Assembly: GCA_002633005.1 (NCBI GenBank)
Contig: NMRA01000180.1
Span: 433,955-497,954, forward strand
Direction of reading: 5' to 3'
DNA from: Phoronis australis
Taxonomy: Eukaryota; Animalia; Phoronida
Length of the DNA stretch: 64,000 nt
Part shown: positions 1-64,000 of the stretch, piece by piece
Layout: each line of letters begins with the position of its first letter
How positions within the stretch are numbered: the first letter of the stretch is position 1
The notes under the pieces: model-generated
The model's input: the letters and a program-made list of their open reading frames with translations, nothing else
Databases searched by the model: none
Told to the model about the DNA's origin: nothing
Translations under genes and position numbers: made by a program

Positions 1-40
1 TTATGCAGACCATGGTAATGGATCCACTTTGGCACTAGAC

Positions 41-165
41 GGATCTACTTCTCACTCAGCGGATCTACTTCTCACTCGGCAGATCTACTTCTCACTCAGT
101 GGATCTACTTCTCACTCAGCGGATCTACTTCTCACTCAGCGGATCTACTTCTCACTCAGTGGATC
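41..165. repeat. 20-bp minisatellite (GGATCTACTTCTCACTCAGC); second copy 2619-2764
   Basis: About 6 vs 7 units in the two copies. Confidence 0.95.
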
Positions 166-674
166 GCCAACAAGCACCAGTCTTCCTCCTTCACAAACTG
201 CACACGAGTTCCCATTAATTGAACTATTTTTTCACCAATAGAATTCTATTCCCACTTGCTGTATTTCTTTTCACATGACTTGCAAACCTGATCTGATGAG
301 CACACTTATTTTCTTACAAACTACACCCCTTTAAATTCAGCAACAGAAGGCATTGCTTGCACATAATATGCATAATGCTTTGAACAAAGTCTACCTGTAA
401 ACTGAAACTGGGAGCACATGCGGTTCATGACAAAATAAATGTATTCATACAAACACAATTGCAATGCACGTGAAAAGAACTAAAGCATAAGAATCTAATC
501 AATAAGGCATCATCACCACGTATACAATGCCAAAGCTTAGCGACTGACCTGTGAATTTGTTCACCCGAGGTCACTGCAATAGGTAATACTAGACCAAAGC
601 CCAAAACCAAACTGGTACAACTGCTCCACTGCTTTAACCAGATATCGCAATCACATTACTGATGCTAGGACATC

Positions 675-830
675 TTAAACTAAACCAAAGCCCTGCGACT
701 GCTCAATGGCTTTAACTAGCTTCTCTTGTAGTCTCTGTTTATTAGTGTACTTGGGTAGGTCCAACAGGTTGAAACAAGTGTGTGCCACAGGTAAGAAATC
801 TTCTCCGCCTCCAACAGGCTGAATTATTAC
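675..830 (-). CDS. HERC4: Duplicate of HERC terminal exon 25 (second haplotype copy)
   Basis: Near-identical to 3274-3429 (KYTN vs KYSN). Confidence 0.75.
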   Translation of the reverse strand, partial: VIIQPVGGGEDFLPVAHTCFNLLDLPKYTNKQRLQEKLVKAIEQSQGFGLV

Positions 831-1163
831 CTGTCAAGTAAAACATTGGCGTGAAGAAACTAGCAACTTTAACACTATTCGATAGAGTAAAACAAAAAGA
901 CACCTTCGTGATTAGAATGTTCAATTATTTTACAGAAGAAGTCCTTATTGTCATACCTCATGGCTAGGATTTGACACGTGGACTGACAACTTATAATTAA
1001 CACAAGTGACCAACAGAGTGGTGCTATACTTGGACACTCTCCTATGCTCATAAAGACATAATAATTCATTGTTTCATTCATGAGGCATTTATCACCTTTG
1101 TTACAGTGGCTGCAAGAGATTACAAGGAGATTTCTTTCTCCAGATTTATCTCTAATGATAGAA

Positions 1164-1322
1164 ACAGTAATATGTCCTTTTACAACCACCATACCTCAGA
1201 CATTCAACAGAATGGTCAGTAATACGTCCTTTTACAACCACCATACCTGACATTCAACAGAATGGTCAGTAATACGTCCTTTTACAACCACCATACCTCA
1301 GACATTCAACAGAATGGTCAGT
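1164..1322. repeat. ~50-52-bp tandem repeat, 3 units (also 3763-3920 and 4758-4893)
   Basis: CAGTAATACGTCCTTTTACAACCACCATACCTCAGACATTCAACAGAATGGT repeated. Confidence 0.9.
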
Positions 1323-3273
1323 CTGTGGTAAAGCATATTACGCAACAGCTCTTCAACAACCGAGCTGCACACAATTTTTTTTCTCGGGCCATGCCGTTTT
1401 CTACCCTGACTATGTTAACCACACTTATCAAAAGCCATCTGCAAATCAAAAAAATATCTAGTTCTCTGGTAGCAGCTGAAGCAAAGTGGATTCTCTTTTT
1501 CGCACTGTTTTAACTTTTGATCAGAAGCACACGATAGAAGAGCACAAACTAACCTTAACAGCTTTCATCCCTAATATAGGGATTCTATCACTTCCCGTCA
1601 AGAAGACTGAAAATTCAAAGGAAAAGGAAAATTAATGCAATTATGTTTTGAGTGCAGAATATCACACAGCAACTGTAACACCATGAACAGCAACAATGTT
1701 CTGTCAGATTTGTCAACCAAGTAAATAACTCGTACCGTTCCCCATTTTTACAGGAATTTCTAAGAAATAAAAAAACAGAAGACAACACATCTCTTGATGA
1801 TATGGATAAACATAGGAATTTATAGTTGTACAATATACTGATGCATAATTTACACTGTCAAGTACGCCAGCATAAAATGAAAAACAAGAATATTGTTGAC
1901 TAAAATAAGCTGCGACAATAATGTTCGTGTAGACCCAAGCAACAAATGCTCACAATCAACACAAAGTGATCCTTCCATCCCAAGAACATAGATTCCATTT
2001 AGCAAACATCTGTAAATTCAACATTGTTTCGAGCTGAGCTGCTTCTATGAGCTGCTTAATAACTTACACAGGAACTTTTTCTTCTTCTTTAGTGATAGTT
2101 CCTCAAACACATCCCAGAAAAACTTGATGGTCCTGTGCAGTGGGTGATACTCGCCTTTGTATTCCGTGTTCTGAAAACAAATTGTCTCCATAAACCAGAG
2201 GTCAGGATGACCTGGTCTGGGCCATGTTCTGTAACACTTGCCACTCGTGAGAAATCATGGATCATAGAAAAGACATTGCGAGTTAACGTCCGACTTTCTC
2301 CTGTAAGTCACTTCAGAGTTGGCNNNNNNNNNNNNNNNNNNNNNNNNNNNNNNNNNNNNNNNNNTGCTCATCTCTCAAGTTAAATAATAATGTTAATACA
2401 TATTATCAAAGTATCTAGAACTAAATATGAGACACTTGAGCTAAAATATTAAATTAATCTTCCAGACTACAAGGCAGTAGTCTCAGCAACTTGTAGTTTT
2501 GTCTGATAAGGGAGTTGTGTGGCAAGACTGCGTGGTTTGAGAGTCGGCATAATATTTTGCAAAAGCTGGTAAATAGGGTTATGCAGACCATGGTAATGGA
2601 TCCACTTTGGCACTAGACGGATCTACTTCTCACTCAGCGGATCTACTTCTCACTCAGCAGATCTACTTCTCACTCAGCAGATCTACTTCTCACTCAGCGG
2701 ATCTACTTCTCACTCAGCGGATCTACTTCTCACTCAGCGGATCTACTTCTCACTCAGCGGATCGCCAACAAGAACCAATCTTCCTCCTTCACAAACTGCA
2801 CACGAGTTCCCAATACCTGAACTATTTTTTTCACTAATAGAATTCTGTTCCCACTAGCTGTATTTCTTTTCACATGAATTGCAAACCTGATCTGATAAGC
2901 ACACTTATTTTCTTACAAACTACACCCCTTTTAATTCAGCAACAGAAGGCATTACTTGCACATAATATGCATAATGCTTTGAACAAAGTCTACCTGTAAA
3001 CTGAAACTGGGAGCACATGCGGTTCATGACAAAATAAATGTATTCATACAAACACAATTGCAATGCACGTGAAAAGAACTAAAGCATTAGAATCTAATCA
3101 ATAAGGCATCATCACGACACATACAATGCCAAAGCTTAGCGACTGACCTGTGAATTTGTTCACCAGAGGTCACTGCAATAGGTAATACTAGACCAAAGCC
3201 CAAAACCAAACTGGTACAACTGCTCCACTGCTTTAACCAGATATCGCAATCACATTACTGACGCTAGGACATC

Positions 3274-3429
3274 TTAAACTAAACCAAAGCCCTGCGACTG
3301 CTCAATGGCTTTAACTAGCTTCTCTTGTAGTCTCTGTTTATTAGAGTACTTGGGTAGGTCCAACAGGTTGAAACAGGTGTGGGCCACAGGTAAGAAATCT
3401 TCTCCGCCTCCAACAGGCTGAATTATTAC
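3274..3429 (-). CDS. HERC4: HERC terminal exon 25 ([28 protein letters not shown]...GFGLV*) with catalytic Cys
   Basis: HTCFN catalytic motif, -4 Phe, TAA stop. Confidence 0.92.
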   Translation of the reverse strand, partial: VIIQPVGGGEDFLPVAHTCFNLLDLPKYSNKQRLQEKLVKAIEQSQGFGLV

Positions 3430-6400
3430 CTGTCAAGTAAAACATTGGCGTGAAGAAACTAGCAACTTTAACACTATTCGATAGAGTAAAACAAAAAGAC
3501 ACCTTCGTGATTAGAATGTTCAATTATTTTACAGCAGAAGTCCTTATTGTCATACCTCATGGCTAGGATTTGACACGTGGACTGACAACTTATAATTAAC
3601 ACAAGTGACCAACAGAGTGGTGCTATACTTGGACACTCTCCTATGCTCATAAAGACATAATAATTCATTGTTTCATTCATGAGGCATTTATCACCTTTGT
3701 TACAGTGGCTGCAAGAGATTACAAGGAGATTTCTTTCTCCAGATTTATCTCTAATGATAGAAACAGTAATATGTCCTTTTACAACCACCATACCTCAGAC
3801 ATTCAACAGAATGGTCAGTAATACGTCCTTTTACAACCACCATACCTGACATTCAACAGAATGGTCAGTAATACGTCCTTTTACAACCACCATACCTCAG
3901 ACATTCAACAGAATGGTCAGTCTGTGGTAAAGCATATTACGCAACAGCTCTTCAACAACCGAGCTGCACACAATTTTTTTTCTCGGGCCATGCCGTTTTC
4001 TACCCTGACTATGTTAACCACACTTATCAAAAGCCATCTGCAAATCAAAAAAATATCTAGTTCTCTGGTAGCAGCTGAAGCAAAGTGGATTCTCTTTTTC
4101 GCACTGTTTTAACTTTTGATCAGAAGCACACGATAGAAGAGCACAAACTAACCTTAACAGCTTTCATCCCTAATATAGGGATTCTATCACTTCCCGTCAA
4201 GAAGACTGAAAATTCAAAGGAAAAGGAAAATTAATGCAATTATGTTTTGAGTGCAGAATATCACACAGCAACTGTAACACCATGAACAGCAACAATGTTC
4301 TGTCAGATTTGTCAACCAAGTAAATAACTCGTACCGTTCCCCATTTTTACAGGAATTTCTAAGAAATAAAAAAACAGAAGACAACACATCTCTTGATGAT
4401 ATGGATAAACATAGGAATTTATAGTTGTACAATATACTGATGCGTAATTTACACTGTCAAGTACGCCAGCAGAAAATGAAAAACAAGAATATTGTTGACT
4501 AAAATTATACAGTTAGACGAACTTACCTTAAGTGAAGGATGACTGTAATTTTATGTATCCCCAGAATTCCCCCAGAGTGCTAACATGAGATACGGACATG
4601 CGCAAAGCGGACCATTCTTTAAAGCTCTTCTGTAATCAAGAGAGTGCTAACAGGGTGGGATGTGGAGGGCATGTTAGCACTCTGGGGGAATTCTGGGGAT
4701 ACATAAAATTACAGTCATCCTTCACTTAAGGTAAGTTCGTCTAACTGTATAATTTTNCCACCATACCTCAGACATTCAACAGAATGGTCAGTAATACGTC
4801 CTTTTACAACCACCATACCTGACATTCAACAGAATGGTCAGTAATACGTCCTTTTACAACCACCATACCTCAGACATTCAACAGAATGGTCAGTCTGTGG
4901 TAAAGCATATTACGCAACAGCTCTTCAACAACCGAGCAGCACACAGTTTTTTTTCTCGGGCCATGCCGTTTTCTACCCTGGCTATGCTAACCACACTTAT
5001 CAAAAGCCATCTGCAAATCAAAAAAATATCTAGTTCTCTGGTAGCAGCTAAAGCAAACTGGATTCTCTTTTTCGCACTGTTTTAACTTTTGATCAGAAGC
5101 ACACGATAGAAGAGCACAAACTAACCTTAACAGCTTTCATCCCTAATATAGGGATTCTGTCACTTCCCGTCAAGAAGACTGAAAATTCAAAGGAAAAGGA
5201 AAATTAATGCAATTATGTTTTGAGTGCAGAATATCACACAGCAACTGTAGCACCATGAACAGCAACAATGTTCTGTCAGATTTGTCAACCAAGTAAATAA
5301 CTCGTACCGTTCCATATTTTTACAGGAATTTCTAAGAAATAAAAAAACAGAAGACAACACATCTCTTGATGATATGGATAAACATAGGAATTTATAGTTG
5401 TACAATATACTGATGCATAATTTACACTGTCAAGTACGCCAGCATAAAATGAAAAACAAGAATATTGTTGACTAAAATAAGCTGCGACAATAATGTTCGT
5501 GTAGACCCAAGCAACAAATGCTCACAATCAACACAAAGTGATCCTTCCATCCCAAGAACATAGATTCCATTTAGCAAACATCTGTAAATTCAACATTGTT
5601 TCGAGCTGAGCTGCTTCTATGAGCTGCTTAATAACTTACACAGGAACTTTTTCTTCTTCTTTAGTGATAGTTCCTCAAACACATCCCAGAAAAACTTGAT
5701 GGTCCTGTGCAGTGGGTGATACTCGCCTTTGTATTCCGTGTTCTGAAAACAAATTGTCTCCATAAACCAGAGGTCAGGATGACCTGGTCTGGGCCATGTT
5801 CTGTAACACTTGCCACTCGTGAGAAATCATGGATCATAGAAAAGACATTGCGAGTTAACGTCCTACTTTCTCCTGTAAGTCACTTCAGAGTTGGCCAGTT
5901 ATTTAGTCTAAACTTAGTAAGCTCACAAACTTACTTACAAAATGCTATTCCTTTGTTGACGTGATGTCACTTGATATCAAAAGAAACTAGTCATAAAGAA
6001 TGCAACTCTTGTCTTAATTACAATTTATGATTGTTTTTTTAATTTTTAGTAGCTGCTTATTGTCTATAATTCCATTAACTGTATCTTATGTTTTGTAGCT
6101 TCTTACACATAAGAAGACTACTTTAGTATGACACAGTTTAACCAGAATGTAAAACACTTTACTCTGTTTCTGTCTCAACCCATATATGGGCAAAAGGCGG
6201 AGCTCACTTACTCCCTTTAGCTCCTCCCAGTCGTAGTTCTCATTACCAACAACCATGGCTTGCAACTCCAATGGATGAAACAGTTCCTTCAAAAGATTTA
6301 ACAAAGTGTTACAAAATGTTACCATCAAAAGCAACACAAGGCAGCAAAACTGTGGATGGATAATATATTAATTACAACAAAGATGATATGTTATTTTCAT

Positions 6401-9400
6401 TTAGTGATGGATCCTTCTGAGTTGAGAAAATTTCAGTCTTTACTAAGTAAAGAAAGATTCATTGTATCTTAATTTTCAACAAGTCACTGTAAACAAACTA
6501 GGTAGACAAAAAGTTACACTAGAAAAAATTAAGGACATTTAAACGATTTCAGTAAAGCTGAGCTGTAGAATTTTACAAAGCAAAAGATACAAAAACACTA
6601 AACACTTTGCTACAAAGCCTGTCTGATCAAATAGGTCAAAGGTCACGACATACCAGCACCTTCCCACCACAGACATTGTGAAAGCCTTCATAGAATGCCA
6701 TGAACTGTCGAAGCACCGACTTGTTGAAGACAAAGTCAATGTAACTGTCAACATAGTCCTGCTTATTTGACTGATTGACAGCTATGTTGGTTCCATTGCG
6801 GATCAGTTCAATGTGTTCGATCTCTCCAAACCGCTCCCGTGTAATCTGTAACAAAGTGATGTTAACAAGACTGTATGATCGTAATCTGCAACAAAGTGAT
6901 GTTAACAAGGCTGTATGATCATAACCTGTAACAAACTGATGTTAACAAGGCTGTATGATCATAATCTGTAACAAAGTGATGTTAACAAGACTGTATGATC
7001 GTAATCTGTAACAAAGTGATGTTAACAAGGCTGTATGATCATAATCTGTAACAAAGTGATGTTAACAAGGCTGTATGATCGTGCTTCATGAAATGGAAAG
7101 CATAACCTCTTTGTATTTCTTCAGATTTCTGGTAGCTTCCATAGATGCAACAATCTTGCGAGTACAGCTAATGAGGTCATGGCGATATCTCACTATGTTT
7201 TTCGTTATCTTGCATTTTCCCAAGATTCTTGCACCTGAGGAACACAGCCCTGGTTTGCCACTTGAAGTTTTGAGTTTTGTGAATACAATATTAAATGGTT
7301 GCATTTTGCTATACTCTGCTTTAGGGCAAAGTCGTATTATTTTCACTTTAATGAAGGTTTTTTGAAAGGTAACCAGAGACATGCCATAACTGCTGAAGTC
7401 AAGTATCATTTACTTGATATCTATTCTGTTTTAGTTAAACAAGATGAGTTTGTTTGATACAAAAACGATACAGAAAAGAGTTTCACTAGTCTCGAGACCA
7501 ACTTACAATACTAAAGAACAAAAGTGTAACTATAAGTTCACCATCTATGGAAATGCATGTTCAACCCAGCGCCATCTACAGCAATGAATGTGCAAACCAG
7601 CAGAGTCAAAATAACAATGTCTCAGTCAGTTGTAAACAGCAGATTATTCATAATCAAGCCTCAATCAATACATTTCAATCACTAAAAGAGTGACACGTGT
7701 AGACAACAAGTCAACGCCATGTTTTACCTCAAAGTTCAAACAGAAGACTTCCTCCATGTCATCCTCCTCATAATCCAAGAGTTGCTGTAGACTACGGCCC
7801 AGAGATGGATCCAACTCCCTGAGGTCATCCAGTACAATAGGCCTGCATTGCAAGAATATGACAAAGACTAAAATGTAGATATCATAAGTTGAATCAGATT
7901 CTACTGGCTAGGTATTTCAGTTTAACCCTTCTATCAGAGGTGTTTTACCAAAAATAACCGCCTAACAAAATTTATGCAGAATTAAAAAATCTCTGCTGAA
8001 AACAAGTTTCTTTTGTCTTTAAATCTGACCTGGTTTTGATGACTACAAATAAAATTGCCTTCATACAGAAAAATCATCAAAAATTTGGCTAAAATACTAA
8101 TCACTTTTAAATTTATAAGGGCAGCTATGATTTGAAAAAATAATAAAAACAGAATTGCATACACAAACAAGGTGGACTACGCAAAAATAAATAAACACAG
8201 CACAATGCAATCCCTTCCTATTCACACTTTAATCACACAAAGCCTCACAGAACAAGTAGTAAACAATCCTCAAACAAAACAGTACACCTAAGTTGAAAGC
8301 TATGGCCACTGTTTCAAAAACCATAGTGCTTAAACACTTAAGCAGGGGTGCATTCTGCAGCACGTGTTTCTTGCAGCTTTGGCAAGGTCACACATTAACA
8401 AGAGAATTCAGCGATAATTATTTGGAAAGCTAACATTTTGCGAAGAACTTCACAACCTAATTAGCAAAGAGTAGCAAAATGGCCACCGCTATGTGACTGG
8501 TGGCGAGTCCAGAATGCTGACTTGAGAAAAAAATTTAGTTTCCATTCCACAAGTCAAAATTTCTTGCTGCAAATGTCCTGTGCGCCAGAATTACTCCCAA
8601 GAAACATCCTCAGAATACCTTTTATTAATGATTGTATCATCAGATTTGCTAAATGAAAAGAGTACCGCATTAGCAAATTTACCAATTAAAAAATCATCAC
8701 CATTTGATCACCACCACGCTGCGTTCGACAAAGTCAAGGTTTGTATGATTCACTCGACTGTTTTACTGAATTATAGAATATTTGAAAACCTTTAGAATGA
8801 CTAGCTAGATATTCCTTTAAAAAGACAATGACTTCGTAAAGCTATGTAGAAATCCCACTCCATATGTGAGGCTACGGTAAAATCTCGCCACTTAAAGACG
8901 CAAGATGGCGGACAAGTGAAATCCTATATTCTCATTTTTTCGATAAAAGTTATGTTTCACGAAAATAACTGCCGTGTTCAAATTCTGTACCATGGTCATC
9001 AACAAAACACTATTTTGAAAAAACTGGTCATTCACAACAATGCTAAGAGTAATTTTGATAATTATTTTGGTCCAAAATTGGCGAGATAATACCACACACA
9101 GTTTCACACCATGGTATAACACTAAGCAATGTAACAGCACCCATCAACCTAAGAACCAACCCAAATTTAGTTCTCATCAACACTCACAAGCATTGAGAAA
9201 ATCCTGAGTTAGCAACTGTATGACTTGTGTAAATTGCACATGAGCTACGAAATGCAGGTATTCTATTGTATTGTAGTCTATAATTGGTAAGTGGATGCCA
9301 CTGCCTCACCTGTTGAGCAATTTTTTATATAGAGCAGTTGGGAATGGAAGGTCAATGATTGTGTAATTGTAGATAGCCAATCCACAGAGTTTGCCAATCA

Positions 9401-12400
9401 ATGAGAACATTACACTGTCCTCGAAACACTGAAACAAAAAGGGAACAGCAGACAATTAACATCTACTCCAAAATTGCAAACTTTCACAATTTTAAGCAAG
9501 AAGACTGCGATTTCAAAAGGGATGATGACAGTCAAGTTCACTCTAATTTTTAGCACTACTTTCCATGAGGGCCCACAGCACACTACACTCCCTCTCTTTC
9601 AAGCCCTCAAGTTAAGACTGAGTACAAGAATTCATTAGACCATCGTACAATGTTCGCAGTCAGACAGTAAACACAGATTCCAACTTAGCGCTCACAAGTG
9701 AGAGTCAGCACAATTGTTTGATACTATCCTCCTCAAACCAGTGCAGCACATGGACAGGTCACTAATCTGTGCTGCCGCCTCTTGGTATGGCTGGCAGATG
9801 GGTGACCTCTCCATAACACTTATGTTTCCGTTTGACCTCGAGCGCACTGACTATTATGGTGTTCAGTCTTCAATTTTGTAGATGGAATGAAAGACACTAC
9901 GAAAAAATATTGATTACCAGAGCATTTGTTCGAGTTGGAAAGATTATTTTGAAGATTCCAAATGTTTCTAAAGGTGTCCATCCACACTTCGTTAGTACAA
10001 TACAGTAATGTAACTTGAATAGTTAAGCTAGGATTAAGTGTAATTTGAAGAAAATCTTCAGGCGTACAAGCTTGATTAGGATGTGCTGTTGTTTATACAT
10101 TACAATGTTCTCTATTCACTCATAAATTGTCTCTGTCACACAGAACTCCGTTCCTTGTGCACATGCTCCTCTGTTCACAACTATACAAAGTCACATCTGA
10201 CAAGGAGTACTTGATGGGATCAAATAAACTAACAAGTCACATCACACCGTCTACTTTGCAATCATGCAATGTACATTGTACAAATTTGTAAACAGTCATG
10301 AAAGCAGATATCATACTTTGTGTAACGACCCAACAGCCGAACATTATATGTCTACTTTTAATTCACATTCACTGCAAATTTCTACATCTCAGCGCAACTT
10401 ACCAGATCTGTAAACCAGAGAAGCCGTGACTCATCGTACGAGACAAACATGCCATATTTGGGATCTAAAATCTCCCTGATTAACAGCATGAAGAATTCCT
10501 GAAAACAGACAGTAGGAACAAGATGACACCTAGCAGCACCCACGTATCATGCTATGAGCATATTTCAATCAAGCCATGATATATTGACTGTAGGTACATC
10601 AACTCTTCTTGTGACAGCTGTGCAAGTAGCCAATGAGAACTAGTTCGCTACAGTCAGCTTAAAGGAAGCCTCCACCGCAAAAGTGCATCATCTTCATACT
10701 AACTGCATCCACTACTTAATATAATACGGTAATTTTCCACTCATTTCCCACAACAACACTTGCCGAAATTGCCAGTTTTACTTTGGTACAAACAGTGGAA
10801 ACTTTGCCAAATGTCTTATGACCAGACAAACTATTCCTAGTAATAGACAAAAATTTTATTAGTAATATTTTTGTGGAGAAATTTGACAAAATACAATTTC
10901 ACTTGTCGGCCATATTGCGTACTAAATAAAGAATTGTTGCAATAAAGCTGCTTTACCCTCCAATACAAGCCTGAACAGTAAATAATCACTGACGGGGCAA
11001 TAATCAATATAAATATTCTCCATTATAGGAGATAACTTAGGAAAATGTGATGGTCATGCTGCCATGTTCTATAGAAGACAATCGCGCGAGCGGTTTGGTC
11101 TACTGCACATCATAATTATAGGGATGACCGCTGTTAAGTACAACAAAAGTTGAATATTTTTATTTTGTTTCTAGAGTTCCATTGAAGTCATTGCTCAAAA
11201 TGGGGGATAAATGGATTTATTACATGACCCTGGCACTTATTTCTCGTATACACCTGAAAACAACAGCCTTCCTACGGATCCTCCCAAAAAGTATAATTTT
11301 TCCTTGTTGACAATTGAAAAATCTTGTATAGCACTAATTGTATCACGATGAATTGATTGGTATCGCTACAAACATCAACTTCAAGAGCAAATGAATTTGG
11401 TTCATTCAGCTGATAGGAAGGGCTAAATGAATGCAGTTGGTGGAACTAAGAATCAACAAACAATATACCAACAAGTATGACTGGAATCAAAACTTGATTT
11501 ACTAAACAACAGACAACGCTTCAAACAAAACGACTCGGGACCATCAGTATCAACACTGAACTTGCACAATTTTCGGTAACAGTCACTTACAGGGGTTCTG
11601 CACATTGAGAACCAGTTCTCTCTCTGGAATAACGAGCACCAAACTACTTCTCAAAATTTGGGAACCCTGTAAGAAACCTCGAACACGAAGCAACTAGTAG
11701 TGAGATGCTGCTGAAGACAAAAATCCTGAATGCTTTAAGCATTGAACACAAAGCAACACTAGAGGGCGTCATTTATCAATGCCGACCTTACGAACGCCAC
11801 CTTCGTCGACTGCGTCCTCACCAATGAATACTACCTGAAAGGGAAAACAACACTATGATCTCTAATTCTGTAACTGGGCATGAGTTGGACGCAAGTAGAG
11901 ACACTTTCTGATGAGTGGAGTGGGTAGGGCATTATTTCCAGCAGATTTAGAGTATTTAGGAAAGTACCGAGTAGGAGCATGCTTGAAAGCACCAGTGTAT
12001 CTCAAAAAAGCTGCATTGGCGGTGCCACAATCTAAGCCAGCAGCCACTTGAATTGAGCGTCCCGCAAAATAGATCATTGCAAAGCTAGGAAATTCAGTAA
12101 CACTGTTTCTCAGGAACAAAACCTTACCTCAGAAGAAAAATGCTAACCTGATGATTTCAACTACTACACCCTAAAAGTGCACTGTTTCGCAATAAAGTTT
12201 CAAGCGGAGGGTGTCAGAGGTCAGAAAGTGCTCTACCTGCGACCAAATCACTGCCCACACTCAGACATACCTTTTTAACACCACCTGCGTCAATGGCCTC
12301 CTCGCCAGTGAACATTACCTGAAAATATAGACAGAGCATGCAGGTCCCATCACCCGACAATAAGTAAAACTACTGCAACACGTCCCAATAACCAGCAGAC

Positions 12401-15400
12401 AAAATTTCAGGGAATTCCCTGTAGTTGGAATAACCTGTCTTGGTGTATGATTGCCTTCGGCACGTAATGTATACACCGCAGGGCCAAAGAAGCCACTCAA
12501 GCTTCTAACTAGCTTTAGTGTGGGTATAAGGGTGCTTACTGTTACTATGAATAGCACATACTAGTCACTATGAACATTCATGTAATTTTATACATCAAAC
12601 AAAATGACTGGTCAGCCAGCACAAAAACTGTCTTCAGCATTATATATCGAACTCTGCCCCTATCCCCAAATAATGAAATACAGAAAAAGTAGGTCTGAAA
12701 CATTTGCTGAAAATTTTATACTCTTAAATTGGCTTTTTGTATCAATTATTTTAAAATGCCTTTAACTACTCAGTAACTGCATACAAATTAATAACAATAA
12801 TACAGGTACTGCAACAATTTTGTCTCGACTCTTGTTATGACAAGTGGAGACTCAGCTCAGACGTTAATCGTAAAAGCAGTGCAAGTACAAAGCCTGACAA
12901 ACCAATATTCAAAAGACTCTCAGCAAAATGTCTTCTTAGTTGTCCAAGGCGGGAACACTTCCTTCCTACGATACTCAGCAATAACAAGAAAGAAAAACAC
13001 AACAGAGAAAGAAAAATACAACAGAGAAAGAAAAATACAACAGAGAAAGAAAAATACAACAGAGAAAGAAAAATACAACAGAGAAAGAAAAATACAACAG
13101 AGAAAGAAAAATACAACAGAGAAAGAAAAATACAACNAGAATTGTTGCAATAAAGCTGCTTTACCCTCCAATACAAGCCTGAACAGTAAATAATCACTGA
13201 CGGGGCAATAATCAATATAAATATTCTCCATTATAGGAGATAACTTAGGAAAATGTGATGGTCATGCTGCCATGTTCTATAGAAGACAATTGCGTGAGCG
13301 GTTTGGTCTACTGCACATCATAATTATAGGGATGACCGCTGTTAAGTACAACAAAAGTTGAATATTTTTATTTTGTTTCTAGAGTTCCATTAAAGTCATT
13401 GCTCAAAATGGGGGATAAATGGATTTATTACATGACCCCGGCACTTATTTCTCGTATACACCTGAAAACAACAGCCTTCCCACGGATCCCCCAAAAAGTA
13501 TAATTTTTCCTTGTTGACAATTGAAAAATCTTGTATAGCACTAATTGTATCGCGATGAATTGATTGGTATCGCTACAGACATCAACTTCAAGAGCAAATG
13601 AATTTGGTTCATTCAGCTGATAGGAAGGGCTAAATGAATGCAGTTTGTGGAACTAAGAATCAACAAACAATATACCAACAAGTATGACTGGAATCAAAAC
13701 TTGATCAACTAAACAGCAGACAACGCTTCAAACAAAACGACTCGGGACCATCAGTATCAACACTGAACTTGCACAGTTTTTGGTAACAGTCACTTACAGG
13801 GGTTCTGCACATTGAGAACCAGTTCTCTCTCTGGAATGACGAGCACCAAACTACTTCTCAAAATTTGGGAACCCTGTAAGGAACCTCGAACACGAAGCAA
13901 CTAGTACTGAGATGCTGCTGAAGACAAAAAATCCTGAATGCTTTAAGCATTGAACACAAAGCAACACTAGAGGGCGTCATTTATCAGTGCCGACCTTACG
14001 AACGCCACCTTCGTCGACTGCGTCCTCACCAATGAATACTACCTGAAAGGGAAAACAACACTATGATCTCTAATTCTGTAACTGGGCATGAGTTGGACGC
14101 AAGTAGAGACACTTTCTGATGAGCAGAGTGGGTAGGACATCATTTCCAGCAGATTTAGAGTATTTAGGAAAGTACCGAGTAGGAGCATGCTTGAAAGCAC
14201 CAAAGATTATAGTAAATAGTGTATCTCAAAAAAGCTGCATTGGCGGTGCCACAATCTAAGCCAGCAGCCACTTGAATTGAGGTCCCGCAAAATAGATCAT
14301 TGCAAAGCTAGGAAATTCAGTAACACTGTTTCGCAGGAACAAAACCTTACCTCAGAAGAAAATTGCTAACCTGATGATTTCAACTACTACACCCTAAAAG
14401 TGCACTGTTTCGCAATAAAGTTTCAAGCGGAGGGGGTCAGAGGTTAAAAAGTGCTCTACCTGCGACCAAATCACTGCCCACACTCAGACATACCTTTTTA
14501 ACACCACCGGCGTCAATGGCCTCCTCGCCAGCGAACATTACCTGAAAATATAGACAGAGCATGCAGGTCCCATCACCCGACAATAAGTAAAACTACTGCA
14601 ACACACCCCAATAACCAGCAGACAAAATTTCAGGGAATTCCCTGTAGTTGGAATAACCTGCCTTGGTGTATGATTGCCTTCGGCGCGTAATGTATACACC
14701 GCAGGGCCAAAGAAGCCACTCAAGCTTCTAACTAGCTTTACTGTGGGTATAAGGGTGCTTACTGTTACTATGAATAGCCCATACTAGTCACTATGAACAC
14801 TCATGTAATTTTATACATCAAACAAAAATGACTGGTCAGCCAGCACAAAAACTGTCTTCAGCATTATATATCAAACTCTGCCCCTATCCCCAAATAATGA
14901 AATACAGAAAAAGCAGGTCCGAAATATTTGCTGAAAATTTTATACTCCTAAAACGGCTTTTTGTATCAATTTTTTTTAATGCCTTTAACTACTCAGTAAC
15001 TGCATACAAATTAATAGCAATAATACAGGTACTGCAGCAATTTTGTCTCGACTCTTGTTATGACAAGTGGAGACTCAGCTCAGACGTTAATCGTAAAAGC
15101 AGTGCAAGTACAAAGCCTGACAATCCAATATTCAAAAGACCCTCAGCAAAATGTCTTCTTAGTTGTCCAAGGCGGGAACACTTCTTTCCTACAATACTCA
15201 GCAATAACAAGAAAGAAAAATACAACAGAGAAAGAAAAATACAACGGAGAAAAAAAATACAACGGAGAAAGAAAAATACAACGGAGAAAGAAAAATACAA
15301 CCGAGAAAGAAAAATACATCCGAGAAAGAAAAATACAACAGAGAAAGAAAAATACAACGGAGAAAGAAAAATACAACCGAGAAAGAAAAATACATCCGAG

Positions 15401-18400
15401 AAAGAAAAATACAACCAAGAAAGAAAAATACAACCAAGAAAGAAAAATACAACCGAGAAAGAACAACACGGGTTAAGACCACTCACCTTGAGCGGTTTCT
15501 TGAGATCAGCTTGGCCCTGTTTTGTGAGCTGTTCTATTGTATCATGGACAATCTGCGTGCGGCTGATGTAGAGGATAAGGCAGGGACAGACAGGGTCGAT
15601 CAGGGACACAGGGAACAAGAAGTTGGTGAGGTTACGGCGCGACACCTCATCCACAGCTGCCTGTGAAAAGAAGGTACACAACAGGGCTGAAGCTGAGAGT
15701 TGCCAGAACATCCCCATAACCCAGGTTCCCAAGTACAAAAGGAAATGGTCTGTAGAATATGAGCTCCATAGTTATCAAGGGTATATTTCATGAAAAGTGA
15801 CTTCAAACTGAAGTCAGAAATTTGGTCTTGCACTCCACACAACTACTCTTGAAAAATAATTAAATCTCAATTGAGCAAAAATGCAGCAAAGTCTGCAACA
15901 ATATACACACTGCTAGTTACTGACAGAGATAATTATAAATTATTTCTAGACTATGACATGCTCATAATTACCATGATAAACCTTTAATCCAGACTGTAAA
16001 GTGGGAACATAACATCAAATTTTTGTCTTAAGACTTAAGTCATTTTTTATGAAACACATCGATGAGTTGATAACCACAAAAAGAAATCATGCCTAAATTT
16101 TTCATCCACTACTAAAACTAGACCTAGATAAACAGTTATTCCCAGGCTAAAACAAAATCTTCAAACTAAGTGTGAGCCTGTGTTTAGACCGGATGTACTT
16201 TACCTGCATCTGCATGGCTGCATCTGTGTGCAAAAGAATCGTTTTGGCTTGAGCATCGAAGATGAACGGGTAGTTACAAAAGGAATGTCTACCATTCTGC
16301 AAGAACCAGGATAACATAAATAACGAATCAAAACGAGATAGCATCAATATCTTTTTGAAATGCAGACACAATTAGTAAATATCTACAAAAAGATAGTATG
16401 GTGAAATCATTTACCAACATGTTTAGTACTCAAAATAAACTGGACAATGTAAAAATATGATGTTGTTTTGCAGCGCATAATTGCTACTAAATATATCCAT
16501 TTGTTTAGAGCTCATTCCAATTCTGGCTAAACTCAGGTCTTGCTCCACTCACTTTATCGAAATTCCCACAAATCTCCTTGCAAGGTCCTTCACAAATAAA
16601 CAATTCCTGGCCAAGTGCAATAACGCCCTATTAAACTTTGCCTTACATTTGACACAAAAATACAATTTCATTGGTACAAAAGTTTGGCTGAACTGCCAAA
16701 TAACCCTGACAACAAGTTTGTTCAAGCGTCGTGGAATCTGGCAGAATTCTGTCAAGGGCTGTCTACTTCATTTTGAAAACTATTGTAAGCTCCTCAGCAT
16801 AAGCGGGAAGATCATCAGGAAGCTGGTGAGACACTTTATGAATGTTTACTGGGAAAATGGTACTCAGATGGCAGATGATACAAAAGATCTGGCATCTCAC
16901 GAGACATCATGTGATCACGGGATGAAACAAATGGTCACAACTATTATACAGAAGAACTGGCATCTCAAGGGATGCCATGTGAACACGGGATTAAACGAAT
17001 GCAGTCATACCTATGATACAGAAGAACACGGGATGAAAACGAGACGCCATATGAACACCGGATAAAACAAATGGTCATTACTACCTGTCCGCTAGTTGGC
17101 TGTTGCTGTCTCCAACTAACATAGTCCATTCGAATGTCCACCTTCTCTGATAAGGCGCTGATGTAAAATGAGTCATATGGCACAATCTGAGAGCTTTTCT
17201 CATTTATATTATTTAGTTTTTTCAGCACTTCCAAGCAAATCTGGATATATCGCTGCCCGGCTAGTACGTCGTAGTCTGAGCCTTGTGCTGTACTGTTGAA
17301 TACATTAAGAATACAGTTCTTGTAAATCTGAAAATGGAAATAATCAACAACAGATGGTGAACATATTGCTGTAATACTCCACTTCTACGACACAGTCACT
17401 TGATTTCACACATACAAAATTATTTGGCAATATAGTTTACTGCTAATCCCCTATGTTGCAAGAGGTTATTTCACTGTTATTGAGAGCCTGAGAGGTTATT
17501 TCACTGTTATTAAGAGCCTGAGAGGTTATTTCACTTTTAATGAGAGCCTGAGAGGTTATTTCACTGTTATTGAGAGTCTGAGAGGTTATTTCACTGTTAT
17601 TGAGAGCCTGAGAGGTTATTTCACTGTTATTGAGAGCCTGAGAGGTTATTTCACTGTTATTGAGAGCCTGAGAGGTTATTTCACTGTTATTGAGAGCCTG
17701 AAGTAGTTCGTTCACGACCAGTTTTCAGAAAGAAAACAAATTGCATTCCAAAAACTTAACACAACATGAAAAATGAACATCAACAATTGATAAATGTGTT
17801 AAATCATAATTCATTAATAGTCATAACATTGATAATGTTAAGTGAAATAAATAATTATGTCTTAAAAGTCCACTACACCAATAAGTTAGCATGGTTTACC
17901 GTCCACTGGACTTGAGAGAAGGCAAACTGTCCTCTATTTCAGTGTCATTGCTATGTATAAATTCCGTAAACTGCCAGTTCAAACCACATCTGCGAAATGT
18001 TTTTGTTTTATAACTTGACCTAAAGCCCTCCCTCCTCAGGGATACGTGGTCCCAACTCAAGTACAATCAATACTTATACAACAAACTGTTAACTTTCTAC
18101 TCAACAATGTTCATTTTATTCCAGCTTATTCCAACTGTACCTGAATCAGCATTTTGAAGTCCCTGGCTTGCAGTTTCGCCCACCATTTATCTAAAGAGAG
18201 AAATAGAAACTGAATATTACTCCATTCGACAGGATGAGAAGTTGAGCCTATATCCCAAATTAAGGACAAACAGTCACCTAAACATAAAACTGATGAGTAA
18301 ATTTTCAAAATATTACGTTAATGAAACTTGACTTAAATGTAACAAAATCGTAGACATAGACGTGTATTGATTATACACTAAGTAAACGGAAAGTAATAAA

Positions 18401-21400
18401 ACTGAACAAAATCTAATAACTAATTGCCACTTTAAGATATGGTTATGTGTAGAGGATATCCACTTGTGCTTGTAAGGGAAACTTAGCCATATGCACTAGT
18501 AATCAATACAATGAGTCAAAATTTTCTTTGACAAACATTTCGGATATAGGCGTATAAGCCTAAATATACACACATACAGTAACAGCAAAACGTAAAGCAT
18601 TTTAGACTGTATAACAATTACAAAGTAGACTATTCCAGCTGTGAAAACTAAACGACTGCCATACAACGATCAAAGATCAACAGTCAATGTATGATGAAAA
18701 TGACCCAGGCTATCCGCATGTTTCTATCCAATGTAATGATTTATTTATAATTTTTGTTAAACTTGAGACCTGGATGGAAAACAACCAAGAAGGCAATCAC
18801 AAACAAAGAGAAAACGGGTGTGAATATGAATACAGCGGTGATTGGTAGACATTCTAATCCCATTACTTCTTAAATTTTAACTTTTACGTTTACATACCAA
18901 GCACACTGGATGCGCCAGTGTCCAGCTTCAGTATGGCGCCGCCGAATCTGCAAATGACATCCTTGTATGAGGATGCATCAGCAAAGAAATGCATGAAAGG
19001 TAGTGCGAGATAGACGCGCAGTGCTTCGACATCCGGCGGTGAAGTGGGAAGACTGGACAACAGGTGGCTCTCCAGGCAACTACAGATCTGGAAAGGTGGT
19101 AGGCCGTAAGTCAATCAAAGGGCAAGTCTACTTTATTTATCAAATGGCACAAACAAGTAACTAATATCAACAGATCTATTTCCAATCACATGCTTTCAGT
19201 GTAATGATTGACAACATATTAGTTCCATGTATGACTTTAGTATTCAAAATGATTTTGTAAGTTTTTAATAAGTTCACAAATCATGTTCTATTGAGTAAGA
19301 TACAAACTACAACCAGTTTTATATCAGTCTTATCAAAATTTTGGTGCTTCTGACAAAAAATGCTGAACTGGCAAATTTAAAATACTCTGGAAAGTTTAGT
19401 TTTACTAAGACCTAGTTGATAGACATCCTCAGCACAGCCAATGGGATGCGAAAGAGAAGTTGATGGGGTCAGACACGTGCAACCAAAATGTGTGCACCCA
19501 TCAAACAGTTCTTCATCAACTTCGCTAATATTGGAAGATGGAATACAGTTAAGGCTGTCATGAAAAACTTGAAAACAAAGGCAACAACAAATACTTTCAT
19601 TAACTCTAGAGGTGCGAAAACGAGGCCAGAGAACTGCTTGATGGATCTTACAGCATTGTGGGCAAATACCGTGAAACTTGCCGATTTTGTAATGACAATT
19701 TCCTGGAATATGCCACTACGCCGGCTGCTTTATGTGGGTTAAACGGGAAATGATTTGTTTTTTTGACATTTCATGACAATAACCGTGATGTTCCATTATC
19801 AAGTATGGCATTAAATGGAATCTACTGTACGGTACTATTTTTGAACACAATATTTACTATCAGATTGTTCAAGGACATGGTTTTGTGTTTTAACACTATT
19901 ACGTAGTGACAATTAGCACATTACAAGCTTTACATAGTGAAGCAGTTTCATTCACAATCAAGCGCAATACGCGACTACCTCATTTTCCCATTTGTTAACA
20001 ACTAACATACAGGACATTTACATAAAATACAGTTTCACTTACAAGTGCAGCTACAAGGCGGTTAGGACATTCACTTAACTTCTTGAAACCAGTCTTGACT
20101 GCGTTAAGGTCTACGCCGTGATTACGACTACTGCAGTTGAAATGTCCGTCGTTGCTGAAAGCAATACGTTTATTCATCACTCAAGAAATTTCAGATTGAA
20201 CGACTTAAGGTTCACGCGAGTATAAAAACGTAGAATAAATGAAAAAGGTGTACAAATGGTGGTAGCCCAGAAGGAAAATATGGTACATAGCAAAAGCAGA
20301 GACGAAATTCCATTTCCCTGCCATAATTCTGTTAAAAACAATAATTGATTTAACTAATAAGGTGTCAAAACTCACGTAACAGAATGACTTAGCCCCTTTA
20401 CAAACTTTCCTGACAATTCGCCTTCATTCTCCTTCATGAGGGAAGGCTACTCCCGATGATGAATTTGGCTGCACCCCAGCCATCACAACTGGGAATTCTG
20501 CGTCACTTTGTCCAATACTTTTGACATGTACTGTAGCTACATTTCATTTCCAACATATAAGAGTGCCAATCTGACATATCAATAACGTAGACAATCTATA
20601 TACATAGGACACTCATCTTACTATCGTGTTAATATTATTCATCAAAACTATATCAACACTCATCATTTTAACATCAATCAATTTCACATAGTGCACACTG
20701 AATGGATAATTCACAGTTAAGTCATGCCCACCACAGTTCACATTGTGAAGTTCAATAATTGCACAGCCAACATGTCGGAAGTCCTTTGCAAGCAAACTAC
20801 AGTAACAGTTTACCTGTATGCAATTTCATGTTTTCTGAAAGTGTTGCCATATAGTGCAGCATTATCAGAATGGTTGCTATGGAAGCAAACACACTCTTGC
20901 ACCCAGCAATATATAGACGACACCAAGCTTTTTACACCAACCCAATGACACGGCAACCTTATTCATAATCATGCAGGTGTCTGATCAGTTTCAAACACAC
21001 AGTAGTTGGTTCAATTGCACGAGATGAGGTGCTCTAGTAAGCTAATTCCTAGCACAAAATTAGAGGAAATAGAAGCCACTGGCCGTCTGGTGGCAAGTGT
21101 CTTGATTGACATTTCCACAAGTCACACTGCCATCCACATTCATAGTTAAACGTTTATTTGACTCACACTAAAGAAAATACATATAATTACGAAATATTAT
21201 GAATGCGAAGACTAGATCATGATTTTATGAGCGATGGGCACTTTTCCTTTTTCATGATCTGCATATCGTTGGACCTACTCCGACTCATAACACCATCTTA
21301 ATGCCTTCATTTACAACCAATAATTGCAAGACAAAGAAGACGGACTATAGTGATTTCTACATTTTCCCTTGACCTGATTGACTGGAATCATTAGCTTGAT

Positions 21401-24400
21401 TGACATGTCAGAACTGCCCAATGCAATTTCAGTTTAAAGTTTGACAAGCATGGTGGGGTGGGCTGTACCGTTCTTCACTTGCCTGTATTAAATCAAAAGT
21501 GTGCAAGCAGCCTACTGCTACCTTTTGAAAGCTAGTCTAAGGTCAACCATACAATGCATTTTCTACAACCACAAAAGAAGAAAGTTTCAATTCAGTTTGA
21601 AACTTTTAGTAAGCAGAACACTGTTATTCAATTTTTTAAATAACATTACCTGCTTGGTACAAGACATACCACAAATCTTGACAATGTGATCCTTAACATA
21701 GACCCTTTGAGATCCTACTCACCTTAGCAAGAAAGACCCATTGAGACATGCTGCAGAGGAGAATATTGCTTCAATATTTCTGAAAAACATGGAACATTTA
21801 AAAAGAAAACTAGTTAATGTAGCAGAGAGCATCTCACCACTGCAATAGCACCATAAAACGTCACTTTAAATGAAGAAAAACAAGAGATGTAGTGATGTAC
21901 TTCTAACCACACGGCATCAAATATTAACAAGTATTTTTTCTATATTGCCAGGGCTGCAGTCATAAATCATTGCTGAAAGAATTATGCTTTTTGTCACTGG
22001 TTTTCACATGACTATCACGAGATAAAAATATGATTCAAAAAATAGAAAGGTACCTTATTAAAGATCTTTCATTTTGTATTTTGAACCAGTAGTTGTACAG
22101 TGAATACCACATGAGGTGCTAGTAATTGTACAGTCATGAACACCATATGAGGTGCCAGTAGTTGTACGGTCCTGAATACCGTATCAGGTGTCAGTAGTTA
22201 TACAGTCCTGAATACCATATGAGATACAGGTAGATGTACAGTCCTGAATACCACATGAGGTGCCGGTAATTGTACAGTCCTGAATACCATATGAGGTACC
22301 AGGAATAGTACAGTCCTGAATACCACGAGGTGCCAGTAATTGTACAGTCCTGAATACCATATGAGGTGCCAGTAATTGTACAGTCCTGAATACCATATGA
22401 GGTAACAGGAATAGTACAGTCCTGAATACCACGAGGTGCCAGTAATTGTACAGTCCTGAACACCATATGAGGTGCCAGTAGTTGTACGGTCCTGAATACC
22501 GTATCAGGTGTCAGTAGTTGTACAGTCCTGAATACCACATGAGGTGCCAGTAGTTGTACAGTCCTGAATACCATATGAGGTGCCAGTAGTTGTACAGTCC
22601 TGAATACCATATGAGGTGCCAGTAGTTGTACAGTCCTGAACACCATATGAGGAACCATTTCCACATGATACATACTCTTTCATGGAGTTTGACAATCGCT
22701 CGGCAGGGCTGACTCTAGCGTAAGTGTCTATCATTGTTTCGTCAATAGTGAGTATTCGCTTGTCTTTGGCAAACACACGGAAATCATCTACGTCCGATTC
22801 CTGCAATATTTTTTAACTACTCAGCAGAAGTAAAATCCACAAGTTAGGAGAGACAATAAAACGATCCTTCTACGTGTCTGTATATAACTGTGTTGTTAAC
22901 TGCGTTGTTAGTTATTAACATGCATGACTAGTAAATCCTTCATAGAATCCATAGAATTAACTCCTTACCAGTTTTAAACAAAATACTCTTCACATTTGGT
23001 AGTAAAAAGAACAGTCAGGAATATCCCGTTTGTCTGCTCATACAAACAAACAAACAAAAAATAACTGCATTCTTCATTCCAATCCAAAAGCAAAACCCAA
23101 GCCTCACTACACAACTCTTTTGTCGCAAAAACAACAAAAAATTAAGACAAAAAGTCACACGTGATAAAAGAAATACTAAACAATATGTTCACCGCCAACC
23201 TACCCTACATTTTAACATTTCTTATAATCTTATCACTGTAACTTATCATTATCATGTCACAGTTTTATTTCATGGTAACAAACGCAAGAAGTTTCATTCA
23301 ATACTTAAAGCGGTAAACATGGCACCTCATGGGGAGTGGACGTAAAAGGAGCAAAAAAGGTAAAGAAAGGCTTACTTCATCTCCAGACATCACGGTGAAA
23401 CAGGTGTCTCCCCCAGCATAGATGCACCTGGCAACAAGGGGGTTGATGCCGTCTACCTCCATCACGCTTACGGCTGAGGTCAAGGTCATCCACCAGCCAT
23501 CCACTGGCTGTGGCAAGTCACTGCTGGGCACAGATTTCTGACCAAGCTGACCACTTCCACCCAGACCAAACGAGTACAGTCGCCCACTACTACGTACAAA
23601 GGCCAAGGTGTGCTGGCTGTAAGGAAGCAAAGCTGATGGTTATGACAATCTCAGGTAGTTAAAGCTTGTGCTTGTTAGAATGTTCAGTTTTAGAGACCTT
23701 ACCAAAGACACCTTGAGGCAATTAAAGGGACATTTCTTGCATTCTCACAACCTAAAATCTAAGTTATGAAAACCTTTCCATAAAGTACAAAATACACTTC
23801 ATCGCCAAACCGATCACTCTATGGGACAAGTGAAAAAGGTAAAAATCAATTTTGACCGCATTCTTCAAGCCTGACAGCACATGGGGCCATTCAGCTGACG
23901 TTGAAAACAAATTGGAATAATGGTAAGAACTATTTGTGAAACTAGTTCGCTAGACATTTTTAGTCATGGTTTCCATGATTTATTTGTCTGACACACCCTA
24001 AGAAGACATGGCTTTGTAATGCAATGTAAACAATCACTGGTTTGAAAGTACCGAAATGGTAACAGTGCCAGGAATAAATAATGATTTTAAAGAACTGGGC
24101 TAGCAAATAAATTGATAAATCTACTCATCACTTTCTTGAATACATGCCACTTAGCAATAAATCATGGGATAAATGTAAACGTACTTTCCACAGGCTATCT
24201 GTGACACTGTACTGCCCATCAGTTCAAACACTTTCCTGGGTAGGAGTTCATTATTCTTTGACCCGTGTCCAAGTTGACCGCACGTGCCTGCACCGAATGT
24301 AAAAACACCACCATCCTGCAATGCAATGCCAATCTTGAACTTTCACGGAAAACTCCAGACTGTGGGCTACCTATCAACTCAATGGCACACTTTCCTGACT

Positions 24401-27400
24401 AGCACATGATTACAGTAACAATAACAATAATAATAATAACAATAACTAAAACAATAATAATAATAACAATAATGTAAACAATGGTAACAACAATCACCAC
24501 ATGATTATAATAACATTCATAAGTTAGTGCTTATGCTACACATTTTCAACTACTAAGCACTTTACACACAAAATGAGCTCTGCAAAGTTCAGTATCAGTT
24601 ACGACTCAATTAAAACATGCAAAAATTTCACAGGTGCTATTTTCAGACACTACAGTAAAAATACGTTCAATAGGCTCATCCCTTTCAATTTATAAACAGA
24701 ACGTGAAATCTGCCCCAGTTTTGTTCAAAGGGCAATAATTCCATGATGTTTTTGGAACACCATAAACTAGAACAAGTATAATGAGGTCAAAGTAGCAGCA
24801 TATATGTAATAAAAAATAAATACCTCATCGCAATCAAAACTGGGCAAACAATGATGTAAACTAAATATTGCCAAGAACATACAAGAACCAACTTATAAAC
24901 ACCTGAGTAAGTGCCACTTTAAGAGAAGAGAGAATGCATCGTACCTTTGTCAAGACCGCAGTATGGTCCGCTCCGCAGCTAACAAAATTGACGTTTTGAC
25001 TACGCAATGACTTGCACAAGTTGGGAAACATGCGATCTACAAAGAGCATCGAGCAGTGCTTAGATACTGCATGGTAGCATTAGGTATAACAAGATGTGAA
25101 ACAACTCTATTGACCTCCATTCATCATTTACCATCATCCTAACTGCTCCTAACTTGATAAACAGTCAAGAAGAAAAAGCAACTCCTTCAACCAGAAACAC
25201 TATTGTCTCTAACCCTCATATGTTCCAATTGAGTATCATTCTAGACAAGTGAGCATTATAAATATGTGTCAAATTAAAAAATATCCAACGTAATTGGGGA
25301 TAATATAATTTAAGGTAATTGTCAGCCCTTTCAACTTTCATCAAAACAACTTTTTCAGTCTCCATTCTCAACCCATAAAACTACATCTGGACTCTACACC
25401 TAGCATAACGTCAACTCGCTAAATGTGACCTGGCAAAAATCCTAGGTCGCCGAATGGGAGATGAGTTCGCCAAAACAACAGTTCCTGCCAAAGAATTTCG
25501 ACTTCTTTCGGTTAACCGAACTTCCTATTGTAGTTTGAATGCATGCTCAGATGTGTGGCACAAGAACAGATTTCACGAAATAAATAAAGAACATTTTGTA
25601 AAGCAAAAAAATTGTATTTCGGAAAAAATCATTTTTAAAATTTGAAAATCACCACAAATTTCAAAGCCAATTACAGAACAATTCTTATTTATCTGACTTC
25701 AGATGTAGCTGCATCTGGCTAAAACCTGGAGACTTCATGGCAACTTTGAATTTATACCAGGTTGCCAAACAAAATTTGAGGTTGCACTGGTGAGCTGCTA
25801 GTCAAAAATTCAAGACACGCATATATTATAAGTAAAAAATGTGTGACTTCATTTATATTCAAACGTCAAACACTTTTTGTGAAAATTATTTCTTTCTTTG
25901 AATATCAATTTTTAAAGCACCTAAACTGCGAAGGCTTCTTGCTAGAACTATAATGATGTTGTCAATAAATAGAAAACTGAGTCTAATTTTTTCTTTATCC
26001 TCAAACAATAAATAACAGCACTTAAAGTCAATTTTTAAAACGTCTTCACTTTGAACAGTGTGGCTCAGTAGTTAGAGCTCCGGACTACCGCTTGGGAAAC
26101 TTGGGTTCAAATCTTGGCTTCACTGGATTACATTTGAGCATTGCACAAAGATGTCCCCTATTCCTCTGAGCTCGGCGTAATACTAGTGAATGTGTGCAAG
26201 GGACTGAATGAGAACCTGGATATAATGCAAAAGCGATTTCTAGGGCAGTACTCGTATTTTTTTTTAACTTTGAACAGTCGAATTGTCCATTGTACGAAGA
26301 AAACGTAAAAATCTGAAAAACTGTTCCCTCTGCCATAAAATAAGTTTGCAAGATTTCATGCAAACTGACCCACCCACTAATGAGAAATCAGCGTTAAAAA
26401 AACTAAATAAGTGTTGAAAACAATGAAAACGGTCAATAAAGACTTGCCACATAATTGAAATGGAAGTCATCTCAAGCAAACCACGTATTTGGTGTGCAAA
26501 TGTTATAGACAGAAATGGAAAATAAAGATATAATTTTATACAAAATGTAAATTTTGCATTTTTAAAAGAAATACACAAAGGTTGACTAGAAATCTTACCT
26601 TTTTGATCATTAAGACCCAACTGGCCAAAGCTGAAAAATAAGACCACCTTAATTAAGTATATTGGGAAACCATAGAATGTTTGTGTGAAGTAACATCAAT
26701 ATTTAATCAACATCTGACATGTGAGAGCAATGTTACACGCCGATACTAAGGAAAATCACAATGGGGCTATTCGGAAAATCTACAACAACTAGAGGGCGTG
26801 CGTGTACTAGTGGTGATAGATTAACAGCCTCGATTTCGCGAGCCCTTTAAATACATGGTGAAATGGCTTGCAGCCGTGCCAACTGAATCTGAGATTGCGT
26901 AAAAAGGGTGCTTCTATGAGAGGAAGTAAGCACGACCTCATACAAAGGTAAGGTTTGTGATTATTTTTACGATTATTCCATGATTATTCTACCGATGCCT
27001 GTTAACCGAGGCACTCGCCGATGTCGACTTCGCGGCAGTCAGTCGCCAGCCAGAGTCTGGTTAATCTTTGTATGTTGTGATATGTGATACGATACTTGAC
27101 GTAGCAATCGGGATCTTTCGTACATCAAAGCATTATTATTGTTTGGAATGATTTCTAAAAGTTTATCAGTGATAGTTACATCAATCAATGCTGAATGTTT
27201 ATGCTGTCAACTCGATACAGGTTAATGAGTTAAGATTACAATCCAATCCCAATGGTAAAGGGTACGTGAGTGATAAATATCCATTGCATTAGACTATTTG
27301 TTTACTCCCTATCATATGTCTTCTGGCAATCTGTTACACGTTGAAATGGAAATCTATCACGTCAGTTTTCACGTAACCTTTGGTTTTTAGGTTTGAAGGC

Positions 27401-30400
27401 TTGTACCGTGCAGAGGAGATATGCTGTTTTGCTACTTGTATCAATTGTAAAACCACGAAAATATATTACATTTTCCGAATTCACAGTGACTGAATAGTCT
27501 TAACTCATGCCTTGAATTGTTGCAAGTCGTTATAAATTCAAATGACTGCCATTTTTGTGAAAATTGCATTTTTGGTGGTGCCATACGATTTGTAATTACT
27601 CTTAAACAACAGAAAGATTATCCATCCTTTTTAAATGACCCAAGTCTTCATATCTTCTATTAGAAGAAAAACGGTTCCCTCAACCTTAGGCTAGAAGTAT
27701 GCTTGACAGACCTATGAACCTGTAATCTGAGTTTAAAATTGCTGAAAGTATCAAAATTAAAAAGGCTTGAAAATGGGTAACAAAGGTTTGAAGTTGTCTC
27801 AAAAAACTTGTATATTTTACAGACAAGTGATGCGTTTAAAGAATTGTTATGGCTAGGGATAAAAAATAAAGACACAGTTTTATGCAATACTCATTATATA
27901 CACCCTTGGTTTCTGAAAATAGTAAATATTTACTTTTATGTGAAACTGTAGACCAATCACCATATATTTTTGAAAAACAGGGATAACATTTTTGATCCAA
28001 TCTGGAGTACTTAATTATTCATATTTCAATATTTGTTCCAGGTGCAGTGACATTTTAAGACCACTTCAAGCTGTATCATAGACAAGCTTTGTTACTCCGT
28101 TCTCTTCCCACAGCACTTCCACACACCAGCAGTGCTGCTTGGCACAATGTGCAAGTCAGTGGCCCTGGAGAAATGTGAATCGCAGTACTAAGTTACCATA
28201 AGACAATGTGCCAGTGGAGTGTCTGTGTATCCAGATGAACTATATCTGACTGCTACACAAATAAGCCTTGTTGGCGAGGATGCCCTTTCATAGGCAATGA
28301 GTCATGTGTGGACAATAGTTTATTTCCTTTCCTGGAAGAAACATGAGGGACTGAAGCTAAAGAAGACCTAGTCACACTCTGGTCTAGTTCAGAGTCTGAT
28401 TTTGGGCTCAAAACGATTCAAGTGATATGCTGCTGTGTTTACCTTCAAGGGTCTAATTGTGGATGTTATTGAGGCTGAATGAGGTTACATGAAAGAAAGC
28501 CACGTGTTGAAACTGGACCTTTTTTACAAGCGCTTCTATAGGCCATTGAAACTAGAACCCAGTGAAATGAAAGCCAAAAGCTGAGTGACATTAAATTTTC
28601 CTTTCAGAAGAAAGGCTTTATACTATTGGTAAAAACTTTTCAATTTGGTACAGATTATGGGGAAATGACATTCAGTGACTGCATCGATTGTCTTATTGTA
28701 TGTTTTCAATTGTAGCTAGCTGCTATGCACAAGATTCGAGAATAAACAATTATCAGTGTATTTAAAAACAAATGGCAAACTGAAAAAGCACAGAAAGAAA
28801 CATTGCGAGGGAGTCCATAATCAGGCATATCAGGTGCTGAATTACTGAATTACGTTCAATTCTCTCAGGTTATTGCTGAAGGATTGCTTTTCACTTTGTC
28901 CAACGGTGAAATAGATGGTCAGGCGGTTGGTTTCAGTTGTTTTTTCTTGCCTGTAACAGAATAGAAATATTAGCAAATTGTAAAAGAAAAGACAAGACAA
29001 AACTACTTTTGTAAGGCAGAACATACTTGACATTTCATCTTCATGTTTATGTGTAGAAACTAATAACCTTTGTACCCAAGTCTTATTTAATATCTGAATT
29101 AAAATATGTGAAACAGGCTAAAAGTGATTTAACAATGTGTATTTTTCATGACACTTAAAATGTGCTTCTGATCTCAACAAGTAAAATTCATTCTAGGTGT
29201 CAATTTTTTTCCAATGCAATGTTACGACATTTAGTGAGTTAAGGCTTATTCATGTTAATTCGATAACTGAGCTGGTGGTCCTGGGGGTGGGGTCCACGAT
29301 AAAATAAGGAAACTCACTCATCTAGAGAATTTTATTGGAAACAGCATAGTTTTGAAGAGAAACTGCTGTGAAAAAGTCACTCTTGACTTCTGTGCATCAC
29401 GTACCATACACCTCTTATTTTGGGAGCACTCCCACCCAGGACAATATGAATATGTGCTGCTAGCCTACCCGGCATCGGGTGAGTTTCCAAAAAGAAACAC
29501 TTAGTTCCACTCAATAAAACTGTTATTCAGTGGGGTAACTGGTGGGGATAACATCACCGAACGATGTTGATAGAAACTGATTGCTAAAAACTTACCAAGT
29601 AATGTTGTGTAGTCTCCGAATGGAACTGCATAGTCATAGACATAGAGCACACACGGGGCTTCAGCATCCACACACTTTTTGTCAGTTAGTTGACCCTGTT
29701 GACCGCAATTGTCCACGAATATAGTAACCTTAGGTCTTTTGGGAATTTGTGGCCACCTGTCGAAGACTTGCACCAGGGAAATTAGCAGTAATAAGGCTTA
29801 GCGCGACGACGTATTTTGATAAAAATTCCATCTTTTACCAGTTGTTTACATGCAGACAGCCACGCATGCGCAATTTAATCACCACTAGTACAGCAGCGAC
29901 ACCGCGAGAAGAATTCTCCGAATAGCCCCATTGGTGAATTATTTGAACAATACAGATTATGCAATTTTCATAGCCCAAATTAAAAGAACAACGATTCAAA
30001 TGGACAAAAATTAACAGGTTTATGTCACATTTCCTGAATTAGGTTTCACTGCGCATTCACGAATGAATTCAAAAAGACATGTGACATCCTTCTGGAAACA
30101 ATGTCAACTTCCATAAACTCTCATAAAACAGCAGTCATGTTTTCACTTGACTTGAACTGTCAATCGACAACGCCTTTACATTTCTTGTTTGCAAGTGTAG
30201 ATGACAAACAAAATGCTGGCCATTTTGAAGAACGATTTCTGGCAGAATTTGACAACACAAGCTGGAAGACAAATTGGAGTGTGCCAACTTGATGCTTCAT
30301 TAACAATTTATTGCATCTGGACATCTTCGCCTTTTTCAAAAGTCTCCCATATGTGCGTGTTGATGAAGTTGAAGGCCATGAGAATTAAACACAATCCCTT

Positions 30401-33400
30401 ACTGTTGATGCAAATCTAGTCAGAAGACACATTAGAAATGTTTTAGTCTACAAGTACTTCAGCATTACCTGGGTCATAACTGCTAACACTTTTTGACACA
30501 TCCAGTGAAAATTTTCTAGTTAAGAAAGTCTCTAAAAGTTGTGACATCTAGATTTCAAAATTTAATTTTAAATTCTGAAGATACGGGCATGGGCGATTTT
30601 TGCATTCACCATCAAGTTTTGCACCGGCTGCAATTTTTATGAACAGTTTGAATATAGGCTTGCAACACTTTCACACATACCCCATAATGTGTAACAAAGT
30701 AAATGATCGGTTCTCATTGATCGTAATTCTTGAATTTTGGAAGTCAATAATTGTCCGTTTCTAAAATTTGGTACAAACTTAAACCTTGAGAAAAATAATT
30801 AAATTTTCAATGTCCCAAACTGCAGAATTTTTTACCATAATTGCAAAATGACAAAGTTTTACAAAACTTTTCAGCCAGCATGAAGGCAGTCAATGATACA
30901 TCACCTTACTTTGAGAAACTGTAAGAAAAATTTCAGTGATGATAAAACTGACCTGTTCTTTCCCCAGGTGAACAGCGCACCGGACAGTGTCAACACAGTG
31001 GAGTGTGCACCACCCGCTGACACCTGCGCCACTGGCAGACCACGCAGACACTGCAGTACTTGGGGTGTATGTTGTGACTGGGAGGTGCTGATACCGAGAC
31101 CCAACTGTCCATTGGCATTGGAACCCCATGCATAGATCTGACCATCTAAAAAGAAACATGCTGGCTGGAATTCAATATTGTTTTAAAGTTATTGCTAAAA
31201 GTTGCTAATGGTCGTGTGATCCAATCAAAGACAGAATGTCCAAAATTAAGCTCTGTGTCATGTTTCGTAGTATCAGAGAAATTAGTCTTTTACTTAAAGT
31301 TATGGATATTTGGCTAACTTAAATGGGAGATTCAGTGAGCTGAAATGCTTGGATTAAAAATTTGCAAGCAATTGCACAATGCCTTCATTTTGCAGAGTCA
31401 AGGAGATCACATAATATTGTCTATTTTTCTCCAATTTGTATGCAAGCACCATTCCCCAGATTTGCCTACTACTACAAAATTTGTTTCACCATTGATGACC
31501 CTTGTGTCTCAACCCAAAGGTTTCCAGTTATCAAACTGAAGAGCACACCTCCCAATTGAGCTGAACTGAAATTGGAATAATTTACCAGGCTACAGAGAGT
31601 ATTATTCCTTGAGACCAAGCTGGGAGCATAAAGTGAAAGGCCAAGACAAAACAACTTGCAGAACCCAGAACCAAGCAATAATAATCTGTCACTTCTTTCA
31701 AAGCCCTAAAATCACTTCTGATCTTACAAACGAACAATTAGAGACCAGTTTCAGAACGCTTCGAAGAGGTCTAAATTAAAACTTGTATGTTGTTTTTGAC
31801 ATGGTACATGGGTTTACAGCAACTTGAACTAGTATAAAGTTTAGAGGAATGTTGTTCAATTTACTAGACTATGCCTTTCACACAAGTCCGATTTCGCCTT
31901 AAATGAAGTCCCTTGATCCAATTGGATTCAAAATCTGCAAGTTGTTCTGCAATTGTCCAATGAAAACAACACTAGTTTCTACCACAATATAAGTTGTGTG
32001 GTCACTATTCCTTTACCTGTAAGTACTTTAGAAACCCGGCTGCCATTATATGCTAAACTTGGAAAAAACAGATATTGGAGACCACAGCAGTAGACAGAAA
32101 ACGTTCACATCGTTCTCCTTCCGATAAACGCCAAGGGTGCTTAAACTGGGAAGTTCAAAAATCAGATGACAGGTAGTAAGACCAGCATCAGTATTAAAAA
32201 GCAATTTTTTTGAGAAATCAGGATTACCTTTTAGCCAAATGGTCAATTCACTGCCACAAATGCCTTCACCAATTTTGCATAAACTTATTGGAATGGGCAT
32301 AAGCCAAAACAACCACTTTACATCTCTTCCAATAAAAAGTGGATATTTTTCTACCTGAATAGGACGTAAAGTACAGCCTGTTTGTTACAAGGTGAATGAC
32401 CTGTGTGAGTTTTGGGAGAGCTCTAAATTCTCGTGAGACAGTCGTTCACAAAGACACTAGCATTTCTTTACGGAAATCTCGGTCATTTAAATTTATTGTA
32501 TGTGCTACAAGATCAACACTGGCATCTAAAATTGAAAAATTGGAAAATTCTAGAGTGGGTATAAACTTTTAAGTCGAACATGGAGACTAATGCTGAGGAG
32601 TAGGGTGATTAAAAATGTTTGCTTATTTGTCAGAGTATCATATGACTTAAAAGACAAACATGTTGGCAATCATTAACCCCACTAGAATTCCAGCTGTTAC
32701 TAATTGATACAGGTGACTTCTGAGAATACCGAATATTGATTAATCTGCAATGTAATGGCGATAGAAACGGTGTTTATTGAAATATTGTCATCTAAAGCAT
32801 ATTCATCTATAATGATCTATACCATGGACAAGAGGAACTGTTTCTTAGGAACTTATCTGGCACACAATATGGCCAACAAGTTAAATTCCATTTTGTCAAG
32901 TTTCCCCACAAAAATAAAAGATTAAGAAAATTTTTGTCTACTGCTAACACAGATAGTACTGTGTACATGACATATAACAACTTTTGAAATTATTTCCATT
33001 ATTCGGAGTAATCTAATCAGCTTCTGAAAAATGTAAAAATTGGTAATTTGGCAGCTATTTTTGTGAGAAATAAATAGAGAATTACCATAAATTCTTAAAA
33101 TAACACTCATTGTGTAAATTCTGCTCTGAATAAACATTCGCACATACAGTAGAACCATAAATAAAACTGCAAGAACAATGATCTTATTTTATCCAGCCAT
33201 AACAATAAAAATGCAATTTATTTCAAAATAAAAGAATTAAATTCTTTTGAGAACAAACGTTGAATGTTCCACCATGGGACTTGAACAAAAAATTTTCACC
33301 ACAACTTCCGCAAAACGATACCACAAAGCATATCTCTTTACATCAAAACAAATCTGCTGTTGGAAATCACAATAGCAAGTTAAAGTACTTTTCCGTGACT

Positions 33401-36400
33401 CTTGAGGTACTGAAGCACAACAAGATTTCACACTTCAAGCATCTTTAGTTAACGTTTCCGCGCTACAACATTTTAGCACATAAAACTTGCACTGGGATCA
33501 AAAGCGCATCCCACCAACTCCCCACTGTTATCATCACCTCAGTCCACAAATACAGGACACGCTGCAGACATAAAGCACACACTACTTGTGCGCAAGCTAA
33601 TCGAACTTGCTGTCTGTTCATGAAGTGGCACGAATCTATGGTTGCTTATTGACAGAACGCATTCTTGGTCTGACTAAGTTCAATCAAGCATGGGACTCCT
33701 CATAATTTAAGGAATTTAACCTTGATACTTATTTCTTTAAAGCAACCAATACCTTCGCTGTTACCTAGTCCAGTCTAACACAGATTCCTTGTTAAGTTGA
33801 AAATGAAGAGCTATTACAATGCAGAAGAATAATTATAGCATTCTAACATTCACATTCACAAAACAATGTTAACACTGTGAACCACCATTCAATACAACAG
33901 TATCCATAAGACAAAGTCTACAAGATTTTGCTGTAATGCCAGGAGATCTCCCTCTTAATACTCAACCCGTTGTCGTTACTTTCTGGCCACAGTATACCAA
34001 ACTGAAATTCAATCACCCAAAAACAGACTCATTAGATTTACTTACTGAAATCGTGCTTTCAACTCACTAGAACTGAGCTGCTCAGTCAATTTCAAATCAA
34101 ACCATGAAATCAAGATGACACGTAGACAGCTATCTATTTTTTCACTTTATAGCGTGATTCCTATTGTGTGATATCGAATTTTTCAACCGTAGTATTTCAA
34201 ATGAAATAGCGCTAGAGTTTGAATAAAACACACCTACATAATACAACATTACAACATACATTAAACTACAATACATACACGGTGAGGTGTGTAACAGAAA
34301 ATCTTACACAAAATTCTAACTGTGTTGTCCAGGGGAATCAGAATAAGCCAACGTGAGATTGGAAGGCAGGCAGCCACTCTAGCACCAGGACCCGCTGACT
34401 TACAATAATTCTGCACTTATTTGGCATAAAATGATTGCCTAAATGGTCATTTTCCTATTTTTCTTTTTACAAATAATAGGACTGAACTTTGGCAAAAGCT
34501 TGCTTCATCTTTTTACAAATAATAGGACTGAACTTAGGCAAAAGAATGCTTTGTCTTTTTACAAATAATAGGACTGAACTTTGGCAAAAGCTTGCTTCAT
34601 CTTTTTACAAATAATAGGACTGAACTTTGGCAAAAGCTTGCTTTGTCTTTTTACAATAGGACTGAACTTTGGCAAAAGCTTGCTTCATCTTTTTACAAAT
34701 AATAGGACTGAACTTTGGAAAAAGCTTGCTTCATCTTTTTACTGGACTGAACTTTAGCAAATGCTTGCTTCGTGGCATCTATGGTACACATTGTTAAACC
34801 ATGGTGGTAATAGACTAAATTATCCTTAATTGCTATTTTTGGGGAGAAAATTTATAACAAAATAAAATTTCACTTGCATGCGAAATAAGTGAGTAATAAT
34901 AACTGCACAAACAAGATACCTGTTGTCATATACTTCAAGCTGAATCGCTTTCCTCAATACTCATATCTCTCTTCAGCATAGAGAAAGAACAGGTTACACA
35001 GAAACATTTGATAATAAGTCCTCATTTGCCAATGAGTGTAGACATGTTTGCGTGCATTTTCAATTTAACTCCGTTGGTCACAACAATGAGATGGAGCCCC
35101 ATGCAAGTATGTCCCTCCCTATCAGAGACCAAACACTCACTCACCTTGTGTTAACGCCAGACAATGATTAGATCCACAAGACACCTGAACAACAGGTGTA
35201 GTAATGGTCCTCAGTAGTCTACAATACCAAACGTGACATCACAACTTTAACTAAAATTTGGAATAGGAACAAAAGCATATTTATGCCTGTTCACTCACAA
35301 TTACGTAATCTCTATGAAATATCAAACTATCATATCATCACCAAAAATTAGTCAATTACACAAAAGATATGATGGTCAAATGCACTTATAGGTGCGTCCA
35401 CTGTTGATTGAGTGAGATCAAAATCACCATGCACACATGATCCGTAAGTGTCCGTATGAGTTGGTTGGTCTGGGAATGACATCACAGGAACTGTCAAGTA
35501 TATGACGCCAGTCACCACATGGAGTATTTTTGTTTTGCCACGTTACAAACAGTGAAAAAACATACGCACAAAGAGTGACTTTCAAATAACTGAGTGCCAA
35601 GTGAATCTTGTAAGCCATGATAAAATGACTCTCATTACGGCGTTTTCCCGTTGCTCCCAACTTGTTCGATTCTATAGCCCAACAACAAGTTGGGAAGTTT
35701 ACCCCTGTAGCCAATATCTTACACGACTGACTAACTCCATTCTGGCATTTATGGTTGGAGAACCGGCTCTCTTTTGTTAGATAATTGCTCTAATATGCGA
35801 TCAGATCCTATCAGCCCGACTAGGCTGTGCTGCTAAAAGTGAAAGTTAAGTTATAACATTTTTGAACATAAACCAATAGCATTTCTGAATTCCTCGTCAA
35901 ATGCTGATAATGTTTAGTTTTTGAATCACCAAAATCGCCCAACTACAACAGAAGTTAAGACAATCTATTCTGCCAGGTTTCAGTGACCCTTTAAAAAGCC
36001 TGGGAGATAACTGGCCTGCTTGTGCTGGGCAGTTAACAAAGGAACCAGATGTTATCACACGCTCAAAACCCCTCACGTCTGGAAAAGTTGCTGAACGACA
36101 GAACGCCGTCACGTGAACTTACTTAGGAACCTTCCTATCCTGGAAGTCTCCCACACCGAGCTGACCACAGTCGTTGCATCCCCAGGCAAACACCTGGGCA
36201 TGGTCGTTGACCACAAGGCTGTGGGCGAGTCCACAGCTCGCCTGGCGAATCATCTTAGTCTCCAGCACATTTATTAATTCTGAAGAGAACATATATTATG
36301 AGAAAAGACATCTATGATATTGGCGTGTATTTAAGCCAATGCACTAATAATATAAAGAAAATAATTGTTTAAGTGTTTCTCATGTAGATGAAGGTACATG

Positions 36401-38653
36401 TGTACATCTTAAACTGAGTGTTATTAATGTGCGTTTCATACATTCTTTAAACTTACTTTCCTTTTTAGTTTTAGTAATTTTTTACAGTTGGTGTTTAAAT
36501 GATGGCAGGTATTTCCGAAAGAGACCTCACCAGGCCTTTATCCAAGATTTTGAAAATAGGGTGTCCAAAATGGGGTTCCCAATATTCCAGGGTGTCCATG
36601 ATTCTGACGCGTAACCCCCCATCCCCAGCAATACCCCCAAACACAGATTTTTTTATAAAAAATGCATAGATCAAGGTTTTTACATCTAAGTTTATAAAAC
36701 AGCCTTCTATGGTGAGCATTTTTACTAAATAACTGTGTAGACCAAGACTTTTACAATGTTGTCAATTAAGTGTCAAAATAGCAACAATGCATATACTTTG
36801 TATATACGTTGTATATTTCTTCCTGCTTTGAAAAAAAAGTCCCCACTGTGAGCCTTCAGAGGCTTCCTAGTATTCATTACAATGCGTGAGTCCAAACTTG
36901 AAAGGTTCCTATTGACAGTGGGCGGCCAAATGATACATTGGGTGTCCTTGCCAGGGCGTCCAGATTAGTGCTAGGGAAATGGACGCCCAGGACGTATGCT
37001 GCATAAAGGCCTGGCCCTCACCCACAGAAGGCCCCTCTAGGAGCTCTTTTGGACACAAGGACCCGCATAGGGGCATTTTCAGAGTTGCATTTCTGGTATG
37101 GGACAAAGGTATTGAAAACGGGGCAAAATATGATCATTTTCTTAATGTTGGTTTAACTTTCTCTTCTTTACACATCAAACTCGAAGTCGAGTATTCCAAA
37201 GTGTATCTCATTCATTCCCTTGCATACATTTATTCATTCACTAGTACCACCGAACTCAGAACATTAAGAGACACTTTTGTGCAATACTCGGTTGTCTGCC
37301 AATAAAGCCAGGATTTGAACCTGGGTCTCAAAAATGAGAGGCCGCGGCTTAAACCACTGAGTAACGTTGTCTCCTCAGAAGAGAAGTCGGGTTAAAATAT
37401 TTCAAGTTCATACTTCTTAGATGACTTGTCAATGGACGTGTCGCCATACTGCTCTTATAACACCACAGTTGACAATGACGTGGAACTTGGCTGGTAATTC
37501 AAGTAAGTGACAGATAAAATCTAGGTAGAAGAAACAGATCATAGTCTCCCGATTCCATTATCACTGAATTTAATTTTCTAATCTTAAAGTGCAGTCAATT
37601 ACTCCCTCTTATAGCACTTTCACAGCCCACTGCTGACGGGGTGCAGTGGTAAGCTATACAAGTTTCTGAAAGGGTCCTCTTACTTATACCCAAAAGAGCC
37701 CCGTGGGTTTTTTGTGGATGCAGAATCACTTCAGGAATGTACACCTCATTGTAACGGTTAAGTCAGCTTTCACTCATGTGGTTTTAAGACAATGAATATG
37801 CTCCTGTGTTTTTATCAAGTGCTCCACACATTATTTCACATGCTGTTTCACATGTAGGCCCAGGAGTGTGCCTAATTCCAGATGTTGACACAGATCCACC
37901 AATAGCAGCACTGCTGTTTAGCGTGTATTGCAATCTCGATTAGGCTTCACGTCGGGATTTCCAGTCAGTTTAGTTTTTTGTCCAGTACCACAATCCAATT
38001 ATGTCAGCTAATGGAAAAGTACCCCACTGTTTAGAAAAGCGATAATGCCAGTGGCCAGCAATTCATCACCAAGCTACTGTCGACGGGTCTGTGAACTTCC
38101 AAATGATCCTAAGTACACCTAGATATACCATATCTAACATTCATTAATAAAAAAACATTATCTTTTTTAACTTTGGAGAAAATATTAGGAGAACCAAAAT
38201 AATTTTGAATATTCATAGATAGTAAAATAAAATTTGGCATTTCTTAACTTTTCCCAATTGGTTTTGGCTACAGACATAGGTCACCCTCTACTCAGAAAAG
38301 TCGAAATGTATTTTTTTAAAAATCCAAAGAAATGCATCTGAAAGTACAACATGTATATATGCGTACTTTAAGCAAGTACTTCTAAACTCAGACTGCATTG
38401 CAATGAGTTTTTCAAACTTACCAGGGTTAGCTCCGTTTTTATCATGACCAAGTTGACCACGATCATTGCTGCCACATGAAAACACGACACCTTCGTCTGT
38501 CACGAACAGAGTGTGGCCACCACCTGGACAGATCTGACGAATAGGCTTGCCACTCAGGTGCTTACAGTGGCATGGGGTTGTAACCTTCTGTTCCTCTGTA
38601 GTCCCTAAGCCAAGTTGGCCATGTACATTTTCACCCCAGCAGTACACCGACAT
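3274..38653 (-). CDS. HERC4: Small HERC E3 ubiquitin-protein ligase (HERC3/HERC4-like), whole-gene span; 25 coding exons, about 1050 aa
   Basis: Manual splicing gives a continuous ORF with RCC1 repeats ([29 protein letters not shown]), a spacer ([21 protein letters not shown]) and a HECT domain ([44 protein letters not shown]). Exon lengths sum to 3153 nt. Orthology to HERC3 vs HERC4 is not resolvable here; it is probably a co-ortholog. Confidence 0.93.
4501..4756. mobile_element. 256-bp foldback/MITE with perfect 87-bp terminal inverted repeats
   Basis: 4501-4587 is the exact reverse complement of 4670-4756; element absent from homologous sites near 1902 and 5474. Confidence 0.9.
5126..5178 (-). 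CDS. HERC4: HERC exon 24 ([17 protein letters not shown]); further copies at 4153-4205 and 1554-1606
   Basis: [13 protein letters not shown] motif; GT-AG junctions. Confidence 0.9.
5640..5742 (-). CDS. HERC4: HERC exon 23 ([34 protein letters not shown]); second copy at 2068-2170
   Basis: HECT C-lobe motif; GT-AG junctions. Confidence 0.92.
6212..6286 (-). CDS. HERC4: HERC exon 22 ([25 protein letters not shown])
   Basis: HECT hinge motif; AAG acceptor, GTAAGT donor. Confidence 0.88.
6654..6845 (-). CDS. HERC4: HERC exon 21 (ITRERFGE...ELIRNG...[14 protein letters not shown])
   Basis: HECT E2-binding region motifs; GT-AG junctions. Confidence 0.93.
6843..7083. repeat. 40-bp minisatellite, 6 units, overlapping the exon 21 acceptor
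   Basis: AATCTGTAACAAAGTGATGTTAACAAGACTGTATGATCGT units. Confidence 0.92.
7728..7842 (-). CDS. HERC4: HERC exon 20 ([24 protein letters not shown]...FCLNFE)
   Basis: HECT motif; GT-AG junctions. Confidence 0.93.
9310..9428 (-). CDS. HERC4: HERC exon 19 ([32 protein letters not shown])
   Basis: HECT motif; GT-AG junctions. Confidence 0.93.
10403..10498 (-). CDS. HERC4: HERC exon 18 ([32 protein letters not shown])
   Basis: HECT EFF...DP.YGMF motif; GT-AG junctions. Confidence 0.93.
11787..11834 (-). CDS. HERC4: Exon 17b, duplicate (haplotype copy A)
   Basis: Identical to 13995-14042. Confidence 0.7.
12271..12318 (-). CDS. HERC4: Exon 17a, duplicate (haplotype copy A; [16 protein letters not shown])
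   Basis: Near-identical copy within the duplicated block 10930-13136. Confidence 0.7.
13995..14042 (-). CDS. HERC4: HERC alternative exon 17b ([16 protein letters not shown]), haplotype copy B
   Basis: 48 nt, phase 0-0, CCTTTCAG acceptor and AAG|GTCGGC donor; paralogous to 17a. Confidence 0.82.
14494..14541 (-). CDS. HERC4: HERC alternative exon 17a ([16 protein letters not shown]), haplotype copy B
   Basis: 48 nt, phase 0-0, TTTTCAG acceptor and AAG|GTATGT donor. Confidence 0.88.
15208..15468. repeat. 19-bp A-rich minisatellite (AGAGAAAGAAAAATACAAC); second copy 12985-13136
   Basis: Tandem units; source of the spurious [11 protein letters not shown] ORFs. Confidence 0.93.
15487..15660 (-). 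CDS. HERC4: HERC exon 16 (AAVDEV...[15 protein letters not shown]...DLKKPLK), start of HECT
   Basis: GT-AG junctions, HECT start motif. Confidence 0.92.
16204..16296 (-). CDS. HERC4: HERC exon 15 ([26 protein letters not shown])
   Basis: Conserved pre-HECT motif; GT-AG junctions. Confidence 0.92.
17085..17327 (-). CDS. HERC4: HERC exon 14 (IYKNCIL...IVPYDSFYI...DYVSWRQQQ)
   Basis: GT-AG junctions, open frame. Confidence 0.87.
17461..17700. repeat. 30-bp minisatellite, 8 units
   Basis: AGAGGTTATTTCACTGTTATTGAGAGCCTG units. Confidence 0.95.
18141..18190 (-). CDS. HERC4: HERC exon 13 ([17 protein letters not shown])
   Basis: GT-AG junctions, WW motif, phases fit. Confidence 0.85.
18898..19087 (-). 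CDS. HERC4: HERC exon 12 (...[18 protein letters not shown]...)
   Basis: [10 protein letters not shown] motif; GT-AG junctions. Confidence 0.9.
20043..20154 (-). CDS. HERC4: HERC exon 11 ([19 protein letters not shown]...)
   Basis: GT-AG junctions, phases fit. Confidence 0.88.
21723..21779 (-). CDS. HERC4: HERC exon 10 ([17 protein letters not shown])
   Basis: FSS..CLNGSFL motif typical of small HERCs; GT-AG junctions. Confidence 0.9.
22085..22652. repeat. 36-bp minisatellite, about 16 units
   Basis: GAGGTGCCAGTAGTTGTACAGTCCTGAATACCATAT units. Confidence 0.95.
22676..22800 (-). CDS. HERC4: HERC exon 9 ([10 protein letters not shown]...SNSMKE)
   Basis: TTGCAG acceptor, GTATGT donor, phases fit. 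Confidence 0.85.
23376..23616 (-). CDS. HERC4: HERC exon 8 ([25 protein letters not shown]...IYAGGDTCF)
   Basis: GT-AG junctions; last RCC1 blade. Confidence 0.9.
24185..24315 (-). CDS. HERC4: HERC exon 7 ([18 protein letters not shown]...QIACG)
   Basis: GT-AG junctions; strongly HERC3/4-like RCC1 repeat. Confidence 0.92.
24415..24495. repeat. (AAT/AAC)n microsatellite
   Basis: Imperfect trinucleotide run. Confidence 0.8.
24945..25036 (-). CDS. HERC4: HERC exon 6 ([31 protein letters not shown])
   Basis: GT-AG junctions, RCC1 motif. Confidence 0.9.
26058..26222 (+). mobile_element. tRNA-derived SINE
   Basis: A-box TGGCTCAGTAG and B-box GGTTCAAATC; body similar to the inverted copy at 37203-37365. 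Confidence 0.65.
26599..26630 (-). CDS. HERC4: HERC exon 5 (32 nt, [11 protein letters not shown])
   Basis: TTTCAG acceptor, GTAAG donor; completes the WGKNSFGQLG motif. Confidence 0.88.
26763..29929. mobile_element. ~3.17-kb non-autonomous DNA transposon, PIF/Harbinger-related (ISL2EU-like)
   Basis: TIR GGGGCTATTCGGA...TCCGAATAGCCCC; subterminal GTACTAGTGGTGAT/ATCACCACTAGTAC; AT on both flanks; no intact ORF. Confidence 0.75.
30953..31145 (-). CDS. HERC4: HERC exon 4 ([18 protein letters not shown]...FTWGKN)
   Basis: TTTTAG acceptor, GTCAGT donor, RCC1 motifs. Confidence 0.9.
34463..34770. repeat. 46-bp minisatellite, about 7 units
   Basis: TCTTTTTACAAATAATAGGACTGAACTTTGGCAAAAGCTTGCTTCA units. 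Confidence 0.92.
35145..35218 (-). CDS. HERC4: HERC exon 3 ([24 protein letters not shown])
   Basis: TAG acceptor, GTGAGT donor, RCC1 motif. Confidence 0.9.
36123..36279 (-). CDS. HERC4: HERC exon 2 ([24 protein letters not shown]...[12 protein letters not shown])
   Basis: TTCAG acceptor, GTAAGT donor, phase-compatible RCC1 repeat. Confidence 0.9.
36531..37013. mobile_element. hAT-type MITE (~480 bp)
   Basis: TIR CAGGCCTTTAT...ATAAAGGCCTG; 8-bp TSD GACCTCAC/GCCCTCAC; homologous to 63476-63966. Confidence 0.88.
37203..37365 (-). mobile_element. tRNA-derived SINE, same family as 26058-26222
   Basis: Minus strand reads TTACTCAGTGG...GGTTCAAATCC...TACTAGTGAATG...TGCAAGGGAATGAATGAGA. Confidence 0.65.
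38422..38653 (-). CDS. HERC4: HERC coding exon 1 ([15 protein letters not shown]...NGANP), RCC1 repeat
   Basis: ATG at 38653; RCC1 motifs; donor G|GTAAGT. Confidence 0.9.
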
Positions 38654-41575
38654 AGCGTAGTAGTATCCACGAACAGACTGTTACTCTGTATTTTCCGTAA
38701 GTACTGAAGCGGCACAGAGCTTAGAGGGCTTCATCTGCACGATATGAAAGCCATCATTAATGACAGAAACTTCTAAAAGGTATACCAATATTAAAGCTAT
38801 GTAGGACTTCATAAAATAAATCTGAGAAATGGCTGTTTCGGATTCATATGAAACTTTCAGATGCAGTGCTTTATGCACTGTTCTTCAAAATGCTGTACGG
38901 GATTGTTTATAAATTAATGCACTTTGATAGCACTTTTACGATTTCGATGAATTAATTCAAAAGTTGCTTAACACGAAAAAGATATAACATTATAGAAAAC
39001 TGTAACAAAACTTTTGAGATTTTGTCTTGAACAACTATATCAAAATTGGTTGTGTTGTTGATACTGCTCTTTTTCTTTTTTTGCTAAAGTTTACTAAAAG
39101 ACATGGTCAAGTGACTCATTTAATGACAGATTGGTATGTTACAAAGCAAAGTCTACAATGCATATGTGTACAATATGTGTTTAAAGACCTTAAGATCTAT
39201 GCTTTTCTAGATATTTGTCTAAATTCACACTTGTTGATAAGGTCCAATGAAACCTTAAAAACTAGGGTTTAACCACAAAACATAAATAAAAACTGCAACA
39301 GTTCTGAAAGATGGTGCTGCCTTAGTCAGTGCAGCATAATGCAGACCCAAAGTTCAAACCAAGAGCATTGAACAACAATTTCAATAGCTTGGCACTTAAA
39401 ATTTCCAAGACAAATGATTGTGCCATAGCTAAGCTGTAGACCAGAATAATTAGTATCAAATACAAGTGAATAAATGGACCACATAACTACTAATACCCTG
39501 TTCACACCAAAGCAGTTATAACATTTAAAACTAATTTAAAGGTTTTAACTCTCAGCTTTAAATAACTCCAAGAGGATGGTTTGGTGAGAGGTTATCACCG
39601 CTGTAACTGGGTGTAAACACAGCAGCTACAAAAGTTACAACTCTGTAGGTGGCACTGCAGTCAAATCTCTATTAAAACAATAGGGTCATCCCGAATTACA
39701 CAGCAACACTCGAATCTTGAAGTATTTACCCACAATACCGTAAACAACTGTCAGGCACATTTGCTACCTCACTTTCATGCCACTCGAGTTTCACACGTTA
39801 TTCACTGTTGTCTGATTCTTTACAAGTTTTTCTCGGTTGGATTTCTCTATTCGTCCTTTTAATGCCAACGAAGTATTACTGCTGTGTTGTGGGCTGCAAC
39901 TCCGACATGAAAAAGTTAGATAAACTGGACAAATACCCATGAATGTGTGATATGAAACTCTTCGCTTTCTTTGACATCAATGAATGTGCCCGATTTCCAA
40001 AACTAGGTCACGCGCGTTCTAATCTCCAAGACAGAGGAGAGTTCTATCGCCATGTAATCCGGAACGGCCCTATTGTGGCAAACGGAGGCCACTCTAAGTT
40101 GGACGAATCAGAAACCGGAAAATGACAATACTGACAACTATCAACCAAAACAAGAAATCAGGATTACAACAGATTTTGAAAATTATGTTGGTGTGGAGGG
40201 TAGATTACATTACAGTTACAACCTCACTTAGTTGGCCTGAATGCAGCTTTGAATGACAAAAAAGAGCAAGTTGCATGGTACCAGTAAAATTTATTACCCT
40301 TTAACATCAAGGTAAATAATTACAATTAAAAAAGTATGTACGCAGAACACAATCACTCTCAATCAGCAGGTACTAGAAGCTTGAATCAAACTATTATATA
40401 ATCACCCAGGCCAGGTATTGAAAGTACTGGAGGAACTTCTGAATTCTCACTTCCTCTCCCACAGAAAAATGGAGATTTGATATTTTAAAAGCCAACAAAT
40501 AATTGTTAGTTGGTTGTAGTTAAAATAATATTTTAAATACAATATAGTTAAAATAATATTTTAACTACAACATTATATAAGATACCCAGCAGATGAAACT
40601 GGTGTCTGTTCATTTCACCAAGCTCACAATGTTTTGCTAACAGAGATCTATGTCACTTGGTTATGAAAAGAATTAGAAAGTGAAAGCAATTCACAGGAAT
40701 TTCCTGTAGCTATATATTGAATTGTTAAGTATGGGTCTTGGAAAGCACTGATAAATCAACAAAAAGGCTATAGTTAGGCATGTGGAGAAAATTATTTTTA
40801 AAAACATTTCAACTCGATAGATCTGCTGTCAGTAATGGGGTCATTATCGCCAGCATTTAATATACCTACATTCACAAACTGGCTAAAATGCTTGTTTACT
40901 TAAGGACTTTCGTTAGTAGACTAACTATCAGTAATGCAATAGTCATTCTTGCTGGCAGTACAAGTAACACAAAAACCGCTGGGCTTTTCGAAAGCACCTA
41001 CTTTTGTAGGCCACCGTTTACTTCAATGGACACACACACATGGGGGCCAGTGGGAAGCATTTGTTTAGTGTTGCATTGGTAATCAATTTACGGCAGACAG
41101 TCTAAGAGTTTTGATATTGATTATCACAAAAAACATTTCAGGAAGTGAGACTACCTCCACAAGAATCCATACACTCGAAAGGTACATTGACCTAGTACTA
41201 GTAATCCGACTTAGCCATGGTTGAACGGAATAAGTAAAATTTTCATCACACAAAACAGATTAGGATGTGACACCGCCGACATGTAGTCAGCCAGCTAATC
41301 TGCAAGAAGAATTACGTCAAAATACAGCTAGGAACCACTGTGAATTAACCTTAGCCTAAAAAGACCTCGAAATTTCGCACTGCCCGGGTAGCAATTACAC
41401 CACCTGTGGATTAGTGCAGAAACCGACGGGTAATGCTGTAGCTCCTGCATAGAGTCGAAGGACTATAGGTGTTGCCTAGGCCCATGTAGGCAACATGTGG
41501 CCCCTTGATTGACTGGCTTAGGAGAAAATACACTCCAAATCGGTCTCTATGTTAATTTCAGCCCATGTATGTTAA

Positions 41576-42879
41576 ACGGGCGGTAAGCCAAATCCGTTCA
41601 CTGAATAAGAGGTTTTCGCCTCCTAAAAAATACATTTTACACTTAAAAAGGCACTTATTTTTTTGGCCATCTTGCATGTCCAAGGCAATTATGTTAAGTT
41701 TGGGGAAGAATTCCAACTCCACTTTAATTTGGTCTCCGTCAACTTTTTCACTGCACAGAACAACCACGCAGTATTTCAATTGACAATACGTGAGTTGGGC
41801 AAGGACAAGCGCATGACTGAACTAAGCATGCGAGCTGGTGCAAGAAACGGCAAAAAGTAGCATAGCCATGGGATGATATCCGATGAAATTTGTAACATTT
41901 GTTTCTCTTGCACTTTTTGTTCGTCAACAGGTGTGATTTCATGTAACTTCCTCCAATTAGCACCCGATGAGAGAAGCTCAAGTGAACCATACATGACAGA
42001 TTTTCATGGATACACATGTTCTAATTATTTTGACTAAATCGTCTCCACAGAATGGTGCGTCTTAATTACAACTCAATGTGTATATATTATATGCATGTTT
42101 AATTCAACGTTATTCAGGCACTGGTTGGATTTAGTGGTCCTTGATTTAGAGAACCAGGCAATCACTGAATAACAGGCCCGTGGATGAAACTGTGATAGCT
42201 TGGTTCTCTAAATCAGGGACCGCTTTGTCTGACCAGTGCCGTTATTCGCTGTATTCTGAGTAGGCAATTACATCGCCCTGAATGCAGTAGACATACAGGG
42301 CTGATAGTACACCCCCAAAAAATTACTCATATCACAAAACACTAAAAAAACTCGAATGAAACATGTATATATACACGTGGAGTTGCAATTAACACCTACC
42401 ATGACTCTGGAGACAATTTAGTCAACGTCATTTGAACATATCCATGAAAATTTGTCGCGGTTTTCTCGAGCCTCCCTCAACGGGTGCCATATTTTGAGGA
42501 AGTTATGTGAAATCATGCATGTTGACACAAATCTGATACCTTCCCATGCTATTTGCAAATGTCACCCTGCATGGCCAGCGTCATACGCTTTGCTCAGTCT
42601 CGCGCTAGTTTTTGCCTTACTCACATGACACAGTTGAAATACTTAATGGTTATCGCACGAATGGTGAAAAAGTTAACGATGACCAAAAAGCGAAATTGGA
42701 AATCTTCGCCAAAGTTACGCCATAACTATACTTCACCAACGACATGTGTAGAAGTAGAAAGGAACACTGAAGAAAGGAAGCACTTTTTTAAGTCATAGTT
42801 TTAAGTCTTTTAAGAGTAGAATGTATTTTTGACGAAGTGAAAACTCTCAATCAGTGACCGGATTTGGCCCACTGTCCGT
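41576..42879. mobile_element. ~1.3-kb degenerate foldback element flanked by TTAA (Kolobok/piggyBac-like MITE)
   Basis: TTAA|ACGG...CCGT|TTAA; long imperfect inverted arms; inner hairpin at about 42115-42240. Confidence 0.7.
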
Positions 42880-43572
42880 TTAAAAATACACAAAACGAAG
42901 TCCTAGCCATTCAATCCGAGGGTCTACGTGTTGCCTATATTTTGAGATGATGAGCAACATTTTCTGAAGGTGTAACATCGCCTGTACACGGCGTGTAGGC
43001 TAATTCCTATTGCCTACCTAACCAGCGAACGCCAAGAACTACGTAGATTACTGCTAGTGCTAGTCACCCACCACTGCACACGTTCAGATTACATCACCTA
43101 CATGCAATAATTTGGCTTAAAAGGGGTTTTGTTGCGCTTATTTATCATAGTCACAATGGCTCTCACCAAACAAAAAGCCACAGCTTTCATCACACTGATA
43201 AAACTAACGTTTTGTCTAACCACTGAACTACACGACACGTACTTTTCAAAGCTCGAAGAAGTTGCCCAGACCATTTGTTTCTGTTGTGTTATGAAAATTC
43301 ACGCACTCAGCGAGACTAGTGGAGATTGGTTGTAAGCCATTTTGAAAAACTGGACCGATCTACGGTTGCATGTTTAGCCCTGCAAGCAAACAATTTCTGC
43401 GGTATTTAAAACATCTGTTTCCTGGCTTTTTAAGTTAAATTTAGTTATTTTAAAAGGTTAATTTCAGGAATACGTAGTCATATTATTAGCATATAAGACA
43501 CATTTTTCAATTAGTTAGGACATGAATGGTCTTCAACTTAAAGCAAGTAAGATATCAAAATAGAGTATGACA

Positions 43573-43687
43573 GGGAATTTCCCGGTTTCATTGACCTGCC
43601 CGAATGACGTCATTTACCGTCAAGAAGGTTTCACTTTGCTGCACACGTTGCTGTTGCTGCAGTTTAACTGTTGCGGGATTTTCCCGC
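43573..43687. promoter_or_regulatory. Cluster of two NF-kB-type sites and a palindromic CRE; candidate promoter/enhancer
   Basis: GGGAATTTCCC (43573-43583), AATGACGTCATT (43603-43614), GCGGGATTTTCCCGC (43673-43687). Confidence 0.45.
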
Positions 43688-44007
43688 AGTCGAATAGCGA
43701 CCTCGTGTATTTCAAGTTGTTAGTAATGTTTTACACACTGTCAGGACTCGTTTCTTCTTATTGGAACCAGTGTTGCCTGCCGACTGCCTGTGCAAGTTGA
43801 CCTGTGTGACTCTCAATCTCAATACAGCAATGCATGTGTACGTTGGCAATGACGCAAGTTTCATGGGCGCCAGTGCCGTGATGTTCTGATGTCATATTGA
43901 CCTGTTGTCTCCTAATCAACGCATTTTCTTTTCGTTTTGATCATGCAAGTACCTGCTTATTATTAGATTCATAATGAAGATACTTAACCATATTGTCGTA
44001 ATAGCCG

Positions 44008-44072
44008 AGATTGCCCGACCTCGGGAATCGAACCCCGATTTAACCGGCGAGCGTGCTAACCATTCAGCTAAT
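44008..44072 (-). mobile_element. tRNA-like SINE head
   Basis: Minus strand TAGCTGAATGG (A-box) and GGTTCGATTCC (B-box); anticodon arm incomplete. Confidence 0.6.
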
Positions 44073-46389
44073 AGGCAATTGCCCGTTATAGGCGTTAGCG
44101 AGTGGCTAACAGAGGCTCGTATGTGATTCACCGGAAGCACTTTCACAACAATATGTAAATGCTGTACACTGGCAATGCGCCTGGGCTAAGGCCCGGGTTC
44201 TCAAATGAGTAGCGAGTAGAAATGTGCTCAATCAACGCATAGCTATTAGTATTAACTTATTCAACGTGTAATTTTAGTTCTTTAACGGTCTTCGTTCTCC
44301 TCATAGTCGATGCGTCTTTTTGCTTAATCACCACGTAGTTTTACTTATATAGTTTTGCTTATAATATGGTTGTTTGCTTATTCAATGCTTACTTAGTTCT
44401 TAATCATCACAATTCTGCTCGCATTCAAGTCGCGGCGCACATTATGATTTACGTAATCAACACATGGTTCGTGCAGTTGGTTAGTGCAATTCTGAAAGTA
44501 AGTTGGGATACACACCAGAAACAGCTCTTTTTTGGCCCTATCATAATAATTGGGTTTTACGAATAATTTTGTATGTAACTTTTGTAGATATAATTCTAAT
44601 ATATTTCCGTCTACCTCATGCTCCATAAGTAAAATTCTTTGATTCTCACACATTTCTATATGGATGTGTATTTTCATCCCAGAGCCCTAGGAAAGAGGTA
44701 TGTACGTCACAACTTCAAAAGCCTAAGGCAACAATGCTATATTTACACACGATAGTTCACTCAGCTCGCACTCCATAGACGATGACATTAGCCACTGCAT
44801 GACACGCGGTACACCCGAGTTTACCTGTATGTATAGTTAGCTAGGCACCTGCATGGTGGCTATATGAAGCATGTATTGGCCGCTATTGTGTGACTGGAGT
44901 TTTTCAAGCTGAAAGATCATTTTTTGTCTTATGATAAGGGAAAATTATTCCAAAAATTAAGAAATGATTTTGATAACTCATTCTGATGCCATTTTTTAAT
45001 TTACAATTTCATGAAAATTTCTTACCATTACCAGTACAAATGCACCGTATGTTTATTCTATGAACCTTTCTGGAAAATATAAAAGCTATTAAAAGTAGTA
45101 ACTGTTGTAACGTTTCCTCAAATTCGAACAAAGAAGTTAATTACCAAAATGGCCATTCTTCATTTTTCAAACGCTCGCTGACTGAATTGCCAAAAATGTT
45201 CAAACTTTCATCTCGTGTTTGCTGACTGCCGTACTAAATGAAGTTTTCAAACAATTGAGCAAATTTGTCTGGAGATTTACTCTCGTAGAAAATTTTGATG
45301 AAATAAAATTTTACTGTGCCATCATATTGTATTCTAATTAGAAGTAAATTTCTCTGTCGTACTTCCACCTCCAAAGGTTTGTCTATGGACACGCATACTG
45401 GTAATACCGTCTTTTTGAGACAGCATTTTCGTTTGATGATCACAAAAATGTGAGTATACACTTCTGCGTAATCGTGTTGTTTTTGACATGAAATTTTTGT
45501 ATTGAAAACCGAGTGAAGGCTGCAGGTGTTACTTATCCTAATATCAACTAAATTCGACTGATTTTATCATCTTTATATAAAAATAAACATTTTTGAAAAT
45601 CTGGGTTTACTTTTAACCTGTCTGCAGTTAAGAAATAGTCAACAGGTACGCACAGAGCCACACTAATCCTTTGAGATAAAAGCAACCGCGTTACTGTCCA
45701 GATGTTGTAGTTTTGCTAGTTTGTAACATGCAAATTCTCTCATTTGATTTACTGTGATCATTCACTTGAAGCAGACAAAAACTACTTTGATAAAAATGAC
45801 AGCAAAAAGTCACAGACTGATGATGTTCGCTTCTGATCCTAGGCGGGAAATTGCACTTGATACACCTGTTATTCTGTCAAATTAGTTAATTATTCGTCAA
45901 ATATCTGCTGACATTTCCCTTCATCTACTTTTCAATTCCTAACATTGTTACCCAGTTTCAAAACCGTATGTAAATGTCTCGTGGACAATTTCCTAAATCA
46001 ACATATACCATGTTCTTTTTAATTTTGAAGAACTTTTCAGTCATTTAGTGCATGTAAAATGGCTCGTGCATTTTATTGTCTTAGAAACTTTAACTCATTG
46101 GCTGAAATTTGCAAAAATTAAATGCCTCACTTTGGTACCCATTGTAATGTTTGGTATAACCAATACACTGCACCTGTTACTCGTCGCTTAAAGGAATTTA
46201 CATGTCATGCAACCATTCTTGGCATACGAAACAAAAACGGACACCTGGCAACCTGTCAACAATGAATTGATCAACAATGGTTCACTCAGTTTCTCAATCG
46301 TCAGATTTGACCTTGTTTCTGTCTTCGTTGACACAAGAGCATCCATTTTTATGTGCTCACATATTTGTATGTGAGTGCATATTACCGTC

Positions 46390-47210
46390 ATTTCTGTCTG
46401 TCCGATGTCCATAACTGTATTTCCTAAACTCCTCACAGGATCTTGATGAGATTTGGCATATGTGGCCTATGAAGATGACGACGGATGACGACAACTTTCA
46501 GATGGATTCGACTACCGGTGTGCCTCCTAGTGGCAATTTTAATCTTTTGGTTTACCTCTATCTTCAAAGACCCTCAACGGATTTTCATGAAACTTGGCTC
46601 ATGGGCATCTATTTATGAGATGACACTATATTCCCGTTTACGGATAGATTTGAGGAATTTTGAGCCACCTAGTTACCAATTTTACTGTTTTTGGCGTTTG
46701 CTCCTCTGTCAACCAAAACCACTCTAAGGATGATATTAAAAATTGGCATATATGTTCCTTCTGTGAAGAGGACAGCTGGCAGGGATTTTCCGACGACTTA
46801 GAATACTGTGGCGCCTCCTAGTGGCAGTTTGGTTATTTTTTGCGTCCATAGCTGTATCTCCTAAACCCTGACTGCAGGATTTTTATTTAATTTAATTAGC
46901 AATTGCATTTATATGTAGTTGACAACCGGCGACAATGACTTTCAGACAGATCCGATATATGCTCTGCCCCGAAGTGGCAATTTCATTTTTTTCTGTTTTC
47001 CTCTGTTTCTCTTAAGTTCTGTGACGGATTTTTAGGTAATGTAGTAAATAGCTTTCTATTTAAGAAACGATGACATGTTACCATTTTCGGATGGAGTCAA
47101 CATATTTTGCTCCATTTAGTGGCCATTTATAGGATACAAATAAAGACCCCTAGAAGCACATATTGTCAGTGGTGCATTTGTAGGCACATTTCGATGCTCC
47201 ACGTTGCCCT
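46390..47210. repeat. Degenerate internally repetitive interspersed element; related block at 49170-49990
   Basis: Recurrent CC(C/T)CTAGTGGCA and GATTTTCATGAAA(C/T)TTGG motifs in both blocks. Confidence 0.6.
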
Positions 47211-47482
47211 TGTTCCTTCTGTGGTCATCGAGGATTTTAAAAAATACAAGTTTTCTTGGTCTGAATTATTACTTAAAGATTCATTTTTAAAAAATCATCC
47301 CTGGTAACACACATACCCAATTACCATGTGCCGTAAGTGTGGTTTTCATAGATTATGTTCTGGTCTGCTCACTAGTCATTTCCTTGTTTCCCTTTAAAAT
47401 GACATTATTTTTTCAGGAACAGACCATTGGCCATATCAACCAATTGACAAGTGTTGTGCTGACTACATGAAATATTTTCATC

Positions 47483-48433
47483 ATGATGCACTCGGACGAA
47501 GGCGAATTTTCTTCAGACTCCACACTACAGAACTCTGTTGCTTCACGGTCAATCTGGGACTCGGGAGATCAAACAACAATTACGGAATCACCAGTCAAGC
47601 CCGAAATTCCTGGTAGTTCTAATGAAAGTGCCGGGACTACTGATCAATCAGTGTTAAAAACTGATCGTCGTTTCAAGAGTGTAGAATTATCAGCTGGAGT
47701 TCCACTAGGCGCTGATCAGAAATATAAATCTGCCCCTGAATTGACTGATGCAAAATTGACTGTGTTGAAGATGGTTGATGGGCATGAGAACGTTCACTGT
47801 ACTGCAAATTCTTCTGAGAGTCATCTCAATGACAATGAAAGTGCAAGTGTTTCCACAGTAACAACGGAAACGTCGGAGGTGGTTTCACAGTCTTCTAATG
47901 TCAACACTGCATCTGGTCCCGAGTTGACAGAAATTACTGGAAAAGGAGAAAGGAATGGTACTAACAGCCACGCGATGAAATGTAGCCACTGCCAAACCAC
48001 TCAAGTGGGACTAAACAATGTTGTAGAAAACAAATCTGGACATCAGCGTCTGCAGTTAATGACATCATGCAACGCTGAGTCAGAAACAAATGTCAGCTCG
48101 TCTGGATTGACTGATCAAAATTACGTGCGGGAGAACTGTAACGGAGATGTGTTAGAAGCAGTGCCCAGCTCAAAAAGGGAAATGGATTCCAGTGGCCAGT
48201 TCACACCAGCAGCAAAATTGTCTCGTCAGTGTAGCCAGCTGCTTGCAGAGATAAGTGCTGATTCAACAAACATTGTGCCAGATTCTGGAAATCAGCATTG
48301 TGTTTCTGGGAAAGTGAATAGTGAAACACAGTGCAACCTGTTGAAACCCAACATGCAATTCCTCGGCATGTCCAAAGTTGTTTATGAAAGGGTGGTGTGT
48401 GAAAATCAGAAACTTCAAAATGAGCTGGACCAG
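47483..48433 (+). CDS. First coding exon of an uncharacterised coiled-coil protein (Ser/Thr/Glu/Asn-rich disordered N-terminus)
   Basis: 317-codon open frame; TTTTCAG acceptor ending at 47416; donor CAG|GTAATT at 48433; ends in heptad ENQKLQNELDQ. Confidence 0.75.
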
Positions 48434-51173
48434 GTAATTTTTTTAAATTTTTATATTCACCTGTCTTGGTTATTTTCCCCAGCTGCGCTTTATTGTTAAA
48501 TGGGGGACGTACTGTAATTCACTACGAGTAGACTTTTGCTTTTTCTTTTTGCCAGGTGAAAGAAATACAGCATTCTATTTTACATTGACTTTCATCTCCT
48601 TACAATACACATAATATTATGCAACAGAAGTAGAGCTTCCTTATTGGTGCATTCTTATGAGTTCTAAGCGTTTCGAACGCAACAGCTTTTTGGCTACTTT
48701 TCAACAGTCTACATTTAGCATTGTCTGTCATCAAAATACTAATTTTGTCCGCGTAGAGATCAAAAGTATTCAACTTTTATTCAAGTACCCCGGTAACCAG
48801 TTTTGAGCAAATTTGATAGCATTACATGTCAGTTAAGAACTAATATTTGAGTTTTGCCTAATGGTGTAATCAAAAATGCAAAATTAGCCACTTAGTGGCC
48901 AGGAGGACTTAATTCTCACTACTGAGTGTGCAAAATAATTGTAACCTAACTAGAATTTTTAGTTTTGGATTTGTGCACCCGTCTAATAATAGTATTATCA
49001 GGGCCTTCAATCCCACGATATAGGGGCCGAACATCGGACCCATTCCCCTCTAAAATATATTGAAAAATCAAGGGAAATTCCCCTTCTGATGTCCAAAAAA
49101 ATCCCCTCAAGTCATTGAAAAATTCCCACTTGAGGTTCGAATCACTCCCACATATTTTTAAGTGCATATTGCCCTCATCTCTGTCTCGGCATCCGCTGCT
49201 GTATCTCCTAAACCCCATGTAGTATCTTATTGAAACTTGACGGGTGTGCTCCTATGTGGCGGACGACAGATGACAATGAGTTTCAAACCGACCTGAGTAC
49301 CGCTGTGCCCCCTAGTGGCAATTTTAATTGTTTACGCTTACCTCGGTATCTTCAGAGTTCCTTGATGGATTTTCATGAAATCTGGAAAATAGGTTTTTAA
49401 TAGGGAGGCGATGATGCCGATTTACTTTTGGATGGATTTGACGAATTTTATGTCACCTTGTGGACATTTTTGTTATTTTCCGTCCTTTTTCTGGTGTCCG
49501 CCTCTTTATCTGCCGTACTGCTCGAACGATCATTGTAAAAATTTCCATATATGTTGCTGATGAGAAGACCACAACTGACATTGACTTTCGTACTGGTCCC
49601 ACTGCTGGTTGCCCCCTAGTGACCATTTTGATTTTTGCGTCTGTAGCCGAATCTCCTTAATCCTTTGAAGGAACTTTGTGAAATTTGAAAGATGTATTCC
49701 TATGGAGCTGTCGACAAACGGTAATGATTGTCGAATTGAACCAGATACCGCTGTGCCCCCGAGTGGCAAAATTTTTTTTTTTTCATTTACCTCTGTATAT
49801 TCGGATTTTAGTAATGTATTACCATGAAATTCGTCAGAAAGCTTTTTATTACGGAGGCGATGATGCCACTCCATGTTCAGACGGATTCAATGATTTTTAC
49901 TCCACCTTGTGGCCTTTTTTATTTTTAGGTCATTTTTCTGGTGTCCGCCTCTCGATCTGCTGTACTGCTCAAAGGATCATAATAAGAGTTTACAGATGTG
50001 TTAACTTCATATTTTGTACCAATGCGTAATTGGTGCAGCCTTTCCGAGCACCTTTCAATGTTGGTGACCTTGACCTCATTTTTCAGTGTCATAGCAATAT
50101 TTAATAGAATATTTTTGGTGAGATATCTTAAAAAGGAAGCTTTAGATTTTGTTCATATATTGTATCAAAGTGTGCGTGGAGCATTTCCAGGTGCCAATCA
50201 ATTTTGGAGATCTTGACCTTGGTCACTGCTGAAAAATCTTGGTTTCAGTCAAGAAATGTTGTTGGCATGATTTCTCAAAAAAAGACGCTTTAGATTTTGC
50301 TCATATTGTGGATCAAATTGTAATGTTTATCTCAAGGCACCAGTCAAATTTGCTGACCTTGACTTCATTTTAAAAGTCACAGTGAAAAAAATTCAATATT
50401 TTGAAAATGTTGGTGGGATTTCAAGAAGGTAGCTGTTCATATTTTGTACAATGTGACATCTACTTCGCAGGCTGCTGTGCTGTGTGACAGGTTAGCAGAT
50501 TCAATGAGCTTTATCCACAGCCAAAGAATGAATTTTGTACTGTGGAATGGGGACACCTAACTCTTTCTTTTCAATAGTTCTATGGGCTTAAAGGTAACTG
50601 AATGCTGGATCATTAAACATCATGTCGCCAAAAAAAACAATACAAAAATCTGGTCATGTTTGGTTTCAACTCCAGAGGACAACAGTTTCCAAATAGAGGC
50701 TAAAGCCAGATTTCATTATGGTCCATCGTTAAGCGTTCTCACAATCTTGTCTGGCACCAATATATGGAATTGCTTCATCACCAAGGAACCAAAATTTAAG
50801 CCGTCTATTTTCATAGGTAATTTTTATCCTATTTCTTTGGGAAAAAACAATCTTAGCCGAACGTCTCACAAGTAATTCAATTTCTGAAGCCAAACAGTTT
50901 AAAATCGTTGGTTTTTGTCCAAAATATATCACTTCATTTTTGCCGGTGTTTTATTGTCATCAAAGTCATCACTATTTGTTCTTCTCATGCAAACCAACCT
51001 TAAATGATCATTCTTGGTCAACTGGCGTCTTGATAACAACTCTTGTACAAGCCTATTGGCAAGTACTAGGTGTTACAAAACAAGCTAGTTTCTAATGCAA
51101 CAACGCTGTACATACATGTGTCATCCCTATACTGAAGTTGAAATACCACTTTACACACTGCCTCTTCTTTAAG

Positions 51174-51236
51174 CTTCAGAAGGAAGTGGAAAGATCCCGC
51201 AAGAAAGAGGCTTATCAAAAGAATATGGTAGTCCAG
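51174..51236 (+). CDS. Coiled-coil gene exon (LQKEVERSRKKEAYQKNMVVQ)
   Basis: 63 nt, phase 0-0, TTTAAG acceptor and CAG|GTAAT donor. Confidence 0.65.
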
Positions 51237-51964
51237 GTAATATGTAATACTAACTATGAAAAATATTCAATGTGGAACTCAAATAATTGATGAAATTGTC
51301 ATATTTCTATTTTTAGAAGGCTTGCCACGTTATTGTAAATGCCGAAAATTTTACCAAATGTTGTTTGGTGATAGCTACATGATATAAAAACCCTGTTAAA
51401 AGCGTAGTAAGTTTTCCTGAAAAGTTACTTTTGTTTACAAATTTGAGAAAATAAAATGTTACTTGTCTGCTATATTGTGTCCCAAACTGAGGAATGTTTA
51501 CAGTTCTTCTGCATACCTATGGGACTTTTTTGAGGCCTTGGCCATACAGCTTGTATTTCGAAGTTTTTCCAGGTGGAAGTTAAATTTTAAGTTTTTTGTA
51601 TACCGACCTGCAGCAGAGTAGTTGTTGTTTTAGTAAATTTTATTCTTAAAATATCATGCAGTATGGTTCTTCAGTAAAATAGTACTTTAAGTTTTGCATT
51701 GCCAGGTTTGTAAATACATTTTGGTGGCCTTTTTGGTAGGTAAATCAAAGAAAATGCTCCAGGCCAATGTTATCTTGCCTTGATTCAATGATTAAAGGTC
51801 GTGCAGTCATTTGTAAGTTTACCAAGAATTTGTATTCCTCTATGTTGATGAAATGGTTGTGTGCCATCTCGCTAAATAAGTTTATACAATTGGTGAGTCA
51901 AATATTAGACGAATTTCATGAGACACAATGGGTTACTTACAATAAGTTAAATGTTTTCAACCAT

Positions 51965-52115
51965 CAGTGGCTGTGGTCATATTCAGAATGTTGGCAAGGT
52001 GGACTTGCGGTCACGTGATGAATTTCCCGCCCTGGGTTAACTGGCCCAAGGCAGGAAATTCATTACGTGACTACAAGTCCACATTGCCATGATTCTGAGG
52101 ATGAGCGCAGCCACT
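51965..52115. repeat. Palindromic MITE-like hairpin
   Basis: AGTGGCTG...GTGGACTTG...CACGTGATGAATTTCC / GGAAATTCATTACGTG...CAAGTCCAC...CAGCCACT. Confidence 0.8.
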
Positions 52116-52143
52116 AACGCTTTGGTATTGCCTCCTTCTACAG

Positions 52144-52209
52144 GTTCAGAAGGAAATGGAACAGTCACTTGATAGAGAAAGAGCTTCTCACAAGAGTATC
52201 ATGTACCAG
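52144..52209 (+). CDS. Coiled-coil gene exon (VQKEMEQSLDRERASHKSIMYQ)
   Basis: 66 nt, phase 0-0, CTACAG acceptor and CAG|GTAATT donor. Confidence 0.7.
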
Positions 52210-53188
52210 GTAATTGTTGAGATTATGTAGCTTTTACTTAGACATTTACTCATACATCGTGTTTTATATACATAGCTTTTATATGTGCTAAGCTCTCACA
52301 AAACTTAAGTTTATAGTGGAACAACATACGTGGAAGTGAAATACGTGATCACTTGAAAATATTACAAAGAGAGAATATAGACAAAAAATTGTAAAGGCGT
52401 GTTAGAATCTGCCATAGATGTGAAAGCTGCATCTGTCCACCAGAAGGCACTTATTTTGAGGAAGGAAGGATTTTACCACTGTTGTATCATGTTCTTTGAA
52501 GTCATAGACACATCTGGTCCTGGGGTGTTCTCTCTTAACTTGAAACTCAATTAAAAAATTAATCCAATGGCTTGGCGTGATTGGCGTTAACACATTTGTT
52601 CTTGAATCATGCCGGTTGATTGGTTGGTTTTGAGTCGGAGTTTGGAGACTAGGTGATGCGCCCTAGTTCTGTTACTGCAAGCTCGTAGAACAAGTGAGTG
52701 CTCAGTAGATGTTAAAATTGCATCCATTTTGTGAAGAGTGAAATGGGTCGAAATGGGTGACAACTTTCAGTGTCAGGGTGGTTTCAATTCTTAAATCAGT
52801 TTCATTTTTTTCATATTGTGACTTAAGTGGGTCAGATTTTATCATTGAATTTAATTTAAGTTAATGGTCTGTGAATTGGTAACAATTGAGCTGTGGGCTT
52901 GTCTTTGGTACCAAAAACTATCTGCATATACTGTACTTATTCCAAAGTGTTTTGAGACAATTGTATCAATTTAGTGCGCAACAGTTAGCTTACATAATTT
53001 CATTTTTAATTATTTGGCATATTATATTAAAAAATAATGTGCCAAATCTAAAAAGCAAGATTCGCATTCTGTTGTGTTTAGGTCCTTTTCAAGACTACAA
53101 ACTTAAGGTGAAAGCGTACATTGTGTATTTAAGAAGACAAACTTGTGAGGACCGTCTTTTGATGGTTAAAGCTGGGACTCTTTTTAAG

Positions 53189-53302
53189 GTTCACAAGAAG
53201 ATGGAAAAGCTTCAAGCTGAACTGAAACTGTCACAAGAAAAGGAATCGGAACAAAGTAAACAGATTCGTGGGAAAGAGTCTATTCCTCAACCACTTGACT
53301 TG
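53189..53302 (+). CDS. Coiled-coil gene exon (VHKKMEKLQAELKLSQEKESEQ...PLDL)
   Basis: 114 nt, phase 0-0, TTTTAAG acceptor and G|GTAATT donor. Confidence 0.68.
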
Positions 53303-53361
53303 GTAATTTCTGGTTTATACTTAGTATATTGACTGTTACATGCTTTCATTTTTTATTGTGT

Positions 53362-53688
53362 TTTTGGTTATACAGAATTGGTTAAACGCACGACACTTTT
53401 CATTGTTCACAGTCGTTATTCCGTTACGTTCATACCTGTGGAACAAAGCTGTACTCTCAACTGAACATAAATAAAGTAAGTGACCTAGCGACATCATTGA
53501 AAGACACACGATATTTCGAACATATTGTTTCATTCTCAAGTGAAGATAAAATGATGCAGTAATGTCACCACAGAGCATAAGCTGATGACACACAGTGGCA
53601 GTTTTGTTCCGTAGGTATGAACGTAATGGAATAAAGACTGAACAATGAAAAGTGTCGTGCGTTTAACCAATTCTGTATAACCGAAAAG
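53362..53688. mobile_element. MITE with ~88-bp near-perfect TIRs
   Basis: TTTTGGTTATACAGAATTGGTTAAACGCACGACACTTTTCATTGTTCA... and its reverse complement. Confidence 0.85.
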
Positions 53689-54065
53689 TTGCTCCCGAAG
53701 TACAGCCAGTTCAAGTTATTATGTTTTATATATTTATGTATTTAAGTATTTATTATTAAGTGGATACGTTTATTTTTATGCACCATAGGCATTCAGGTTA
53801 ACCTCCATTTAGAAAGTTCAATAATATTGTTAATGGATGTGTTCAATCATTTTCAGCTTTTTAAAGTTTCTCAATTTAAATACCCCATTGTGCATTAACC
53901 TAAACTTGTCCAAGTTTGACTGGTCATAAAAAGCCCAGATAATTAGAAAGATATTAAAGAAAACAAATTACAAGCACTTTACCAAATGATGTCAAATTTT
54001 CAACACAGTCTACAGGGTCTAGACGTTTCATTTATTAACTGTAAACATCGTCGGTGGAAAACAAC

Positions 54066-54374
54066 ACCTCTAAAAGGTGACCACTGGAGAATGATAAAAC
54101 ACTACAATGACAGACACTAAATGAAAAGGGGCAGGTAACAAAAACGGGGAGCCAGAGCCCAAGTTGTAACTTGGTGGAAGACTTATTGTTATTCAAGGAG
54201 AGGAAGACTCTAGAATCAAGGATGTGCAGGCTTTTTTTAATGTGCTGGGTATGGGTTCTGTTGTTGTGACATAATATACATGCCATATCACTGTCATAAT
54301 GGTGTGTATTCTCTTTTCATTTTGTGTCTGTCATTCTAGTGTTTGGTCATTCCACAATGATCTCTCTTTAGGTG
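54066..54374. mobile_element. Older MITE with imperfect ~65-bp inverted ends
   Basis: AACACTACAATGACAGACACTAAATGAAAAG vs CTTTTCATTTTGTGTCTGTCATTCTAGTGTT. Confidence 0.6.
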
Positions 54375-55424
54375 CAGGATTTCCCAGTTACTTTGCTTTT
54401 AGTTTACTTAAGAAACGAAACATCTGGACCCTATATATACTGTTCTAATTATGACACGATTTGCTGAAGCGCTTGTTATTTGTTTTCTTGTATTGATGTG
54501 GCCTAAAGCCAAAGCAGTGTAAAGAAATTGTCTGTGACAACCCTGTGCCTAAGATACCCTCAGGGCAGAAAAGTGGGAGGCCTCACCTACAATGTGGGGA
54601 CTGGAATCGGTAAATTAAAAAGACGTACAGTCTTGGGACCAAGGCTTCTTGTCAATTTTCTTGTTGCAAACACTGTAAGGCACTGCAAAGACATTCAACA
54701 TTATTTGTGTGCCCTGGTGGACACGTTTGCATTGTGAAATTTGTACCCAGCTCGGTAAAATTGTTTTGTCGCCACAAAAGTGCTTTCAAAATTGAATTCT
54801 GCGGTAAACTCATCTAGTGCTCGAGTGCATGCAAAAATTATTACAGATTAACGAAAACTAACTATTATTACAGATCAACAAAAACTAACTATTATTAATT
54901 ACAGATCAATGAAAACTAACTTTTATTACAGATCAACGAAAACTAACCCTATTGTCCTCTAGCTGTTTGTTCAGTTAGTCTGGACAATTTCAGTATGAAT
55001 CGTAAAATCATGAAGAAGTAAATCTTACAGTTAACTGTAAACCTGTTGTTTAAAGTTCTTTTACGTATCATCAGTTGTTAACCTACAAAAGAACTGTACT
55101 CATCCAGGATCATGCCTGTGTTATACGATCGAGACTTCCTTGAAAGTGCCCATTCATTTGTGTTAGCTCACCTCTCGCAAATTTCAGCTCCCAAAACATT
55201 CAAAACTCGGCTTTCCTACTATGTTTTATCTGACGCTTGCACTCAAAATTTCATTTTTAAATGCCCAAACTTGTCTTACATAACACCCCCCCCTCTTATT
55301 TTTGTAGTTTCAAAATGCAGGTGCCTGCATTTTGAGAACCAGTTTTCTCCACTGAGTACCGTGCATCAAACTGGTTCTCAAACTACAGGCACATTATATC
55401 AGACTTTTGCCTCATTCATTTTAG

Positions 55425-55649
55425 CAAGCGAGTAGAGATAAGCGTAACATGGAGAGGCTTCGGAAAGAAAATGAAACCTTGAAGAAGGACAAGGAAGACT
55501 TGAAAATCGAAAATGAGTCGTTGAAGAATGAAAGTGAATTGTTAAAGAATGAAAAGAAAACAAGTGAATACTTAAAAAATGAGAATGAAGTTTTGAAGAA
55601 CGGAAATGAAGTTTTGGAGAGGAAACTAGAAGAACTGACCCAGCAGGAG
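55425..55649 (+). CDS. Coiled-coil gene exon with LKxENExL heptad repeats
   Basis: 225 nt, phase 0-0, TTTTAG acceptor and GAG|GTAATT donor; leucine-zipper periodicity. Confidence 0.75.
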
Positions 55650-58600
55650 GTAATTTCCATATTGCAGGGCTGGTGTAATTAGACATTACTATAAAACCCA
55701 TGAGGTTTATAGCAAGTCAGGGTGGACACATTTCAGAATTTATCACCTCAAAAATTTCAGGATTATATCCACTGACCTGCCGTAAAGGTTCATACATAAT
55801 TTCACAGAAGCACAAGAGGTTGGTGCACCATTTCACAAAATGATTTCCAGGGCCCTCGTTCATCTGAGGGAAAAGGTGTCTATGTCTTCTGGAGAGAAGA
55901 ACGTTTTGGGGTGAGAGGAAAATTCTACCTACCGATCACCATCAATAACACCCACTCACCCTGTTGCAAGTCCTCAAAGGCTTTGCCTCAAGTAGACACA
56001 ACTTAAATGATTTGTGCTCTTTCAAATTGTTGCCTGTGTGAGTTACAAGTGATTTGAACCCCTAGGAGAAATTTTCAGTGACTTGAGGAGAACTTTTGGG
56101 CCTCATGAGGAGAATGTTGCATGATTTTTCAATATTTTTTAGAGGGGAATGGGGCCAATATTCGGGCCCAAAATCGATAGACGGATTTAGGGCCCTGAGC
56201 TCACTCATGTCACAAGATCTGGTGATTGTTAGAACTGTTTGCAATACTTAGTGTAGAAATTCTTCAGCTTAGTACACAATATGGCTGGCAATTGAAATTA
56301 CGCTATGTGAGTTGGGTAAGCATCCTTTTGTCCTAAGTGCTCATCACATGTAGTAGTGTTTATTTATTTTTCATAATTTAATCTTTTTCTTAGAAAACTG
56401 CTTGGGCATTGTATTTAGGCTGGAGGTGAGGTGTTTTACAGCCTCCATTTTGAAATCATATTCCATGTCTTCATTTTTATTGATCCGTGACATTCCATTT
56501 GTGACCTTTGGTACTTTTGATACTTCTATTATTGTAGAAAATATCATGAATGTGGGTCTATATAGATTACTAAAAGCAATGAACTATGACTGATGCTGAA
56601 AACTTTCTATCCACAAATTTGTCTCCACATATGCTTAGAAGCTCAAGGTCAAAACAATTTCACTATTTTCTGGCAGAATAAAACGCTCCTTTAAGGTTAT
56701 GAAGGATTTTATCGACATGTCTGTGCATTTAATAAAATATCTAGAAAACTAGATTTTAACTCAGTAAAAGTATATATTTTCTGAATAATTATATTTTATA
56801 TTTTTTCCAATATGTTATTAATTGGATTATTTATTTTATATTTTTTCCAATATGTAATTAATTGGATTACGTGACTGCGTCTTTTTGGTAAAATTTAGCA
56901 AAAAGGCACTTGGATATTAGAACAGCAGTGTCAATAACACGATCAAATTTTATTTGATATGCAGTGTTTCTTCACTTGTTTAGCACACAATAGTGAAATC
57001 CTATTTTGTCAAATTTCTCCACAAAAATAAAATTTTTTAGTCTATTACTAGCATGGTTTTTATTGTGTAGAGGTCATACAACTTGTATGTTTTTAGGTAC
57101 TTGACATAATACACAGGCTTATCAATAACATCCTTTGTAACCTTAAAATCACTATATTGGGGATTGTGGTTTGAAGGAGATCTGTGAAAATTTTAAAAGG
57201 CATGAACCAAAAAGGGCTTTCAGAGCTCTTTTTGGAAAAAAGGGTAGTCGCTTATGAAAACCCTGACAACGAACAACTTTTGGGTTACGTGCAACCTGAT
57301 TAAGGGCCACCCTAAAGCATAAAAATGAGAGAAAAGTGCTACCTTGGAGGTGGAATTGTCTTTCTTCCAAGAAATTCAGTGCTTGCAGGTAGATGATTTG
57401 TGTTTGCAGAAATGCATCATTGCACATTTTTTCAGTCAACCAAATCTAAATTCTGTTTTTGGCATATCTAAGTTTCTAACAGTAGTTGTATATTCATGGA
57501 ACTTAAGGATATCCCAAATGTTATTCACAAAAATTGGCCTTTTTTACAACATTTCACGTGTCTAGTCAAATGCCTAATGTTCATTGTCGGGGAACTTCAA
57601 CAATACTGAAAGATCTGGTGATCTCATCCAAATCATAAATATGAACTAAGTCTGGACAAGTGTCTGCTATGTAGGGTGTCACTATGACTAGATACTTGTC
57701 AATGACGGTAAACAAAACACAAGGATGTCCAGAATGGTTGTATAACGTAAGTTGTTTTGCTGGGATAGTATGTCATAGGAAATGATTAAACTTGCACTTA
57801 ATTTACTTCATGAGAATTCATGGCATGTAACGAGAGAAAAAAGATTTAGCAAAACCACCTTCAATTGCGTGGAAATTTGTTTACTACTTATCCAAGGTTA
57901 AAGGTTATAGGGCTGTCACTCAAATCGAATCTCCTGCCAGGCACAGCAGTTCCGTATGTACCCTCGGTCTTTTCATTCACTGAGTCGCCATAATAGTGAG
58001 TCAATGAGGTATACATGGCATAGAAAGATGCCGTGGAAAAGACCGAGGGATTTGTGTGTCTGCATGCATACGACAGTTGAGAACGAATGCACTGAGCCCG
58101 AGTCGCAGCACCGCCTCTGTGATTTATTCTTCACGAACACAGCAAGTTGTAAAAATGATGAATCCTCACCCAAGTTCATTAATTTCATCAGTAATTTGAC
58201 ATTTGGCCGTTTTGACCTCGGGCTTTAACCACCGACTCGATTTCTATTGTGCATTAATTTTGGTACTTGGTTTCTTCTCCTGGTGCGTGGTGTTTGTCAC
58301 ATTGAACTGTTGACTTATTATTAACTGACTCCGTCTTTGCTGTATTTAGACTCGTGGCACATTTACACAATTAAAATTGTTTGGTGTTAATTAAGTTAAT
58401 TACGCACTACAAATTCAGTTGACAATGCCAGTGAATGTTGAAATAGTGAACATGATTGAGCCATGTATAGGTTATATTGACCAAAAACAAGTTTTCGCCA
58501 AATAATTAAGCGATAACCGTAAGATTTTGAATACTCACATTTTCTGCTTATTCTCGGCTCCAGCAAATCGATTAAATTTGAACTTAGGAACATGAGCTCT

Positions 58601-59868
58601 CGAAAATGACTGAAACTTTCCAATTTTGATATTATTCATCAATCTCCAAAACGCTGTTAGGATTTTCCTAGTTTTTGTGTACCATAAGATAGACGAGTAC
58701 GACTGCTATTTTTTACAAAAAAAAAACGTTTTGTTTTGGGAAAAAAAACTAAGTGAAGAATTTAAAATTCCTATCAGCGTTTTTAGGTGGATTATGAAGT
58801 TTTCATTAAAAAGCGGGGGTTTCATTAAAATTAACCAACGGGTTGTTTTGCTGTATGAATGTACCTTAAGTTAATTAAATTAAAGTGAAATTTTATAAAG
58901 GTGATTACATAATTGTAATAATGGCACATAAATATTTGTATAATCTCTGATCTTTTTCTCTCAGAAAATATGTAACTTTTTCTAGTCGACATAGCATGTT
59001 TTTTATATATGAGTTAGAATGAAGGTCACTAAATAAAGTTTGAGGTAACCTTAATGCAGCAAAAAAATAGTTTACAACAATCACTAATTTGTGTCCAGGT
59101 AACCGAGGAGCTTAAACATGTGTAAAAGTGTACACTAGTCAAATTCTTGCAGAAATGTACACAAGCGCCTTTTGAAAAAATGATGTGCAATATTGGCGCA
59201 AATTATGCAAGCAGGTGCTTTAAATTTGCTTGAAAGCAGGGCTGCACAGCATTGAAAATGACGTGAATACAGACCCGGTCCAAAAATCTTTTCACCTTAA
59301 AAGTGGCTTTCTTGAAAAACTGTCTGGTCACATTTTTTGTTTACTAAAAGCTATGTTACTTTAATCAAATGTTTTAACTTTTGGAAAATTACTAAAAATA
59401 GTCTTACCATTTTTTTCTTTGGTGAAAATCTTCCACTATAGTTCATGAATTGAAGAGTCTTTATCGCAAAGCTGTTATCAAGCCTACATTGATTTCATAC
59501 ATCCTGTCAGGGGCTTCTTATGCTGTCTTTATGTACGGCAGTTCTGCAAACGTATGTATAATTCAAATCAAATCATGTGTGCAAGAATATGCACTGGCCA
59601 AAGGTTTTCTTTGAAATACTGCAATTCTACAAACATCATGCTCAGAAATTTCCCAGTGGGAAATTCCCTTATCTAATGTCAACTACAGTATGCTCAGATA
59701 AGATCTTGCCTCTCTTGGTCATGTCTGACTTTGCTTGACCATTTGGCTGGGCAGTAACTGAGCTGTGTGGCATATTTCTGGGAAACCGGTCTATTTTTCC
59801 AAGAAAAGTCGCCAATCTCTATGTAAAATTGTTGGTGTGTGTACTGTCTTTTTATGGAAACATCTCAG

Positions 59869-59980
59869 GTCAGCGAATAAAATGCCCAGAGTTTTTGCAA
59901 ATACCGCCATTCAAGCAAAACCAACGGAGAACGCAGGCGATATGTCTTTCCAAAACACCCATCAGAATGAGCAACTGCAG
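59869..59980 (+). CDS. Possible further exon of the coiled-coil gene (…TENAGDMSFQNTHQNEQLQ)
   Basis: Good donor CAG|GTAAAT and coding-like composition, but the acceptor phase does not join directly to the previous exon. Confidence 0.3.
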
Positions 59981-62736
59981 GTAAATTCAGGTGTAAATAA
60001 TTATGTTCAACTTCACCATAGTTTGTGGTCTTTTTTCATGACATATTGGTTGAATAGAATCTTATGATTAGTTGGTACTGATAAGTTTGGTGTTTTATTT
60101 TACAGTTGAAATACCTCACAATTTGGTATTTTATTGTCATATACTGTTTGATTGTTTTCGGAATTTTTGATTCATTCTTATTTCAAAAACTAATCTTATT
60201 AATCTGTCAGTCCTGTTTTAAAAATAGTTAAATTAGTTTGAATTTTTACCTATTGTGTTAAAATTCGTCCTGTTCGAGTATTGTTGTGACTGTCCTTATT
60301 TTTGCTTCAGTAAACAATCCATGTAAAGCGTGTTATTTAAGAAGTATTAGAAGAAGTAAATTTTCTATATTTTATTTTGGCTCATTTTATATATGTTAAA
60401 CTAAATGTGTTTTTATATTGGGTAACTGTTAATATCCGAGTTTGTCATGCTGATTAAATATTTTCACAAGGCGATAATAACGTTCACTTAATTTAAAACA
60501 CTTATACTTTGACATATTTATATCAAATATTATTGTTTAAATTCACATTTTTTCTCCAACCCCCTTGCAGTAACTATATGACATGTCTATACCATAACCA
60601 TCGAGGTTATTTCACAGACACCTGACGCGGTTATTGAACGGGTGTATTAAGACGCACTTGGTATAAAATACATTACACTAGTAATTGATGACCTTCATTT
60701 CAATTTTCTCTTGAGAGGGATTTTCAGGATTTTTCAACTAATTACTCTGTTTGTATTGTTATTCTTGTTTTTTTCTTCGTGTTTTCCTATGTGCGAACAT
60801 TTTTGGTAATTTGGATTACTTTATTCACATGCCGTGTGCAACAAAAATATCATTTCAGTAGTCGGTTTCATGAAAAGTGATTTAAGGTAGTGTATAGTAG
60901 TAGGGATGTGAAATATTTAAGTAATTATTAGTCAAGGAAAAACAATACTTTGTTAACATTCGGTTTAAAAATGTATTACTAAGGAAATGGCTTTGTGCGC
61001 TGTGTGCATAGACTGAAAAGGGGTATGATTGATATGTGAACTCTGTTGCAAACCCCTCCTTTGGCCGTCAAAAATAAGTTATACATGGGTTGACTCTGCC
61101 ACTGCCTTGCTTTTTATGCATGACCCACTTTCCAGCATCATTTAGCTGTGAGAAAATTGGGTGCAGTGGCAAAAAGGCTATGAAATTGATGGTTACCAAT
61201 TTATTGCTACGAAACTTTCAGATTCATAGTTGAACATTGTATTTGTCAATCTAAAATTTGCAACTATTAACTATTCTTGGTAAAATTTTGCAAATACCAA
61301 GACAGATAAAATCAATCCTAGTTAAAGAAGGAAAGTGGTTTAAGGCCATTTCACGAAAGGTTGACGTGAAGTGGTTGGCTGATATCATTCATAGCTATCT
61401 TCACCCATGTAGGTGAACAGGTGATCATAGATAATGGAGTCACTGAAACGCTAGTTATTTGTGTGAAATTGAACAAAGGCGACATTGGCAGTGAAAGAGT
61501 GAGCATTAATAAATGTTATTAATATTATTGTTGTTATGCTTGTAATTTATATTTTTTGTAATTATTTATTGTGAGTAATACTAATTTTCTCTTTATCCTT
61601 GTAATCGTTACAATTGTTTTTTTATTAGGAGCACAGTTATTGTCATCATGCTTTATTTGCAGCCAAGGGACACACCATTGGCCAACGAAGCAGAGCTGCA
61701 AGCTTTGTTGCAGAAAGAGAAACAAAGTAACAACAGCTGGAAAAAATTATATGGGGTGAGTTGCATTCACCATGAACTCGTGCTATGATTAGGTAAACTT
61801 AGTTGTGTCCCTACTGCGATTTTAGGCCGGCAAAGTTGGTTGCAAATAGTTTCTACTGTACCTTTGTTAGGCGCTGTTGTTGCAACGCAATAGCCTAAGG
61901 GGTTTGAAGTTCTGGGGCAATGTGCACTCTAATCAAGAATCTTTTCTATGTCTTCAAATAGAATGTTTATCTAGCTTTTCATTTCTATTTGACAGCTGTA
62001 TTGTTGGCTAAAAGAGATAAATATTATGTTATTCCTGTAGTTATCATCCCCTATTTATGTGTGTTCAGGTTAGTATGCTGACAATGTGGTTGGCCAGCTA
62101 AGTGTGAAAAAAGGTGTTTACGCTGGTAGTACCTACACTGAAAAATATTCATGTACTTATTGGACTGGGTTTCAGGTCATTTTCAATGAGCTGTTGAGCA
62201 GGAAATTCCCCAACCTCTAACAAATGAGATTTTAATAAAATTGTGTGTGTTGTTGATATGGAGTGGGATCCAAGCAAATAAGTGTAGTATTATTCCGATA
62301 TGCAGCAGGTATTCACACTCGGTTTGATTTTAGTAAATTCCTGCTCTTGCAGTTTGTGAATTTCGTTTCATTTTTAGATGAATAATTGTTGTTATTAAGG
62401 TTATTTAGGACCCTAGAAAAATATCCAAATTGGGTTAACTTGGGTTACATATCTTAGAAATGGCTGATCAGATTCATATCAAGTTTTCAGATACTATGCT
62501 TTATCCACTGTTCTAAAAAACTTTAAGGAATGGTTTTTAAATTTTTTCATTTAGCCATGCATAGGACTTTTGTGATTTTCATAAATAATTAAATTTGCAT
62601 AAAACAAAAAGGAAGATGAGATTTTAGAAGACTATAACAGCGTTTTTTGAGATTTCACCTTGAACATTATATCAAATGAAATTTGATTGTGCGATTGACG
62701 TTGTATTGCTATCAGTGTACCTCCTAGAATTTGGGA

Positions 62737-62803
62737 TTTAGCTCAGCCATGATAGCATTAGGCTGCGACCATGGAGTGACAGGTTCGAATCTGTGCTGAG
62801 GCT
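62737..62803 (+). mobile_element. Degenerate tRNA-like SINE head
   Basis: TAGCTCAG...GGTTCGAATC. Confidence 0.45.
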
Positions 62804-63475
62804 GAACTGTTGAAATTGTTTTTCTCGCCTTTTAGCCAAAAAAGCATTAGTTGATTCTGCTCTGTGTTTTTTAGAAGTTTTTGAGGTGATTTTTTTTTAT
62901 AAAAAAACATATCAGCAAAAGTGGGCTATTTTTTCCTTTCTGTCATCTCGAAGCAGCTTCAGTGGCGCATTGACGTGACTGTGTGTGTTACTGGTGGGTG
63001 GTATATATGAGCCAGTTGTTATGAGCTACTCTAGTCATGGCTTGTGATGATGCAGTTTGTCAACCAGCAGTGTTTTTAAAAAACGTCAGCTAAAATCATT
63101 GCTATCTTTTTTGTTAAAGTAGTGAGGCGCAGGTTTCTAAGTGTGGACCAGAAGCAACTATGCTTTAAGTTGGCCTTCGTTGTATTATCTATGACTACAA
63201 ATACCTGCGCTTTAACGATGATTTTCCTTAGGTGGATTTGACCTTACACACCCTGACTTGTAAATTGCTATAATAAACATAAAGTTTTGAAATCAGCATA
63301 TTGCAATTCCCAATTCTTTATCGTAACTATGCTGATTGAATTTAGTTTTCAAGTCATCCACAAACACCCAAATTAAGAAACTAGCATCATAGGTTTTAGG
63401 TCAGTCTACTTAACCATACACCAAAATCATTCAGTTTTTTTTTCACTTGTGCACTGGTCTAGGTTGGGCACTGAA

Positions 63476-63966
63476 CAGGCCTTCATCCAGGATTTCGAAA
63501 ATGGGGTGTCCAAAATGAGGTTCCCAATATTCCAGGGCGTCCATAATTCCAACGCGTAACCCCCCATCCCCAGCAATCCCCCCAAATACACAGATTTTTT
63601 TACAAAAAAATGCATAGACCAAGGTTTTTACATCTAAGTTTACAAAACAGCCTTCTGTAGTGAGCATTTTTAATAAAAAATGGGTGTAGACCAAGACTTT
63701 TACAATGCTATCAACCAAGTATGAGCATAGCAACATTGTATATACTTTGTATATACATTGTATATTTCTTCCTGCTTTGAAAAAGAGCCCCCACTGTTAG
63801 CCTTCAGAGGCTTCCTAGTAATCATTGCAATGTGTGTGTCCAAACTTGAAAGGTTCCTATTGACAGTGGGCGTCCAAATGATACATTGGGCGTCCTTGCC
63901 AGGGCCTCCATATTAGTGCTGGGGCGTCTATTTGGACGGCCAGGACCTACGCTGCATGAAGGCCTG
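63476..63966. mobile_element. hAT-type MITE (~490 bp)
   Basis: TIR CAGGCCTTCAT...ATGAAGGCCTG; perfect 8-bp TSD GCACTGAA. Confidence 0.92.
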
Positions 63967-64000
63967 GCACTGAATGAGTGAAAGTTGTTTTTGTTAGGTT

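Follow-up and report, generated by a model that had tools for sequence, protein, structure and literature searches.

The HERC4-type small HERC gene of the phoronid Phoronis australis contains two tandem exons, 17a and 17b, which very probably constitute a functional pair of mutually exclusive exons; each encodes its own version of the ligation loop in the N-lobe of the HECT domain, with either Ala (17a) or Glu (17b) directly after the putative catalytic Asp. The window (the whole stretch of DNA that was analysed) has a length of 64,000 nucleotides, and the coordinates of the features discussed are presented in Table 1.

Table 1. Features of the HERC4-type gene and its exon pair in the window
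Feature	Position	Strand	Description
Small HERC (HERC4-type) coding span	3274..38653	-	25 coding exons, 1050 aa; ATG at 38653, stop at 3274
Exon 16	15487..15660	-	Constitutive, upstream of the pair, start of the HECT N-lobe region; matched by loose read ends
UGCAUG	14560..14565	-	Candidate regulator site ~20 nt ahead of the 17a acceptor; single copy, chance possible
Exon 17a	14494..14541	-	Ala-type, upstream of 17b; 48 nt; catalytic Asp flanked as Ile-Asp-Ala; donor AAG|GTATGT
Intron 17a–17b	14043..14493	-	451 nt; closest AG upstream of the 17b acceptor at a distance of 20 nt; GCAUG at 14190
Exon 17b	13995..14042	-	Glu-type, downstream of 17a; 48 nt; catalytic Asp flanked as Val-Asp-Glu; donor AAG|GTCGGC (weak)
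Second copy of the 2.2-kb unit	10930..13136		Matches 13138–15358; abuts at a single N, 13137
Duplicate 17a	12271..12318	-	2 nt differ from 14494–14541; joints to exon 18
Duplicate 17b	11787..11834	-	Identical to 13995–14042; joints to exon 18
Exon 18	10403..10498	-	Constitutive, downstream of the pair

The host gene and the two exons

With either 17a or 17b, the 25-exon model is free of stops, encodes 1050 amino acids and contains only GT-AG introns. The RCC1 repeats are located in the N-terminal part (PF00415 is above the cut-off in all three N-terminal exons scanned) and the HECT domain in the C-terminal part (PF00632 is matched by two of the three HECT-region exons scanned, the miss being the 32-aa exon 18); the motif bearing the HECT Cys is found in the last exon (3429–3274). 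The top named BLASTP matches of the protein are annotated as HERC4, and the best match among the proteins compared is HERC4 of the brachiopod Lingula (55% identity). Based on these sequence features, the gene is a HERC4-type small HERC and a predicted ubiquitin ligase. It resembles the small HERC subfamily as described in the accessible sections of Marin (2010, PMC2837046), namely one RCC1-like domain, a C-terminal HECT domain and a length of about 1050 aa; the same sections derive the small HERCs from one ancestral gene in invertebrates.

The earlier note had reported two exons of equal length and phase with canonical splice sites, and this was borne out at the coordinates of Table 1: both have 48 nt and phase 0/0, and each is preceded by AG and followed by GT. 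They are identical at 33/48 nucleotides and 10/16 residues. Seven of the 16 codons are identical, three are synonymous and six non-synonymous, so that the ‘many synonymous positions’ described in the note were an overstatement. The introns flanking 17a and 17b share no similarity beyond 7–8-nt words.

Use of the exons in RNA

The RNA data consist of three raw-read runs (X2, X3 and X4), which belong to one study and are of low depth; ~18–19% of each run was read, joints are reported from three reads up and mates are counted twice. On the copy at 14–15 kb, the summed reads are 20 for 16→17a, nine for 16→17b, 16 for 17a→18 and seven for 17b→18. By run (X2/X3/X4), the loose read ends matching exon 16 number 4/7/9 for 17a and 5/4/none listed for 17b, and those matching exon 18 number 4/8/4 for 17a and 3/4/none listed for 17b; their agreement with exons 16 and 18 is 0.99–1. 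On the copy at 10–13 kb, direct CT..AC joints are found for 17a→18 (4/8/2, total 14), 17b→18 (3/4/0, total 7) and 18→19 (7/15/11). Junctions of 17a are supported in 3/3 raw-read runs and those of 17b in 2/3; the X4 reads over 17b are unspliced, because they continue into both adjoining introns.

Mutually exclusive use had been proposed from the sequence, and the RNA junctions agree with it: both splice paths are present, with all four joints to exons 16 and 18 seen, and no 17a→17b joint is listed on either copy (0/25 informative reads in the three low-depth runs). The 95% upper bound for double inclusion is 11%, or about 21% with mates halved.

The 17a:17b ratio of the exon 16 joins is 4:5 in X2, 7:4 in X3 and 9:under 3 in X4. 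A sample-specific ratio (X2 4:5 vs X4 9:0) was considered and not retained, the Fisher p value being 0.03 at face value and 0.16–0.17 when unlisted reads or mate pairs are taken into account. In the contig set X1, coverage is confined to exon 19 and repeats.

The second copy of the 2.2-kb unit

The window carries four exon copies (17a and 17b twice each), a doubling which the earlier note had not mentioned, and the two copies of the unit are 96.4% identical over 2225 columns (self-BLAST). The alternative residues (A/T) which had been given for one position of 17a are the difference between these copies; the Ala base is found in 24/24 reads there. A real duplication, i.e. a four-exon cluster 17a, 17b, 17a', 17b', would be in line with the presence of both copies in the assembly and their intact splice sites. 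We consider it very improbable: the copies meet at one N, the last exons of the gene are doubled likewise at N gaps (2324–2364 and 4757), and X4 has a single allele at 12/12 copy-distinguishing sites with at least three reads, six from each copy, as a mosaic of one locus would. A single allele is found at 6/7 such sites in X2 and 1/3 in X3, all counts being taken from the best-supported read differences only. Within 17a itself, X4 carries the copy-1 base at 14509 (9/9) and the copy-2 base at 14532 (10/10), a combination present in neither assembled copy. The mosaic haplotype of X4 agrees with a single polymorphic locus of which both alleles were placed one behind the other in the assembly; the four-exon cluster was therefore set aside on the allele counts of X4, X2 and X3, and the second pair (11787–12318) most likely represents the other allele, duplicated by the assembly. 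Decay of one of the exons was also rejected, as both are spliced and 17b is identical between the presumed alleles though the unit differs by 3.6%.

Distribution across lineages and origin of the pair

Homologues were drawn from 30 protein clusters (up to 15 listed members each) and from searches with 78 matches and the best 120 of 3750; exon 25 served as homology query, and the 64-aa exon 21 query gave no matches. The isoforms of the homologues are database models, compared as protein sequences and not as genomic exon orders.

At the protein level and among the matches listed, the loop could be read in 40 named lophotrochozoan species, 14 of which have both versions. These 14 comprise molluscs (Liolophura sinensis, three Haliotis, two Patella, Ylistrum, Pecten, Argopecten, Mizuhopecten, Ruditapes and Mercenaria), the nemertean Tubulanus polymorphus and the brachiopod Lingula anatina. 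When the 17a- and 17b-type proteins were aligned within species, all substitutions fell inside the 16 residues in 11/11 species (Mizuhopecten, Ruditapes and Mercenaria were left out of this alignment). The Logan-derived full-length proteins of the scallop cluster also include both types, two and two. The other 26 of the 40 species have one type only among the matches listed, and many of them are represented by a single record each: 25 are Glu-type and Gigantopelta has Gly. All listed records of Biomphalaria glabrata (7), the Magallana cluster (13) and the Mytilus cluster (10) are Glu-type. It is possible that 17a has been lost or is rare in some lineages. No annelids are found among the named matches listed.

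Across the 15 pairs (including Phoronis australis), columns 6, 10, 12, 13 and 16 are invariant, while columns 2, 4, 14 and 15 change freely in either exon type. Column 11 is Ala in 15/15 17a-types and Glu in 15/15 17b-types; the earlier note had singled out this difference (DAGG vs DEGG), and it proves to be the sole fully diagnostic column. Column 9 comes next, with Ile in 14/15 17a-types and Val (9), Gln (3) or Ile (3) in 17b-types. Selection on both exons, which the note had also suggested, is supported by the retention of pairs in 14 species of three phyla (mollusc, nemertean and brachiopod).

Mean identity over eight lineages is 11.4/16 among 17a-types and 12.9/16 among 17b-types, against 10.3/16 within species. 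Even without column 11, which serves for labelling, the true A/B labelling ranks first of 128 (eight lineages). The complete Ala/Glu split points to one ancient duplication; on these comparisons a single old event fits better than repeated ones, and we infer that it was early lophotrochozoan.

Outside Lophotrochozoa, Ala is found in 161 of the 166 records (matches listed, isoforms counted separately): 2/2 cnidarian, 16/18 echinoderm and hemichordate, 26/26 amphioxus, 97/98 vertebrate and 20/21 arthropod records. Among the matches listed, Glu is seen outside Lophotrochozoa in one nematode record only. The Ala of the outgroups suggests that 17a keeps the ancestral state and that 17b is derived; judged by the aligned proteins, 17a likely preserves the ancestral Ala of cnidarian, deuterostome and arthropod HERC4, and 17b likely gained an E6AP-like Glu. 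The records give no support to a split in which vertebrate HERC3 would resemble one of the exons and HERC4 the other, since the one vertebrate record without Ala has Val and none has Glu, in a set that is nearly all HERC4 with one HERC3-like HECT. The latter, the bird record P0257, which we take to be HERC3, also has Ala. In unrelated single-copy HECTs, position 11 is A, E, D, M, Q or V, and is thus tolerant across families.

The loop in the HECT domain

The earlier note had placed the exons in the N-lobe ligation loop, and three lines of evidence agree on this location: the spacing to the Rsp5 loop, the match to E6AP and a structural model. E6AP is the nearest solved structure both by sequence (E 1.5e-99) and by fold, and has Val-Asp-Glu at positions 9–11, as in 17b; a PDB search with each 25-aa exon window gave no matches. 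In the chiton Glu-form as modelled by AlphaFold2 (53 sequences, mean pLDDT 89.3), the exon comprises the end of strand 729–733, the loop and the start of helix 744–756, with pLDDT 71–76 in the exon segment, below its neighbours. By spacing, Rsp5 E491, L494, D495, Y496 and E502 correspond to exon positions 6, 9, 10 and 11 and to the first residue of exon 18, respectively; the last is a Glu that aligns with the Glu opening the same helix in E6AP. Glu6 and Asp10 are present in both exons, so any isoform effect would come from neighbouring residues. The two exons differ at positions 9 and 11, which match L494 and Y496, and also at positions 4–5 in the strand-loop hinge, which are more variable in 17a.

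According to the excerpts of Kamadurai (2013, PMC3738095), E491 and D495 of Rsp5 are essential for ligation and E502 is the Angelman site of E6AP; the loop lies beside the thioester, in an electrostatic network with R74 of the donor ubiquitin, and the mutant L494A/Y496A is defective, more so in di-ubiquitin synthesis, which perhaps marks the binding of a substrate ubiquitin. In UBR5, the corresponding ‘ligation-organizing loop’ contains E2287, whose charge pair with R54 guides the acceptor ubiquitin (Hehl 2023, PMC10830417, in extract), and the available part of a preprint on HUWE1 (Franklin 2023, PMC10274628) reports more K6 chains for the loop mutant E4054A/Q4056A. A 2026 review concurs on the role of the loop in the sections consulted (PMC13196369). 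The K48 specificity of E6AP is assigned to the C-tail and ubiquitin itself in the accessible text of Ries (2019, PMC6463701), and E6AP G545R/E is a loss of function (PMC8635412). No report of a mutant of the position-11 Glu of E6AP (E544A) was found in the literature searched, including the accessible portions of PMC6463701, PMC13018541 and PMC8635412.

Control of exon choice

Passive routes of exclusion for mutually exclusive exons, including a distance of less than 50 nt between donor and branch point, are described in the available text of Hatje (2017, PMC5740500). Double inclusion of 17a and 17b is in frame and free of stops, and frameshift with nonsense-mediated decay was rejected as a route on that ground. 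Steric clash was rejected because the intron between the exons has 451 nt and its branch point is predicted to be near the 17b acceptor, with AGs 20–35 nt upstream of it. U2/U12 incompatibility was likewise rejected, as all introns are GT-AG and the donors are unlike the U12 consensus. In a scan for docking and selector pairs in this one genome, the best 40-nt RNA duplexes have –27 to –30 kcal/mol, no better than eight shuffles. As the passive routes either fit poorly or, in the case of RNA pairing, gained no support from the scan, splicing factors likely set the choice; the weak 17b donor and the UGCAUG, presumably a motif of the RBFOX type, suggest control by a protein factor.

Possible consequences of the exchange

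The best explanation of these observations, which we hold with moderate confidence, is an exclusive pair whose Ala/Glu swap likely alters acceptor docking and chain output. One HERC4-type gene would splice either 17a or 17b between exons 16 and 18, and the two resulting proteins would differ only in a 16-residue strand-loop-helix segment beside the active site. Positions 9 and 11 would face the acceptor ubiquitin or lysine, as judged from other HECTs, and exchanging Ala for Glu by the catalytic Asp would likely alter the docking of the acceptor ubiquitin and thereby chain type or rate. The Glu form, with its added negative charge, is predicted to build chains efficiently (K48-type, like E6AP), and the Ala form to be less selective or slower. 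Splicing factors that act on the weak donor of 17b would likely make the choice between them. For the part of this reading which concerns the enzyme, namely that an isoform effect falls on acceptor docking and chain output, we see even chances. A bolder version may be entertained as a tentative and somewhat doubtful proposal: a splice switch in the HERC4 loop might have chosen the chain type in lophotrochozoans (E6AP-like K48 vs other output, toggled by the one Ala/Glu exchange at the catalytic Asp), presumably since the early Cambrian or before.

Several observations run counter to a role in chain output. The residues proven essential are common to both exons; the Rsp5 result concerns a double mutant in another subfamily, with Tyr at position 11; the K48 specificity of E6AP is placed elsewhere, as described above (PMC6463701, accessible text); and with one type only in 26/40 species among the matches listed, one version may suffice for many lineages. 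The loops could instead adjust how active the ligase is overall or how it regulates itself (through the stability of the L-shaped ligation conformation, autoubiquitination or its own turnover), and not the acceptor ubiquitin or the chain type, which we regard as rather unlikely. Such tuning would suit the position of the loop next to the thioester and its network with donor ubiquitin R74 (excerpts of PMC3738095), the differences at the more variable hinge positions 4–5 and the mapping of E6AP linkage specificity to the C-tail (PMC6463701, in the same text); however, the positions that differ most consistently are those on either side of the catalytic Asp, where the Rsp5 mutations with a defect in di-ubiquitin synthesis lie (PMC3738095, as excerpted), and the HUWE1 loop mutant altered linkage and not total activity (PMC10274628, available part).

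It is improbable that the isoforms are near-equivalent, with the pair persisting through partitioning of expression between cells or stages and the Ala/Glu difference as a frozen accident. The identity of the essential residues, the conservative nature of most substitutions, the many one-type species among the matches listed and a sample ratio that may differ (4:5, 7:4, 9:under 3) would be compatible with equivalence; yet column 11 separates 15/15 pairs while columns 2, 4, 14 and 15 drift, and equivalent exons are not expected to fix one differing column over three phyla. The readings in which the exons are used singly are in turn to be set against independent cassettes, often co-included in tissues outside the samples. 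Although double inclusion would be in frame, the RNA comes from three low-depth runs and models skipping both exons are annotated in Haliotis cracherodii and Mercenaria, we give independent cassettes hardly any credence: besides the 0/25 junction reads, no doubled loop is found among the homologous proteins with a readable loop, and by the structural model doubling would repeat a sheet strand and the start of a helix.

Relation to known systems

Homologous mutually exclusive exons form an established class, and 17a and 17b resemble the human tandem pairs (Hatje 2017, PMC5740500; Martinez Gomez 2021/2022, PMC8373072 and PMC9741552) in being adjacent, equal in length and phase and used singly, and also in being ancient and swapping one structural element. 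Unlike those in the human catalogues, the present pair occurs in lophotrochozoans and falls within an E3 ligation loop. The portions searched (text of PMC9741552 and PMC5740500, supplements of PMC8373072 and PMC5740500) contain no entries for HERC3, HERC4 or UBE3A, nor an alternative loop exon of E6AP; NEDD4L is the sole HECT-family gene found in these portions, and its candidate exon pair matches PDB entry 2NSQ and does not resemble the 17a/17b loop in sequence.

The HERC records of vertebrates, amphioxus, echinoderms, hemichordates, cnidarians and ticks have one loop version per gene, almost always with Ala, in contrast to the two of Phoronis, which arise by splicing. E6AP/UBE3A shares Val-Asp-Glu-Gly-Gly with 17b, but belongs to another subfamily and has no RCC1 domain. 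The same N-lobe loop is that of Rsp5/NEDD4 (491–496), UBR5 (D2283–E2287) and HUWE1 (E4054/Q4056), with residues mapped by spacing for Rsp5 only; these loops are known from engineered mutants of single-version enzymes, whereas the Phoronis gene keeps two natural versions.

The choice of chain type by HECT ligases is an open question, for which the loop has been known only from engineered mutants. Evolution supplies matched enzyme pairs in 15 species, which differ consistently at one residue by the catalytic Asp, and thereby names the exact substitution to be studied in these enzymes, in human HERC3 and HERC4 (Ala) and in E6AP (Glu). Should the isoforms differ, the catalytic output of an E3 would be set directly by splicing, and if the splice-switch reading is true, HECT linkage specificity would here be under natural control through one residue; should the isoforms not differ, what is left is a very old and apparently undescribed exon pair of known type. 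No published report of the pair was found (subscription journals and bioRxiv supplements were outside the search), and the accessible sections of PMC2837046 and PMC11353290 hold no discussion of it. Both isoforms are already present in RefSeq models, where they stand without comment.

Variation of the loop exons across taxa

The ligation loop of small HERC proteins, encoded in P. australis by exon 17a (Ala-type) or 17b (Glu-type), varies among the homologues. In the small HERC of the nematode Steinernema (P0228) the catalytic Asp is followed by Glu; either the Glu exon predates the Lophotrochozoa or Glu had two origins. In the venerid clams Ruditapes (P0381) and Mercenaria (P0385), a single inserted residue brings the 17a-type exon to 17 residues and position 8 is Thr, but Asp-Ala is retained. 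Tick models differ around the equivalent exon (Dermacentor albipictus: P0435, P0437–P0439, P0443; Ixodes: P0204, P0206): five records have an N-terminal extension of 8 residues and two are 3 residues shorter, possibly through alternative splice sites or model errors. Both exons are absent from two annotated mollusc isoforms, Haliotis cracherodii X3 (P0369) and Mercenaria X3 (P0384), which removes the entire loop and keeps the frame; these could be ligation-dead forms or noise.

Unspliced reads and duplicated segments

In RNA run X4, reads are unspliced across exon 17b and the introns on either side (13850–14185, depth 3–7), in contrast to 17a, which is spliced in this run. The unspliced reads represent either nascent RNA or intron retention.

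Self-BLAST demonstrated that exons 23–25 and the 3' flank are present twice, at N gaps, within 1–5895. This is the same allele-duplication pattern as in the 17a/17b unit, and gene models built on the P. australis assembly will contain false extra exons. The plus-strand open frames within 47471–55682 are probably parts of a divergently transcribed neighbouring gene.

Coordinates of duplicated segments, intronic arrays and open frames
Feature	Position	Strand	Details
Duplicate segment	1-1906 vs 2579-4505		97.5% match
Duplicate segment	1186-2323 vs 4758-5895		99% match
Intronic tandem array	15210-15470		units ~19 bp
Intronic tandem array	22085-22655		longer units
Intronic tandem array	17461-17701		longer units
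Intronic tandem array	6841-7082		longer units
Intronic tandem array	34458-34773		longer units
Open frame	47471-48499	+	342 aa, Ser/Glu-rich
Open frame	52883-53332	+	charged
Open frame	55425-55682	+	charged

Follow-up and report, generated by a model that had tools for sequence, protein, structure and literature searches.

A predicted RNA stem of 30 to 37 base pairs in an intron of a HERC4-like gene of Phoronis australis probably keeps two neighbouring exons, 17a and 17b, from being spliced to each other, by holding the 5' splice site (donor) of 17a too near to the branch point of 17b. The locus presents a natural experiment: the same exon pair is separated by a spacer intron of 51 to 77 nt in some animals, whereas the spacer here is 436 to 451 nt long and is predicted to fold to 53. 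All positions given below refer to the window, meaning the whole stretch of 64,000 nucleotides that was analysed.

The host gene lies on the minus strand and encodes RCC1 repeats followed by a HECT domain. From this layout, and from relatives that carry the name HERC4, the gene is assigned to HERC4, an assignment that does not tell HERC3 and HERC4 apart. The numbers of exons 16, 17a, 17b and 18 are labels taken over from the first-pass annotation. Exons 17a and 17b are tandem homologous exons of equal length in phase 0, with valid AG/GT splice sites (Table 1). The region that carries them is present twice in the assembly, at 10930-13137 and at 13138-15480 with an N at 13137 as the junction; the two copies of this 2.2-kb duplicate differ by 48 substitutions over ~2 kb; we read them as two haplotypes. 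The last HERC4 exons also occur two to three times within positions 1-5800 (N at 4757; N run 2324-2364), as haplotype duplicates.

Table 1. Positions in the window of the alternative exons, their neighbours and the elements of the spacer intron
Feature	Position	Strand	Description
Upstream constitutive exon 16	15487..15660	-	174 nt, phase 0, AG/GT ends, open frame; RNA-joined to 17a and 17b
Exon 17a	14494..14541	-	48 nt, 16 residues; junction reads on second copy
Spacer intron	14043..14493	-	451 nt, GT..AG; removal seen in no listed read
17a donor and 13 nt preceding stem	14481..14493	-	nt 6-9 may pair with nt 416-419
5' arm of stem	14447..14480	-	intron nt 14-47
Looped-out 330 nt	14117..14446	-	no significant structure; most haplotype differences of the intron
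3' arm of stem	14083..14116	-	intron nt 378-411; buries best branch-point-like motif, CUCAU (A at -47)
40 nt after stem	14043..14082	-	candidate branch adenosines at -29 (14071) and -22 (14064), the branch point being putative; pyrimidine tract; 17b acceptor
Exon 17b	13995..14042	-	48 nt, 16 residues; junction reads on second copy
Downstream constitutive exon 18	10403..10498	-	96 nt; RNA-joined to 17a and 17b
Second haplotype copy	11787..12318	-	17a 12271-12318; intron 11835-12270 (436 nt); 17b 11787-11834
Second-copy stem arms	12221-12257 and 11875-11911	-	within the 436-nt intron

The segment encoded by 17a or 17b belongs to the HECT N-lobe and matches E6AP residues 557-572 (chain numbering). 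At the DxGG position, exon a encodes A, G or H and exon b encodes D or E in 8/8 pairs (the window, six orthologous loci and the bivalve gene model P0013), and it is exon b, not exon a, that agrees with E6AP there. This pattern would represent a conserved HERC4 isoform switch, with a small or His residue in exon a and an acidic one in b. The variable DxGG position was presumed by us to be linked to the ubiquitin exosite tyrosine of NEDD4. That link was dropped, since E6AP Ile564 and NEDD4 Tyr605 map to exon 18 in a check against PMC6463701. Protein searches with single exons gave no match, nor did a PDB search with exon 16.

Reads from three RNA runs of the same species, all from one study and amounting to about a fifth of each run, were mapped on the second copy, and joints with fewer than 3 reads in a run were not listed. 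Exon 16 is joined to 17a by 20 reads (4, 7 and 9 over the three runs) and to 17b by 9 reads (5, 4 and none listed). Exon 18 is joined to 17a by 16 reads counted from loose ends (4, 8 and 4), or 14 in the joint listing, and to 17b by 7 reads (3, 4 and none listed). No 17a-17b joint is listed at the threshold of 3 reads per run, compared with a total of 52 counts for junctions that use a single exon. Exon 17b is covered to a depth of ~5 in run X5 and 4 in run X6, the same as the numbers of 16-17b reads there (5 and 4). Although the data are shallow, they agree with the earlier proposal that the two exons are used one at a time; with 0/9, they are statistically compatible with double inclusion in as many as roughly one in four 17b transcripts. 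In run X7, where the listing has no 17b junction, reads pass from both exons into the spacer (11824-11968 and 12143-12258, depth 3-7), a pattern that at this shallow depth possibly reflects slow removal of the spacer or a tissue preference for 17a.

Two common explanations of mutually exclusive splicing do not apply to this pair. Double inclusion would add 96 nt in frame with no stop codon, and decay therefore cannot explain the exclusion. Judged against the U12 consensus, the donors GTGAGT, GTATGT and GTCGGC are all ordinary GT types and none is U12-type, so that U2/U12 incompatibility was rejected.

The stem described in the first-pass annotation is reproduced by folding prediction, in which intron nt 14-46 form 30 base pairs with nt 379-411. 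Its irregularities are also as described: one G-U pair (34-392), mismatches at 24/402 and 29/397, and bulges at G20 and U385. In the second copy the stem is extended by CUGA/UCAG (12257-12221 with 11911-11875), nt 47-50 pairing with nt 360-363. Most pairs have predicted probabilities of 0.9-1.0, and the arms alone reach -44.4 kcal/mol. When the first 60 nt of the intron are paired with its last 90 nt, the duplex has an energy of -53.1 kcal/mol, compared with -24.3 +/- 5.2 for shuffled sequences, and 0/2000 shuffles are as good; for the second copy the value is -59.6 kcal/mol, with 0/2000 dinucleotide shuffles as good. The same test on 11 other introns of the gene gives -13.5 to -34.5, some of their boundaries being off by 1-2 nt. 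Without anchoring, the duplex scores -45.5, and the best of 60 shuffles scores -35.9. The stem is the strongest 30-nt duplex anywhere between exons 16 and 18 (-39.2; runner-up -30.4), and it is retained when the intron is folded together with both exons and their flanks.

Other measures are less distinctive. Folded as a whole, a comparison with shuffles that the first-pass annotation had suggested, the intron is not unusual (z -1.40; 10/100 shuffles as good). In a coarse stem scan of the entire window, the second copy ranks 3rd of 4028 scanned segments, and the first copy is absent from the best 30. Pairing is stronger on the sense strand than on the antisense (-47.1 vs -39.8), owing to two G-U pairs only. 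A single core pair is polymorphic, nt 47 being C or U against G, and both alleles keep the pairing; one polymorphism in the 68 nt of the arms compares with ~1.6 expected, a scarcity that is not significant. No A-to-G changes are listed in the arms at a read depth of 3-5, which is too low to be informative about editing. The best Rfam match has 17 bits against a gathering cut-off of 53.5, and thus the search gave no known structured RNA family.

Two inner helices that had been proposed as nested within the stem do not hold up. The first, GCUUGAAA/UUUCAAGC, has pair probabilities of 0.15 and 0.0 in the two copies, and the second, of 10 bp (14418-14409 with 14306-14297), has 0.07 and 0.9. Both were rejected because 31% and 45% of 100 shuffled loops form helices like them and because they are unstable between the haplotypes.

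The 17b acceptor is preceded by AG dinucleotides at -20, -27, -29, -35 and -41, and there is consequently no AG-free zone. By the rules of AG scanning, these positions make -29 or -22, both beyond the stem, the more likely sites of the branch adenosine. A distant branch point (+10) was ruled out by the five AGs between the stem and the acceptor. The unpaired remainder outside the stem is 13 + 40 = 53 nt, as had been claimed. We propose that the stem forms co-transcriptionally, as soon as its 3' arm has been made, so that 13 nt remain on the donor side and 12 or 19 nt on the side of the branch adenosine. The folded donor-to-branch distance would then be ~26-33 nt. In the linear sequence, by comparison, the candidate branch sites lie at intron nt 423 and 430, more than 400 nt from the donor. 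The folded value is below the limit of ~50 nt for joint assembly of U1 and U2, as given in PMC5740500 and PMC7969005. Each splice site would remain usable with a distant partner, so that 16 could be joined to 17b and 17a to 18. A shortest-path measure of folded length was also tried and dropped, since it was dominated by the weak pairs of predicted structures.

The stem would account for exclusion only; which of a and b is used would depend on splice-site strength or on proteins. Downstream of exon a, the 15 bases that open the intron (14479-14493) agree at 14/15 with positions 806-820 of an orthologous locus, L012, and the exons themselves are only ~78% alike. In two other loci, L004 and L023, exon a is likewise followed by a stretch rich in GU. 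To judge by this similarity, the 15-nt stretch downstream of the 17a donor is a candidate regulatory element for the choice.

To compare spacers across species, metagenome contigs were scanned with a degenerate exon motif, which yielded 28 loci; the flank was 2500 nt, and longer spacers could thus have been visible. The same a/b pair is present in 6/28 loci, with spacers of 57 nt (L004), 65 nt (L007), 77 nt (L012), 65 nt (L016), 51 nt (L022) and 122 nt (L023). All six spacers have longer introns on either side, of 86 to more than 1736 nt; the other introns of the compact loci L004 and L022 go down to ~80-87 nt by eye. The remaining 22 loci have one exon, and both neighbouring exons are in view in 8 of them. 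None of the 28 loci is an ortholog with a long spacer, and the window intron is the only long one among the seven pair spacers. None of the six ortholog spacers folds better than its shuffles, and the longest, L023 (122 nt), has z +0.69. In the five short spacers, candidate branch adenosines lie ~21-33 nt from the donor, close to the 26-33 nt predicted for the folded intron, and spacers of 51-77 nt keep within the donor-to-branch limit by their linear length.

The exons cluster a with a and b with b for 13/14 sequences, the exception being exon a of L023. In the tree, five of the six pair loci fall into one clade (support 74), L023 is unplaced, and the deep nodes that bear on the position of the window have supports of 13-34; the five clade-mate loci with short spacers may therefore count as one observation. 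The bivalve gene model P0013, a predicted protein named hypothetical by its source, strings both exons in a row and is probably a mis-predicted either/or pair. Because a and b group across loci and the bivalve model has both, the exon pair appears to be old. HERC4 of toad, hagfish, urchin and hemichordate has one version of the segment, as judged from protein records only. At L006 a weak exon-like stretch (score 33, no acceptor) lies 142 nt upstream of the single exon and may be a decayed second copy. The exon pattern has no match in prokaryote genomes or viral contigs.

Taken together, the steric model of the first-pass annotation is plausible and partly supported, by the one-at-a-time use of the exons, the in-frame pair, ortholog spacers of 51-122 nt that resemble the 53 unpaired nt, single-copy arms and the lack of a rival pairing partner. 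The nested helices lack support, and a predicted extra helix beside the donor leaves room for a masking variant of the model. A short spacer would be the older state, and the stem would compensate for growth of the intron, keeping an ancestral steric lock in its enlarged form.

An explanation that we regard as unlikely is that the stem acts by masking and not by distance. The stem buries CUCAU, pairing its A at -47, and an extra helix of 4 bp beside the 17a donor, nt 6-9 with nt 416-419, is predicted with a probability of 0.74-0.96 and covers the edge of that donor; both sites would thereby be tied up. PMC7797038 describes a precedent in human ATE1, where a stem within the spacer intron hides the 7b acceptor. 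A stem so stable and without a rival partner would, however, always block 17a or 17b, yet both are used. With a branch point at -47, the CAG that follows 12 nt later would likely be preferred to the real acceptor, and the orthologs manage with a short intron alone and have no such stem.

Strong stems by themselves are not rare in this DNA. Foldback elements that are not related to the stem, each with long inverted arms, are present at 41572-42883, 53361-53687, 53957-54489 and 51959-52122, and the first three are as strong as the stem. Because equally strong foldbacks lie in the window, the case for the steric model rests on the position of the stem and on the orthologs, and not on strength. 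Other repeats were also observed. A short, abundant genomic repeat occupies 10866-10929 in the intron before exon 18, with a DNA depth above 3000 and RNA reads on both strands. Intronic tandem arrays occur at 22038-22753 (unit of 36 nt), 17431-17760 (30), 15171-15529 (19) and 6802-7120 (40); the one with the 36-nt unit comes immediately after a HERC4 exon, and the one with the 40-nt unit ends at an acceptor.

These foldbacks give some weight to the idea that an inserted foldback element left the stem behind as a neutral relic, with exclusion brought about by proteins or by exon-definition rules. The 15-nt stretch in common with L012 could bind a regulator, and Drosophila Rdl exon 3 offers a precedent (PMC13762713). 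We nevertheless consider the idea improbable. The first-pass annotation had named membership of the arms in a dispersed MITE family as an observation that would count against a function, and no such family was found: in DNA run X1, the read depth of the intron at 90% likeness is that of single-copy sequence (3-7, vs 83 and 3294 in repeat bins), and besides its haplotype copy it has no match in the window (best other E 0.29), although older, diverged copies could escape this comparison. The single-copy data thus speak against a young transposon family, not against an old one. The arms are imperfect inverted repeats, and no clean target-site duplication is apparent by eye at the flanks. Furthermore, the unpaired remainder has the size of an ortholog intron, and the orthologs suggest a size limit that a neutral insertion would break.

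An insertion could also be reconciled with the steric model. In this tentative scenario, which we find possible though doubtful, an ancient, size-locked intron absorbed an insertion of 380 nt, possibly a foldback transposon, whose inverted ends pair and hide it, so that one non-competing stem fully replaces the short-intron lock. If this scenario is true, limits on the size of introns between either/or exons act on folded length, and steric exclusion could be hidden in long spacers that have been set aside because of their length.

Competing RNA structures, in which the stem would be one half of a docking-site/selector system with the other half in a flanking intron, are the commonest structure-based mechanism according to PMC6071210 and PMC7797038, and the 3' arm is also predicted to pair weakly with the intron that follows 17b (-20.4; 5/500 shuffles, in one of six tests). 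We consider such a system very unlikely here: between exons 16 and 18, the next-best partner of each arm scores -29 vs -47 for the stem, at least 18 kcal/mol weaker, and an ATE1-like pairing of the region before 17a with the 5' arm is not significant (36/500 shuffles). Stems that join intron ends usually promote splicing, as PMC7404189 reports for yeast, which counts against the steric model, but an ordinary bridging stem that aids intron removal, with double inclusion occurring and being missed, is scarcely credible, since no 17a-17b joint is listed vs 52 single-exon counts and the bivalve model that includes both exons is a predicted protein only.

Steric exclusion that depends on RNA structure has a reported precedent. 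In Lepidoptera, pairing within the spacer intron of 14-3-3 xi is said by Yang et al. (2012) to enforce exclusion through steric hindrance, and Dscam exon 17 is reportedly a further steric-hindrance exon pair (Yue 2013). In the moth system, the intra-intron pairing reportedly competes with inter-intron pairings, whereas no rival partner was found for the HERC4 stem, and the HERC4 orthologs have a short intron in place of a stem. Steric exclusion is already established, and its structure-induced form is reported for the moth; a folded substitute for a short orthologous intron would be a variant of it. Listings of the open-access literature showed no paper on a lone stem standing in for a short orthologous intron and none on the HERC4 exon pair, although survey supplements may already include the pair.

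Competing RNA structures are the usual RNA mechanism of exclusion (PMC6071210, PMC4691838, PMC6027157, PMC7797038 and PMC6191721). Like human ATE1 7a/7b, the Dscam docking and selector sequences and srp, HERC4 has long-range intronic pairing around duplicated exons, and R3-R4 of human ATE1 is also within the spacer intron. Unlike these systems, HERC4 has one dominant stem, no second partner and a pyrimidine tract outside the main stem.

OGDH 4a/4b is a steric-hindrance exon pair with a short donor-to-branch distance (PMC7969005), and 57 human clusters of steric-hindrance exons are described in PMC5740500. HERC4 resembles them in its in-frame duplicated exons, its constrained spacer intron and a limit near 50 nt. 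In those pairs, however, the linear distance itself is short, either because the intron is small or because the branch point is a distant one preceded by the donor at close range and followed by a long AG-free zone, whereas the distance in HERC4 is predicted to be short only when folded. Surveys score steric exclusion by linear donor-to-branch distance, with cut-offs of <50 nt in PMC5740500 and 60 nt in PMC13762713. Should the stem prove to be the cause, these surveys ought to use folded length in place of linear length, and the HERC4 locus is a compact minigene candidate for this idea.
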